64,000 nucleotides of DNA, from assembly GCA_010015585.1 (NCBI GenBank), contig ML975155.1; one strand, written 5' to 3'. How positions within the stretch are numbered: the first letter of the stretch is position 1; every line of letters starts with the position of its first letter. The translations under genes and the position numbers were made by a program. The DNA is from Eremomyces bilateralis CBS 781.70. Taxonomy: Eukaryota. The notes under the pieces are model-generated. The model ran no database searches, was not told where the DNA came from, and was given only the letters and a program-made list of their open reading frames with translations. Shown piece by piece: positions 1 to 64,000 of this stretch.

Positions 1-1
1 C

Positions 2-1054
2 GCCGGCAAAATCGAGGCTGGGAACGGCCCGGTTCAAGGGGAGTTTGGCGATGAGGAATGCAAAGGCATCAAGACCGGCATCGAGCTGAAGAACGACACG
101 GCCATCAAGCTGCGTGCTGGAGCACTTACCACGAAGCTCACCGACGTCGGCAAGCCCTTAAGCAAGGAACTGAAGAAAGGATGCATCGCCCTCATCAAGA
201 AGAAGATCAAGCGCGACTTCCCGCTCCTTGGACGCCAGGTTACCAACGGCACCGTATCTGGAAACAGCACCGAGGAAGAGTTCTTCATGTCTCCGGACTT
301 CCTCATCGACCAGACCGCCGTGGGCAACGCATCGGACCCGCTGGAAGAGTACAACTTCCCTTCCCAGGAAATCTCGGCCTACAACCGCACCGACAATCTC
401 GAGTTCATCGGCCTCCTCGATTTCACCCAGGAGTACATGGCCACAGCATGTGGTAACGGCAACATGTACCTCCAGATCGCCCAGAACGAGGCCGTCCTTG
501 ATGCCTCTGGTTGCGGTCCTCTCTTCGCGTGCGACTGGGACAGTGACACCGTCCTCGGCGACGGTTCCGGCCGCATTGCTTACTTCCACTCCGACGTCAT
601 GGAGAAGGTCGGCGTGTCGCGACTCCGGTTCGCCAGCACGGCATACTTTCCCGCCGGCGCTCAGTACGTGTCCTTCGTGCCATACGAAGCGGAGGAGGGC
701 TGGATATATCTTCCGCCCGACGACGCGGGCAACGTCTACGGCACCGCGGTCTGCACGTACAAGGGTCCCGCGCTGCCCGCCAAGCTGTTCGCGATCAATG
801 ACCCGGAGACGGCGATCGAGGTACTCATGAGCCCGGATGTGAAGTATAGCATCACCGGAGGCGACGTGGAGGATTGCTTCTCCCTACCGCTACGCGAGGG
901 AGATGACGAGCCCGATGCCGCGTGGAGTGGAGTGGGTGAGGGTGACGCTTGGGAAGATGATTGGGTGGAGGAGTGGACCGAGGAGGACTTCTTTGATTTG
1001 ATCTCGGGAATGACCGATGAGGAGTTTGATGCGTGGTTGGCGGAAGATTGGTAG
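2..1054 (+). CDS. 3' part of an uncharacterised, probably secreted protein (gene starts left of the window); Cys-containing domain and acidic Trp-rich C-terminal tail
   Basis: Frame open from position 2 (AGKIEAGNG...) to TAG at 1052-1054, strong GC3 codon bias; KR dibasic site (KKIKRDF) and N-glycosylation sequons (NGT, NST, NRT). Confidence 0.7.
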   Translation, partial: AGKIEAGNGPVQGEFGDEECKGIKTGIELKNDTAIKLRAGALTTKLTDVGKPLSKELKKGCIALIKKKIKRDFPLLGRQVTNGTVSGNSTEEEFFMSPDFLIDQTAVGNASDPLEEYNFPSQEISAYNRTDNLEFIGLLDFTQEYMATACGNGNMYLQIAQNEAVLDASGCGPLFACDWDSDTVLGDGSGRIAYFHSDVMEKVGVSRLRFASTAYFPAGAQYVSFVPYEAEEGWIYLPPDDAGNVYGTAVCTYKGPALPAKLFAINDPETAIEVLMSPDVKYSITGGDVEDCFSLPLREGDDEPDAAWSGVGEGDAWEDDWVEEWTEEDFFDLISGMTDEEFDAWLAEDW

Positions 1055-2794
1055 ATGGTGATCCGCACATAAACGAAAAAGGTGGAGTTTGACGATATCA
1101 AGATTATAATTCATGTTAATAGTTTCCCTTCGAATGCTTGCATGGCAGAGTCTGAGATGAAAACAACATGTAAATTTACATATGCTATTTGTATACTCTG
1201 AAGACTTAATAGATAGAGCGGCCAGTATAGAAACTTCTTGGCTGTGTTTGAACTATAAATGCCACCATATCGGCCATTCACAGTACGAGTCGACCCCAAT
1301 ACGGCTCGTGAAGATGTGAGATAAATAGCGGTTTCGTTCAATCAGGTGATTAATGCAGCGACACGGTGGAAAAACACCGTTAGATTCCAAAAGAGCGTAG
1401 ATAGATTGAACTTGATCCTGAAGAGCCGGATCCTACGAAAACAGGCTGTTCCTTTATATGGTTTACAATGGTGATCTTTTCCCTAAAAAGGGAAAGAATA
1501 GGGGTATAGAATCGAATGCGGAATGAAGCCGTGGGAAAACGCCAAGAAACACGATATTCTGTGACAGAAGGACTCAAATCGACTGGAACAGCTCGCGAGG
1601 GCCACATATGATGCGAATTTGGCGGTCAGGATTGACATGTTTCAGTTCTCTCAACCATATCCGGGAAGGATCGACGATCGTACACGATCGATTAGACATT
1701 TTAACGAGATAAATGCATTACTGCAGCCGTCTAGGGGGAGAGCTTGGAGTCGATGAAGTTGAGAACTTGAGATAGGAGACGGGGAGCTTAGTCAACACTG
1801 AAATCACATGACTGCTGAATCAGCTTTACACCTCAGGCAATAATGTTTGCAATTCCGACGGACTGCAGTGGCCACGCATGCTGTCGAGTGTCGACATCTG
1901 ATGGACCGGAGGTTGTGAACGGCAAGCAAACAACTCCACTGGAAAGCTCCCTATCTGTGATTTACCAGTCAACATCATTCAAAAAGCCTGCAGCACTGGT
2001 TCAAGTTTGGGACCTGAACCTTTGAGCTCCTTGATATTAGCGCATCCATCGCCACGACCCGATATTAAGCTTCGTTGTCAAGGAATCAGGCAGCATGGCG
2101 AACGGGTAACTCTGCCATCCATTCATACTGGGGATACTATTAACGTGTATTCTTCTCTAGTTGGAGCCTTCTCGTCGGCATTCTCGTCGTGATTGCCTTC
2201 TGTGTGGCTTCTTATTTTCTAGCTCCGAAGGGCGAGGATCAATTGTACGCACCATCTCCTTTACGTTCCGGACTTCTCCTCGGACATCGCACACGTTTGA
2301 GACGACTCTTTCTAGGAGACACGATGATTAGTGATGCGATACGGAAGGCTCACGATAATCTATAGGGTTTGGCGATCAAGTCTGATGATATCAGCAACAG
2401 CATGTTATCTCATGTGGGGTATGTGTGAATCTCGCAAAGGGCAATGTCCGTGAGGAGCCGTACTGACATGCGAGGGATTATAGCAATCACATTCTTGGCA
2501 CAGTGGCATCCTCTCATTGTACCGCAACGAAACGACCTAAGACCGGAATACCTGCAGGACAAGATGCTGTAAAGAAGGAGAGGCGTGGAGGATACGAAGA
2601 CATAGCGCAGACGGCGAATGCTGTATAATTTATGTTGGAGTCTTCCAGTAGACGAGTGCTTTTGGGAAGTGGAAGTATGGCGTTTGATGGATCACTTTTA
2701 GGGAGTACATCTGAGCGAATATCAATCATTGCCTGACTAAATATCAAACTGAGGGTATCATATCATTATATTGTTGCTCACCATCACGCCGTAT

Positions 2795-3836
2795 TTACGC
2801 CCCGAAATCCTTCCAAAACGCAATCAGCCCCTCCCACCCTAGATCCCCCGTCGCTTTCTCCCCCAACCCTACTGCACTCAAGACCACCCACGACACGGCG
2901 GCCCGGCACGCCGCGCCGATGGCCACCAGCATCCCCGCTCGCACGTACCCACAATCCATCAAGATCTCCAGCGCCGCGACATTGTTCACGATGACCGCCC
3001 AGCTGACCGCGCTCGCGCTGCTCGGGAGATCGTAGTCCCAGATGATCAGCAAGATCGGGAAGAGCTTCGTGCAGCTGCTGACGAATAGCGCCGTGCTGAT
3101 GCGGTTGGTGTAGGGAAAGTGGGGGAAGAGGTGCGTGGAAGGCGATGGGGCTGGCGATGGCGACGACGGAGAGGAGACGGGGGCCGGAGTGGGGACGGGA
3201 CGAGGTGGTCGGTAGGAGCAGAGAGAGCGGATGGGTAAATGGAAGGCGAGGGTGCAGAGGGTGCATAGGAGGAGGAAGAAAAGGTATTGGACGACGAGCG
3301 GCTGGGTGGAGAGGACGGAGGTGGCGGGCAAGCTGGACTTTTCAATTCGGGCCCAGGTGAGGTAGACGTCGAAGAGCAAGAGGAGGATGGAGAGGCGGGA
3401 GATGGAGGGCTGTAGATCGAAGAAATGTGAGCGACGGACGGGGACCGGGACATAACCACAGGGGGACGTACATCAAGCCTGTCATCTTCTCGTCCAAGGC
3501 GGTTGAATAGTAGATGTCGATAGACCTAGGCTCAATTCTTAGCGACGTTCCAATGTCCCGCAGTAACTAGATTCGGAGCTGCACACACCTGAGGCTTGAT
3601 CAACACCATATCAATGAACAGAACTACAAAGTCATGCTCCACGTATTTGTCCGCGAACCGCTTGCACCGTGGACATTGCGTCAATCGAACGCCTTTGCCT
3701 AGCGATCGATCGTCGGCTTTGCTGTAGCTCGTGTACAGCTGCGCGGGATTTAGCGACGTCCAGTTGCACCGCGACACGGCAGGTATGGATAGGGTACCTG
3801 ATTAATGGGGTATCGGCATTCAATACATATCGGCAT
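2795..3836 (-). CDS. ARV1: Arv1 ER sterol/GPI homeostasis protein, 4 exons (3836-3798, 3738-3589, 3525-3472, 3409-2795), ~285 aa
   Basis: Spliced N-terminus MPICIECRYP...LTQCPRCKRFADKYVEHDFVVLFIDMVLIKPQVYRHLLFN is the Arv1 homology domain (CxxC...CxxC zinc motif); then LLLLFDVYLTW and TM segments; all introns GT-AG and frame-consistent. Confidence 0.95.
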
Positions 3837-4829
3837 CTTGGATCATTGGATGTGCGCAATGAGCAGTGTCAGAATATTCCCCGCATCGCTGGAGTGGTTC
3901 ATGAACGGTCTCTTATCATCGCCGGTTCGTTCAAAGAGCTGAATCCTGTACCATTGATGCTACCATAATTGCGTGGGCTAAGCATGCGAGACTCGTCCCC
4001 AAACATGCCCATACGGAACTAAAACGTGGAGAGATGGCCTAAGTTAGCAGGGAGACCTAATATTAGTTAGTCCTGTTTACTTAAAAGAACGCTCACGAAT
4101 AAATCGGTGGATGTATCCATATTGCGATGGTCCGAGCTTTTTTGTATCATCTGGCGTAGTTCTGGAGTATTAACTATACTTAGTTAGCAGTTAACTAACT
4201 AGGACTTAAACCATCTATGTTTACCGCCATGTCTAGAAGCTGGAAAGGTCATGAATTCATCTCATTAAGCTACACAGAACTTCGGCTCAATCAGGACCCG
4301 GGGGCTGATGAATGGGCACAGGATAGAGAAGAAAGGACCAGTAGAAACGGCTCATGAGAAGCAATGATATACGGTATATTACACAGGGAATATGTGAGAT
4401 ATATCGGCCGTCCTGAACGAGATGCTCCCCCCAAATTTGTATGCTGATGTGGAGTCCTCCTAGATCTTTCAATATCAATCTGCGAACATTTCAATCCACA
4501 TCCGGACATCCCTATGTCATACTCATGTCTCATAAAGCACCAAAAAACCCGGCGCAATGTATACTGTGAATACGCTCCGTGCGCGTTTGCCGTGACTGCA
4601 CTAAAATCACCCTGCGGCCTATCACCAACGCAATCGCTCACGTCAAAGTGGACACCGCGAACCCCAACGCCTTTGGATCTGCCCGCCGTCGACGCCTGGA
4701 TCGAGACCTCACTGTAAAAAAAGCCAAGTTAGGTCCTGCGCCTTTCTCAAATGAAGAAAGAGAACATTATCTTGCAATGTGCGAAGGAGGAGACGAGCAC
4801 AAATCCACCAGGGACGCAAACGTCGAACC

Positions 4830-6221
4830 TCAATGGTTCGACCGCACTAGGGCCATCCTACCTCGGGAATCCTTCTCCACGCGGAGCACCTCCCGGTCAC
4901 GCGGGTCGTGATGGTGGTGGTGGTGATGATGATGATCGTAATCGTAGTCTCGATCGCGGACCCGCTCAGCGATGATGAGGTCTTTCTCGGTGTCGCGCTC
5001 CCGTTGCAGGGCCCGACGTTCCGACTCGAGGGCGCGGATTTCCTCGCGGATCTCGCGGTCAGATTTGGGGCGGGGAGGTTCACGGATGACGAGGGCGCCG
5101 TCGTGGTGATGGTGGTCATGGAGATGATGGTCGTGGTGATGGTCTTCCTCGACGAATTTCCGCGTAATTACCTCCTCCATGCCGGGGTGGGGTGGGATGC
5201 TATGGACGTGGCCATGATCGACTGGTGGCGCAGGCACAGCAACTGGAGGTGGCGGCAGCGCCTGAGGGGGAGAACGATTTTCCGCCCCTTTCTCGTACTT
5301 GTAAGTCGTGGTCGTTTTCTCTGGAAATTTTGGTCAGCCCCCGCGCCCGACGGATGAAGCTGGCAGCCTTACTGTTTCCATTGCTTGTTTTGATCGTTTC
5401 ACTGATCTTGATGGCCTCATCAATGTGCTCTTTTGCCAACGCTCGTCGGACAATGAAAAAATCTGTCTATACAACCTGTCAGTCTGGGGACCTTCTGGAA
5501 AATCGGCCACACATACCTCTTCCTCATATGGAAGGCCCATTTGGACTATGGCTTCTTTGCGAACAAGACGTTTGGGCATCCGGGTCTTGCCTCGCTTCCC
5601 AATGAGTACTACCGGAGGTGACGACCCTTCGCTGGAGCTGGACGATCCAATTGAGCTGACTGAAGGAGCACGGCTCTTTCGTCGCTTGCTCTTGGACCGG
5701 TGGATGGAGACATCTCGGTACCGCTCATCTCTAGGGCCGACTATGATTTCCTCGCGATGCTCGCGGTATCGCTGGCGCGGAGGTGTGGGGGTGTCATGTT
5801 TACGGTAGGGTAGCGGCAGATCCACATATCTGGGAGGTCGATACGGATCTTCATAGCGAGGCAGAGGCCTCCGATCGAATGTGTCGAGCGACGACTGACG
5901 ACGGAGGTACGTTGGCCGACGCGGACGCGCGAGCTCATCATCACGTACCGCCACCGACTTGCGACGGGTGTACGGCTGGAGTGCCTGGCTAGTGGTGTCT
6001 GGCCGGTCGGTGAAATCGGGTCGCCTCGCATAGCGATCGTCCTCGGAGTATCGGTCGGGCTCTGCAAATGAGACGCCGCGATCTCGTTCAAATCCGCGAT
6101 CATACTCTTCATGGTGGTGCCGGTCGTCACGACCTCCCAAACGCTCGAACCGGTCACGATCCCATCGTTCCGGCCGACGTGGTTCGTCGTAGTGATCTAA
6201 GGGTCCGGATGCGCGATACAT
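4830..6221 (-). CDS. Conserved fungal Arg/Asp/Glu-rich protein, 3 exons (6221-5517, 5466-5373, 5320-4830), with poly-His tracts
   Basis: Splicing joins three ORF-track fragments in frame; contains RPTYLRRQSSLDTFDRRP, KRGKTRMPKRLVRKEAI...LPYEEE...ALAKEHIDEAIKIS and C-terminal RVEKDSRGRMALVR motifs that I recognise from a conserved Pezizomycotina family of unknown function. Confidence 0.8.
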
Positions 6222-8716
6222 TGTGCTCTTCGACAGAGCCCCCAGCGTCTGGTATTGTCGAAAGAGACGAAGTCAAGATAGCTGTGATAGCGAAATGAAA
6301 TGACGAAATCTTCAATTGGACTAAGGGTGGGTGGTGGTTCGAGCCTACGGGAACAAGGAACGGAAGATTGGTACACGTTGGAAGGAAATCACAAGACTTT
6401 GTACGCCACAATGATGTTCAACCGGGAGCAACGACGTCAAGGATGAAACGGCAGGAGAAGAACGGAGAGATATATATAAGAGATCCGGAGAATATAAGAT
6501 AATTCAGGGATCGTTGGAAATCGAAATTGAACCCAAGGGGGAGGCGGGCGATGACGACATCGGACATAATAGGCGTCGTTCGCGTCGGCAGGAACGACTG
6601 AAACGCGTGCAATTGGCCTTGTTTTCTGCCAGGCAGGAACGAAATTGACACCTTATCGCCTCAAACGGGGATGTAGATGTGTCAGTCTTGGTTTTGAGAA
6701 GAAAAGCGGCGGAGGCGGTTGCGAAGATACGTTTTCTAACAACACTCAGAACTACCGTACTACTGTGTCCTCCATCTGTGTCCTTCGCACTAAAGTACGG
6801 ACATAGCCCCGGTGACAATGATGCCTGCTATTTCAATAGCCATTTCGCGGCGCCGTCAGTCCGTGTCCGTGTCAAGGATGAGGTGAGTTGAAGTCAGCAT
6901 CTCCTGGCAGGAGAATCATCAATCAAAATTGGCCAATCCGTCTTATTCAGTTACTATTGCCTCTTCTATTGAACTGGTAATCCCTAGTGGATTTGTGACT
7001 TTGTCCTAGAGGTCATGGTAGTCCTGGCCGTCGACAGAGGCCTGGACTGGTCATCCCTGTACCATACACCCAAATTCCATCTCTATTTGCCAGGCCAGGA
7101 TTGAGAGCGTCAACGGAGAAAGTTGTGACTTGTGAGTGACATCTTGCCAGATAATGTAATGGAATTCCGAGTGGCTAGCATGGGCGTGTTGAGCATTCTG
7201 TTTCATGCCGCCCTGCTCCATTCCTTCCAAAATCTCATTTCATTTGTTAGCTTATCGAATTCTTTCATCAATCAAAATTGGAGTCTTCCTGAAATTTGAA
7301 TCGATCTATTCTTTGGAGTTTAGATGAAGTGTTGCAAGCAGGACGAGGTGTGATCACACAACAAGAAAGTCTCAGCACAGCTGTAGACCGACGAAGGAAC
7401 CATCGCAATCATCCTTCCGACCTGAATGCCAATGGCTTGGTTCTTATTCTTTTCCTTTACAAGGCGCTCATTCGATCATGTTCGGGGTGCATATGCTTTC
7501 AGCTCATTCTTGGCGAAAATTTTCCTGTCATACCGTGGAGTTATGGACCGGATTTCCAACAAGTTATACTTACGACATTCAGCTTACCTGGATTTGAGAT
7601 GCTACTTCCCTTGTCTACCATTCCAAAATTTGTGTCTGTAACTTTCTAGAACCGCCGAGCACGACGTTGTACGTCGTGACCATTGGTCCAATGATAGAGC
7701 GTGGACTTTTTTTGGACGTGGGTACGTTGTACCGTGGGTATAATTCTCCTAGTCTACTTCCGTATCCAGAAATTCCCCGCAAAGTTCACCAAAAGCGCTG
7801 GACCCTGGTCTCCATTTCATGGCGAAACTTGGCTCCAGATATTACGTTCCGTTGTTCCATGGAGACAAACCACAGACACACGACTGTAATGGATGAGCAC
7901 CTGAAGGGGTCACTGATCTCCTCCTTCACATCGTCTGGTATACACTACGTGGGAAACCATTCACCAGTCGCTAAGATAAACGCAGCTGAGAACATTGGGT
8001 ATCGAACCATCGAGACCCTCAGGAGAGACGCTACGGTTGTCGGCCGTTCTTCCTCCCAGACAAGGTAAAGTTTCGTCCAATTTGTCATTTCGACTTCGCC
8101 TTTCCAGAACGCTGGACGGACCGTTTTACAGTTGTGCCAGTTCATGTGGCCGATACTAATATATTCAAGTAACTGATCTATTTTCCTTGGCCCCGATGGA
8201 TCTGTATAAGTATGGCTATTAAAGTCTGCAGGTTCAGATGATAAAAACAATGATGAGTAGTGTGGCTCGCAGCAATGGTACCAAGGATACCGAGCTACCC
8301 AACGGCCCCTGAGATGTTTGGAACGGACTTGATACCCTTCCAGATACCCAGTGATGATACTGGGCTCACCATCAAGGTGTTGATGTTAGGAGAGTGGTAC
8401 GCATACCTTATTCTCTCCCTAGCGTGCTTCTCACCTGAATCTTTTATACCCACGGCTTCGAAATTCCTGGATAGGGTTTATGCACCCACGGATTCTGTCG
8501 TGGACCATTTTCATCTATGCGAGAAAGAAGGGGTCGTTCAACCGATCCAAGGGTCATTCGTCCTGTGCGTGCGAGGAGCTCCAGCTGCATTTAAAACCAG
8601 AGTCTCTCCCTTTGAAATACTTCTTCTGTAAAATCTTCCAGCACTTCCAGTATTACAGGTCTTCTACTCGTTCTTGGTATCCTGCGACTTGTCAAGGTCC
8701 ATATTTTATATTCAAC

Positions 8717-9430
8717 ATGAAGATCACTCTTGCTCTCGCCGCTTTCCTTGTCGGCCAGTCTGCCGCTGGACTGAGCCGTCGAGGCGATTCGGACTCCTAT
8801 GACGACTCTGTCGCCCCTGACTCAACTTCCCCTGATTCCGCCGGGACCACGATTGTCACCCCGGAGCAGGTCATTCAGATCGCCGATGGTCAGGTCCAAG
8901 TTATTCCAGGAACCACCGAGATCATCCATCCAACCCACACCTCCGAGGCACCGCATTACCCCACCCAATCGTGCGCGAAGCAGACTTCTTGTGGGTGCAA
9001 GCCGCATACCCATTGCTACTGCAAGCCGCAACTTGAGCCTCCTCGCTGCAGCGTTGTGACCACTCAGTCTCCCGTCCACTACTATGGCCACTCCACCGAG
9101 ACGTTGACCCACTCGAGCACCAATATCTGGACCGAGACCGAGTTCGTCACTCGCTACGAGACCATCCATAACCCGACGACCATCCCCATCCTCTCCACCC
9201 TGACAATTGTCGAGACGTCGTTCAGCATCGACGACCCCATCGAGACGCAGACGGAGATCGACCCCATCGTCGTCACCAGCACCGAGGTGCAAACCTCCCT
9301 GGAAACCTCCGTCCACCAGGTCACTGAAACGTCCTATGAGACGTACAAGGCTACCTTGTGCCCGTGCCCCACGTACACTGCTCACTATGGTCACCACGGC
9401 CATGGCCATGGCTATAACCACTGGTCGTAA
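8717..9430 (+). CDS. Secreted Thr-rich cell-wall protein with one PIR repeat (QIADGQVQ), 237 aa
   Basis: Signal peptide MKITLALAAFLVGQSAA, dibasic RR after it, QIADGQVQ at 8876-8899, Cys cluster, Thr/Glu-rich stalk, His/Gly-rich C-terminus. The ORF-track start at 8480 is upstream of the likely real ATG. Confidence 0.85.
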   Translation: MKITLALAAFLVGQSAAGLSRRGDSDSYDDSVAPDSTSPDSAGTTIVTPEQVIQIADGQVQVIPGTTEIIHPTHTSEAPHYPTQSCAKQTSCGCKPHTHCYCKPQLEPPRCSVVTTQSPVHYYGHSTETLTHSSTNIWTETEFVTRYETIHNPTTIPILSTLTIVETSFSIDDPIETQTEIDPIVVTSTEVQTSLETSVHQVTETSYETYKATLCPCPTYTAHYGHHGHGHGYNHWS

Positions 9431-9931
9431 GCGTGCCTAGCGTGAAAAGATGCAGTTGCTAGACTGCAAGATCGCATGGAACCGTGGAGAATGAAAGCTA
9501 GTGAGATCGAAGTTGTCGAGTCTCCCGTGGAGTGAGGATGGTTTGACTGGAGTTCAGGTCTGAATTTGCCTACTTAGATAGGTATAAAAATAATACAGGG
9601 TTCTTGAGATAATTCTAGCTTCGCACCTAAGTGAACATCCCGTCACAGGTCTGCCTGATCGTGTCACACCGTCTCAATAACCGATGCCCGGCCCGCAGTA
9701 CGTAGTTCCTACCACTGTCGCCCGTACCGTAGTGATAAATCTACCCATTGTTGCCTTGATGGACATGCGCCTTGTAGATGAGTATAACATTGACTGATTG
9801 AGTTCGATCTCAGAGTGTCTGGTACTGTAACTGAATTGAGCCTATCTAAGACCCTCGACCTCTCCTAAGACGAGGGATCATACTGTACACTGCTGGTATG
9901 CATGATGATGTGAGATACAAGTGTAGAGTGC

Positions 9932-10620
9932 TCAAACCCCCGCCCTTATTTCCGTAATCCTCTGAAACCGCCCGACCACTACTCTCTCATACACATAAAC
10001 AGTGAACCGAACCATATACCCCCAGCATCTCACCCAACACGCAGGATGGCAGTTGACGTCCTTTTCTTGCTGGTTGGAGAGCCTACGTACTTTCGGAGTC
10101 CGGAGAGGAACTGCGTCGTTCGCGTCACTGCCAGTCTCAACGTATGGTTCCTTGTAACTCTGAGGTCGTTTGGAGTGTCGAGTATATTCCTTAGGTCCAC
10201 CTTCCCAGACTTCTAGGAGAGTGGAGCGCGGTGCCGGCCGTTTAGATGGAACGATTGTTAAGTCGCCATCATCCGATACGGCGCTGTCGCTGTCGGTTTC
10301 TTCCATTCTGGGCCTTAGTCGGGTCTGAAATCCTGGTGCTGCGTGGTCAGTTGCAGCACAGATTTAGGAGTGTTGAAGTTGCCCGGGTAAGGTGGAATCA
10401 TATGGAAACTCTTTTCCGTTTGCATCTTCTGTGAGATATAGCCCCTTGACTGTAGTTGTTCAGTGAGTTTCCATACATACGTTACACATCCCTAAAGATA
10501 CTTACGCTGAACATGATCCTGCTTATCCAGTGCCAGTTCATCGTCTGTGAGCCGCCGAAAGATGTTCCTGTAGGCAGAAACGGTAGCCCGGTCTCTACTA
10601 AACAAACCCCTCCAAGCATT
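9932..10620 (-). other. Possible fragments of a lineage-specific multi-exon gene or relic
   Basis: 124-aa charged ORF (9932-10306) plus upstream segments bounded by GTAAGT/GTATGT donors and CTGAC..CAG acceptors; I could not build a clean model. Confidence 0.25.
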
Positions 10621-11496
10621 CATGTTGCTTAAGCGACCTCATCACGGCGCTCCTAACTGGCACTGTTCGCCTATCCGGGCACTGAGAACAACCAACCGAA
10701 CCGGAATGTTAAAAAACATAGCAATATATTCATAGACAACACGTAGGAGGGAGGGCTGTTAGGGAAGTACGCGATGGGAGCGCCACTGTCGCGGGATCTG
10801 GTGACTCTCCCAGATTCTTAGTTAGTTGTGAGCTCAACATTCTATCAATGATTTGATCCAGATACGGAGTATCAAGCAGAGAAAAATTCCGTTGGCTGGC
10901 AGCTGAGGTGACGGAGGTGACGTTCAAACATTAATTGAACGAGATACCTGTAATACAGTAATACCGGGCCTTGTACATATTAGGTTTAGCGTTCTAGTCC
11001 AGATGCTCCTGTCGACGCCTCGGTGGAGCGAAATTGTTGGGGAGCCTGTGAGTCGAGTTTTGGGGAGCCGGAAGCTACCCCTTTTATAATGTGGTTGCTG
11101 TAAGAGGCCGTTGAAAGTTCCACGAGTCGAATGCGAGAATAAAATCAGATCATGAGGTTGACGGGTTCCCCGTGGGGAAGCGTAGGAGCATGGATTAATC
11201 AAAACTGTTTTGGCAAGATTAGGGGACTGGCAGCGAATTAATTTGAATATACCTCAATGTACCTCGATGTTTGCCAATCATGGCAATTATACAGGCTCAA
11301 GGGTTGACTGATGGCCCCGTCTCCTCCTGCTCAGGTACCACTCGACCATCGTGGCACTCAGCTGGCATTTCCCCATTCACTTTTCGCTCCTTTGAATTTC
11401 ACTCAATGCTTCTTACAAAGACCCTTCGCACGACTCGAATCTCCCGCTCTCAAATTGGAGCATTTGTGTGGTCTTTCCCTCAGAATCTTTCCAATC

Positions 11497-12843
11497 TCAA
11501 TCAAGCCCGGCTGCCGGCAACGCATTGGAAGCGGATCTGTGGCGTATAGAGCGTGTCGGGCGCGTGATCGGGGTCGGGGTCGAATACTTCGCCGAGGGAG
11601 GTGACCCCTCGAACTCATCATCCTGGGGGGCCTCCGAATGCACATCATCCTCTTCATACGTTCCCGGATCCGTTCGTGGGCGCTTGGGCAAACCTGAGTG
11701 GGCCATGTCTGGGGAATTGTCCCGCTTGCGGGTGGTGGCAGTGGAGGTTTTGGTTTCAGACGTGGGGGATGGGGACGTCCCCATCGGTTCTGTAGCTGGT
11801 AGCAAAGAGTCGACTGCATCTCAATTAGCTTATATGTGTAACAGTGCTTTCAGGAGCTGTATACTGTGTACACACTATTCATAGGGTTCTCGTCAATGCG
11901 AAGACACTCTTCCTCAGTGAGCGTGCGGAACCAAGCCTTATAAGCACACAACATCGCCAGCGGGTCTTTCATATATTGGCTGAACTCGCTAAAGCCATGA
12001 GGAACTCCATGCACACTGCGAATGTGCGTATAAAGACCTTGAACAGTGAAAGGTCGAGTGGTTCCGGTGCTCTGACTTTTGCCACATCTCGGGCAAATTA
12101 GAAGAATCGTTTCTCTCCAGAGCTTGTCGTAATTGCTGCTCCTGGTGTTCATCCAACAGTTGGGTGCAGTGCTCCATCACGCCGCGATAATTTTGTTTCA
12201 GCTTGTCCTTCGGGTGATGGCTCGATTGATGGCTAGCAAGCCCCGGGACGCCTCGGAATGCGTTCACTTCGCCAGTACGTAATTTGTTGGCATTGCATCC
12301 ATGGAAGCAATGCAATTCAAGGTATGTTCCGTCTTCAAGTTGCAGGATGGTCGGCCAAGCCTCGAAGAAAGCCGGGGCATTTCCGCGCTTGGGCGTCATT
12401 TGTATCTTGGGACGTTGGTTTTCGAGGATTTTTTCGGATGTCACTGGAGTTTCAGTTCCCCTGTGGTGGCGGCGGGTGAAGGGCGTTCCTGGTGGCAGAC
12501 TCGAGGTCCCAGATGGAGTCATACCTAGGCCCCTGTTAGACAACACTCAATTGTCATTGGCAGGTGGCGGCAATGACGCTGGGGTATATAACAGACCAGT
12601 GGTGCCTGTCGAAGATTGAGGTTGACTGGGCTAGATTAGCGCAGCATTAGCTTGTATATCCCTAGCTATTAACATGAAGTCACAAACTTCCAGGCGTAGG
12701 ATCACATTGTCTTGGACCCTAAGGCTCGACTCAATCACATCATATCGCCCTTTGGTGACCACAAGCTCCTGCAGGAGTTCATCTCTGCAGGCCTTCTCGC
12801 GAGCAAGCCTTTGTTCTGGGGTGATTCGAGGCGGATCAGTCAT
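11497..12843 (-). pseudogene. 4-exon gene (12843-12688, 12630-12597, 12524-11876, 11813-11497) encoding two atypical C2H2-like zinc fingers, with an apparent frameshift near 12105-12150
   Basis: Three frame-consistent GT-AG introns; finger 1 CFHGC...HQSSH and finger 2 CPRC...HIRSVH lie in different frames of exon 3 with no credible intron between them. Confidence 0.55.
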
Positions 12844-13799
12844 GATGCTAGAGCTTGGCGAGATCAATGACTTGGTGCAGATGGAGCTTTTGATTCAGTA
12901 CTGGAGAGTAAGAGAGCAAAATGAGAGAAGTCAGAGCAACTAGCAAGAATTGGGTGAAGCTCGGAATGAAGTAAACTTTTTTAAGTAAGCGTCCACTGCG
13001 GGAGACATCAGTTTCTAGAGGTGTCCGCCGAGAGTACTCTCGGCGTTTATAAAAGTCCTGGATCTTAATGCAAATTCACCGACATATGATCCCACTTCTA
13101 TGAAAAAATTCAAGTGGCCATCAACACGGTACTAGTTGTATAGACAGTGAGAAAAGACATCGCAGATCAAATCCAGGGACTCGAAAGGCGACCAGACATT
13201 TCAAATGAACGGAAAATGGTCGTGGACCTCTGGATGATGCACAGTCAGATATACTTGCTGACCCATGAATTCGGGCGCCATAGTAAGAGATGTGTAAGAT
13301 AGAATCAGGTTGCCGCTTCCTAGTCCTATACGATGCATGGCGATACCATTAGTGATTTATATAGCACAACTACAGAGTGCGGCGGAATGTGTGTTTACTA
13401 AAAAGTTCATCAAAAAAGGAAATGATATTCTACCAATCCAAATGCTGGACCAAAGACATGATGATATGTGATTTACCAAACTATCTGGATGATGTTGGAA
13501 GAAACAAAGATGTGAGGACTCGACAGACGTTGAAGCCTCTTATATCCGAAAGCCTGGGATTTATCTCCGAACTCCTTTATGTCCGAAGTTTAGCCGCAAA
13601 TTAGTCACGTGCGTTCGTGTCGTTCGGCAGATATTCGGTATATCACGCGTTTTGGGGCGAGGGGTGAGGTCGCCAAACTCGTCTTCAGAACATGTCACGG
13701 TGAGTCTCGGTCTCTTGTATTATATCTTCACTTGAAAGACTGGGGTGCTTTGCAACCTGGCATACTATTCACGGCCCGCAAAAGAAGAGATTGTTCAGA

Positions 13800-15014
13800 A
13801 TGAGTTCTAGAAAAACCACGCCACCCCCGCCATCTAGGCCAGGCGTCATGCCCACTGGGCCAGTGACACCGGAGGCGGTACGACGTATGGTGAGTAAGTG
13901 CCGAGCGGGATCGATCATTTTGAACACGATCCTAACGCCGATGATTTAGGAGGAAGCGCGGCTCAAGGCAAAAGCCCGCCGCGTCGAACATGATGCAGCA
14001 ACCGGTCTCTCCGGCCCACCAACCGCCGCCGGCCAGAAGCGGTCCTACGCATCCATGGCCACCAGCTCACGACCATCGGTCCCAGGGAGTGCCCCGACGA
14101 CCGCCCCAGGCGGCATCCGACCTGCCCCCAAGGACCCTCACCTCCATTCGTCCAAGAAATTCCTAGCGCAGAACTACATCGAGTACGACTTCTCGAAGAT
14201 GTCCGACTCGCGCGGCGGGTTCCTGTCTGCACAAGACGACCCGCACAACCGGGCGATGCAGCACCCGACTAACGAACCGGAACGGCCGGCGCACATGACC
14301 GAGGCGGAGTGGGAGCGGCATCGGCTGTTGCAGAGCCTCCGGAAGAACCGGGCGGGCCCGTTCGAGCCGGGGATCAGCGTCCTAGACCGGGGGACGGAGC
14401 ATAAGAAATGTCAGGAGTGTGAGAGTTTGGAACTGGATTGGCAACTGGACGACGTGTTTGGGGTCAAGGTTTGCAAGGCGTGCAAAGAGAAGCTTGGGGA
14501 CAAGTATAGCCTCCTGACGAAGACGGAGTGTAGGGAGGACTATCTGCTTACGGACGAGGAACTCCGCGACGAGAACCTGTTGCCGAGATTGGAACGGCCA
14601 AACCCCCATATGCCACATTGGAAACCCATGATGCTATTTCTGCGGTTACAGGTCGAGGAGTATGCGTTTGGACCGAAGCGATGGGGGAGTCAGGAGGGGC
14701 TGGACCAGGAGTGGGAACGACGAGAGGCGGACAAGAAGGTGCGCAAGGACAAGAAGTTCAGAGAGAAACTCGACGATTTGAAGAAGAAGACGCGAGTCGA
14801 GGCGTATCGACGGGGCAAGGCCGCGGAGATGGCGGCAAGGAAGCGTGGCGACGATGATGTCCAGGTCAGGGCGGGAGAGTTTGGCCAAAGGGTAATCCGG
14901 AGGGGCGAGAAGCACGAGCATGAATGGGGGAGGCCGATAACAGACCCGGGGACGGGGTCGGTGAAGAAACGGTGTGTCGAATGCGGCATGGAGGTTGAGG
15001 AATTGGAGCTATGA
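13800..15014 (+). CDS. RAD14: DNA repair protein Rad14/XPA, 2 exons (13800-13889, 13950-15014), ~384 aa
   Basis: YIEYDFSKMSDSRGGFL, C4 zinc finger CQEC...CKAC, KYSLLTKTECREDYLLTDEEL, NPH...WKPMMLFLRLQVEEYA...WGS, C-terminal HEHEWG...CVECG; intron GTGAGT..CTAAC..TAG. Confidence 0.97.
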
Positions 15015-15084
15015 TTGTCAATGGTCATCGGACATGAATCGCATTACTGATATGACGGACACGAGGACGAATGAACGAAAACAA

Positions 15085-15486
15085 TTAAATTATGAACCAT
15101 TCTCTATCAAGTACCCTACGCCCTATTGCTAATAGGAAGAGTGTTTGTCCGAACCAGTACAAAACGAAAATGGAGACCTTTCCCACTGCCCCCCAAAAGT
15201 CCAGGTGGAGGAGTGTGTGGACCCATCCGACGACGAGATCGCGAGAAAGCTTCAGGAAGAAGGTAAGCAGAAAAAATAGGCCTCGAAGCAAGAAGCACAA
15301 GAAAAGAAAAGAAAAGACATAGTAGACCCCATCCCAAACCAAGCCCAAAACCGACCAACCTCGTTCTTCAACATGCGCTCGGGGTGCATCGGGACAATTT
15401 GGCGCAGCTGAATCCGGAGGCTCATGCATGTCAGAGTGATAGCCAACATCAAGCATCGCGTCAATCAATCTGAAATGGTCCATCAT
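15085..15486 (-). CDS. Putative 133-aa two-TM ORF whose ATG overlaps the stop of the upstream gene (ATGA)
   Basis: Open frame with two hydrophobic stretches; could be a T-rich 3'UTR read by chance. Confidence 0.3.
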   Translation of the reverse strand: MMDHFRLIDAMLDVGYHSDMHEPPDSAAPNCPDAPRAHVEERGWSVLGLVWDGVYYVFSFLFLCFLLRGLFFLLTFFLKLSRDLVVGWVHTLLHLDFWGAVGKVSIFVLYWFGQTLFLLAIGRRVLDREWFII

Positions 15487-16828
15487 GCGTATCGGTAAGG
15501 CGTGGCGCCTTTGTAGGGTGTCATCTTGATCTGAATCGGGGTGCAGCGGCCCATCCTCTTCAGGTAGGCCTTCTCGACCTCATCGAGGGGAAGCTTGTAG
15601 TCCGACTCACGCTTGGCCGGCTTATTGAGCTCCTTGACACGATCGGCGCCGCCCATTGAGTCGAAGACGGACCGGCTGTAGATCTGCCATGCACAAGCTT
15701 CATCGCGACCAGGTTGCGCACCCTGACTGCAAGTCGAGCAGGCCAGGAAGTTCACGTTGTCGCCGATGGCCATGTGACTTTCGGGTTGGCGAACTGAGGC
15801 ACCGACGACGGAGCTTCTTCCGATGTCAATGGGCTTCGCTGTGGATGAGAGGTCAACCTTGCCGGAGGGGAGGTTGTACGAGAGGGCGCCGTCCCTGCGC
15901 ATGAAGTAGAGCTGCGGATGGTCGGCATCGGAGTTGGCCTGTAAAAGTCAAGTCAGCGCAAGGAACCGGGTGAAAGCGATGTCAACGTCGACGTACCATC
16001 TCAAATCCAGGGAAAAGCACAGTGTTCAGCTCACGACGACACTTCCCATGCACACGCAGGTTCTTCTGCAGCGCGTTGTAGAACACCTCCTCAGCAGTTC
16101 GGGGGACTGCTTGCTTGCATAAGCACTCAGTCTCGCCACGGGCCTTCTTCTCGGTTCCGAAGAAGATGGGTTCATGCGTCCTTCCAAGGCGAACCATTGC
16201 CGGCTGGGCCAGGTGTGTCTGGTTGGCGAGGTCTCGCTCGATCTCCTCCGCCTCACGCTTGCCATGGTGGTCGCAGTTGCAATCCCCGCCATGGTGGTCA
16301 TCGCCGTGGTCATTGTCGTGGTGGATCTTCTCCCAGAAGACACAATCATCGCCACCGCCGCATGCATCATGTTTGGCTTTCTGGTACGTCTCGCACACCT
16401 TGCCATTGTCCTTATCCGTGTCCTTGCAGCTACCATCGCAACACTTGTCAAGGTGCTTGCTGTGCTCTGGATATGCCTGCAAGCATTCCTTCACCGGACG
16501 ATCGCCGAAGCACTGGTAGAGCTCCTTGTAGATAATGTGGCAGTTTTGGTCCTTGCATTGGAGTTTGAAGGGGTCATCGCTATCTGAGCTGGATGAAGAA
16601 TCGCAGTGATGGCAGTGCTTGCTGCTCTTGCTGCTCTTGCTGCTCTTGCTCTTGCTGTTCTTACTTTTCTTGCCGCTCTTGCCCTTCTTTCCAGGCAGGG
16701 AAAACCCGCGTGTCTCGAGACTTCGATGATGCTGATGCTGATTGCACTCGCATGGCTGGTTCTGTTTGCAGTTCACATTGCAGTTGGCCATATAATTTTT
16801 ATAGTAAGACTCGTCGTCGGAGCTGGAT

Positions 16829-16860
<32 letters not shown>

Positions 16861-17958
16861 GCAGTGTTTACACCCCCGTTCGTCAAGACTTCGCTTGTCA
16901 CCGTGATGGCCGGAGTGGTCGGAGCTGGACGAAGATTGGTGGGAGTGGTGGGCACTGTATTCGCAAGGCTTGCCCTCCTCGCAATGGTAAGGAAGGACAG
17001 GTTCCCAGTAAGAGATAATGCAGTCACACTGCCTACCCTTGTCGCATTCGCAATGAATGGGCTTCTCCTCGCAGTGACATTGCTTGCCCGGGTCGCAGTG
17101 GCAAGGCAGGCCAAAGTCCTTCGGTGGAAGGACTAGGACATTGCAGTTACCTCCATGGCAAGGATCCTGATCCAAGACCGTGACTTTGAAGTCGCAATGG
17201 GTGTCTCCGTTGCACGTGGAATGGAAGTATTTGTCCTCGCAATGGCATGGATGCGTCCCATCGCATTTGCAAGGGACTTCGAATTTGCCGGGGTCTTCGA
17301 TATGGAGATGGTAATGACAGGTCTTACCTTTCTCGCATTTGAACTGGGGGTCGACATTGGAGTACCCGTCCGAGCTGCTGGCGGAGGACCACCACGAATG
17401 CTCGAGTTCGTGGGACCACCACGAATTCTCGTGTTCGCCTCTCTCTTCGCTATCCGCTAGCGTCTCGGCCTCACGCTTCCAGTGTGGAGAGCAGACCTGG
17501 CAAGGCGGGCCGTCACGGACCCAGAAATTGCCATTGCAAGCTTGAATGGCCGTCTTGTCCAAATGAAAGCCGGGGGAGTCAACGGAGAGAGTGAACTTCG
17601 CTTTTGGACGCTTAAGCGGTTCCAGTCCCCCGTGTCCATCACATCTGTTGTTCGAGGTCAGAACTAACGTTGCTTTCGTTTGGGATCGAAGTGCACTCAC
17701 GAGAATCTATCATCATAGTAGCAGGATCTCCCACATACTCTGGTCACCTTGCCATTGATTTTGGGACAGAGAGTCTTATCGTCGAAGCAAGTGTACTGAT
17801 GAAGTGTTAGCTGACGTCGAAAAGGCCATGCACGGCATACTGACCTTATCCTCATTATAGGGTCCGTCACCACAGTACTTCACTACCGAGCCGGACGATG
17901 CAGATATGCTCGACGCCAGACACAGTGCGACAAGTGCCACGCCACCAAGAAGCGGCAT
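15483..17958 (-). CDS. Secreted ~770-aa protein: signal peptide + CBM52 (Carb_bind) + split PhiA/IgE-binding-like domain with a large Cys/His-rich insertion punctuated by Kex2 sites; 4 exons (17958-17845, 17795-17701, 17644-15997, 15938-15483)
   Basis: Signal MPLLGGVALVALCLASSISA; spliced CGDGPYNEDKYTCFDDKTLCPKINGKVTRVCGRSCYYDDRFSC matches the CBM52 Cys pattern; FTLSVDSP...IQACNGNFWV and QLYFMRRDGALSY...FLAC...WQIYS...CTPIQI...YKG...YRY match the two halves of the fungal IgE-binding/PhiA-type wall domain; three frame-consistent GT-AG introns. Confidence 0.85.
16617..16861. repeat. Coding microsatellites: (CTTGCTGCT)n-like run encoding SSK repeats and (GAA)n encoding poly-Ser
   Basis: Directly visible at ~16617-16660 and ~16827-16861. 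Confidence 0.8.
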
Positions 17959-18855
17959 CCTGACCACCTGAGAACCAGTCCGTAGACCAAAGCGGAGGTG
18001 GCAAGCCAAACAAGGGAGAAATGAGATAGGTGGTTGGGATGGACTAACGAAGTGACAAAAGAGTCAAGACAGCAGCAATTAAAGAAGATCTATATTTGCA
18101 TAGAGTATGTGATGCTGATGGCAATATGGAAAGTGAAGATTCCGAGATGGTAGTTTAGAAAGGATCTTGGAAATGGAGTTTTAAGACCTGGTATATGAAT
18201 AGTAAACATGCTTAAGAGGAAGGGGGTGCCATCTTCAGTATGAAGAGACAATAACGGTAGGAGGAGTTCTCTATCCCCGGCAGCGGCCATGGGAGTCGAA
18301 TGGAAGCTGCAATTGCCGTCGGGTATAATCCTTCTATCGCTGGCTTGGTGCCGATTTTTGTCCGAACATGACTACGTGCAAAGAGAGATTGAGGGATTTA
18401 ACCATAAGAACGTTGACAATTGGGTATCTTGAGAACTAACGTAAAGAAAGGCCATAGATGACTTTAACATTTGCGTCAATGTATGCCATATGACAATGCA
18501 ACATGAAGATGATGCTTTTGTAAAACCTGCGCCTTCTGCACCAGCTTGTGCTAGATGGAAAGCGCAACAATTAAAAGGTGTTCCTGCGGACAACAGACCG
18601 AGAAAATGGGTGGAACAGAAAGTAACTCCGGCTCCGTCCAGCATAACCCAGAAATTGCCACGGAACTGGCTAGACATAATGAGATGGTGCGACCAACTGG
18701 GCAGAAGCTTGAACAGATTTTGGAGGCGCAATACCTTCGATGCTCTATCGAGGTACTATGGTTCGAAGCACGCTTGGAAACACTGGAATGGTCGAAATAA
18801 GACAGCTGCTTGCTTCGCAAACCATATATCGGCCGATCAAACTGCGACTTAGAGT

Positions 18856-19584
18856 TCAAGCACCGTCGGGCACGACATCCAGCCAAGCCCACGTCACCCC
18901 AACTCTTCCGTAGTCCCTTGGAGCTAGCTCATCAAAGATTGCCGGGCTAACATCTATATCCGTCGGCTGGCACCCGGTGCATCTATCCACCACCGTCAGA
19001 TCCACGCTCCGGTCCTCTCCGGTCGCCTCGTTGTGCCGTCTCGCGCGGATCTTCTTCCCACATAGTGGATTCAGGTTCGGGTTCGAACCCGTCGACACAG
19101 CATCGTATAGGAGATGCGACACCGCAACGATGGGGTCGTTGTCAGTCGAGTCGATGCCGCACGAGCCGAGTCCGGGGTTGTAGTATGTGAGGTCGCCGGT
19201 ATGTGCTTCGGCGGAGGTGGGGAGCGGGAGGTTTTGTTTGCTGCCTTTGCCGGAGAGGCCGATTGAGAGGCCTAGGATGAGTGCGAGCAGGCTGAGGAAG
19301 ATGGCGACGAGGATAATGAGGAAAGTTCGGCGGCGCAATCCGAGGTATTGGCGGTTCGGGGGGACGATGCGGTCGAGTCGCGTCCGGAGAGTGGGGAGGA
19401 TGGCAGGAGTTGAGAGTTTCGATATATGAGAAAGCGCCGAACGTCGATGGCTATCCGTAGCGGGAGTTTCCCACTCAATTGCTATTATCGCATGACCTGG
19501 CTTGTCGTCGACGGTGACTGTCGATCCTTCTGTGGTGGAATGCGACAGTTCCGACTTGATCTGGATCTCTTTATCTTTCTCCAT
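18856..19584 (-). CDS. Membrane-anchored expansin-like / RlpA double-psi beta-barrel protein (Asp f 7/loosenin-like), 242 aa
   Basis: TM helix FLIILVAIFLSLLALILGLSIGL; GDLTYYNPGLGSCG, IVAVS, NPNLNPLCGKKI, TVVDRCTGC...DIDVSP..F, GRVGVTW. Confidence 0.92.
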   Translation of the reverse strand: MEKDKEIQIKSELSHSTTEGSTVTVDDKPGHAIIAIEWETPATDSHRRSALSHISKLSTPAILPTLRTRLDRIVPPNRQYLGLRRRTFLIILVAIFLSLLALILGLSIGLSGKGSKQNLPLPTSAEAHTGDLTYYNPGLGSCGIDSTDNDPIVAVSHLLYDAVSTGSNPNLNPLCGKKIRARRHNEATGEDRSVDLTVVDRCTGCQPTDIDVSPAIFDELAPRDYGRVGVTWAWLDVVPDGA

Positions 19585-20320
19585 GACCTCAAATCAGCGC
19601 TCTCGGTTGCTATTGATCCAGTTCAGATCTCGACGTTGCTTTTATCGTGGCACTTGCTGTCCCTTTATGCATGTTTGAGTAGTAGTAACTGGGAGGATCT
19701 GCTCTACATTGTATGCAGCCAAGTCAGGGGCATGCAGGGTCATTGTTGACAGTTGAGTTTAATTGCGGCGGCTAAAGTGACGCGCCCGCCGCTAGAGGCG
19801 CGCCTAAATCCACGTCACATTCTTTTCTCCGGTCAAATTAAATGTTCTGGAGACATTGACGCGGGTTGCTTGCGAATATCTAGTTGATTCTTATGAGTAT
19901 CTCCTCGAAAGAAGAGGTATGGCGGGACAAGGTCCAACTAGCTGAAACCGAACTGCCCCTGTGGCGATATCGCTCAGCCCTACATGACCAGCTGATCGGA
20001 TGAAGGCTATGACCGCCACGTCTTCATACATCGTCAACACCCGACAATATCTACTGGTCATCTATCGCCGCCTGCTATCATTCTTCTCATCATTTTATTG
20101 TACCATCTAAAACCGGATTATGTCTTGTATCAATTATATTTACTGGGCTAAAGGCTGTGGTTCTACTTCTTTAGCTCGAAGCTCAACGATCGCCACCTCT
20201 AGAACGACGAGCCATTGTGATCTGCCGACGTGAAGGGCGGTGCCATAAGGCAGTGCTACCAACCCCCGGAGCCTTGCGATCTCGACAGCATTGCAGCCTG
20301 TGCTGCAGTTAACCGCCGTC

Positions 20321-22537
20321 ATGAACTCGGTCATCCCAAATCTGCCTCTCCCCAAGGCACCCTGGAGAGCAAACTCTTCATCGTCGAAGGAGTCACTGGT
20401 ATCCCATTCCGTGGATAACGTTCGCGCCGGTGAGGCTGAGCAAGCAAGCGAACTTGAAATAGAGCTTGATCCTCCTAACTTGCGAGACTTAAACACATCT
20501 CTTCAATTACTATCCGAAGTGTTTCCCGAGATCCAACCCGAAGTCCTACGTGAAATGCTGTCCTCGTTCAGCGAAGAAAGCCGGGTCCAGGTGGTGACGG
20601 AGAATCTTCTCAAGAATCCCTCGAAATGGGTCCGAGGACGCGTTCGAGCTTATCACGAAAGTGAGCCAAAGCATGACGCAGGGAAGGATGGACGTGCAAC
20701 GAATTCCGGTCTTCCACCTCCGTCCGGAACCTCACATCCTGATCCCGCGCCTCTTGCCCGCGAAGAGCAGTTTAGAAGCCCCATGTACTGCGGAGCAGTG
20801 AGGGAGGTATTCTACTTCGAATTCAAAGGGTTGTCACGGAGTACCATCCGAGCCATTCTAGCAGAGAACAATTACTCCTATGGTGCCTCCCGCCCCGTCC
20901 TTCTTGCTTTGGTTTCGAAATCATGGCGGTTCTCCCTGACATCGTTTTTCTTTCGTCGCCGCATCCCCACTACCGATCCCACGTCTCATCCAGCTGTTTA
21001 TTGGCGGCCGAATCGCAAGACGGGCAAAAATGAACCTCATCTTCGGTACACGCCTTCAGCGGAGTTGAATATCGAGTTATGGGCAATGCTTATCGAGCCT
21101 TGGGTTGAGTCTGAAAAAGAAGCCCAGAAAAAGGGCGATCGAGCAGTCGCCGATCAACTGAATACCGCTCAAGCGGAAGATGTGGAAGAGCTGTATGACT
21201 GTGGTTGCTGCTTCTCCACCACAACTATGGAACATATGGCAGCATGCGACGACCAAGGCCACTTCGTTTGCTCCACCTGCGTCCGGGCTGCCGTCAACGA
21301 AGGCCTCTATGGACAGGCATGGGGGCGTAATGTCAATGTCGGCCGAGGAACTTTACGATGTTGTGCTCCAAACCTATCCATGAGCGGCGACGATTGTCAA
21401 GGCTGCATCCCTCTGGAACACGTCGAGAAAGCCCTCAGAGAAGACGATAATGGCGATGTCACGGCGCGCAAATTTTCAGACCGTTTCGCGAAAGAGTCGA
21501 TACAGAAAAGCAGACTTCCAGTCGCCCAATGTCCGTTCTGTTCGTATGTCGAAGCGGACCAACTGGGCATCTCCTTTACACTTTTACTGTTTCTCTTCTT
21601 CCCTTTCACCCGGCGATGGCATGCACTCAGTTATGATTGCAGTCCAGAAACCCTCGCAGAACTGCCGAAGCTACGATTCAAGAATCGAGAAACCTTCGTC
21701 GTAATCCTTCTCGCTCTCGTCAATCTCTGCTACCTCATCCCTGGGATCTTCCCCATTCTCAGTTTCTTTGCATTTATCACCATTACATCCGTATTATCCG
21801 TCATCGCCACTCCTCCTTCCCTCAGAACACAATTCACATCCTACCTCGGCTCCATGCCGCGCCAACTCTCCTCCTCCCTCCACCGTCCTCTCCGTCGCAA
21901 GATGGCCCCCCGCCTCCTCTGCCGCAACCCCTCCTGCCTCCGCCCCTCCTGCCTCAACTGCCACGCCTCCTGGCCACCCAACACCGCGCACGTCTGCTTC
22001 ACCTCGGCACGCGACTCGCTCCGCCTGGCGCTCGAATCCGCCGCCACCTCCGCGATCAAGCGCACGTGCCCGTCCTGCAGCCTCTCCTTCCTCAAGGACT
22101 CCGGGTGCAACAAGCTGGTGTGTCCGTGCGGCTACGTCATGTGCTACGTGTGCCGGCGGCAGATCACCACGGCGGAGGGGTATTCGCATTTCTGCCAGCA
22201 TTTCCGTGAGCGGCCCGGGGATGCGTGCAGGGATGGGGAGGATGGCGGGTTGTGTGGGAAGTGCGACCTGTATCGCGTGGAGGGAGAGGAGGAGACGATT
22301 CGGCGGGCGGTAAGGAGGGCGGAGGAGGAGTGGTGGGAGCAGGAAGGGAAGAAGATGGCGAGAGGGAGGGAGATGGAGGGGTTGAGAAGGGGCTTGGATA
22401 TGAACATCGAGGGACATGAGATCCGGGTCGGTGGGGTACAATCGCCAGGCGACCCAGGGACGAGACTACGAAAGTGGTGGAGAAAAATGAGTGTTGACTA
22501 CGTCGTGGAAGTGTTTTGGGATACTTTCGTGGTCTGA
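20321..22537 (+). CDS. RBR (RING-IBR-RING) E3 ubiquitin ligase, RNF216/TRIAD3-like, with N-terminal CUE-like domain and hydrophobic insertion in the IBR
   Basis: LSEVFPEIQPEVLREML (CUE-like); RING1 CGCCF...CDDQGHFVCSTC...C...C; IBR CPFC...CRNPSC..C..C...H.C; RING2 CPSC..FLKDSGCNKLVCPCGYVMCYVCR...YSHFCQHF. Confidence 0.9.
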   Translation: MNSVIPNLPLPKAPWRANSSSSKESLVSHSVDNVRAGEAEQASELEIELDPPNLRDLNTSLQLLSEVFPEIQPEVLREMLSSFSEESRVQVVTENLLKNPSKWVRGRVRAYHESEPKHDAGKDGRATNSGLPPPSGTSHPDPAPLAREEQFRSPMYCGAVREVFYFEFKGLSRSTIRAILAENNYSYGASRPVLLALVSKSWRFSLTSFFFRRRIPTTDPTSHPAVYWRPNRKTGKNEPHLRYTPSAELNIELWAMLIEPWVESEKEAQKKGDRAVADQLNTAQAEDVEELYDCGCCFSTTTMEHMAACDDQGHFVCSTCVRAAVNEGLYGQAWGRNVNVGRGTLRCCAPNLSMSGDDCQGCIPLEHVEKALREDDNGDVTARKFSDRFAKESIQKSRLPVAQCPFCSYVEADQLGISFTLLLFLFFPFTRRWHALSYDCSPETLAELPKLRFKNRETFVVILLALVNLCYLIPGIFPILSFFAFITITSVLSVIATPPSLRTQFTSYLGSMPRQLSSSLHRPLRRKMAPRLLCRNPSCLRPSCLNCHASWPPNTAHVCFTSARDSLRLALESAATSAIKRTCPSCSLSFLKDSGCNKLVCPCGYVMCYVCRRQITTAEGYSHFCQHFRERPGDACRDGEDGGLCGKCDLYRVEGEEETIRRAVRRAEEEWWEQEGKKMARGREMEGLRRGLDMNIEGHEIRVGGVQSPGDPGTRLRKWWRKMSVDYVVEVFWDTFVV

Positions 22538-23058
22538 ATGAATCGAACTCATTTTATGCGTCCATTTCTGTGCTCCTATTGTCTATCCACAATTGTAGTC
22601 TTCATTTTCTTGAGGTTCTATACGATGTTTGTTGGCCGGTTCGGTTGTGAAATTCAACCATGGGGCTGACAGGGTCACAGTAAACTTTTCCAGCATAAAA
22701 AAACCAATTCCCACCCTGTCATTTTGTTGAATATTTCGACAATACAGACGAATGAATGGCATTGTCTAAATTTAAATTTTTATGTGTAAAGCCAGTTGTG
22801 GAGTACGGTGTCTTCTAAATGTTTCTGGGACTGCCGCCCAACCTACCTGTTGTATCAAGGCCAAACTTTGATAAGCTCCCTATAGTATACGGTCAAGCCG
22901 GCCTTGCTATGACTAGTACTGTAGGTATGTAATTCTCTACCGGTCCGTTGAGGATGGTGTTTCTCAGCACTCCGTACCACCACAGGTTTTCCGGAATATC
23001 TCCACGGTTATTAAAGGGATGATCCCTTGGGTAAAAGTCTTCAAATCGTGGCCCAACC

Positions 23059-23834
23059 TTGAATACACAATTTCGCTCTATACCGTACTTTCAAAGCATA
23101 CTTCACCACGATGCTCCAGCTGTATCCCCGTACTTTCAAAGAATTATTCACCACGAATCTCCAGGGGTCCACCGGTGGGACTTCCCTCCACTGATTCCAC
23201 AAACTGAGGCCTATCCCCGAACCCTATCTCTAAATGACCTCGATGACATTGACTTGTTCACGGCAGCATCCCGCTGGGATTACGGCGACCTCGCCGAAAG
23301 ACACCGATACCGCGAGCACATGATGATACTAGGAGAGCCCTGGGAAGAAGACCATGATGACTACGGCGAGCACGACGAGTACGACGAGTACGACGACGAC
23401 GCCTAGGAGGAATGGATCATTCAGGACATAGTTTTGGAGAAGGGGGACGATGACGACGGGGACGAGGATGAAAAATTTCCTGAGTTCGAGAAGAAAGGGG
23501 ATTCAGTGTATGACGGAGACGAGGAAGGCAGTGGAGGGCCATCTGAGAGCCACAGTTAGGAAGACCCAGAGGGCAGCAATGATGATAAGGGGGGCGATAA
23601 ACCCAGCGGTAGGTGTCGAAGCACACGCCGTCCCAGCTTATATTAACCTACATATTAGGCGAATCCGGTGAGGAGGATGATGAGGAGGAGGAGGACGTGT
23701 ATGATGAAGATGCTGAGACGACGATGGTGAATCTAAGGAAGAGGAAGAGGATGAGGAACCGTCCGCTAATTAGCGGCAGCGGAGAGGACCAGAAGATAAA
23801 GAGGAGTCCGAACTGCCCACCCCTTCCCATGTAA
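23059..23834 (+). pseudogene. Degraded Asp/Glu-rich coding-like sequence broken by stops and frameshifts
   Basis: GAC/GAG/GAT-rich runs spread over three short ORFs; (GACGAGTAC) repeats at ~23373-23400; no family recognised. Confidence 0.35.
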
Positions 23835-23924
23835 GAGTCTTGGGCTATACGCCCAGACTATAGGTTGTGGCCTAGCGGCCTCAGACCAGTGTCTAGGTGA
23901 ATGAGAATACGCGTATTTAGAACT

Positions 23925-26411
23925 CTAGAAGAAGAGAGGCCCTTTTCCTCCTCTTCTTCTTTTCTCTAGCAATTCGATAACCCTGAAAGCCTGATCTCTG
24001 ACAAGTAGCAGCTTAACGATGGCCTCGTGACCATTCTCAGCCGCCCACGACAGCGGCGTCCGGTTGTCTTCAAGTGCAATATTTGCGTTGATAATGTTTT
24101 TGCTCAGTAATCGAAGCAACAACTTGATCAGAGATCGCTCTTGCTTCGGGGCGCATATGATATGCTGCATGCAGAACGACTTCGCATAATCATAAAAGTA
24201 AAAGTGATCCAGTGAACGCGTGTAACAGCGACTGTTTGTATCCATAGTGGTCTTACCCATATCAAAGTTAGGCATTTTCCTAGACTTCAATAATTTCAAC
24301 GCAATGGTTCGGCCCATGCTGGAGCCTATTGCTTCTCGAACGATCTCTGACGGCGCTGATCCCATTTTCATGCGAGGAGCCACAGCAGTCGACAACTGGG
24401 TTCCAAAAACCCCATAGTTGAGATAGGTAACGATGGTATCGGCGACGTTTTTGTGTGCGAGGTCTATTATGAATTCTCCATCGTTCGGGTCTCTAAATCC
24501 AGTGAGGAGGAACTGCTTAAAACTGTGATGTACTAGCCGAGCAGTCTTCTCTTCTTCGTCAACGACAACAAGGCCTCCACAACTAGCCAATGTTGATATA
24601 ATGCCGTTAATAAGACTTGAAAGTCTCCAGTCCGTATTTCCTAGAACCACGCTGAAGGCTTCTCGAAGTTCTTCCGTTGTTAAGGGACGAAATGCCCCCA
24701 CCACGGGGTCTAAAACCTGCCCTGCTCTCCGGATCTCTGAAGGATGCGAGTATACGTTTCCGGAAGTTCTTTCGGAAGATGATCTAGTGCCTGGAGGATT
24801 TCGTCGTCTGTCCTCATCGTGCAAAGAGACTGAAGTTGAAGAGCGACCCATAAAAACATGCCTTGCGATCCCTTCATGAGTTTCCGCTGTATGTCCGAAA
24901 TGATCACAGGGTTCCTATTTTCAGTTTCTCAGAGGAGACGAGACTCTCTAACTCTCCATCAATATACGCCTCAAGGTCGGGATTGTCGTCAGGCATGAAA
25001 ACTGTCCTGGAAGCAACGAGTCCTTCAAGACTCAAACTTTGGTTCTTAGCCGGATCGAGGCGGACTGAAACGCAAAGGTGAAGAGTGACGGTTCCCTGGA
25101 GCTTCTGGAGTTGCTGAACTAATAGATCTCCAATCGTAAAGTCGCATTCATCAATCCCGTCAAGTACAACGTATGCGGGGGTATTTTCTGGGAAGACGCG
25201 CTGAAGAAGACGGCATACATCTTCGACATCCAGATGTGAAGTGGTCTCGTCAGGAAGTTCTTTTGATAACACCAAGTCCGGGATTGAGATAAGTAATTGT
25301 CGAGCAAGAGATCCAAAGATTGTCCGAGCCTTGAGACTTTCGGGGATGTCATGCCGACAAAAGAAGTAAGCAACGGGAGTGGGTTTTCCTTCAACCCAGG
25401 TACTGAGGTCGTGCACGATATTGCACAGAAGAACGGACTTTCCAGATCCCAGCTTGCCCATATATATCAGGGTCGAAGAACTCGCACGGCTTCTCCAACC
25501 CAGGTATACAGTGCATCGGGAATACAGAGAGCAGTGTCCGAGTTTTCGAGTTTGCTTCCAAGTCGTCTAAAAATCATATGTGGAGCAGAGATCTAGAACC
25601 CGTAACCTGGTCTGCAGGTTCCGCTGATGCGACACAAACTCTGGCCTTTAGTCACAAGTGCTTTGATTCCAGTAATTTCGTGGCCATCGTCATGGACCTT
25701 CTTGGCCATAAGAAGGTTTACCTCTTCTTTGATTGTATTGGCCCAGCTCTCTAGGTTAGACTGGTCCGTCCTTACATCCGAGTCACTGAGGGCGGATACG
25801 AATTTGGTGATGGCTGATTTCTGTGCAAACTTCCATATTTGATGGCAGAAGCCGACAACCACAATATAATACTCGGCAAGACTGGCCTGCAACCGTTTCG
25901 ATTGCGGATAGAGAAGGGCCATAATTTGATAGCGGGGAGCGGAGCGACCAATATCCATAAAAAGGCTCGATAGCTTGTCCAGGTATGATGAGTATGTGGC
26001 CATTGACTGCAACAGCATTAATATCACATCTTCTCCAATAGAGCGTCACCCGGAATACCGTACTCACGAGCAGAGACATTCGCACGAGCATCCAGACGCC
26101 ACAATAAAACCAGGTTCTGACTACCGCCAAGAATTACATCTCCAAGCGCTGCGAATTGCTGAACGGCGTGAAGGAAACTTGTCAGCCGCGGACCGAAACA
26201 TCGTCTACCAGCAACAAGTCCAGAAGTATTGTCGATCCCGGAAGTAAGCCTCATGATATCGCTCTGATCGGGAGGTGAGAAATGCAGCTGTAAGTTTTGA
26301 ATTCGGAGTCCAGCTTTCTGCTCGCTAGAGAGGTCCGTTTCGAGCTGCGACACGGCTTGGGCGAGGCGGATCCCGGGTTTCAACCGCGAAGCGTTCGCTA
26401 GCAGCGGACAT
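23925..26411 (-). pseudogene. NACHT-ankyrin NLR-like pseudogene, truncated after the first ankyrin repeat
   Basis: N-terminal LKPGIRLAQAVSQLE...RCFGPRLTSFLHAVQQFAALGDV..GGSQN; P-loop GKLGSGKS; Walker B YVVLDGIDE; GMFLWVALQ...LPKELPETYTRIL; RPLTTEELREA; ankyrin RTPLSWAAENGHEAIVKLLL. Domains are spread over several frames, with about five frameshifts and an in-frame TAG near 25568. Confidence 0.9.
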
Positions 26412-26690
26412 GTTGAAAGCGTCTATACCGTAAAGTCTACGAAGTAAAGTGTCTCATGAAATGAATGGCCATGTTATATCAAGTTGAGAAATTGTAGTCA
26501 AATGGAAGGGTTTGACTAGGAAATCCTTGAGAGACATGAGGTTTTGGGACTGGATTTAAGTAAATACATTATCATGAGTATGGCCCATATGGATATGTAA
26601 AGTACTAGGACAAAAGTCTGTGCATGCCCCACACCAAAATCAAACAAGCTGAACAACCACCAATTTTCAACCATCAATATTATCATCAAA

Positions 26691-27220
26691 ATGAGGTCGT
26701 TTGGGTAAGAAATTAGTGGTAATCGACAGAGAAATCGCGAATTAAGCGAACGTCAAAGAGCTGCGATTTTACAGGCTGTTGCGACGATAGAACTGAGGCG
26801 GAGGTTGCAGAGGAGCATAATGTCGTTATTCGCACCGTATACAATACCATCAATCGATGGAACCACCACCACGTCACTGCATCCTTACCCCGTAAGGGGA
26901 CCCCCCGAAAGCTATCGCGGTCTGACGAACGGCATATCGTCAAAATTGCACGCAGATTCCCAAAGATAGAGTATACAGAGCTCCTCGAAAGCGTCGAATA
27001 CCTCCGGATCTCAAAGAGGACTATCTACCGAACCCTTAAGAAATATCACCTTACGAAGTGGCGAGCGAAGGAGAGGCCGCATCTTAGGCCTCATCACGTC
27101 AAAGACCGGCTCCAATTCGCCCGCGAATTCGTGAAATTCGACTTCTCAAGGACCCACTCTACAGACGAGTGCTCTTATGAGAAAGGGGCCAGCGGAAAAC
27201 AGGTTTGGGTATGGCGCCAA
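26691..27220 (+). mobile_element. Tc1/mariner (impala-like) transposase relic, N-terminal half only
   Basis: Not in the ORF track. Reads EISGNRQRNRELSERQRAAI / EVAEEHNVVIRTVYNTINRW...SLPRKGTPRKLSRSDERHIVKIARRFPKIEY...ISKRTIYRTLKKYHLTKWRAKERPHLRPHHVKDRLQFAREF...STDECSYEKGASGKQVWVWR: bipartite HTH plus first catalytic Asp. Early TAA and a frameshift near 26785. Confidence 0.9.
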
Positions 27221-27571
27221 ACTCTACTATGTACTACCGTACCGCGTGCCCGCGGTATTCCCGAAAAGTTGTAAAGGAAGCGATTGGCCAGAGCGTAATA
27301 TCAGTTCTATGCAGCTACGCCCGCATTATTTCCTTAATCCTAATCCATAATTCTCCAACTTACCTTTCCTGATGCTTGACTAGTTAGCCAAACCTAACCA
27401 AACTACCCCGACGACCATCTATAATCTTGCTCGTTAAAATCCGCAGTAATTCCATAAGTATCAGGCTGATTCTGCCTTTCCCCGCACATCGTCAGATATC
27501 CTCGCTAAAATCACTGGTTCTTACAGCCTCGGCCAAGAAGGTATATCATGTATTCTGTAGTAACGAATGGT

Positions 27572-27578
27572 TATAAAA
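27572..27578 (+). promoter_or_regulatory. TATA box upstream of the tannase gene
   Basis: TATAAAA about 80 bp before the signal-peptide ATG at 27656. Confidence 0.5.
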
Positions 27579-27655
27579 GGCGGCATCCTCCCATTGGAGT
27601 ATAAGGTTGGTATCCCTTCTTGTTCGTCACTTCAATCCAAGCCTTCCCCGTCATC

Positions 27656-29216
27656 ATGTTATCCACCCTTCTCTTTTCATTCTTGGGGCTAGTGGGCCTG
27701 ACTCTCGGGCATGGAAACAGTCACGGAAACCAAAAGCACGAGTGTGCCGACATTCGTCTTCCCCTGTTCAACGAGTTCAAGGTCCTTGATATCTGGGCGG
27801 AAGGTCTACGATTACGCCTCCGGCGGCGCATCCGGGCTTAACTTCTGCAATCTCACCGCCGCCATTACTCACAACAACGCGGGCGATTACGTCTATGTCC
27901 ACGTCTGGCTCCCTTTGGAGGGATGGAACGGTCGATTCTTGGCAACGGGAGGTGGCGGTCTTGTGGCTGGTTCCGACACCAACTTGCCCGTACCAGTCTC
28001 TCAAGGTTACGCTGCTGGTGCCACAGATGCTGGCTTAACTTTAAACCATACAATTGACCCGACCTCAGGTCTCTGGACCTTGAACAGTGACAACAGCCCC
28101 AATTGGGAGCTGGTTGAAAATTTTGCTAAGAGGTCGATCCATGACTTGACTGTACTTGGAAAGGAGGCTGTCAAGGCATACTACAAGAAAAAGCCTCATC
28201 ACTCATATTATAGTGGGTGCTCCACTGGCGGCCGACAAGGCTACGCTGCGGCCCAATACTATCCGAACGATTTCGATGGAATTATGGCTGCCGCCCCCGC
28301 ATATTTCTCTCCCAGGTTGACGCCGGGCCTGTTCTGGCCTTCTGTCGTCTTGGGGAACATTATTGCTCCGCCTCAATGTGTCTTCGAGGCATATGAGGCC
28401 GACATCAATGCATTCTGTGATCCGCTTGATGGAGCAGTCGATCAATTGGTCGGAGATCCCGATCACTGTAATTATGATCCTAGGAAACTGATTGGTACGA
28501 CCATCAATTGTGATCAGACAGGTGGGGAGATTAGCATCAATGATGAGCACGCACAAGTGGTTGAGAGAATCCTTGAAGGCGCGCGGGGTATTAACGGAGA
28601 CTTCCTGTGGTATGGTCTGGCTCCTGGGGCAGGTTTTAACGGAATGGCCAACACGAGAACGACCGAGAATGGAACCGTCGCGGTCCCATTTGACGCTGCG
28701 GAGATTTGGATCAGATTCCTCGTCCTCCAAGACCCGGACTATAACACTGCGGCTATGACCTTCGCCGACTTCGAGCGCATCCATCATAGAAGTGTGGAAC
28801 TTCTCAGCCCAAGAATCGGGACTGACGACGCGGACCTCTCTGCCTTCCAGAGGGTTGGTGGCAAGCTTATAACCTGGCATGGATATTCCGATCAGCTTAT
28901 CTCCCACGAGAGCTCTATTCGCATGCGAGAAGTGTTAGAGAAGAATATGGGCAAGCGAAATGTCGAAAAGTTCCAACGGCTCTTCCTCGCTCCTGGTGCA
29001 GCGCATTGCCGCGGAGGTTTGGGACCAGTCCCAGCCGATCCTCTGACTTCCGTTGTGGCATGGGTAGAAAGGGGTGATGCTCCGCGAACGCTGTTCGCAT
29101 CTACAACAGCGGGTCCGGGTGGAGTTAACATAACGAGGAACCTTTGCCCTTGGCCTCAGATTTTGACATACAAGGGTGGAGATGTAAATTCCGCAGAGAG
29201 CTTCAAGTGTAAATAA
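27656..29216 (+). CDS. Tannase/feruloyl esterase family; signal peptide out of frame with the catalytic domain (frameshift near 27800)
   Basis: VWLPLEGWNGRFLATGGGG, YYSGCSTGGRQG (CS nucleophile motif), FDGIMAAAPA, GGKLITWHGYSDQLI, RLFLAPGAAHC, WVERGDAP, RNLCPWP; signal MLSTLLFSFLGLVGLTLG is in a different frame. Confidence 0.92.
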
Positions 29217-29681
29217 GGAGACTAGACAACCCATTACTTAGCATATCACAATGTATAATGTGGAAGAAGTGCACCTTGTGCTGGTCAAAAATATACTTAT
29301 AAGTATTGCAAGGCGACAACGTAGAAGGAGAAGAACAAAGATGCCTACTTATATACATGGGTGCTCGGTCGCGATCACAGCGATCACTCTGACCACCACG
29401 ACTAGAGAGAGAGAGGTTCATACTCCGTACGCCGGTCAGGCCTCTCTGCGAGGCCTATGTGGGGAACCACCTAGCCTGACTAATTACATGCGTAGTGCCT
29501 TGTGGCCTCGTGCCCCCATTCTGAGTTGCCTTGACGCCTTGACGCCTTAATCAAGCATTGCATCAGCATCAGCATCTGCATTTACCATAACTTCGTGCCA
29601 ATTCTCACCAAACTCACCTTCGATACGCATTCGATCCAAACGACCACGATCCCGAAGTCAATTCTCCTCCCCTTCTCCACC

Positions 29682-29994
29682 ATGGCAAAGAAAGGCATAC
29701 CCCCCTCCCCCATCTTGACTCTCCAACCATCTAACCCCTCCCAGCCAAATCCCGCACCGTCGCCGTCCGGCTCATCTCAATGGCTATGACGGGCTACTTC
29801 CGCACCTTTGTCCGACCGCGTGCTCACCGGCCGCTCAGCATGCTGAAATACGACCCAGTCGGTATGTTGTGACGGATATCCCTCGACAAAATATTCGTGG
29901 CCAGATTATAGAACAGGATGATGCTGACGGGATTGGTGTTGCAGTTAAGAAGCAGGTGCTTTTCCTCGAGCAAAAACGGAGCGGGAATAAGTAG
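29682..29994 (+). CDS. MRPL39: Mitochondrial ribosomal protein bL33, 3 exons (29682-29694, 29745-29861, 29945-29994), 59 aa
   Basis: Spliced product [59 protein letters not shown], with the L33 motifs RLISMA.TGY and LKYDPVV; first intron needs a GC donor. Confidence 0.95.
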
Positions 29995-30512
29995 ATGGGA
30001 AGATGCGCGCGCGTGTGAGCGGGAGGTGTCTTTGGTACTGGATGTGCACGATGTACACTACTGGGTTTATTTGAGGAGTTTGGGCATCAGCGACGGCGTT
30101 ATACCAGCCTCAGGCGATGGCGGGTGGGACGGCATCCCCGTGAACCCAGGTTGGGACTCTTCACTGCATCGAGTACACAGGGACGAGCATAAGAGTGAAG
30201 CGTTTAGAATATATCTGCTGAGCTAATCTATATCTCTCCGAATCATACCCTCCGAAAGCTGACTGTGTTCCATATTTCAATATCTTGTCCGTTCTGATCA
30301 GTCAACTTTGCCTTGCATTCTGTCATCGGTTCCATCCTCATACATCATTACCCATCAAGTCCACTGCCTATTCCGTGCTTCCTAACATCTGTTATTGTTG
30401 GATGCTCACATATAACCTGTCTCATCGCTATCATATTTCTGTAAGCTCGTCATTCTCGAAGTTGTACCATGGTCCGCATTGCCATGCAGTCAGCATTGAC
30501 GACCGAAACCGC

Positions 30513-33500
30513 TCAATGACTGCTCTGCGAGAACCTCTGGGCATACTTTTGCGCTACTCAATGTTAGCAAACCCATCCATGCAATTCCTTGCCACTTACT
30601 CTTCGTCACCCTCGAAGTTCGTTTCTGTGATCCCTGCCGAGCCGGCTGCTTCCCCGTGCGAGCACTGACAAAGTCCCCTGTAAACTCAACCGACCTAGAG
30701 ACACTCTCGCTCTTCATCGCGGTCTTGTGGCGCGTGTGTCCGGAGATCGGACTCTGTCCTGTCGGGACGATCTCATCATGCGCCGTGGGTTCGGCGATTT
30801 GGACACGTTTCTTTGCTGGCGGCCCAACGGCAAGCGGGGCGCCTCGCTTCGTGCCCTGTTGAATTGGCTTTACAAATTGTCGCGGACCGGGATTGAACTT
30901 CGCCTGAGTCTCCGGTCGTCGTGAGGCCACGCCGGACAATGGGCTGGAGACTGAACTAGGGGATCCGGAGAGCTGCCTCACCTTTGCTCTGGTTATGTTA
31001 CCGTCTCCAAGCTGCGTTGGAGCATCTCGATGTTCTTCGGAAGGAGTAGCTGCAATCATGTCCGCACCCTGGACGAAGGAGAGTTGTTTGGCCATCTTGG
31101 TCCTGCCTTGGGGTACAAAACCCTTCGTCACTGGACTCTCTGGGACTCTGGGTGGTTGGTATGTGTCCGGTGGGGTCAGTCCAGTCTCGATAGGACTCTT
31201 TGTTGGCCGTACGTGTGCATGTGAACCTTGGGAGTATCGCTCTTGAGGATCCAGAGACACCTGGCTCAGATTCACGTACTGGTCCATCCTGCCGAGCTGT
31301 TGTCGAGGGGCACCACTCTCAGCCAAACCATCGTTTCCCATCTGGGTGATCAGATCCTCAACGAATTGGTTCTCCTTGTCGGACAGCTGAGAGTTTCGAG
31401 GTGGAGACAGCGGGTTTAACCCCGCAAAGGCTTGAGCCGGGCGCTCACCCGTTGCTTTCACAGCTTCTTGAGCCGGCTGTTGGGCGGGGGTGAAATATTG
31501 CGTCTCATAGACGATGTCATTTCCGTACATGTTCACAGCCAAAGCGTCAGGCCCGTCGATACGCTCATGGGCATCCACAAACACGTTAGGGTCCCTCAGT
31601 TGAGACTGGGCGTCCACAAACATGCTAGGGCCGCTCAGGTGAGACTGGGCATCTTTGCTTGCGGAATCTTTGCTCCGTTGGGAGTCATTCTGGACGTCTT
31701 GGCTTCCAAGATCGCTCTGCATCTGGTGACCTGCCACTTCGATTCTCTTCAACGGCTGACGTTCACCAGGATGGTGTGCGGATGGTCTCAAACCTTCACT
31801 GCCGCTCTCGAATCCGGGTGTCTCGGTGATAGAACGGATGAACGATTGGGATTCTTCTAGAGGACCGCTATCACGACGATGTGATTCAAGCAAGGCTTGT
31901 CGGCCTCTCTTCCCAAGCCGATGGAGCTTCTCAAGCTCGGAATTTGCATTGCTTGTCGGATGGTTCTGATGTCCAAACGGCGCTCTTTTACTTTCTAGCA
32001 TTTTTGGATGCACGTCGGCAGCTTCTCCCTCTGGCCTCCACTTACCGCTCGGCGGCATGAACGACATGATATCTTTGATGACTCCCTCCTGTGCTTGCAC
32101 GGTGCTTTGTAGTTCTTGATTCCGATTCTCGACGAACTTTTGGTTGTGTGCATTCTTTTCCTTCTCAACCTTCATTGCTTCCTGGATCTCTTCGAGATTA
32201 GCAGACTTGGCCTTCTCATCCTGAAGTTGTTGCCGAAGCAGTTTATTCTCGTCCCTGGACCCGTCCAGCTCGGCTTGGATCCTTCCGGAATCGTCATCGT
32301 GAGTTTGCTTGAGCTGGTGTATCTGGTTCTCATGCGATGCTTTCGTCTCCGCGAGAAGCCTGTTAGCGTCCTGGTTGAGTTGGTTTTTTGATGCTTCGAG
32401 TTGCTGTGTCATCTCGGTTGCTTTCTTTGCATCGTCTTGCTGTGCTTCGACTAACAAAGATTCCAAATCCCGTGATTTACTGCCCAAGTCACTGACTTGT
32501 CTGAGTAGGAGAGCATTGGCCTTTCGGATCTCCTCATTAGCCGTATTGGCTTTCTCCAACTCTTTCTCAGTGCTCTCTCGAGCATTCCTGGTCTCACCAA
32601 CGAGCTGTTGCAAAATTGCGATCTTGTCGAAGGCGTCTCGATGCCCTAGAGCCTCTTGTTGACTGTTCTTAAGATCCGTTTCGAGTTGCTGAATCCGGTC
32701 ACGCAGCTCATTCTCTGTCATAGCTCCTGCTGTCTCGGATGCCTCCAACTTCGTGATCTTGGACTGGAATGCCTTCGTCGCTTCTTTCATAGCCGCATTC
32801 TGTGAGCGTAGCTCAATGGTCTCCTCGTGACTACGTTGTGTCTCAAGCATTCTCGTCTTGAGATCCATAATACTCTTCTGAGCAGACTGGTCCAGGCAAC
32901 CGGGGCAAGGTTTTCTATCCTCGAGCGTAGAATGAAGCTCTTGGGACAACACTTTGATGCTGAAAATTGTGAGATGGTATCCATGCTTCCATCACGACCT
33001 TTTCTTACCTCTGTGATATGCAGTTTGCATTCTCCTCTAGCTTCGCTGCATTGATGGAAGGCTGATCTCGCAGGCCATCAACAGCCTTCAAAACCGTTTC
33101 AAGTTTGCTCACAACTTCTGGAACGTCGGGAAGGGTGCGAATGTGCTGCTTGACTGCCTGCTCTAAGGCCTCTTTCATTGTCCCCGAGATCTGGTCCATC
33201 TTTTGCCACATTTCTTCTGGCTTCACCTGAGTTTCTCCCACCTGCTTGGCAAGTTCGGCGTGCATATCGTGAACCTTTCCCAAGGCACTGTATGCCCGAT
33301 TCATCGCGATGAGAAAAGTGTCGGCTCTCGCTTTCCATACAGCAATATCTGATTGGACGCCGGCAAGAGACTGATCGGCTTGAGCTTTGACATTGGCCAA
33401 CTCAGTGTTCAAAGATTCGACACCGCGAATTGAATCTTCGAGCTTCTGCTTAGTCTGCTGCAGCTCAGAATTCAGTGTCTCTTTTCGGTCTTCGAGGTGC

Positions 33501-34993
33501 TTTTCTCTGATACTAGAGCTTGTCAACTGGGATTCAAGGTCTTTGATCAAGCCTGTGCTCTCAGTAACCTTCGACTCGGCCTTAACCAAGTGTTGGTCCT
33601 TCTCCTGATGCCTGCTTCCGAGTTCATCGTGGCGCTGCAAGAGAGACTGATGACGCTCCTTCAAGGTGGCGATTTCCTGCACAAGGTTTAACTTCTCTTC
33701 CGTAATCCTCGCGATCGTTGTTTGGAATTCCTTTCGTTCATGCTCTAAAGCGTTTGACTTTTTCTTCTCATCCTGATGAATGATCCAGCCCAGAAAGTTC
33801 AGTGTGTCAGTCGTTGTACTGTGACCACTGATCTTGGGAACTGTCCGCTCTGGGGTTGGCGTGCCTGCCCGTGAGTGATTACCGTTACGGGACTTGACTA
33901 CACCAACAGGATGTGCACCTTCGAGAATCAGGTTGGGAAGTTTTCCGCAGCGCACTGGTGTTGATTCGGATGGTGGAGGTTGCGTAGAGATCCGAGGGCC
34001 CGGACACTGGCCTTGTCCTGGCTGTTCTGGCATTCTCTGTTGCCTTGTCTGTGTTGAGTCCGCACTTATCTCAATGTTGCTATTGTGAGGCTGGGGCTTC
34101 GGTTTTTCGCTATGATCGACGACATTGAGACGCCCTTGCCGAGAGAATAGTCGGTTGACTTCCATTGTAGTTCCCTTCCCTACTCGTGCTTTGTTCTCGG
34201 AAGATGCGCCCTTTGCCGACCTACTCGCTTGTTCCTCCGATGATGGCCTTCTTGCTGAAGAAATTGGCCTTTCAGCGATAGATCCTGGAGCCATGTGGGG
34301 CTCAGTCTGCATGAAAGTTTCACCCCCCTGGCATAGGCGTTCGTCACGCCCGTTTGGACGCTTGATCTTCTTTCCCTCACAGTCAATGTCACTCTTTTGT
34401 CCCTGTTTCATGGCTTCCCTGTCAGACTGAGCAGGAGCGGAAGTGATCCAGGGGTTGAGATATTGTGGCTGAAAATTGTTGCGGTCGTTGAGCTTCGGCG
34501 TGTTTGGTCTAGAATGAGCCTGATCCTGAGGCTTAACTTCGCTTCTCGCCTCGCTCACTGGCTGCGGGGTTCTATCCATTCCCTCGTCTTGGGCTTCAAC
34601 GCCAATGGCCGAGCCTGGTATCGCTAGACCAGATGGTACTGTCCATTGTAAGCGGGAGGTCAACCATATGGATCAATGATGACACTAACCAGGAAGACAT
34701 GGATCATTTGTCGGGTTCGTAGTGAGTCGAACCGGACGGATTGAAATCCTACTTGGCGGATCGACTCGCTTGGTGAACTTGAACTCGGGGATAGCTAGGC
34801 CTGCTGAAATAGGGCGAACAGTAAGATGATGAGGAACCGCCGGTGGTGGCATGTCTGAGCTAGTGTCCTTCCCCTGAGGCAAACCGGAGGCTATGGTAGA
34901 CTTCTCAAAGTTCGCTGGAGCTGCCTTCGGAGCCAACCCGGACTGCGGCAAATCGGACCCAAAGGGAAGAATGTCTGGTCCACGGTTCTCCAT
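30513..34993 (-). CDS. Large coiled-coil protein (~1444 aa), 4 exons (34993-34690, 34638-33009, 32959-30600, 30553-30513); further upstream exons possible
   Basis: Three frame-consistent GT-AG introns join the 108, 552 and 820 aa ORFs; long central heptad-rich E/K/Q/L region flanked by disordered S/P/Q-rich termini. Confidence 0.8.
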
Positions 34994-35533
34994 GGTTACG
35001 AGTTTTGACAATTATGCCATTTACACTAAACAGTAACGAGGTTGACTCGTGGTCAATGAACCAGAGGTGTACAAAGCTTGAGAAGTGAGATTTCCAGCAG
35101 TACCACGCGCAGTTAACCTGCTGTACGAAGGATGGTTCGGAAAAGGGATGAATATTGCTTGATCCTCCTCTTGACTTCTGATGATATAGTCAGGACGCTC
35201 ACAAGACCATGATACCCGCTGACTGAATAAAGGGAAGCTGAAGTTGAGACGAGATTCAGAAGCGTGTGGCGAATGCAATTATTGGATCCTGTAGTAATAT
35301 CGTAAGCTCCATTGCAGTCAGAGGTGGACGGTTGCCTGATTCAGATAATGGAAGTCGAACATATCGCTCCTTCCTCCTTGTGGCTCCGGAGTCATCCATA
35401 CTGTGTCAGACGCCTCTGCTGCTTCAGACAATCAACACGCCAAACGAGGTCGAATCAACTGAAAATGTTTAGTCTGATTGTTTAATAAGAAAGCAAAAAC
35501 GAATTAGATTAAGAGAGAAAAGGTCAAAAAAAA

Positions 35534-35656
35534 TGGAAGTAGGAGGAGTCGAACCTTCTCCAGTGGAGTTTATCAATGGTTGAAACAATTCGCCCAAGTG
35601 TGAGGAACACTATGATGGACGGTCCATCATCATTACCTATGAGCACCAGTACTTGA
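35534..35656 (-). pseudogene. Degenerate tRNA-like / Pol III element
   Basis: B-box/T-loop GGTTCGACTCC (35555-35545), then TACTTCCA and a T8 run; 5' AAGTA could pair with TACTT. D and anticodon arms do not fold convincingly. Confidence 0.3.
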
Positions 35657-35966
35657 GGAGGTTAGGCTTGCCAGTATATGATGATTATCTGTTTCTGTCG
35701 AACCAACTGTCTCACTTCGTTGATATCCCTATCGACCGCCATTTTCATACAATCAGATGTAACTGGGGCTGTTTGGACGCTGACCATAATGGGATTAGTC
35801 GCAACATCAAGCAAGAACCTAAACCAAGTATAATAATGACATCAAAGTCTGTGAGTATGAAACAATTCATCATATCAAGAGAGCTCAGTCCGTACAAGTG
35901 ATGTGACCGGGTGGAATTGCAAACCCAAATGCGAATACAGTCTAAATGCCTACCGATATATTTATC

Positions 35967-37936
35967 TTATAATTTCGCTGCCTTTTGCTGGGCCCTGAGT
36001 CGCTCGTGATACTGGTCTCTCATCTGCCTCCTCAACGTCTTTCCAGACGGGGTTCGCGGTATCTGACCACCAGTAAGCAACATGACAACCACGAGAATCA
36101 GCCAAGGAACTTACCAAATCCACGATCTCAATGCCCCCATCCAGGTGTTTATGTCTGCTCAACTTCCCATTGACCCACTCATGCAACTTTCGCAAGACAG
36201 CTTCCTCCCCCTGTCTCGTCCCCTCCTCAGTCACCACCACCCACGCCCTCGGAAACAGGCTCCCATCCCCCCTCCCATTATCCACCCCCGCCACACATGC
36301 ATCCCGAATCAACTTCTCCGGATGATCCAACAACGTATCCTCCACCTCCGTCGCCGCCACCTGCAGCCCCTTCACCTTGATCATCTCCTTCAACCGGTCC
36401 ATATAGTGGATCCGATCCCACTCATCACGATACACCAAGTCCCCCGTCCGTAGCCACCCCGGCTCGGTGAATAGCTCCGCCGTCGCCTTCGCGTCCTGGA
36501 AGTATCCCGGCGTCACCACATGTGCGCGGGCCCACAACTCGCCCTTCTGGCCCCGCGGCACGTCTTTCAGAGTGTCCGGGTCGACGATGCGGCCCTCGAC
36601 GCCTGGGAGCAGGTACCCGATCGTAGTGGGGTCGGCAGCAGGCAGGCCGAAGATCCCAGGGGCAGGAGGCGAGGCGATGGACGCGGCTTCCGATAGGCCG
36701 TACCCCGACGGGATGGGGGCCTTCTGGGGGAGTTTCTGGCCGAGGGCGTGGGAGACGTCCGGGGGGAGGTAAGCGGCGCCGGAGACGCAGGTCATGACGG
36801 AGGAGAGGTCGTATTTGTCGGTGAGGGGGGACTGGGCGATCTGGCGGACGAGAGGGGGCACAAGGGGGAGCATGGTGATTTTGTATTTTTCGATGGCTTG
36901 GAGCGCAGTTTCGAGGTCCCATCGGTGCATCATGATGTTGGTGGCCGAGTAGAGGTTGACGCGGAGGATCCAGAGGATCATGCCGTAGGAGTGGTAGGCG
37001 GGGACGACGCCGAGTAGGGTGGAATGGGTTGGGGTGACGCCGAGCTGGGGGTGGTTAGTGCGCGCCATATTGCAACGAGGATGTACTCACAAATTCCGCG
37101 GTTCGAGTGGCGCCGACCATGCCTTGCAAGGCCGTATGTATTGCGTTCCAATGCGAGATCATCATCGCCTTCGGAAGCCCCGACGTGCCTGACGACTGGA
37201 ACAAGAAGCAGAGCTTCTTCCCACCCTTCCGCTTCCTCGTCGGTTCTGCCATCTTCGCGCCGCTCCGAATCAGATGCCCGACCGTCGGGAACTGTTCAAC
37301 AAAGTCCGCCGTAGGATTATCCGAAAGGACAATGATCTTCTTCGGGTTCAGGACGAGTTTCGACCCGCCATTTTTACCGTCCTCACTTTGCGCAATCTTC
37401 ACTGCTTCTCTCAGCACGGGCAAATGACTCTCATGAATCAGCAGGGAGGTCGCCTGCATTCGCCGCAGAATATGGAACAGCTCGTACGGCGTCGATCCAG
37501 GACTGATCCCCCCAGTGACAAGCTCGGACCGGAAGCACGCATGCACGATCACTGGATAATAGATATTGTTCCTCGAGAAGATCCCCATGATCTCTCCAGG
37601 CTCCTTATCGGTCTCCGGTGACTTGCTGAACCCCATTGGATTCGGCCCGTCATATCGGAACGCCCGTGCGAGGGAGCACACCTTATCGTAGAACTCGTAC
37701 AGCGTCAGCTTCGAGCCGGTGTAGGCGTCGATAAAGAGGTCATAGTCGGCTTTCGGGAGCGGGTTTTCGGGTGGGAAGCAGAAGTCATGGATATTCAGGT
37801 CTTCCAGGATAGACGGGAACGGACCAAATGGACTCCTGAATATCGCGCCTGGTTGCGGCTTGAATTGGCCGTGAACGTCTGGGGATTTCGGGCCCATGCA
37901 ACGGGGATCCGGGATGGGATCATCGATGGAAGCCAT
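35967..37936 (-). CDS. Peroxisomal AMP-dependent acyl-CoA ligase (4-coumarate/phenylacetyl-CoA ligase-like), 3 exons (37936-37091, 37044-36115, 36062-35967), ~623 aa
   Basis: QSSGTSGLPKAMMISH (AMP-binding), GYGLSE, GWLRTGD, DRLKEMIKVKGLQVA, spliced IPRTPSGK (catalytic Lys) and C-terminal AKL (PTS1). Confidence 0.93.
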
Positions 37937-39635
37937 GTTGATAGGAAGACAGGACCCAGGAAGCGGAGAATGAGTGAACGAGGGGCAAGACTGATTTGAA
38001 AGGACTGAATCGGCTCTTTTTTGCAAAGAAGAATACTTTAACTCTTGAGAGGTTGGACTACATGTTTGAAATAGCATTTATCGACTCGAATGCCCCGCCT
38101 ACTTACCGACAACCGTACGGCGTACACATTGCCGTGGTCCACACAGTATAATGCTCAGCAGCTTAAGCTTTTTAGCGTTCTAGGTATCCCCGTGGGGTTG
38201 CCTCCACGGGGTCTTTTACTAGTTGGTGGGGGAGAGTCGGTCCTCGGGCCGAATCGTCTCAAGAAAAACCAGGTGCTTACTATTGTGAGAGCGTCCATGG
38301 GTTAATTTTAAGGGACAGTATGGTTGCCTGCTTGAGTGATTGAATGATAGTCTGTATCGACCTTCTGGTACGTATAAAGGGTGACATTTAGGACCCTGGT
38401 GGCCTGGTTGTTCATGCTTCATGCTGATGTCGTTATTGTTGTTGGGAGAGGTTGAGATAAAGTCTGTGTTCGCGTGGAGTTGGCGGACAGGCGGAGACCG
38501 GAATGACAGGAGAAGTGGAGCGTGGACCAGCGAGCAAAACGTCAGATCACATCCTGAATAAATCCGATTTTCTGCTTGGATAAATTCAACACAGGGCTTG
38601 AACGGTGCGTTATCAATTATCATGGTAGGTCATCAACAAATATCTGGATGAATGTATGGTATCCGCCTTACCGTTCATGATTTCCTTAGTTACGACTCAA
38701 TAAATACCCTCCATCCAGGATCCAACCCGAACATCCGGCCATCGTGTGGCAGTGCTGGGGTCACAGCATGGGATCGACAGTTGACCTGTGACCAGATCGA
38801 TGAACATGAACTCCTGATCTGAACTCCCGCATGGCCAACTGCTGTACGCCTGTATCGCACCAAAAGGCTTTGGAAAGTGTTTTGACTAAACAACATGACC
38901 CGCAAAGTCGCGGCTTTGCTCTTGTTGTGCAAGGGGACATCGGATGGAATGAAGCCCAAAGCTATCACGACAATGCCCGGCTTCGCGGAGCATTTTAGCA
39001 CGCAGTCTGTCTTGACCCGGGATCAATCCTTGCGCCGAAGCAAAAGAAGGCCTCGTGAAAGCCTGTCGATAAGTTGAATCCTCTTGCTTGGAGGAGGAAC
39101 TAACAGAAGAATTTTCTGCCTTTCATGCTGCGGATTAGACATGTCCGTATCTCCAGCGGCCCAGCCTCCCACTTGCTGTCCGCCTGGCAAAACCGTGCGG
39201 GACCTCCAACGAGGCTTAGAAAATCCTCTGATATCATCGATCTTGATCCACTGGATGCCTTTGCTATCAAATAAAACTGCCCTCCAGGACAGAAATACAT
39301 AAGTATCGCATGACGACGTGACAGGTTGCCGAAGACTAACGCCATACCAATCTGATTGAGACGCCCCATGTTTGCTGCGACTTTTCTACTTATTACGATA
39401 ACGTGGTTACTAGATTCAGGTTGAAATAGCATAACCCTAAGAGGTGGAAACCATATTTACCTATTATAATCGAACCATTCCCTCGTTGGATATCCAGACG
39501 CGACGCATCTCAATACTCTATTTTTATTTTGGATTTTCTCCGTCACTGCGAGCATATCACATCTGGTTCAACTGTTCCTCGATGGTCGATGCCACATGGT
39601 GATTCTGTTACAAAAGTAAAGACGTTCATCACATT

Positions 39636-40337
39636 ATGCGAAGGGACAATTCTACCTCAGGGGTGACTATCGGTGTGATCATTTGCATCGTGTGTATCAT
39701 GGTGGCCCTATTAGTGTAAGTCGAAAGCAAAGCGATACGGGTCGATGTTCCAAGTAGACAGCCGTCGTGAACCAGGGATGCATAAAGTGTGCTAACAGAC
39801 TGGTATAGGTTCGGGGTCCACCGCGGGAAGAGACTCCATATTACGGGCCAGGGAACGGCGCGCACACAGGAGGCGGCCGAGCGGAGGCGGATTCAAAGGT
39901 TGATGGAAGTGACAAGCGCAAAGCCGTACAGGGACATCTGTGCGGAGAGGATGGCGCAGTTGGGGGATGCATTCGAGATGAATCGGCTCTGGTATGTTGA
40001 ACCGCACGGTGGACTTCAGTCAAGAAGCGGGAGCTGACTGGCGATCTGCAGTACGATTTGTCTGAAGGGTATCAGCGACCTTGCGTACGTCCGTGGGTTG
40101 CAATGCCAACATACGTTCCATCAGTTCTGCCTAGATCGGTGGTATTCGACGTCGAACGATTTCTGTCCGCTCTGCCACCACCCGATCATTCCTCAGAGCG
40201 AGGAAGAAGACATCGTTGGGGGCCAAATCACCTCTACGCGCCCAGCGCAGGTCGAAGCTCCGCCGAGATATGAGGATATAGACAGTACAACACCGGCACA
40301 ACCACAGCCATCAAATGGAGCAACGGGAGCAAGGTGA
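39636..40337 (+). CDS. Small single-pass membrane RING-H2 E3 ligase, 3 exons (39636-39715, 39809-39991, 40052-40337), 182 aa
   Basis: TM VTIGVIICIVCIMVALLVFGV; spliced CTICL...LQCQHTFHQFCLDRW...CPLC; PPRY motif in the tail. Confidence 0.88.
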
Positions 40338-41293
40338 CATGGGGTATTGTGCCGGTTGGGATATGGCGTGAGAATGTCATGAATGACAACGCAGAGATGA
40401 GACGAATGTAGATACCTATCCGTAGTAGGCAACTCTAAGCCTTGATACCCCTCAAGTTCGACTCAACATGAAGGGATTAGCATGAACGTGCGTCGCTGCC
40501 TGGAGGTGTTTGACGCTGGTGTCGCGAGGTGGGACAGAAACGGGCTATGTTACGGGTAGCAACAGCGACACGGTCGGTACGGCCCTCAACGTATTCAGTT
40601 GATTGGATCGAGGAGATCGGGGGCTGGTTGAGATGAGTATCTCCAGTCAAGATCATGCACTGAAGAAATCATGCATCTATCTTAATTCTTCTTTCGTGAC
40701 AATAATGGATCAAGATGTCAATGACGCTAGTATTAATTAAGTTAGCGTATAACACTCAGGATCGATAAGTGGGAATCCGGGGTTAAGCCGATTGGAGAAC
40801 CTAACTAAACACTGTAACTATGGAGATCATTCAGCAGAGAGCTCGATCAGGAAGAGCTGAGAGATAACAGTGACTATGCTGCTTGCTATGATGAAGTGCA
40901 TATGGAAAGCGTTTGGCAGGTGGAAAATTGATCGTAAAGATAGCGAAATAAGGAGAGTCTTGTGAGCAGCAGCTCTTGTGACCGGATGGAATAGAAACAG
41001 CTTCTGGAGGACCCGACCCTGGCCCGCCCTGTTATCGAATTCCCTGTCACATTTCCTAGTCAATCGCTAGTCAATGACCAGTCACGCATGACGCTCCATC
41101 CAACCCATGGCCCAGAGCTCCAACTGAAGCCTCACCCAAGCCCTCGACCTTCAACCTCTCAACTCAACTCATCTGCTTCGTCTGCCTAATCCTAGGACAT
41201 TCTGCCTGGCCTGATCATCTCCTATCTTCTATCTCGTCCCCTTGCTGCTTACCCTTCGATACCCTCATACAACATGCATCCCGCTACTACAAG

Positions 41294-44227
41294 ATGACCG
41301 ACCGCACGAGGATCGGGATCGGAAGTCCCGAAGCATACCATACATCTTTGGGCGAAAGCGGCAGTGAGAGCGGCTCTTCATTAAGTATAGATGAGAGGCA
41401 AGCTGCTCAGCTCAGAGCTACCCAGAAGTTGAACCAGGTCATCCAGGCATGTGCTCATCCATCATAGGGAAGACATGGCACTAACTGATGATAGCAATTC
41501 TACTTTAAAGGTTCTCTGACCATCATAGCCTCTCGAACAACTCTTCCTCACGCCTACAACAAGAATGGCGACCTCAAACAAAACAAATGGGTAGGTGTAG
41601 CCTTGGTGGCGGAGGACCGACTTCGCAACAAAGCCTGTTCAAACGCTGACCATCGGCAGTTCAACCTCGTTGTGGATGATACAGACGAGTTCCAAGACGA
41701 CGTCAGACAATGGAAAACTTGCAATGTCGCCGAATCCAAACCCCCGCCTCTAGTCATAGAGGTGTATCTTGACCTCGCTGAACTTACACCGAATCAAACC
41801 TTGGTGGTTCTAGACGATCAAGGAAAACGATGGGATGTTGCATCCTCGCTCAACCCTCCGATACGATCCGGCTCGACCAAGACGGAAAGAACCACAACCG
41901 TCACTTTGGAACGATGGCAGATTGAGCTGGGTCCGATATCATCAGGGTATTCGCCCGAGGGCGGTGATCCTCTGCCGAACACGTACAAGAAGGGCGTCGT
42001 CCTGTTTCGGTCACTCTACATGATAGCTCGCTCCAACGCTGTCTGGAAGTTATACCGTCGTATTGCGAGACAAGCGGCCAACCATCCAAACTTGAAGCTA
42101 CGGTATCGCATTCTCGAGGCTAGCCCGCGATCGGCACTGAAATATAGCACCGTTGACGTTGGTCTATACCCATCGCAGGAAGCCGTCACAGAGAAGTATA
42201 CGTTCACACCGACACACTCGCCCGCTGGAGACCTGTGCATCTCCGTCATTCATCGAAAGAATTGCGATTTCCGCGTCGATGATTCAGAAGCGCTCTTAAG
42301 TTCCCAGTTCATGGGCATGGATGATCAATACTTTCGTCCAACCCTGTCTCCACGAGCAGCCGAAGCCATCCCTGGGTCATTACCCAACAAACCAAACTAT
42401 ACTCCCGAAGTCGGTGACCCTGGCACGGCGTATGGGAGTTTATCGACTTTCCACCAACCTGGACCTGCCCTTGGTGCCAGTCCGCTGTCGACATTGCGGA
42501 CTGCGAAGGACTTTGGGACCACGCCGGAATCACACAAAGATATGCCGAGACACCGATTCTCTACCTCGCGACCATCGGCCCGTGCTGATGGACGACGACC
42601 ATCCGTTTCATTTCCAGCCTTTAAGGCAGGCTCATTGGCTTCCTCTCCAGCGTCTAATCCGCCTGTGGCGCCGTCGCCTGGAAGCTCCCTGGGGCGAGGC
42701 GCTGGCCAACATCTACATCACCGGAGTAGAGGATCGATAACGACTCTCCCACAACAGGTGCTAAGGACTCCTGGTATCCCAAATGAGACCGCCATCGCAT
42801 CATCCCCATCCGCATCGAGCTCACCAAAGCCAGCGCCGATTAATCGATACAGTAGCAGCTTCGGCCATCGACGCAGTCGCTTTTCATCGGGCGGCGGAAG
42901 CAAAATCGATGAAGACAATACGAGCAGCGGCAAAGGTTCTCTCGCGTCATCTGCGCAACCCGGCTCCGGGGTGCTCAATGAAGGCGAAGCTAGCTCCAGT
43001 AGCGTGCAAACCGATGACGACAACATCAAAGACTTCATCCGGCTGCTGCAGGATAAGAAAGAGCTTGACTCCTTCCAGAAAAACAACGATGCAACGCGGC
43101 AAGCGTCTACGCAACGCGCAACCGCGGTCCTATCGCGCTTCCAGAAGGTGAAAGAATCCAACGCCGCCCTCTCCGAGAGCATGGCCACGTCCCTCCTTCT
43201 CCACCGCTCCTCGTCCTCCTCATCCCGCCAACTTGCCAACGTCCCTCAAATCGCCGGGACCTCTATCTCCACCGCCTCATCCCCCGGCAAGCCCGTCAGC
43301 CCCCACACCCCGCATACCCCCTCCGTCCCCTCCCGCCTCTCCGTCGACGACGGAATCTCCTACCCCCAGACCGTCATCCACCGCTCCCAATCCCGCGGCC
43401 GCTCCAACCGCAACCACCCCGGCCCCTCCTCCCCCTCACACCCCCATCCCCACCCCCACCCCGCCACCCCTCACCACCCCTCCTCCTCCAGCGCTCAAAC
43501 CTCCACCGGCACCCGCACCGACGCCATCGACATCCCCACCTCCCCCCCAGTCTGGCCCTTCGCCCGCCGCTCCTCCTCCGCCAACCCCAACCAACCCCCC
43601 CGTCGCGAGCGCCCCGTCCTCGACGACGACCCCGACCTCCCCTATGGCCTCCGCAGCGCCAGCGTGCCCGCCGACGACGCCGGCGCCGACCCGGCCCTCC
43701 GCGAGCTCAGCCTCAGCGAACTGCACCAGCTACAGGAAGGCGGGGCGGACGGCGGCGGTGACGGGGTGGAGGGGGACATCGGCGCGGATGGCGCCGACGC
43801 CGACGACGTGGGCACGCTGGCGACCAAGCGGCGCGGGACGCCCGGAGCGTCGGCGCTACGGTCGCGGAGCGAGCTGAATTTGCAGGCGCGCGGGGACGAG
43901 CCGGAGGAAGGGCCGGCGTCGGGGATGGACGGGGTGCGCGGGCGGATGAGCCCTGGGTTTCGGACGAGTAGTGGGACGCGGTTGGCGCGGGATGTTGGGG
44001 GATATCGGCGGGGGTCGCCGGCGAGTTTGTCGAGCGGATCGCGGGGGGACGGGACGGTGGGGGGAGGGCGGAGTCGGTATGCGTTTCCGAATCGGGGGAG
44101 TTTTGCAGATGAGGAGGAGTTGTTGTTTAATATGAGTGAGTTGGGGGCGGGGGCGGGGAGTCGGCGGAGTTTGGAGAGTGGGGATTCGAGGAGGGGAGGA
44201 CAGGGGAGAGGGGGTGGGTGGAGGTAG
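41294..44227 (+). CDS. ATG13: Autophagy-related protein 13, 3 exons (41294-41446, 41495-41590, 41660-44227), ~938 aa
   Basis: HORMA domain KLNQVIQQFYFKG..II.SR...NKWFNL...PPPLVIEVYLD...LERWQIEL...YKKGVVLFRSL...FRVDDSEALLSS; Ser/Pro-rich tail with DDDNIKDFIRLL and DEEELLFNMSE. Confidence 0.95.
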
Positions 44228-44680
44228 AGGTAAAGGGGCGAGAGAAATGTTCGCTGCATGGTGTCGGTGTGAACTCTTTTTTTGGTTGTTTGTTCTTGGG
44301 ATAGATTAGGCCTCGGTGCTCCCTGGAGCGGCGTTTTGGGAATGGATCCCTCTGGTGTTTCGGGCGTCGAGGGTTATCCTGCCAGATTGGACACATACAC
44401 ATGGTCATCTCACCAGTGTGGATACCAAATGTTTGACGGGAGGCTAGAAGCGGTCTGTGGTTTTGAGGGAGGAATTGGAGACGAACATGTTATGGTATCT
44501 GATGGAGATTGGAACGGGTGTCTATAGACTAGAGAACGCATAGGGAATTCGAACGCAAGTTGGCGCAGATTGGATTTTTGGACCTTGTTATCTACCAGGG
44601 ATCATACAGTGCACCGTTGAGAAACTATTTTTATATACATGATTGACCAAACCAAGCCTTCATGGCACGCATGTCTACCT

Positions 44681-45738
44681 CTATTTCTTCGGCTCCTCCT
44701 TCGGTGGCTCAGGTTGAGGCGTCGGTAGTTTGAACTGTAGGAATCATGTCAGTCATTTGTTGGTGATAAAACAATCATATACGCACCTGATCCGGCGTCC
44801 GGTCATCACCCGGCCCCACCGGCTCCCACACGCTGCTCCCGTCGGTAAAGTTCCGGAACGCCTGGGTCATCTCCAACGGCTCGACGACGATGCGCTTCTT
44901 CTCCTCATCGTACCGGATCTCAGTATACCCGGTCATGGGGAAATCCTTCCGCAGCGGATGGCCATCGAAGCCGTAATCGGTCATGATGCGCCGCAAGTCC
45001 GGGTGGTCGGTGAAGAAGACACCGTAGAGATCGTAGACCTCGCGCTCGAACCAGTTGGCGCCATCGTACAGGCCGCAGAGGGAGGGGACCGGGGTGGCTT
45101 CGTCGGCGTAGGCCTTGACGCGGATGCGGCTGTTGTGGCGGACGGAGAGGAGGTTGTAGACGACTTCGAAGCGGTGGTTGCGGGAGGGGTAGTCGGCGGC
45201 GGTGACGTCGGTGAGTTGAGTGAATTCGGCGGCGGTGTGCAGTTTGAGGAAGGAGACGACAGGGATCACACCGGTGGGAGGAATATAGATAGTCAATTCG
45301 TCTTTCCAGACGGAGAATCTGCGCATGTGTTAGTGAATGATATTGCGGTTGGTGATAAGAGCTCGGTGAGGGGAGATTCACTGTTGGATGTATTTCGGTA
45401 AACACGACATCAAGTACTGCCCGTATTTATGCAATTGCTCCGCCTTCTCCGTGTATTTATCGACCGGATTCACAATCGGTGCCTTGAGCGGTCCTACTGG
45501 AGGTCGTTGTGCGTGCTGGTGATAATCCGATTAGCATTCCTTCTCCCACAACACTCCCACGGATTGAAAACACTACGCTCTCCGTTCCTACCTTCATATT
45601 CGGCGGTTCCTCTCCCACCACATCTTTTCTCCTCACGCAGCTGGACGAGAGATTCCTCGCGACCATCAACGAGCACACGGGGCGCCCTGCAACGGACCGA
45701 CGAGACAGCACCCGTCCCGGGGCCAATCGAAGCGCCAT
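44681..45738 (-). CDS. NDUFS3: NADH:ubiquinone oxidoreductase 30-kDa subunit, 4 exons (45738-45592, 45515-45382, 45318-44787, 44734-44681), 288 aa
   Basis: Arg-rich mitochondrial presequence; [79 protein letters not shown]. Confidence 0.98.
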
Positions 45739-46406
45739 GATGAACGGTGGTCAACAGCCGCCAGACAAGGCTAGATATCGCGGATGTCGGGCAGGTAGGA
45801 ACCACAACCGGTCCAAGAAGCGGGCAATGAAGGAAGCAGGGTCGGCATCCAAGTTGGAGGTGATAGACGAGGTGAGTTCTACGAGTTCTTGATTGATGTT
45901 CCTATCCTTCCAGCATGATGGCAGCGCCTCCTATTTGGGAATAGCGCGGCGTGACCTTGACCGCTATAGTCACGTGGCTCAGCTTGAGCTGGCAACTGCG
46001 TAGTGGCCCCTGCCCAATCTTCTTCTTCTGCTTCTTCAGTCGATGTTTCGCCGCCAGCCCTCACTCATTGCTTTTACGTCTTCACCATCACCACCACTCT
46101 TCCACCTCCACCTCCACGTTCGCGTCCACTTCGTTCAATAATTCCTCTTTCTCCATTCTCTCTTCCCCTCCAGCCTCCCCTCCCTCTTCTTCGTCACGTC
46201 CCACTACCCGCGTCAGACCTCTGGATGCCTTGTCATACCCCCTCTCAATCCTGATTTCACCGTCCCTTGCACATGCATCATCCAGCGCATCGGCGTCCAG
46301 CATCTTTCTTCCCCCCTTTCTTCTCGATATCGACCTCTTTCTCACGAGCATCACACTCTAGGGAGTCGTCTTCACACCCCAACAGCACACATACCCACCG
46401 GTCCAC

Positions 46407-49400
46407 ATGTCTCGGTCCCAGCATGACCAGTTCATCGACGATGAAGAGGAGGAGACGTGTCCGCTCTGCGTCGAGGAATTCGATCTTTCCGACAAGAACT
46501 TCAAACCGTGCCCATGCGGCTATCAGGTACGTCGGCGCCCGAAATTTCGGAAAATTGGGGATTCTGACGATCCGTGATATAGGTTTGCCAGTTCTGCTAC
46601 AACAATATCAAAAATGCTGTGAACGGGCTGTGTCCGGCATGTCGACGACCCTATGACGACAACAGAATCGAATGGAAGTCTATCAGTCCTGAAGAGTACG
46701 TATTACTTAGATTTTCTAGGTCTAATGGTCTTACTGATCATTTTCTAGGCTAGCAAGCTACAAGGCCGACCAAGCTCAACAAGCCAAGCGCAAGGCAGCC
46801 GCCCGACAAAAGGAAGCGCAGAAGAAAGAAGCAGAGTCGCTCAGTCGTAAACACCTTGCCGGCCTTCGCGTGGTCCAGAAGAACCTGGTCTACGTCACGG
46901 GCATGACGCCAAACACACGCGAAGCACGTTTACTGGACATCTTGCGAAGTAACGATTACTTTGGGCAGTACGGCGAAATCGTCAAAATTGTGGTCAGCAA
47001 ACCCAAGGAGACAATCGGTCCACATGCCAATTCCGTTGGCGTTTACGTTACCTACAAGCGGAAGGAAGATGCGGCCAAATGCATCGCAAGTGTCAATGGC
47101 TCACGGAACGGTGACAGGGTGCTGAAGTAAGTTTGGTTGATGTGGCGATTGCTTCCATCCGCTTACATTTTCTCAGAGCACAGTACGGAACGACAAAGTA
47201 CTGCTCCGCATATCTGCGCAACGAAACCTGCTCGAACCGAAATTGCATGTTTTTGCATGAGGCGGGCGACGAAAACGAAACCTTCTCAAGAAAGGATATG
47301 TCCTCCATGAACGCAGCCCACAACCTCCCCGAACAAGAAGACGCTCCCGACCATCCGTCCGTTCCTCAACCGGTTCAGCCACACATTGAACATCGCGAAT
47401 ACCTCATGGGTCATGGGGAAGGCACTTCGGATGGCCCTGCACTTCCATCCACGGCGAGCTGGGCGGACAAGAATCAACAAGGTCGACGTGCCAGCCGCAC
47501 CACGACGAGCAGTGGTGTCAGTCCAATGGCAACGGCCTCGGTCCCTGCGTCAAAGCCTACCGAGACAGAACCTGCTCCATCAGAGTCGCATGAGGGACGC
47601 TCAAACTCTCCAGAAACCGTCGACACCACTACGCATCCTCCACCAAAAGCAAAGCGTCTGGGTAAGACGCCCCAACAACTCGAGAGGGCGGCATACATGA
47701 AGCTGGCGAAGAAAGTTTGCGATGACCTCCTGTTCCACTTCATGCCACCGCCTTACTATACTCAAGAAGATGTGGAGGTCCTTAAATGCATGCCACCCAT
47801 GTGGGATTCGATGGCCGGTATGCGACGCCGTGTTCTGAAAGAGAAGCTGATGCAGGAACGGGCCGAACGCGACCGACAGCAAACCGAAACAGACGCCCAG
47901 CAGCCGCGGATCGACCGTATTCCCGAGGAGTCAGCAGAAGCCGGAAGCTTACAGCTTGGAGGAGAACCTGAAGATCGATCGGACCTTGCAAATCAAGGGG
48001 CCGTTCAACCTCCACAAGGCCCACTCGAGTCTATTGGACTCGGTTCCGGAGCATTTAACGATGATTTCGGGAATCTGAACCTGGGACGGGGACTTACACC
48101 TCAACAACAGCAGGAATTGCTCTTGCAGCAGTTCAAGTCCGGTTCACCCCAACCTCCCGGTTTCCAAACTTCTGGCCAGACGAATCTACATGCGGGTACC
48201 ATGCCAGGTCATTCCCGAACCACCTCTCGATTCTCCTTTGCGAACGATACCTCCACTGCCACGACATCGGTTAAGCCTGTTGCCAATCCCAAGCTGATGA
48301 GCCAACAAGCCAGTATGATGCCACAGGGAGGGCATTTCAACACCCTCTCTCAGCAACAACAACTTGGTGGACCGCAATTCTTCCCAACTACCCAAGGCCC
48401 TCCTCCGGGCTTGAAGGCTACAGGTACTCCTCCAGTCAGCGGCGGTGGAATGTTCGGCCAAGGTCACGGCTTCGCCAGTACCCTTGGAGGGTACGGCAGC
48501 AACATCAGCAGTCGAAACACGAATGATGAGATGATGCGCGAGCTACTTCGAAACCAACAGCGCGGCAACGCTGGTGGTAGCGGCATGCCGGATGCCGTAA
48601 AGCGTGAGTCTATGTTTCCATCATTCCTTCATCAACACCCACACCCACCGGCCTCAACCGCAACCCCTGTCCCCAATGCGCCTGGGCTCATCAGCCTTCC
48701 GTACGGATCGCAGCCGCCTGGTGCTGGTGGTAGCTTCCAGGAAGCCGTCGGTCCTCAGAAGAAGAGAAAGGGGAAAAAGCACAGGCATGCTAACACTTCC
48801 TCCTCTGGTGGGGGTGGTGGTGTAGTCGATGTTGCAGACCCAAGTATTTTGCAGGCGAGGCTCCACCACGGCGCGGCCGGCGGCGGCGCTGGCTCAGGCA
48901 GCATCCATACAGGACAGGGAGTTTACGGGCAAGGCTCAGGTGGGTTCCCCTCCATGTATAACGGTGCATATGGACGGTGGTAGTCCAATTTCAACAACGA
49001 TCTGGGTCTTGCGTTCATCATAAATACCCCTCTTTTCACTCTGGGAGGATGGGCACAACGTGTATCATGATTTTTTTTCCTTTTTTTCACCTTTTCCAAG
49101 GGAACGATGGTTCTCGCCATTTCCTTCGCTTAACTCATTTCCCCCTTCCTATGCACGCGGCGTCCAGGACGGGCTCGAGCGAAATCATCGGGCAACATTC
49201 AGGCAACATGCCGATTGTCGACGGGCAAAACCTATGGCGTTTGTTCACGGGAATACTTCTCACTTTTCTTTTTCAAAACGGACGATTCACGCGGGTTGCT
49301 AGGGATGGATTCCAGTCATGCACACGCACCCAGTTTCCGTCCTTCTGCTTCTGTCGACTGCAACCGCTGAGTGCTCACGGGCGGTGCATGTATCGCTATG

Positions 49401-51975
49401 CTCTTGATCGGGTCGCGCGTCGCACGCTCTCACTCGTCGAACTTCGTCCATTCATGTACGTAACTTGGCCCCCTTCGAAATTGAAACGCAAAACCTAAGC
49501 TAAGGGGGCCCATTAGTAACGCTAGAAATAGATTCTGGTGTTTCTTTTCTTTCAGACTCCTGTATTCTTTGTGACGAAGATCGACGAGCGAGCGCTGTGA
49601 CCGACCTGAATTGAGAGGATGACGAGACCCAGTCCCGAGCTCGTGGATACCACCCGACGTGCACCGTACCCTTTTCCATCCCACACGTCGCTTATTGTAG
49701 ATTTAGTACCTTAGGAGCCGCCATCGCTGACCACATCGCAGTCATCTCAGATCCATTCTACGTCGATCCGTCACTCCCAAGTCAAACCCCACACGACAGC
49801 TTTTCCGCCGACTTCCCTCCACTTGAACCTGGCCGTCGTGCCACACCCACTATTCCTCCTGGATTCGAGGCGGACGCAACGTCTCGTGCCACATCTCGTG
49901 CCGGGTCTCGCACTGCATCGATATCTGGATCAGTTGTTGGCGCTTCTCGACCCGCAAGCTCTTCCATTGTGCCTGCCGTCCCGGTACTTCCTTCACGAAT
50001 TGGGACGATTAGTCGGCCGGGGACTCCGAGTCGGCCCGGAACGCCTTTGCGATTGGTGTCGGTTGCGAAGCGAGGCCAAGTTGATGAATCTCCTTCCAAG
50101 GAAGGTGCTCAGAAAGGGCATAGTAAAGAAGTGTTGTCAAAACACAAGGGCAAGGAGAACATACCTAGCGCAAAGCCTTCTAAAACGGACGTTTCTACCG
50201 ATGCCGAGGTACTTCCTGCTACTCCAGTAAAGAATGAAGGTGTCCCACGAAAGGGAAAGGCGGGCAAAACTGCATCGCCTTCCTTGGGAGCGGAAGCAAC
50301 TCCAGAACGCAAGCGGACCACCGATGGCGGGAAGGCCGAGTCCAAGCAGGATGTGTCGAAGCGACAGCACCTGGGAAAGCTTGACATCTCTGCCGCGATA
50401 AAACCCGCGATGCCCGACTTCCAAGGCCAAACCGGGTCGGGTGCCGACTCACCGGCGTCTACTCACGCGGGTGAAGTTCCCAAATCCTGGGCAACCAAGT
50501 CTGCATCCAATTCGCGGCCAGCCACTCCAGCGAGTACGGCAGCCACGGAATCGCCCATCAAACGTGTCATCCAGCCGCGGACGATTCGAGTTCTGCCAAC
50601 TCCGAAGGCAGAGACACCACCACCTCTAGCCGCAGGACTGGCGGCCGTTCCTTCTTCCTTGGCGTCCGTCGTCGGTAAGCTGCCGTCTCGTCAGCCCAGT
50701 CTCACGTCCACCAATCCTCCCGGCACTCCCATCAGCGATCTGATATCGGAGAACGCCTCGGTGACGTCGCAATCGCTCTCTCGGACCGCATCTCCCGCGC
50801 CCGGCGAGAAGCTCGGTGCCGTGGCGCCGAAAAAGACGAAATCGGCGCTCGCGAAGGAGAAGAAAGAGCGGGCAAGGAAAATCGAGGAGGAGGCGATGGT
50901 GGCGAAAACGGTTGCGGACGAGCCGGTGCACGAGGCGATTATTGGGAGGAAGAAGAAGACGAGGAAACCGACATCTCTCCTGACCAAGGCAACACCGACT
51001 CAGTCCACTTCCAAAGGAGGCGAGGTTGCTCAGAGGCCTGAGGATTCGACTGCAGAAGCAGGAAAAGTGGGTACCAAGCAGAGAGGGGCTACGAAGGGAC
51101 GGACGGAGGAGAATGAGCAAACCGGTGCAAAATCCGGAGCGCTCTCACTTCCAGAGCGGTTCAAGCGGATGCAAGAGGAGCTTGGCATTCCAGCGAAAGA
51201 GATGCTTTTCTTCAAGACGAGCACTGGAATTTCCATCCCCAAAGGCGACATCACCGCAGCCGACTTCGAGGTACTCAATGAGGTCGTTCCACCTCGGGAA
51301 GCCGGTAAATCCGGCGTCGTCCGCACTAACGGTAAAGACGGCCGGGTCTGGTCCCGCAAGATGATCACTCAAACAGGGGTGCACATCGCCTCCCTCACCG
51401 AGGATGAAGAGAACAAATACCTCGCCCTCGAACGCGAGCTCGACAAAGCCGCGCGCTCTCTCAACGGCGTCCAACACAAATGGGTCCCGAAAGCCAAGAG
51501 CGCCGAAGTGAAAGCGACCCTCGCCCAGCTCGAGAAGCACCTCTCCGGCCAGCTCGAGAACCTCCAGAAGAGCATCGAGGAACAAACCGCCTCTACCTCC
51601 TCGTCCGCAAAGGTTCGCCACGACCAGAAACACGGCGGCAAACATAATCATGCCGTCGACGAGGTCGACTCCTATCTCGACGGCTTCATCGTCCCCTCCT
51701 CCAGCTCCAGTATGACGAAGCTCGACTCCGACACCTACAAGGCGGCGAGCAAGGTCGCGACGGGCCTGATGGGCACGCTGAGCACGGCGCTGTCCGCGGC
51801 GCAGACGGCGCTGGAGGTGAGCGGGCTGTCAGGCGAGGGCAACTGCCCACCAGCGGCGATGGCGAAGTTGGACGAAATCGAGGCGGCGTTGGCATCCAGT
51901 CGGAAGGAGACGGAAGCGCTGGAGAAGAAGTTGCTGGCGTTGATTAAGAAGAATCGGAAGGCGGCGCAGGTCTGA
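46407..51975 (+). CDS. NOT4: CCR4-NOT subunit Not4 E3 ligase; exons 46407-46526, 46583-46695, 46749-47126, then 47177-48983 (short form, ~805 aa) or 47177-48603 + 49742-51975 (long form, ~1423 aa)
   Basis: C4C4 RING CPLCVEEFDLSDKNFKPCPCGYQVCQFC...CPACRRPY; RRM RVVQKNLVYVTG...YFGQYGEI; C3H1 GTTKYCSAYLRNETCSNRNCMFLHE. The long-form junction is less certain than the 5' half. Confidence 0.93.
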
Positions 51976-52204
51976 GGAGTTTCAGACATCCTGCACATAT
52001 GCAGGCCGAATGGGTTATTATGGTTTTGGGGTGGTTCGCTGTCGGTTCAGGCACGGTATGATAAGCACGACATGCATGGTTTGGCGCTGTATCTATTATC
52101 ACGGAGTTCTGCACTCGGTTTAGGGTCTCCGATGGGCACCGGGACTCGCGGAACATTATGTACAATTAGGATAACGGTAGCATGGGTATCATCAGGACCG
52201 GCTT

Positions 52205-53564
52205 TCAACCAAAAGTGATCCTCTTTCCAGTAAACTCTATCTTCTTCTCTGCTAGCTTCGCTTTCCTCTTTGCCACCCACGACGGATGCAACGTGCCTTT
52301 CCCGTCTTCCTTCTCCTGCTTGGCCTTGGGCTTCTCCGGCGCCATCCCCGGCCTCTCTTCGAATTTCAATTCCCGTCGGAATCCTCCGCGCACACCATCG
52401 CCGCGTCTATCCCCCTTCCCCTGCCACCCCTTCCTCTTCTCATCCTTATCCACTGCCCCCTTCCTCGCATCCCACCCCGCACCTCTCTCATCCTTCGCCC
52501 CCGCCTTCGGCTCCGCCAAATGCCGCGCCTTATCCCCGTACATCTTCTCCCACTTCGCCCGCCGCGCCTGCTGGCCTGGCCGGTTCTTCTTCGGCGGCGC
52601 CTCTTCGAAGGGTTCCGGGGAAGAGGAGCCGGACATGTAGCCGTGCATAGACAGGGAGGAAAGGAAGGCGGAGGATTTGGGCGCGAGGGCGCTGGAGGGG
52701 GAGAGGGAGGGCGTTTGTGAGGGAGATCGAGAGTCGGAGTTGGGGCGGGAGCGGGAGTGTGAAACGGAGCGTGAGAGGCTTTGATCGCGAGATTTCGTCG
52801 ACGCAACGTCCTTGCCGTGCTTCTCGTGTAGCCCATCGTCATCCTCGATTGACTCTACTATGGACATTTGAGAATCATCGCCGCTGCCGTCGAGATCGGA
52901 GTCAAGCGATTCTGATCTATCCTCCGGTCCAATCCGTCTTCTATTAGACCGCGTCGTTTTGTCGATCTCTGCTCCATCTGCAGGCTTGGCCAAATCGGCT
53001 GTCTTCTTCCTTTTTGACTCTTTCTGATCCGTCTTCGCCTTCTTCTTGGGCTGGATAATATCCCCGAGATCGACCTCGAGCTCCCGTCCTAGCTTTATCA
53101 GCATTCCCCTGGTCGCCTCCTGAACCGCGTTCGAATTGAGCAGTCGGGAAAGCACGGTCGCTTGGGTAGGGTTGATCTCGAACGGTGGCACCTGCAAGAT
53201 CTCTTCACAGCCCGGTAGTGATGAGATGAGTTTGCTCTTCGAGATTGTCTTCAAAACATGTCGCTTTGCCGCCGCATGGATGTCGACGACCTGTCCGAGA
53301 GTAAGTTACCGAACCGCAAGAAGATCTGATATTTCCCACCTTTGATGTCTGCTGCTCCTCCTCTATTCGAGCCAACAGCTTCTCATCTTTTTGATCTCTC
53401 GCTTTTCTAAGCCGCTTCACCAACTTCTGCTGTTCCTGGCCGCGAGCGAGCTTTAGCGCTCTACCAACCAGCTTTTCGCCATATTCGATCCCGGTTTTGA
53501 GCGTGGCTCTCGTTTTGTCTTCGGGGGTGTCGTACGTCTCCTTTTCTCGTTTTCGTTTGGGCAT
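52205..53564 (-). CDS. BUD22: Bud22 / SRFBP1-family ribosome biogenesis protein, 2 exons (53564-53340, 53290-52205), ~436 aa
   Basis: ALKLARGQEQQKL at the N-terminus; KKNRPGQQARRAKWEKMYG.KARHL and LHPSW.AK...FTGKRITF at the C-terminus. Confidence 0.93.
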
Positions 53565-54620
53565 GATCATCTGGGCACTGGCAGTGCTACCTCAGTAACC
53601 GAGTAGAGTCCATTCAAAGAAAGAAATATGTTCATAGGGTGTGGAATTTCTCGTGATACAAACTGTACCCCTCAAGGTGACAAGGTCCAGTGTGGCGGTG
53701 CACGGAAGTTTTTCTGCCCGATGACTGAAAGCCGATGTGTGGCTTGTGCCCAAGTCCCACTCGAGCCCACATGTCAGCTGAGTCTCAGATGAGAGTTCAT
53801 CTGAGATGGTCTGGTCTGCGCGTCAGGCCAAAATTTGATGCCTGGTGAGGCAACGACGCACAAATCTTCCTCAGCCGAACTCAGGTCTCTCAGATCAACT
53901 TCTACATTTCGCACTACATGTAGTTAGTTAATTCTTGTTGTGACTGTTTTTGTGTCGATATGAATTATTGATTGTATGATTATAAGCCAGTCCATGACAA
54001 GTCTATGAAATGCCACCCGCCCTTCTACCAACCATAACCAGAGAACTTATCCGATTCATCGATAATCACATCTTCTAACAGCCCCCTATCTATATATCCT
54101 GTCTTCGACGGGCTGAAGACCAGACGCTCTGTATTCGGGTTATGAAATATTTGCACATGGCAATGCACGCAGACGTCCCTAGTCCTTGAAACCCCAAGAG
54201 ATTTTGCCACATCAGCCTGAGCCGCCTTGATAGAGAGCATCAGCCCCTGAATTAATCGCTCCAGCCCGTTCATTCCTCCTAAAAACAGTGGCATGACCGC
54301 ATATAACGCAGGAGACTCCAGTTGTGTATACTAGCCAGCACAGCATCTTCCTCCCCATCCCCAGTTTATTCGTAGAGTGTGTATCTCCGTCAGATTCGGT
54401 CCGCTGAAAGTGCTGGTCGGTCTGAGATGGCTCGGATCAAGAACGACCTGCTCCGTTGGACCAAGTCAATATCCTATACTGTGGTAAAATTCCAGGAGCG
54501 TATGGCTGTAAAGGCTTCGGACAAATCTCCCATTCGTGGCTCTTTCTGGGGCGTCGGGTGCATTTCCCACGCATTATCCGCGATGAGGCTCCCTACCACT
54601 ACTCTAAAAGACCGGGAACG

Positions 54621-55720
54621 TCATCCTTCACCGCTATGAAAATATCGGATATGCCTTTTCAAATTGTCCTTCCTTGAATAGCCCTTGGTACAACCTGGTT
54701 CCAAACATGGGAACTTTGGTGGCTGGTCCATATGGCTGGTCTTGTGTCTTTCCAAGTCCTTCGGATATTGGAAAGCCCTTTCACAGCCTGGATGAAGGCA
54801 ATGATGTCGTCGTTGTTGATGCCGCAGATGCTTTCTTCTTTTGTGGGTTCTGGTCGGAATAATTAGTCAGTAAGTACGACAAGTCTACACATGGAATCAA
54901 TAACCTACGTTAGCGCACTATTAATGTCGAATCGCTCCTCACACTCGTCGCAGGTATACCCATCCGCCTCCCGCGGCATGCGACGCCTAGAATCGGTCGG
55001 CAGCGAGATGCGTGCTGAGGTATCGACGGAGCCGATTCGGCTGGGGGAATCGGGAACAGTTTCAGCCATAGGATAAGGGATTGCTGGCGACATGATAACC
55101 GATGGATCGCCGTAAGTGCCATCTGGAGCCTCGTTGATCCCGACTGGCTTATTGTATATAATGTCGAGATCCTTCAGTCCCTCAGCGTCGGAGGCGAAGC
55201 TCGGGTCGTTCTCCCAGACGATGTCCATTGCTCTAAGATTCTGTATCGATCTCGAAGTGGGATTGGTCTTTCGCTTCTTCGAATGGTGCGGCTGCTCTTC
55301 GATCGTTGGTAGATAGAAGTGTTTCAGATTTCGATGTTCAGCACCAAACTGTGGGACGTCCGAAACCCATGTATTCAACGATCCAATGCTCATATGGGTG
55401 ATCTGCTGCATAGGCCGTCCGACAGGACTAAACCCCATATCATCGTTGTTATGAGATCCTGCATAATGCGAATTATCCGCAGAATACACGGAATACCCTT
55501 GATCTGCCGTCTGTGTTGATGGTCCTGCGGACGACACCTCATTATACATGCCATCGTAGACTCTTCTTGGGGGCTGTTGGAAGGGGTTGGTCGGAAACTT
55601 GGTGTCGAAATTCTCCCCGACCAGTGCTGCGTAGACCGCTTCGTCGAAAGATGAGAAATCGCAGGAAGCTTCAGGGTCGAGGACACCGAAACTGTTCTCG
55701 GAGCTGTTTAACCGAGACAT
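54621..55720 (-). CDS. C2H2 zinc-finger transcription factor (three C-terminal fingers); exons 55720-54909, 54849-54621; true start uncertain
   Basis: Spliced CDECEERFDINSALTTHKRRKH, CLHPGCERAFQYPKDLERHKTSH, CLEPGCTKGYSRKDNLKRHIRYFH; frame stays open to ~55785, where an acceptor-like TTCAG lies. Confidence 0.85.
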
Positions 55721-56064
55721 TGCGCTCGGTCGCCGGAAATGGGGTCCGTTGACGGTCAAGACAAGGCGGCGCGACGGTGTCTGCCTGAATTAAAACCGTT
55801 GCGGATATGAGTCCCTAAAATGAGGCTGGTCTGAGGACTCGACGACCAAATCAATGCAGAGGCCAAATGGAGAAACGTGTAACTCCTAAACTATCAAATC
55901 ACTCTTCAAACGAAACCAAAATAGAGAAATTGGATACTCCCGTAGTTGTGAAAACGAGGCATTTGGGCATGACAACGCATCGACGCCGAGGAGGCCGCTG
56001 AGATTGACTCCTTCGAGTACGTAAGTGTTCACACTTCTCTGTTCCGACCTTCGCCCTTTGGAGC

Positions 56065-57864
56065 TCATAGCTCCATTGGGCAATTGGGGTCAGAACTCAT
56101 TGTTGAAGCTTTGGAGGGAACCTTACGGAAAAGTGCGAACTTGATGAACTCGGTGAGGGACTCGACGGAATCTGTACAGACTCGGAATTTCAGACAACGA
56201 GCAGCGGCAGCGCTTCCCTTATGAATTGACGCTTTAATGAGATCCGTCCATCTGTTGAGCGCAATTGGCGCCCATCTTGACGCCACAAGCGATAACAACA
56301 TCAACTGATCCTTGAGCTCAAGTGCAGTGATGGCGTGGTACTGCCCCTCTATTCTATATACAATGGTATCGGCAAGCATGTCCGATATCGAGGCAGCCCA
56401 ACTGCTGAAAGGCTCATCATCCTGTTGTATTCTCATCGGAGAAGACTTCGAAGAGCTCGAGACAAAAGTAAAGGCATCTAAGATAGTATATGAAGCTGAA
56501 ATGTTTGCTGCGGAATATATTTGCAGTTCCTCACGCCAGAGATGTTCCTGGTGGCTCCTTAAATACTCCAGCTTGGGCTAGGTCCTATGGGGGCGAAGTC
56601 TGTGCGTTCCTGGAATCAAAACAATGAAACATGAAACATCCAAGTTCAACGACATGCGTCCAACACGATACAATGAAAGGACTGCAAATCGAGTCTGAGG
56701 ACCGTATCATGGCTGGGGATGGCTCATCCTTAAATACTAAGGCCAACAGACCGTGATTTATCCATTGTCTCATCCATTCCCTTACCGAGTCCGCCATCGG
56801 CGAGAGATAGAGCCAATCCTACAGGTTCCGGAAACAGCCTGCAGTTCCCCGGCTGTCAAAGGTCCTGCTGCATCACGAATTGGGCGTCAACCGGTTGAGC
56901 CCAAGGGCGATAAACATGCTGTATACGGCCTCGTTCCTTATGACAACTTTGACCTCGTGCTATTGAGCGTCCTATCAAATCTCTCTCTTATAAGCTGCGA
57001 CTTCCGATTCGTTCGACAACGGAAACCAGCACATCTTGAAGACGTCCACGTCACCGGAAACCTAACGCCATGGATGCGTGATAATGCAAAGAATCATCCG
57101 GGGTGAACGAAATAGATGGACGCACTTGACACACGCCCCCTGCCAACATAAAGATGGAAAATATAATGATCCGCTTGGCTGGAAGGGATATAATAAGGAA
57201 ACGCTGTGAGATTTTGAAACACTGGAGATATGCTTCCAGGATCAATATTACCTACTCTCATAGACGATCGAAGTGGTTAGAATCGATGGCACTGCGCCGT
57301 TGATGCCCTCCCCCAGCCTGTCTGAACGGAGAGTTGTATCAGACTAACTAGCGTTGCTGGAGAGCAAAGAAACGATAGTGTTTTCCATGCCCTGGAATTA
57401 TGCGTCAAGACTACCAATTTCATCTTCCGTCAGCGAACTTTTTGCATTGGCTAATCTAAACGTAGCCCGTCTCTATTGAGATAGTCCTTTGATGTCAGTG
57501 GGACTGCTGGCAGATTGTCAGTCGCTCAATCTGCTGGTGAGCCACCTCAAGTTTGAGGCTCATACGCGCTTCTCGGAGACCCACGTCTGCCTTCAACGCT
57601 GCGAGCTCATCTTTCAGGTCCATATGCGCTTTTTCTCGGAGACTCTCATCCTTCTTCAATGCTACAAGCTCGTCTTTCAGGTCCATTCGCGCTTCTCGGA
57701 GACTCGTGTTCCGCAAGCCGTTGGTGCTCATATTGGAGGATCCCATAGTCCTCCTTCAGACTCTCAAGCTCATTCTTGAGCATCATCATCTGTGCCTTCA
57801 ATCCCAGTTCTGGTTTCTTGGTGGCCTGACCGTCAACCACTCCCGTCCCATCCACTTCATCCAC
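56065..57864 (-). pseudogene. Degraded gene fragments including a coiled-coil repeat segment
   Basis: Protein-like ORF pieces at 56065-56436, 56585-56797 and 57495-57864 interrupted by stops and a frameshift; no family recognised. Confidence 0.4.
57566..57706. repeat. ~60-63 bp imperfect tandem repeat, about 2.3 copies
   Basis: TTCTCGGAGAC occurs three times and AGCTC.TCTTTCAGGTCCAT twice; on the minus strand it encodes LREA(K)xMDLKDELxALK. Confidence 0.75.
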
Positions 57865-58203
57865 GTCACGCTTTCTCTTCCTTAGTGTAGTAACATCGGA
57901 TGTCTCAGCAGCTCCCCAAATGATGGCACCCCCTTTCTGAGTCCAGTCATTGCTGCCCGGGTGTTTGAAGGCAACACCGAAGGACTCTCGACCCTAACTA
58001 TAATAAGTTATAATCTTATCCAGTAATACCTTCTAATTAGTCATTACAATGACACAGAGGCGTAATTATCACATAGCGAATGATTTTGGGAAAGATGGCA
58101 AAAAAAAGAAAGAAAAAGAAAAATCTAGCCTAGCCAAGTTCGAACTCATGGACTTTTGCACATACCCTATATATATCTTTGCCCTTATATCTCTCATAAT
58201 TAA

Positions 58204-59222
58204 TAATAAGAATCAATTTAACGTACTATCTGGATCCCTTTCGGGTCTATGAGCACGGTATTCTATCTGATCTGCCGCGGGCAAAAGTTTCCCTGTAGCC
58301 CTGAGGCTGGGAGTACATAAAATCCCGTCTCCTCCCTTTAGTAGACTATCTTAAACGCTTTCATCTTTCTGTACGAGTCGGTGTTTCCGCCTACGCGGAG
58401 AGCTTATTCTGGCACATCGTGGAGGAGCTGGAACGGTTTCCAGTCCTCTATTACCTCCATCTCAACTTCCTTGGCCACCCGGTATTGCTCTAGATCTCCC
58501 CGATCGATCAGCCACCTTGCTGCGTGGCGCACATTGTCCCCGTCATGCAGTACCCTCTTAAAGTCCGTTGTTCCAGCTCGTTGGAGGAGCGCGATCCTCT
58601 GGTCGGTCCGCTGCGGGCAAAACGCAAGGAGATGGTAGAGAGACTGCCGGGGGGCACCGCACTCACACGCGGGGTGGATTCCAGGGACACCAATTTTCGC
58701 GAGCCATCCTTTAACTCCAACTACCTCAGTCCGTAGTGCCATAAGCGCCGAGGCCTCGTGTTTCTGAAGGCCATCGAACCGGTTAAGGCACTGGGTTTCC
58801 CACGGATCCTTCCATGTCCTTGCTCTCCTTCCTGGTTTAGCCGCTTCGGCTTGCCATCTCTCCCTCCATTTCGCCCAATACTCATCCTGGATCATCCTGT
58901 GCGGACCTGTTCGCTGTTGTGCCTGGTATCCCCTATCTGGTTCGGGCCGGGAAAATAGAAGTTTCTCATACTGGGTCCGGAGAGCACATATTGCGGGTTC
59001 AGGTTTAGACCGGACCGGGCGGGGTCGGCCTCGAGTTCGTCTCGGGGGAGCGGAGGCAGCATCCCAGTCCTGCACCAGGGCTCCTTTAATCTGGGTAGTC
59101 ACCTTATGGGAGTTCGTCGATGCTGCTCTTTGAGCGGCCCGCTCTTGGATGTAGAGTTCGATTGGGGGAACGTCCGCCTCTCTCTCAAGCACGGCGATTG
59201 GTGTCCGTTCGTAAGCCTCGAA
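58204..59222 (-). mobile_element. 5'-truncated non-LTR retrotransposon (Tad/I-type LINE) with 15-bp target-site duplication
   Basis: ORF2 C-terminus AYERTPIAVLEREADVPPIELY...W..RWQ...LQKHEASALMALRTE...CECGAPRQSLYHLLAFCP (CCHC); ATCTCTCATAATTAA at 58189-58203 and 59223-59237; short (TTA)n-type tail at the 3' junction. Confidence 0.92.
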
Positions 59223-60060
59223 ATCTCTCATAATTAACTAGTAGTAATATTTACTTTGGCTAGCATCAAGTGCTCATCTCACAGGTGGCTGAAAAAAAGG
59301 AAATAAAACGACTAAGGTCGGATTCGAACATATGAGATTGGACGCTTTCCCTGGGCGGCTTTTTCAATCATGCGCGAACCATAAGGGGAGACGAACCACT
59401 AACGATATGGGGTATCACTCGACCAACCATGGATATGTACATGGCCTGGATGTGGATATCACAATCACACGAGAGCAACATTGAGAGTTATCTAGGGATC
59501 CATAACTTGCTAGCATCTCAGCAGTGCGCCTTCATTCCCCCAATTACCAGTCTGTTAACAGCAGTTGGTCGTTCAACGTTCCAGCTCCCACCAGCCACTC
59601 TCCTCCACTGAACGCTACCGCGAACTAGGGGGAACTGGTATCAGATCTATTCGTCCCCATCGTCCGAAACTTTGTTGAGTTTTCAGAGATTCCGGCCTCC
59701 ACTGTAGAAAATCGCGGGGCCACCGAACGACCACATTGCCAACAACATAACAGTCAGATCGCAGTTCAGCCCTCGAGCGATACAGGTGGAGAACATTGAG
59801 AGGGATGACATAGCTACCAGCAGTCTCAAAAGCAGACGCAAGTGTATCAAAGCCTCCATCAATAAACAAAACAATGAGCGGTCGACGGCGTCAAGACAGA
59901 TGAACACAGACAGTGTGAGCCTGCCAACCGTTCAACTCAATGGCCGTTGCCACTGTCCGTACTCCTGAGAGTCGCTTTCTTGGTCTCCTTGATTGAATAA
60001 CCACCATATCCTACCCTATCATGTGTTCTATTTCAAATTTCCCGAGAAGCATAGCTCAAC

Positions 60061-61096
60061 CTATACTCTTACCTGATGCGCATCTTTTAGGTGTCTTCCG
60101 AGATTGTCTTTCCGTAAATATTCCTTGGAGCAAATCTCGCAGCGGTATAGCGGCCGGCCGGCAGGATAGTGAGAGTGCATGTGCTTCTCGAGGTCTTTTG
60201 GATAGTAGAAACTCTTGTTGCAATTGGGCTCCAGGCATTTGTGCTCCCGTTCTGTTTTCGGGGAGTGTCGCTTCTTATGTGTTCTTCGTCTGAAGTTAGC
60301 TAATGTTTGATAGCATGATACAGTAGAGTACGGAGGCATACGTAAGATCGCACTCTCTGTTGAACTTCTTTGGGCAGGTATCACACGCATAGCCGTTTTC
60401 TATCCATGGGTTCCGTCGACTTCGTTTCGAGCTCTTTACTGTCGTCCAACCGGTGTCATCATCGACGTTACTACTGGCGAGAGGAATTGCCGGTGAAACC
60501 ACTCCAAGACGTGGATCCAAGTTCTCCGGACCTGGCGCAGGAATAGGCGGAAAAACGACGTCTGACGAAGGATCAGTAAGAGGAGCTCGGTCGAACCCCC
60601 AAACATCATATTGTTCGCCAAATCCAGGGTGGGGAATCGAAGAAAACGGATTTTCTACATCCGCCAGCGCAACTGTCCCAGGGGGCAGGTCCTGGGACAG
60701 GTCCCTTTTTCGTCCGAGGTCTGCACTGGTGTACAGTCCTTCACTCCAGAGCGGAATGCTTCTCTCATCGAAAGGCAACGGCAAGTGAAACCCTCCAGAT
60801 CCAGCAGCCCATGAGCCATCATAGTGCGATTGCGACTGAGGCGAGAAGACTAGTTCCGAGTACAGCTTTTCTCCGGTGTGGAATGAAGGGCCAGTTGAAG
60901 GGGGAGTGTAATAGCTCCTGCTGTTACAGAGAGGAGTCGTTGGGAAGGGGGAATAGGAAGGGGCGGCATCCTTCGACGTTGTGGGGCCAGCACGCCGCCG
61001 CCGAGGACGCCGGGTCTTCGATTTTATGTTCTGCTCTGGGTTTCGATCCGGCCTCAGAGCGTCGAATCGGTTCGAAAAGGGTTGTTCCCCAGCCAT
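60061..61096 (-). CDS. C2H2 zinc-finger transcription factor (three C-terminal fingers), paralogue of 54621-55720; exons 61096-60342, 60283-60061
   Basis: CDTCPKKFNRECDLT|THKKRH, CLEPNCNKSFYYPKDLEKHMHSH, CEICSKEYLRKDNLGRHLKDAH. A GTAAGA just before the stop may indicate one more exon. Confidence 0.87.
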
Positions 61097-62172
61097 ACCT
61101 AGTCCACAGCCGGGAATGGACAGTCACGGCGGTGTAGAAGGCCGAAATTAGGCGGGTGATGGCGGAGTGTGCAAGGCGTGGAAGCTCCGGATCTGGTCCG
61201 CCGCCTTTTTGGTCGAACGAACACTCGACAGGTGATAGGACGACTGCGAAAAAGTTATAGGTCTGTATATCGGCGGTATCGAAGCCTTACAGCCGTTCGT
61301 CTCCTCCTAATTGCAACTTTTTAAAAGATAAGTTCACCTTCAAGAGTCAAAGTTATTTACACCGAAAGGTTGGAGTCCGCCAGTAACATCCAGCCAATGA
61401 TGGGGCGCTAGAACATCTCGCCAATCACACAGCAATTCGGGCGTTAATCCCCTCTTCTATCCCGAGATAGAGAAGCAAGCCAAACTTAGCGGAGTAAGCT
61501 GGACAGTAAATGCAGCGAAGACTTGAAGAATGAAATGCCTCCAACTGAGGTCATTGCTCAGCGTAACAAGTACGGACTTTAGAATACTCAATCGCGGGTT
61601 TGGAATGGTGAACCTTCTTCGGAGATACTCCGTACATGATGCCCATTACTGCTATTGGTGCTACCCTTTGCCACCTTTGACACAATGCATTCCCCGGAGC
61701 GGTCGACCTGTGGGGAGCTTTGGCCTGCATGGGGTCGGGAGCCCGAGGCCAATGTGAATGTCATTTGATGTGGTCAAGATTATCAACAAGAGGCTGGCCG
61801 TTGTCAACATGTCGAACGGTTTCTCGCTAGATATCCACCACTCGGTTGAAACAAAGTTTGATTTTCTACTTGTACAAAGGTAATCGCATATATGTAAACA
61901 GAACGTATAATGAAACAGATCACGAAACAAAGAACAAGGACTCAAGGAGCGTGGACGTGGTACACGACCCACATCTTGACTCCACTAAAGAAAGCCAATT
62001 TCAACGTCCCTCCACCTTTCGTTGATCTTGATGCGAATTCTTCCAACTAGATAGCTGGTCTTTCCGAAGAAAAGAATATGCTAATCAAACTCTGGCAATG
62101 CGAGATATGCATCAGGCCTCATGAATATCTCTCCGTTTTCAACGGTCAACCCTAGTCTTGATATGTTCTCTC

Positions 62173-62760
62173 CTATGTTCTGTGTGACGCCCCTTGCTTA
62201 CGATGGAGCGGTTTCTTCTTCTTGATAGTAGGGCCTTTCTCAGCGAAATAAATTTCAGCTTTGTCGATGCTTTGCCAAACATCGGAGTCCATATACGAAG
62301 CCATCTCTTTTATGCGCTTTTCCAGTCTTTCTGCCTGAGATTGGCGCCGGTGGATCCCGATGGTCCTTGAAGTGCGTCGCTGAAAGATTGCAAACTCGTC
62401 GTTCGCCCGCGTTGCCATTATATCTGCAACCTCGTTCCCTTCAACACCTATATGCCCTTTGATCCACCGGAGGTCGACAGTGCGCCAAGGGACGCCAGGT
62501 CTGCACAGACGAGGATCTGGCATATTAGGCTGCCTTTAACGTGTTGAGTTGTGGAGCACATGGTTTTCCCAACTACATTGCCATGATATCGTCGAGGATA
62601 GGCACGGCATCTATGAAGATGATGGCAGCGAAAGGTTTTGAATTGGCCTAAAAGGTATCCCAATTGGTCTGCAATGCCGTCTCTAGAGCCTTCAGGACTC
62701 CTAATGTCTCGCTCTCCCCTGAGTGAAGCCCACGGTTTGTTTAGATGGCTCCGTGCATCA
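62173..62760 (-). pseudogene. RNase H domain relic (retroelement-derived or decayed gene)
   Basis: LRWIKGHIGVEGNEVADIMA is the RNase HI C-terminal motif; upstream in another frame ETLGVLKALE and IIFID with several in-frame TAG/TAA stops. Confidence 0.65.
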
Positions 62761-64000
62761 TCTAACTGAGCGTTTGAAAAGCCTTGCACACTTTAATGGA
62801 ACCAACCATGCAATGGAGGACGAAATTGGACACCGGGCAATTTTGTGGTATCCGCAGAACTAGCTAGTTAATTATACATGTATTATGGCTCTAAGCCTGT
62901 TTTTCTAATCCTCTAGAGTGAGTCGCGATGGCGCATTTTTTGATCGTATTCTTGTACTTGTTCATTTTTTTCGTTCTGACTTTGGGTCGAGCCACGTTCT
63001 GGTTATCGGTGGTTGCGGTGTTTGGGGATCTGCTTGAGAGCGCAGCTTTTCGTATTGTGGTATGTTCATGTTGTACAAAATGGCGACCTGCGGAGGGAAA
63101 ATGTTGCGGGAAAGTGTTGGTGAGATGTGTAGAAATGGGTGATTTGACTTATAATTATGATATACATTATTGATGTTGTGCTTGAATAAAAATTGAAGAC
63201 TGCTCTAGGCCGTCAAGGGGTGAATGAATTTGATGATGCTACACTTTCGACAGACCCCAAGCCACGGAAATGGGGAACCATATAAATATACCTGACTAGA
63301 CCGAGCATGATATGAGCAGAATCTATATTATCTCAAATGGCTGTCAAGCTAAATAGGTTAAGGAACCAGGAATTTGTGAGCCCAGGGGGTTTGCTTCAGG
63401 GTCACCAATTTCGTCCATCTGTAACAATCAAGCGAAGGCCGTTGGCTTATCTAAGTAGTAGTGTTCTAAAGGTTTTTTAAATAGCAAGCTCTGACACACT
63501 CGATTATATATTCTTTTGAAATTTCAGGGCTGTCGAATTTCTGAACATCATGGCCGTGAGGGACGAAGTACACTTCCCCAGTAGCTTTTGCAAAAAATGG
63601 CTATCTTTACCTCAAATTTACGAAATTGTAGACTAACATTGAGATTTGATTGGTATTAGAAACATTTGTCTGAAGCCGTGCATGGCCTTTCCGGTTACCA
63701 CCAGTGGTACTAATAGTGCTTTTTGGCCCAAAGCGTTGCAGACAGGGTTTCAAGTTTTGCGCTCCGGTAGAACTAAAACTGAAGGAATCTTGCCATGACC
63801 GCCTTGCCAGAAAACGACCCAGAATTCTGCATAACTAGGTACATCTTGATCCTTGGCAGGCAATAAAACTGTTGTTTCAGTGCCAATGACGCCTCAAGCG
63901 CGGAGAGTCAGAGTAGCTTGTAAGGCTGCTAAACGCCTATGAAATGATTTCAAAGATACATAGAATGAGAAATGCTCTGCTAGGGTCCTAGGGGACGTAA

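Follow-up and report, generated by a model that had tools for sequence, protein, structure and literature searches.

The forms of kexin-processed precursor known from fungi are arrays of near-identical peptides, N-terminal pro-domains and killer toxins. A gene of Eremomyces bilateralis CBS 781.70 raises the question of whether a fungal wall protein can also carry, within its own body, a cassette of unlike Cys/His-rich modules that are released by kexin cleavage. The gene lies at 17958..15483 on the minus strand of the window, a 64,000-nt stretch of contig ML975155.1, and both its position and every motif quoted in a preliminary description of the locus were located as claimed on that strand. 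If cleavage takes place, the gene would represent a further form of precursor, in which a glucan-binding wall protein bears several unlike disulfide-rich, His-tailed proteins within its body, and the same cuts would release the modules and the mature wall protein. It would also provide a defined candidate for putative fungal secreted metal-binding proteins. The scope is one orphan gene, for which we infer from sequence the functional steps that go beyond the gene model and the CBM52 module.

The gene is spliced and the cassette is retained

We found that the gene has four exons with a 2313-nt coding sequence and a 770-aa product.

17958, minus strand: start codon ATG
17958-17845, minus strand: exon 1
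17796-17844, minus strand: intron between exons 1 and 2, 49 nt, GT..AG
17795-17701, minus strand: exon 2
17645-17700, minus strand: intron between exons 2 and 3, 56 nt, GT..AG
17644-15997, minus strand: exon 3
15939-15996, minus strand: intron 3, 58 nt, GT..AG, phase 0
15938-15483, minus strand: exon 4, aa 620-770 and stop
15483-15485, minus strand: stop codon

All three introns have GT..AG borders and branch-point-like CTAAC or CTGAC motifs, and the open frame that bears the cassette runs uninterrupted through 574 codons (1725 nt). Contigs of the public run X3, whose RNA nature is a guess only, contain exact joins across 15938-15996, 17645-17700 and 17796-17844 with the cassette present, and the contig depth of this spliced form is similar to that of its neighbours. 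None of the three intron stretches is skipped in the DNA contigs of runs X1 and X2. It had been proposed that removal of the insert by splicing would speak against a processed precursor. Since the X3 contigs (guessed to be RNA) skip the three short introns only and keep the cassette, the insert is not spliced out. Contigs of runs X2 and X3 break at 16819-16869, within module 2, and run X4, which carries the same species label, had no matching contig at 85% likeness, which is no proof of absence. The locus is a real gene in a genome of the filamentous ascomycete type, and its spliced form is present in one public run. No paralogue of the 770-aa protein was found within the window by tblastn. 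In the upstream 900 nt neither the zinc-response core nor either of two PacC motifs nor a TATA box was found.

The N-terminus is of secretory type and is followed by CBM52

17899..17958, minus strand: ATG and N-terminus resembling a signal peptide, aa 1-~20 (translation read by eye)
17626..17880, minus strand: CBM52 (Carb_bind, Pfam PF10645), aa ~27-76, 6 Cys

Read by eye, the N-terminus has a 13-residue hydrophobic core and then a Ser/Ala stretch, and the signal-peptide cleavage point is ambiguous, somewhere in aa 15-22. When the exon 2 translation alone was scanned it matched Pfam PF10645 Carb_bind with an E value of 3.9e-10 and 40.2 bits (gathering cut-off 25 bits) over profile positions 12-40 of 49. 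The coding region of the module is split over exons 1-3 by the introns at 17796-17844 and 17645-17700, and its ends (positions 1-11 and 41-49 of the profile) presumably lie in exons 1 and 3. The secretory-type N-terminus, by eye, and the CBM52 module named in the preliminary description were therefore both borne out, the second by a Pfam match above the gathering score. CBM52 is predicted to be a module of the beta-1,3-glucan-binding type, the binding itself being known from other members. Binding of beta-1,3-glucan and location in the wall are described for a fungal protein that combines a signal peptide with CBM52 (bioRxiv 10.1101/2025.07.03.663104). No GPI-type signal was seen, and the C-terminus is without a hydrophobic stretch.

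Four linkers of one design bound and divide the cassette

We found a 415-aa cassette with a KREAE site at each border and with KRSLDERG and HRSLETRG as internal dividers. The first border motif, KREAETLADSEERG, starts at 17478 (aa 126), followed by KRSLDERG at 16896 (aa 320), RSLETRG at 16725 (aa 377) and KREAEEIERD at 16260 (aa 532). These motifs belong to four linkers.

17440..17478, minus strand: linker 1, KR-EAETLADSEE-R, aa 126-138
16876..16896, minus strand: linker 2, KR-SLDE-R, aa 320-326; LDER fits LxxR
16708..16728, minus strand: linker 3, HR-SLET-R, aa 376-382; LETR fits LxxR; not dibasic
16234..16260, minus strand: linker 4, KR-EAEEIE-R, aa 532-540

The earlier claim of a cassette of about 400 aa bracketed by KR-EAE thus holds, with the correction that the third divider is HR and so not dibasic. 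The four linkers (4/4) share a common design in which [K/H]R is followed by a short acidic spacer and then by [E/T]R. The placement of the linkers is non-random. When the mature protein was shuffled 20000 times, at least two KRE[A/P] sites arose in 4 shuffles, and four linkers of the pattern [KH]R-x(3-11)-[ET]R-[GD] in 0 of 20000, with both the pattern and the linker borders defined post hoc. Eight of the 10 Arg residues of the cassette fall within the 37 linker residues.

The kexin-substrate motif (Arg at P1 with Lys or Arg at P2, or LxxR) was found at KR of aa 126, 320 and 532, at LDER (aa 323-326) and at LETR (aa 379-382). According to the available portion of PMC8528282, Kex2 requires Arg at P1, prefers Lys and then Arg, Thr, Pro, Glu or Ile at P2, favours Leu at P4 and follows an LxxR rule, and Asp at P3 is unfavourable. 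Asp at P3 is present at two sites here, GDKR and LDER. The reading of KR followed by EA as a Kex2/Ste13 signature, also made in the preliminary description, agrees with the text available from PMC6339444. Further dibasic sites lie in the flanks at aa 81, 606, 633, 728 and 746, and because of these five extra [KR]R pairs a dibasic pair alone is no marker of a cut. Low pLDDT values suggest that the kexin sites may be exposed.

The cassette consists of three unlike Cys/His-rich modules

16897..17439, minus strand: module 1, aa 139-319, 20.5 kDa, pI 5.6
16729..16875, minus strand: module 2, aa 327-375, 5.4 kDa
16261..16707, minus strand: module 3, aa 383-531, 16.5 kDa

The modules are 181, 49 and 149 aa long and mutually unlike, and BLAST of the cassette against itself, read up to an E value of 10, showed nothing away from the diagonal. 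Module 1 has 20 Cys, 21 His, a duplicated SWWS motif (HxxSWWS) and a His-rich tail, ...HSGHHGD. It also contains C-x(4-7)-C units centred on Gly, seven in all, a number reached in 0 of 20000 shuffles (mean 1.3). In module 2, 6 Cys occur together with 14 consecutive Ser and the tail ...CECNQHQH. Module 3, with 14 Cys, starts with a cationic stretch rich in Lys and Ser, has a Cys-rich core of helical type (aa ~437-500) and ends in the His-rich tail ...CNCDHHG. A His-rich tail stands directly before the basic pair in all three modules, and CxC pairs were seen by eye. The products had been described as small peptides, which is overstated since their predicted masses are 5.4-20.5 kDa and one module alone is peptide-sized.

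From the N-flank to the C-flank the segments contain 9, 20, 6, 14 and 7 Cys, so that the modules are even and the flanks odd, a parity pattern with a chance of about 1 in 32. In the AF2 single-sequence model, block pLDDT values of 63-79 were seen at residues 367-430 of P0001 only, as helices, which underlies the helical core given for module 3, and the mean pLDDT of exon 3 modelled without an alignment was 39.3. Because AF2 confidence is low nearly throughout, the case for modules that fold independently depends on the Cys parity. The module 1 core, the whole of module 1 and the module 3 core had no Pfam match at E up to 10, a PDB sequence search gave no significant match for the module 1 core (best E 0.35) or the module 3 core (E 0.94), and an Atlas search with module 1 gave no usable match.

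Arg and Lys are unequally used, with 2 Arg versus 38 Lys in the modules and 23 versus 24 in the flanks (Fisher P 3.5e-6). The cassette DNA is rich in tandem repeats, with a 27-nt tandem duplication at 17386-17437 in module 1, a GAA x10.7 repeat at 16829-16860 in module 2 and a 9-nt x7.6 repeat at 16618-16682 in module 3. Slippage, not selection, could explain part of the odd composition, including the low Arg content.

The cassette splits the protein body

17479..17604, minus strand: N-terminal body fragment, aa 84-125, 3 Cys; its last residues, ...CSPHW, adjoin the first KR
15997..16233, minus strand: C-terminal body, first part, aa 541-619, 3 Cys
15483..15938, minus strand: C-terminal body, second part, aa 620-770, 4 Cys, in exon 4

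Of the body divided in this way, the N-fragment spans aa 84-125 and the C-fragment aa 541-770. The interrupted domain had been said to resume in the last exon, but 79 more residues of exon 3 follow the second KREAE site before exon 4 begins. N544, in the first C-terminal part, is the sole N-glycosylation sequon of the whole protein.

The body had been likened to PhiA/IgE-binding proteins and a check against Pfam-type models proposed. While CBM52 was recovered in this way, the N-terminal body fragment and both C-terminal parts had 0 family matches in Pfam, and the flanks 0 PhiA/IgE-binding matches in libraries that contain no PhiA profile or structure. Similarity to PhiA was likewise not detected by phmmer for exon 3 or, in word-indexed searches only, for exon 4. 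The order of a few short flank motifs may resemble that of PhiA proteins, which is a lead only. Aspergillus nidulans PhiA and Cladosporium CfPhiA-1 and CfPhiA-2 are small secreted ascomycete wall proteins according to the text available (bioRxiv 10.1101/127746), whereas the flanks here were linked to no protein by any search. The PDB sequence search gave no match for the first C-terminal part and, for exon 4, a copper chaperone for SOD at E 0.27, which is not significant. The nearest Atlas entries to exon 4 are unnamed Ascomycota clusters at 0.92, with recognition below the reliable level, and DUF7907/7908 at 0.81-0.84 is a lead only. Modelled by AF2 without an alignment, exon 4 had a mean pLDDT of 40.1, with mostly strands in the first 88 residues.

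Predicted processing of the precursor

The reading that we favour, which in our judgement stands evenly between true and false, is that of a 770-aa secretory polyprotein cut by a kexin into a CBM52 N-fragment, three Cys/His-rich modules and a C-fragment, with flanks that may be disulfide-linked. Since the modules of the cassette are separated by protease-type cut sites, the precursor is probably cut into several products. A Golgi kexin of the Kex2/KexB type would cut each linker after KR or HR, after the second Arg, or both; for the second cut LDER and LETR fit LxxR, and in EER and IER the P2 residue is Glu. The spacers, short and acidic, would be lost and Kex1-type trimming would leave modules with His-rich tails. 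The predicted products are the CBM52 N-fragment of 11.6 kDa, soluble Cys/His-rich proteins of 20.5, 5.4 and 16.5 kDa, and the C-fragment of 25.7 kDa. Since the modules have even numbers of Cys and the flanks 9 and 7, the flanks may remain joined by one disulfide, giving a two-chain glucan-bound wall protein like the alpha and beta chains of killer toxins. For the released modules the most plausible role would be to bind metal ions, with the CxC pairs and the His tails as ligands, which is the weakest step of the scheme.

Among the observations counted against processing are the lack of homologues to show site conservation, Asp at P3 of two sites and HR in linker 3.

The strongest competing explanation, which we consider unlikely although it deserves serious weight, is an unprocessed modular wall protein. 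The cassette would then be a long O-mannosylated Ser/Lys/His/Cys-rich stalk or a metal-binding loop that joins the glucan anchor to the C-terminal domain, and the basic pairs would be buried, glycan-shielded or merely tolerated. The long Ser runs, as in wall-protein stalks, the low predicted order across most of the cassette and the slippage-type repeats in its DNA are consistent with such a stalk, as are the dibasic pairs of the flanks and the unfavourable P3 Asp at two sites. However, a stalk does not account for KREAE occurring twice, exactly at both cassette borders, near-duplicate dividers of the form [KH]RSL[DE][ET]RG are hard to obtain by chance, and Arg is avoided within the modules. 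Moreover, the classic substrate of a kexin is a KR that lies exposed within a disordered stretch of a secretory protein.

A more specific form of the kexin-cut polyprotein, which is distinctly less probable, is a domain-embedded one, in which a two-chain CBM52-anchored wall protein would arise together with an excised "C-peptide" cassette of three His-tailed metal-binding proteins. Cutting this giant "C-peptide" out of mid-domain would make the disulfide-linked wall protein, and it would take cleavage to give the module starting GEH... an N-terminal X-X-His site for copper or nickel. Such an N-terminus would be a putative ATCUN motif. No description of such a domain-embedded design in fungi was found in the literature searched.

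No relative was found in the collections searched

Exhaustive phmmer with exon 3 against 1,835,955,588 proteins gave 0 matches at E <= 0.001, and a word-indexed search with the same exon scored 8000 candidates, again with 0 at E <= 0.001. For exon 4, word-indexed searches returned 271 candidates among longer proteins and 10 of similar length, none of them significant. Scans of metagenome contigs gave 174 and 17 pattern matches, of which 0 were confirmed by tblastn. This is a single orphan gene with no relative in the collections searched.

That no homologue was found in any collection searched would suit an orphan gene into which a low-complexity insertion has come recently and evolves fast, grown by duplication and slippage and without a product-specific function, in which the likeness of the linkers would reflect recent internal duplication of a linker-containing segment. 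The 3-, 9- and 27-nt tandem repeats within the cassette and modules without a Pfam, PDB or Atlas match point the same way. We nevertheless regard this explanation as improbable. The cassette self-BLAST showed no duplicated segment around the linkers, the frame stays open over 1725 nt and the spliced form occurs in run X3, guessed to be RNA, at a contig depth like that of its neighbours. Furthermore, the parity of Cys points to folded disulfide-bonded units, as does the helical core of module 3, which is ordered in the model.

Comparison with known processed precursors

The preliminary description held that this architecture was known from no described family, which is too strong on two counts. 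The first concerns killer preprotoxins (K1, and also K28), which excise an internal Kex2-bounded segment and keep the flanks together. In the K1 preprotoxin, of the form delta-alpha-gamma-beta, the internal segment is removed at Kex2 sites and the flanks are disulfide-linked, as set out in the available text (bioRxiv 10.1101/2024.10.11.617966). The predicted likeness lies in a secretory precursor, an internal segment bounded by Kex2-type sites and flanks that would form the mature protein, and the Cys parity here (9 and 7 in the flanks, even in the cassette) fits a predicted single inter-flank bond. In sequence the two are not similar. Unlike in the killer preprotoxins, the part that would be excised has about 400 aa in three modules, the N-flank carries CBM52 and the gene is chromosomal with introns, whereas killer genes are on a dsRNA satellite.

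This K1-like layout, with an internal gamma excised at Kex2 sites and disulfide-linked alpha and beta, is also what an antimicrobial or killer-type two-chain toxin precursor would have. Its flanks would be disulfide-linked alpha and beta chains that CBM52 directs to beta-glucan walls, and the cassette would be a gamma-like pro-region or an immunity part. Both flanks have odd Cys counts and CBM52 is predicted to bind wall glucan, but no toxin similarity was found in sequence or fold, and the cassette greatly exceeds known gamma segments in length and is subdivided. A toxin precursor is very improbable. Least credible of all is a dikaritin-type precursor of ribosomally made modified peptides with the SWWS duplicate as core peptides, for which the signal peptide, the Kex2 sites and the duplicated HxxSWWS motif would speak. 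The motif is, however, not flanked by basic pairs, the cassette has no repeated core between the KR sites (self-BLAST), and 0 UstYa/DUF3328, tyrosinase or methyltransferase families were found among the 31 scanned of 86 window ORFs (>=130 aa). A RiPP cluster was rejected on the same grounds, no modifying-enzyme family in the 31 scanned ORFs and no repeated core.

The second count concerns Candida albicans Ece1p, the candidalysin precursor, a case of non-identical Kex2 products from one precursor. Kex2p cuts it at several KR, Kex1p trims, and non-identical products result, as described in the text available (PMC5784256). The polyprotein predicted here likewise has one signal-peptide precursor, several KR sites and non-identical products. 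Unlike it, Ece1p has 271 aa and yields short peptides, and as far as that text goes it is without a glucan-binding module, Cys/His-rich modules or a flanking domain split by a cassette.

The Magnaporthe oryzae GBP (MGG_05232) also has a secretion signal and then CBM52 (PF10645), a likeness drawn by description (bioRxiv 10.1101/2025.07.03.663104). GBP differs in having homologues in 113 species, with no internal cassette reported in the available text.

The Kex2-processed repeat proteins (KEPs), represented by Ustilago Rep1 and Hum3, share with the predicted kexin-cut polyprotein a signal peptide, KR-delimited units and a location in the wall, which is putative here. The signal peptide (by eye) and several KR/RR sites that mark KEPs are found here, and near-identical peptides repeated between the sites are not (self-BLAST, E up to 10). 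The modules here are mutually unlike, in contrast to KEPs, and the array lies inside the protein body and not in front of it. In Hum3 a KR-punctuated array is joined to a folded wall domain, a hydrophobin, according to the available text of PMC4617103.

Gene model and splicing

Reverse-strand reading and piecewise translation gave a minus-strand gene of four exons (2313 nt in total) encoding a protein of 770 amino acids.

Exons of the gene, from translation
17958-17845, minus strand, exon 1
17795-17701, minus strand, exon 2
17644-15997, minus strand, exon 3, inside a 574-codon stop-free frame
15938-15483, minus strand, exon 4

The introns of 49, 56 and 58 nt have GT..AG ends and contain branch-point-like CTAAC/CTGAC motifs. 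Short GT..AG introns with branch points of this kind are the pattern of filamentous ascomycetes. The public sequencing run X3, whose RNA nature is a guess only, contains 0.89 of the gene's sampled words. Its two contigs over positions 15000-18500 skip exactly 15938-15996, 17645-17700 and 17796-17844, stretches with CT..AC ends on the plus strand and hence GT..AG when read in the gene's direction. In the DNA runs X1 and X2, which may be source data of this assembly, contigs continue uninterrupted across all three. The entire cassette (aa 126-540) is present in X3 contigs except for a gap at 16819-16869, a Ser-codon triplet repeat where one X2 contig also terminates. The length of this repeat could vary among isolates.

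Since X3 retains the cassette and skips only the short introns, the four-exon model is confirmed and the possibility that the insert is spliced out is refuted. The X3 contigs extend into neighbour genes, so they are evidence of the joined form and not of one transcript or its level. What the preliminary description observed was confirmed as a whole, and its motif positions are all correct (aa 126 at 17478, aa 320 at 16896, aa 377 at 16725 and aa 532 at 16260).

Organization of the protein

At the N-terminus lies a hydrophobic stretch that resembles a signal peptide, as judged by eye. The expected Carb_bind domain was found in exon 2 (Pfam PF10645, CBM52; E 3.9e-10, 40.2 bits, cut-off 25), while the rest of the protein, last exon included, matched no Pfam family, either as whole pieces or when split into six sub-pieces and scanned with an E limit of 10. 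After the CBM52 come a 42-aa fragment ending ...CSPHW, the cassette, and 230 further residues. The four cassette linkers share one common design and have between them three modules of 181, 49 and 149 aa.

Features of the cassette, minus strand; linkers from sequence reading
Linker 1, KR-EAETLADSEE-R
Linker 2, KR-SLDE-R
Linker 3, HR-SLET-R
Linker 4, KR-EAEEIE-R
17386-17437, tandem duplication of a 27-nt unit (1.9 copies, 92% match) encoding the doubled H-x-x-SWWS at the start of module 1

Besides its doubled SWWS motif, module 1 has seven Gly-centred C-x(4-7)-C units (shuffle mean 1.3; seven reached in 0 of 20000). Module 2 consists of a run of 14 Ser and 6 Cys. Module 3 begins with a cationic Lys/Ser-rich stretch, and its helical Cys-rich core is the only part predicted by AF2 with some confidence (block pLDDT 63-79). 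All three modules have a His-rich tail immediately preceding the basic pair.

The linkers as candidate kexin sites

At least two KRE[A/P] sites occurred in 4 of 20000 shuffles and four pattern linkers in none of 20000, although the latter figure is generous since the pattern was written post hoc. A less biased signal is the arginine skew, with 2 Arg against 38 Lys in the modules and 23 against 24 in the flanks (Fisher P 3.5e-6). Because kexin is described as requiring Arg at P1 (PMC8528282), this scarcity is what selection against stray cuts in exposed modules would be expected to produce. LDER and LETR conform to LxxR, and in EER and IER the P2 residue is Glu; thus each linker could be cut twice, shedding an acidic spacer. 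Counting against cutting, Asp at P3, rated unfavourable for Kex2 (PMC8528282), is present at two cassette sites (GDKR and LDER), linker 3 starts with HR instead of KR, and the flanks contain five other [KR]R pairs.

The gene product is most likely a kexin-processed polyprotein. Processing would yield an N-terminal CBM52 fragment of 11.6 kDa, three soluble proteins rich in Cys and His (20.5, 5.4 and 16.5 kDa), and a C-terminal fragment of 25.7 kDa. The predicted cut after R138 would create the new N-terminus G-E-H, an X-X-His arrangement that we liken to the ATCUN motif.

The N-part has 9 Cys (6 in the CBM52 and 3 beyond), the modules 20, 6 and 14, and the C-part 7. Even numbers in the modules and odd numbers in the flanks fit self-contained disulfides within modules and one bond between the flanks. 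The chance of such a pattern is about 1 in 32, and it hints at a two-chain mature protein once the cassette is excised. The Magnaporthe oryzae glucan-binding protein GBP, with a signal peptide and CBM52, is reported to bind beta-1,3-glucan and to be located on the wall (bioRxiv 10.1101/2025.07.03.663104), so the CBM52-bearing fragment may fairly be placed at the wall by analogy. Metal binding by the modules we infer only from CxC pairs, 38 His across the modules and the His tails; Pfam, PDB sequence and Atlas searches and an upstream motif scan gave no support from profile, structure or promoter motif. The preliminary interpretation is partly supported. Cutting at the linkers, a disulfide between the flanks and metal binding by the modules are all predictions from sequence.

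The PhiA-like assignment

The preliminary description had the cassette interrupting a PhiA/IgE-binding-like domain that resumes in the last exon. A few short motifs of the flanks stand in an order resembling that of PhiA proteins, which we take only as a lead. The flanks gave nothing for PhiA in Pfam, and no PhiA link came from phmmer with exon 3 (zero matches against 1.84 billion proteins) or from word-indexed protein searches with exon 4 (no match). A Cladosporium effector paper names PhiA proteins by homology, and in its list these lack a Pfam accession whereas other proteins have one (bioRxiv 10.1101/127746). Should the likeness be genuine, the 79 residues that follow the second KREAE would still be an addition to a domain simply resuming in the last exon.

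Relatives and known precursors

No homologue was found in word-indexed searches with exons 3 and 4, phmmer with exon 3 or metagenome contig scans, and the window holds no paralogue. It has the look of an orphan or of a gene in very rapid evolution, with which the slippage repeats in the cassette agree.

Unlike those of KEPs as described in PMC6339444, the units between sites are not repeats (self-BLAST). The proposed working is like that of Ece1p, described as giving non-identical products through Kex2p cutting and then Kex1p trimming (PMC5784256). The gene also resembles Hum3, in which an array punctuated by KR is reported to be joined to a wall domain (PMC4617103). Closest in layout are killer preprotoxins, described as losing their internal gamma segment while alpha and beta remain disulfide-linked (bioRxiv 10.1101/2024.10.11.617966). 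None of the open-access papers searched was found to describe a CBM52 protein whose body encloses a cassette of unlike modules. Provided that it is cleaved as proposed, this single orphan gene would belong among Kex2-processed precursors, with an unusual architecture and coherent sequence signals.

Genomic neighbourhood

The neighbourhood scan covered 31 of the 86 window ORFs of at least 130 aa, and no RiPP-type enzyme was found among those 31.

Neighbouring features
13950-15011, plus strand, XPA/Rad14-type DNA-repair gene (XPA_C, E 2.4e-24), convergent on the gene's 3' end
18859-19593, minus strand, ORF immediately upstream on the gene's strand, weak sub-threshold match to DPBB_1 (expansin/RlpA-like double-psi beta-barrel; E 9.3e-6, 26.2 bits, cut-off 28.8)
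23928-26045 (minus) and 26723-27271 (plus), NLR-like pieces in three adjoining ORFs (Pfam: DUF7708, NPHP3_N/NACHT, GPIID_WHD, ankyrin)
20249-22534 (plus), 30493-32991 (minus), 33008-34672 (minus), 47115-48980 (plus) and 49615-51972 (plus), five long open frames of 555-833 aa

With a Pfam limit of E 1e-5, none of the five long frames matched a family. The DPBB_1-like ORF may encode a second secreted wall-active protein. The NLR-like pieces adjoin a Tc1/mariner-type transposase HTH fragment. One X3 contig spans the 3' ends of both the gene and its XPA/Rad14-type neighbour, and thus their transcripts may overlap or abut.
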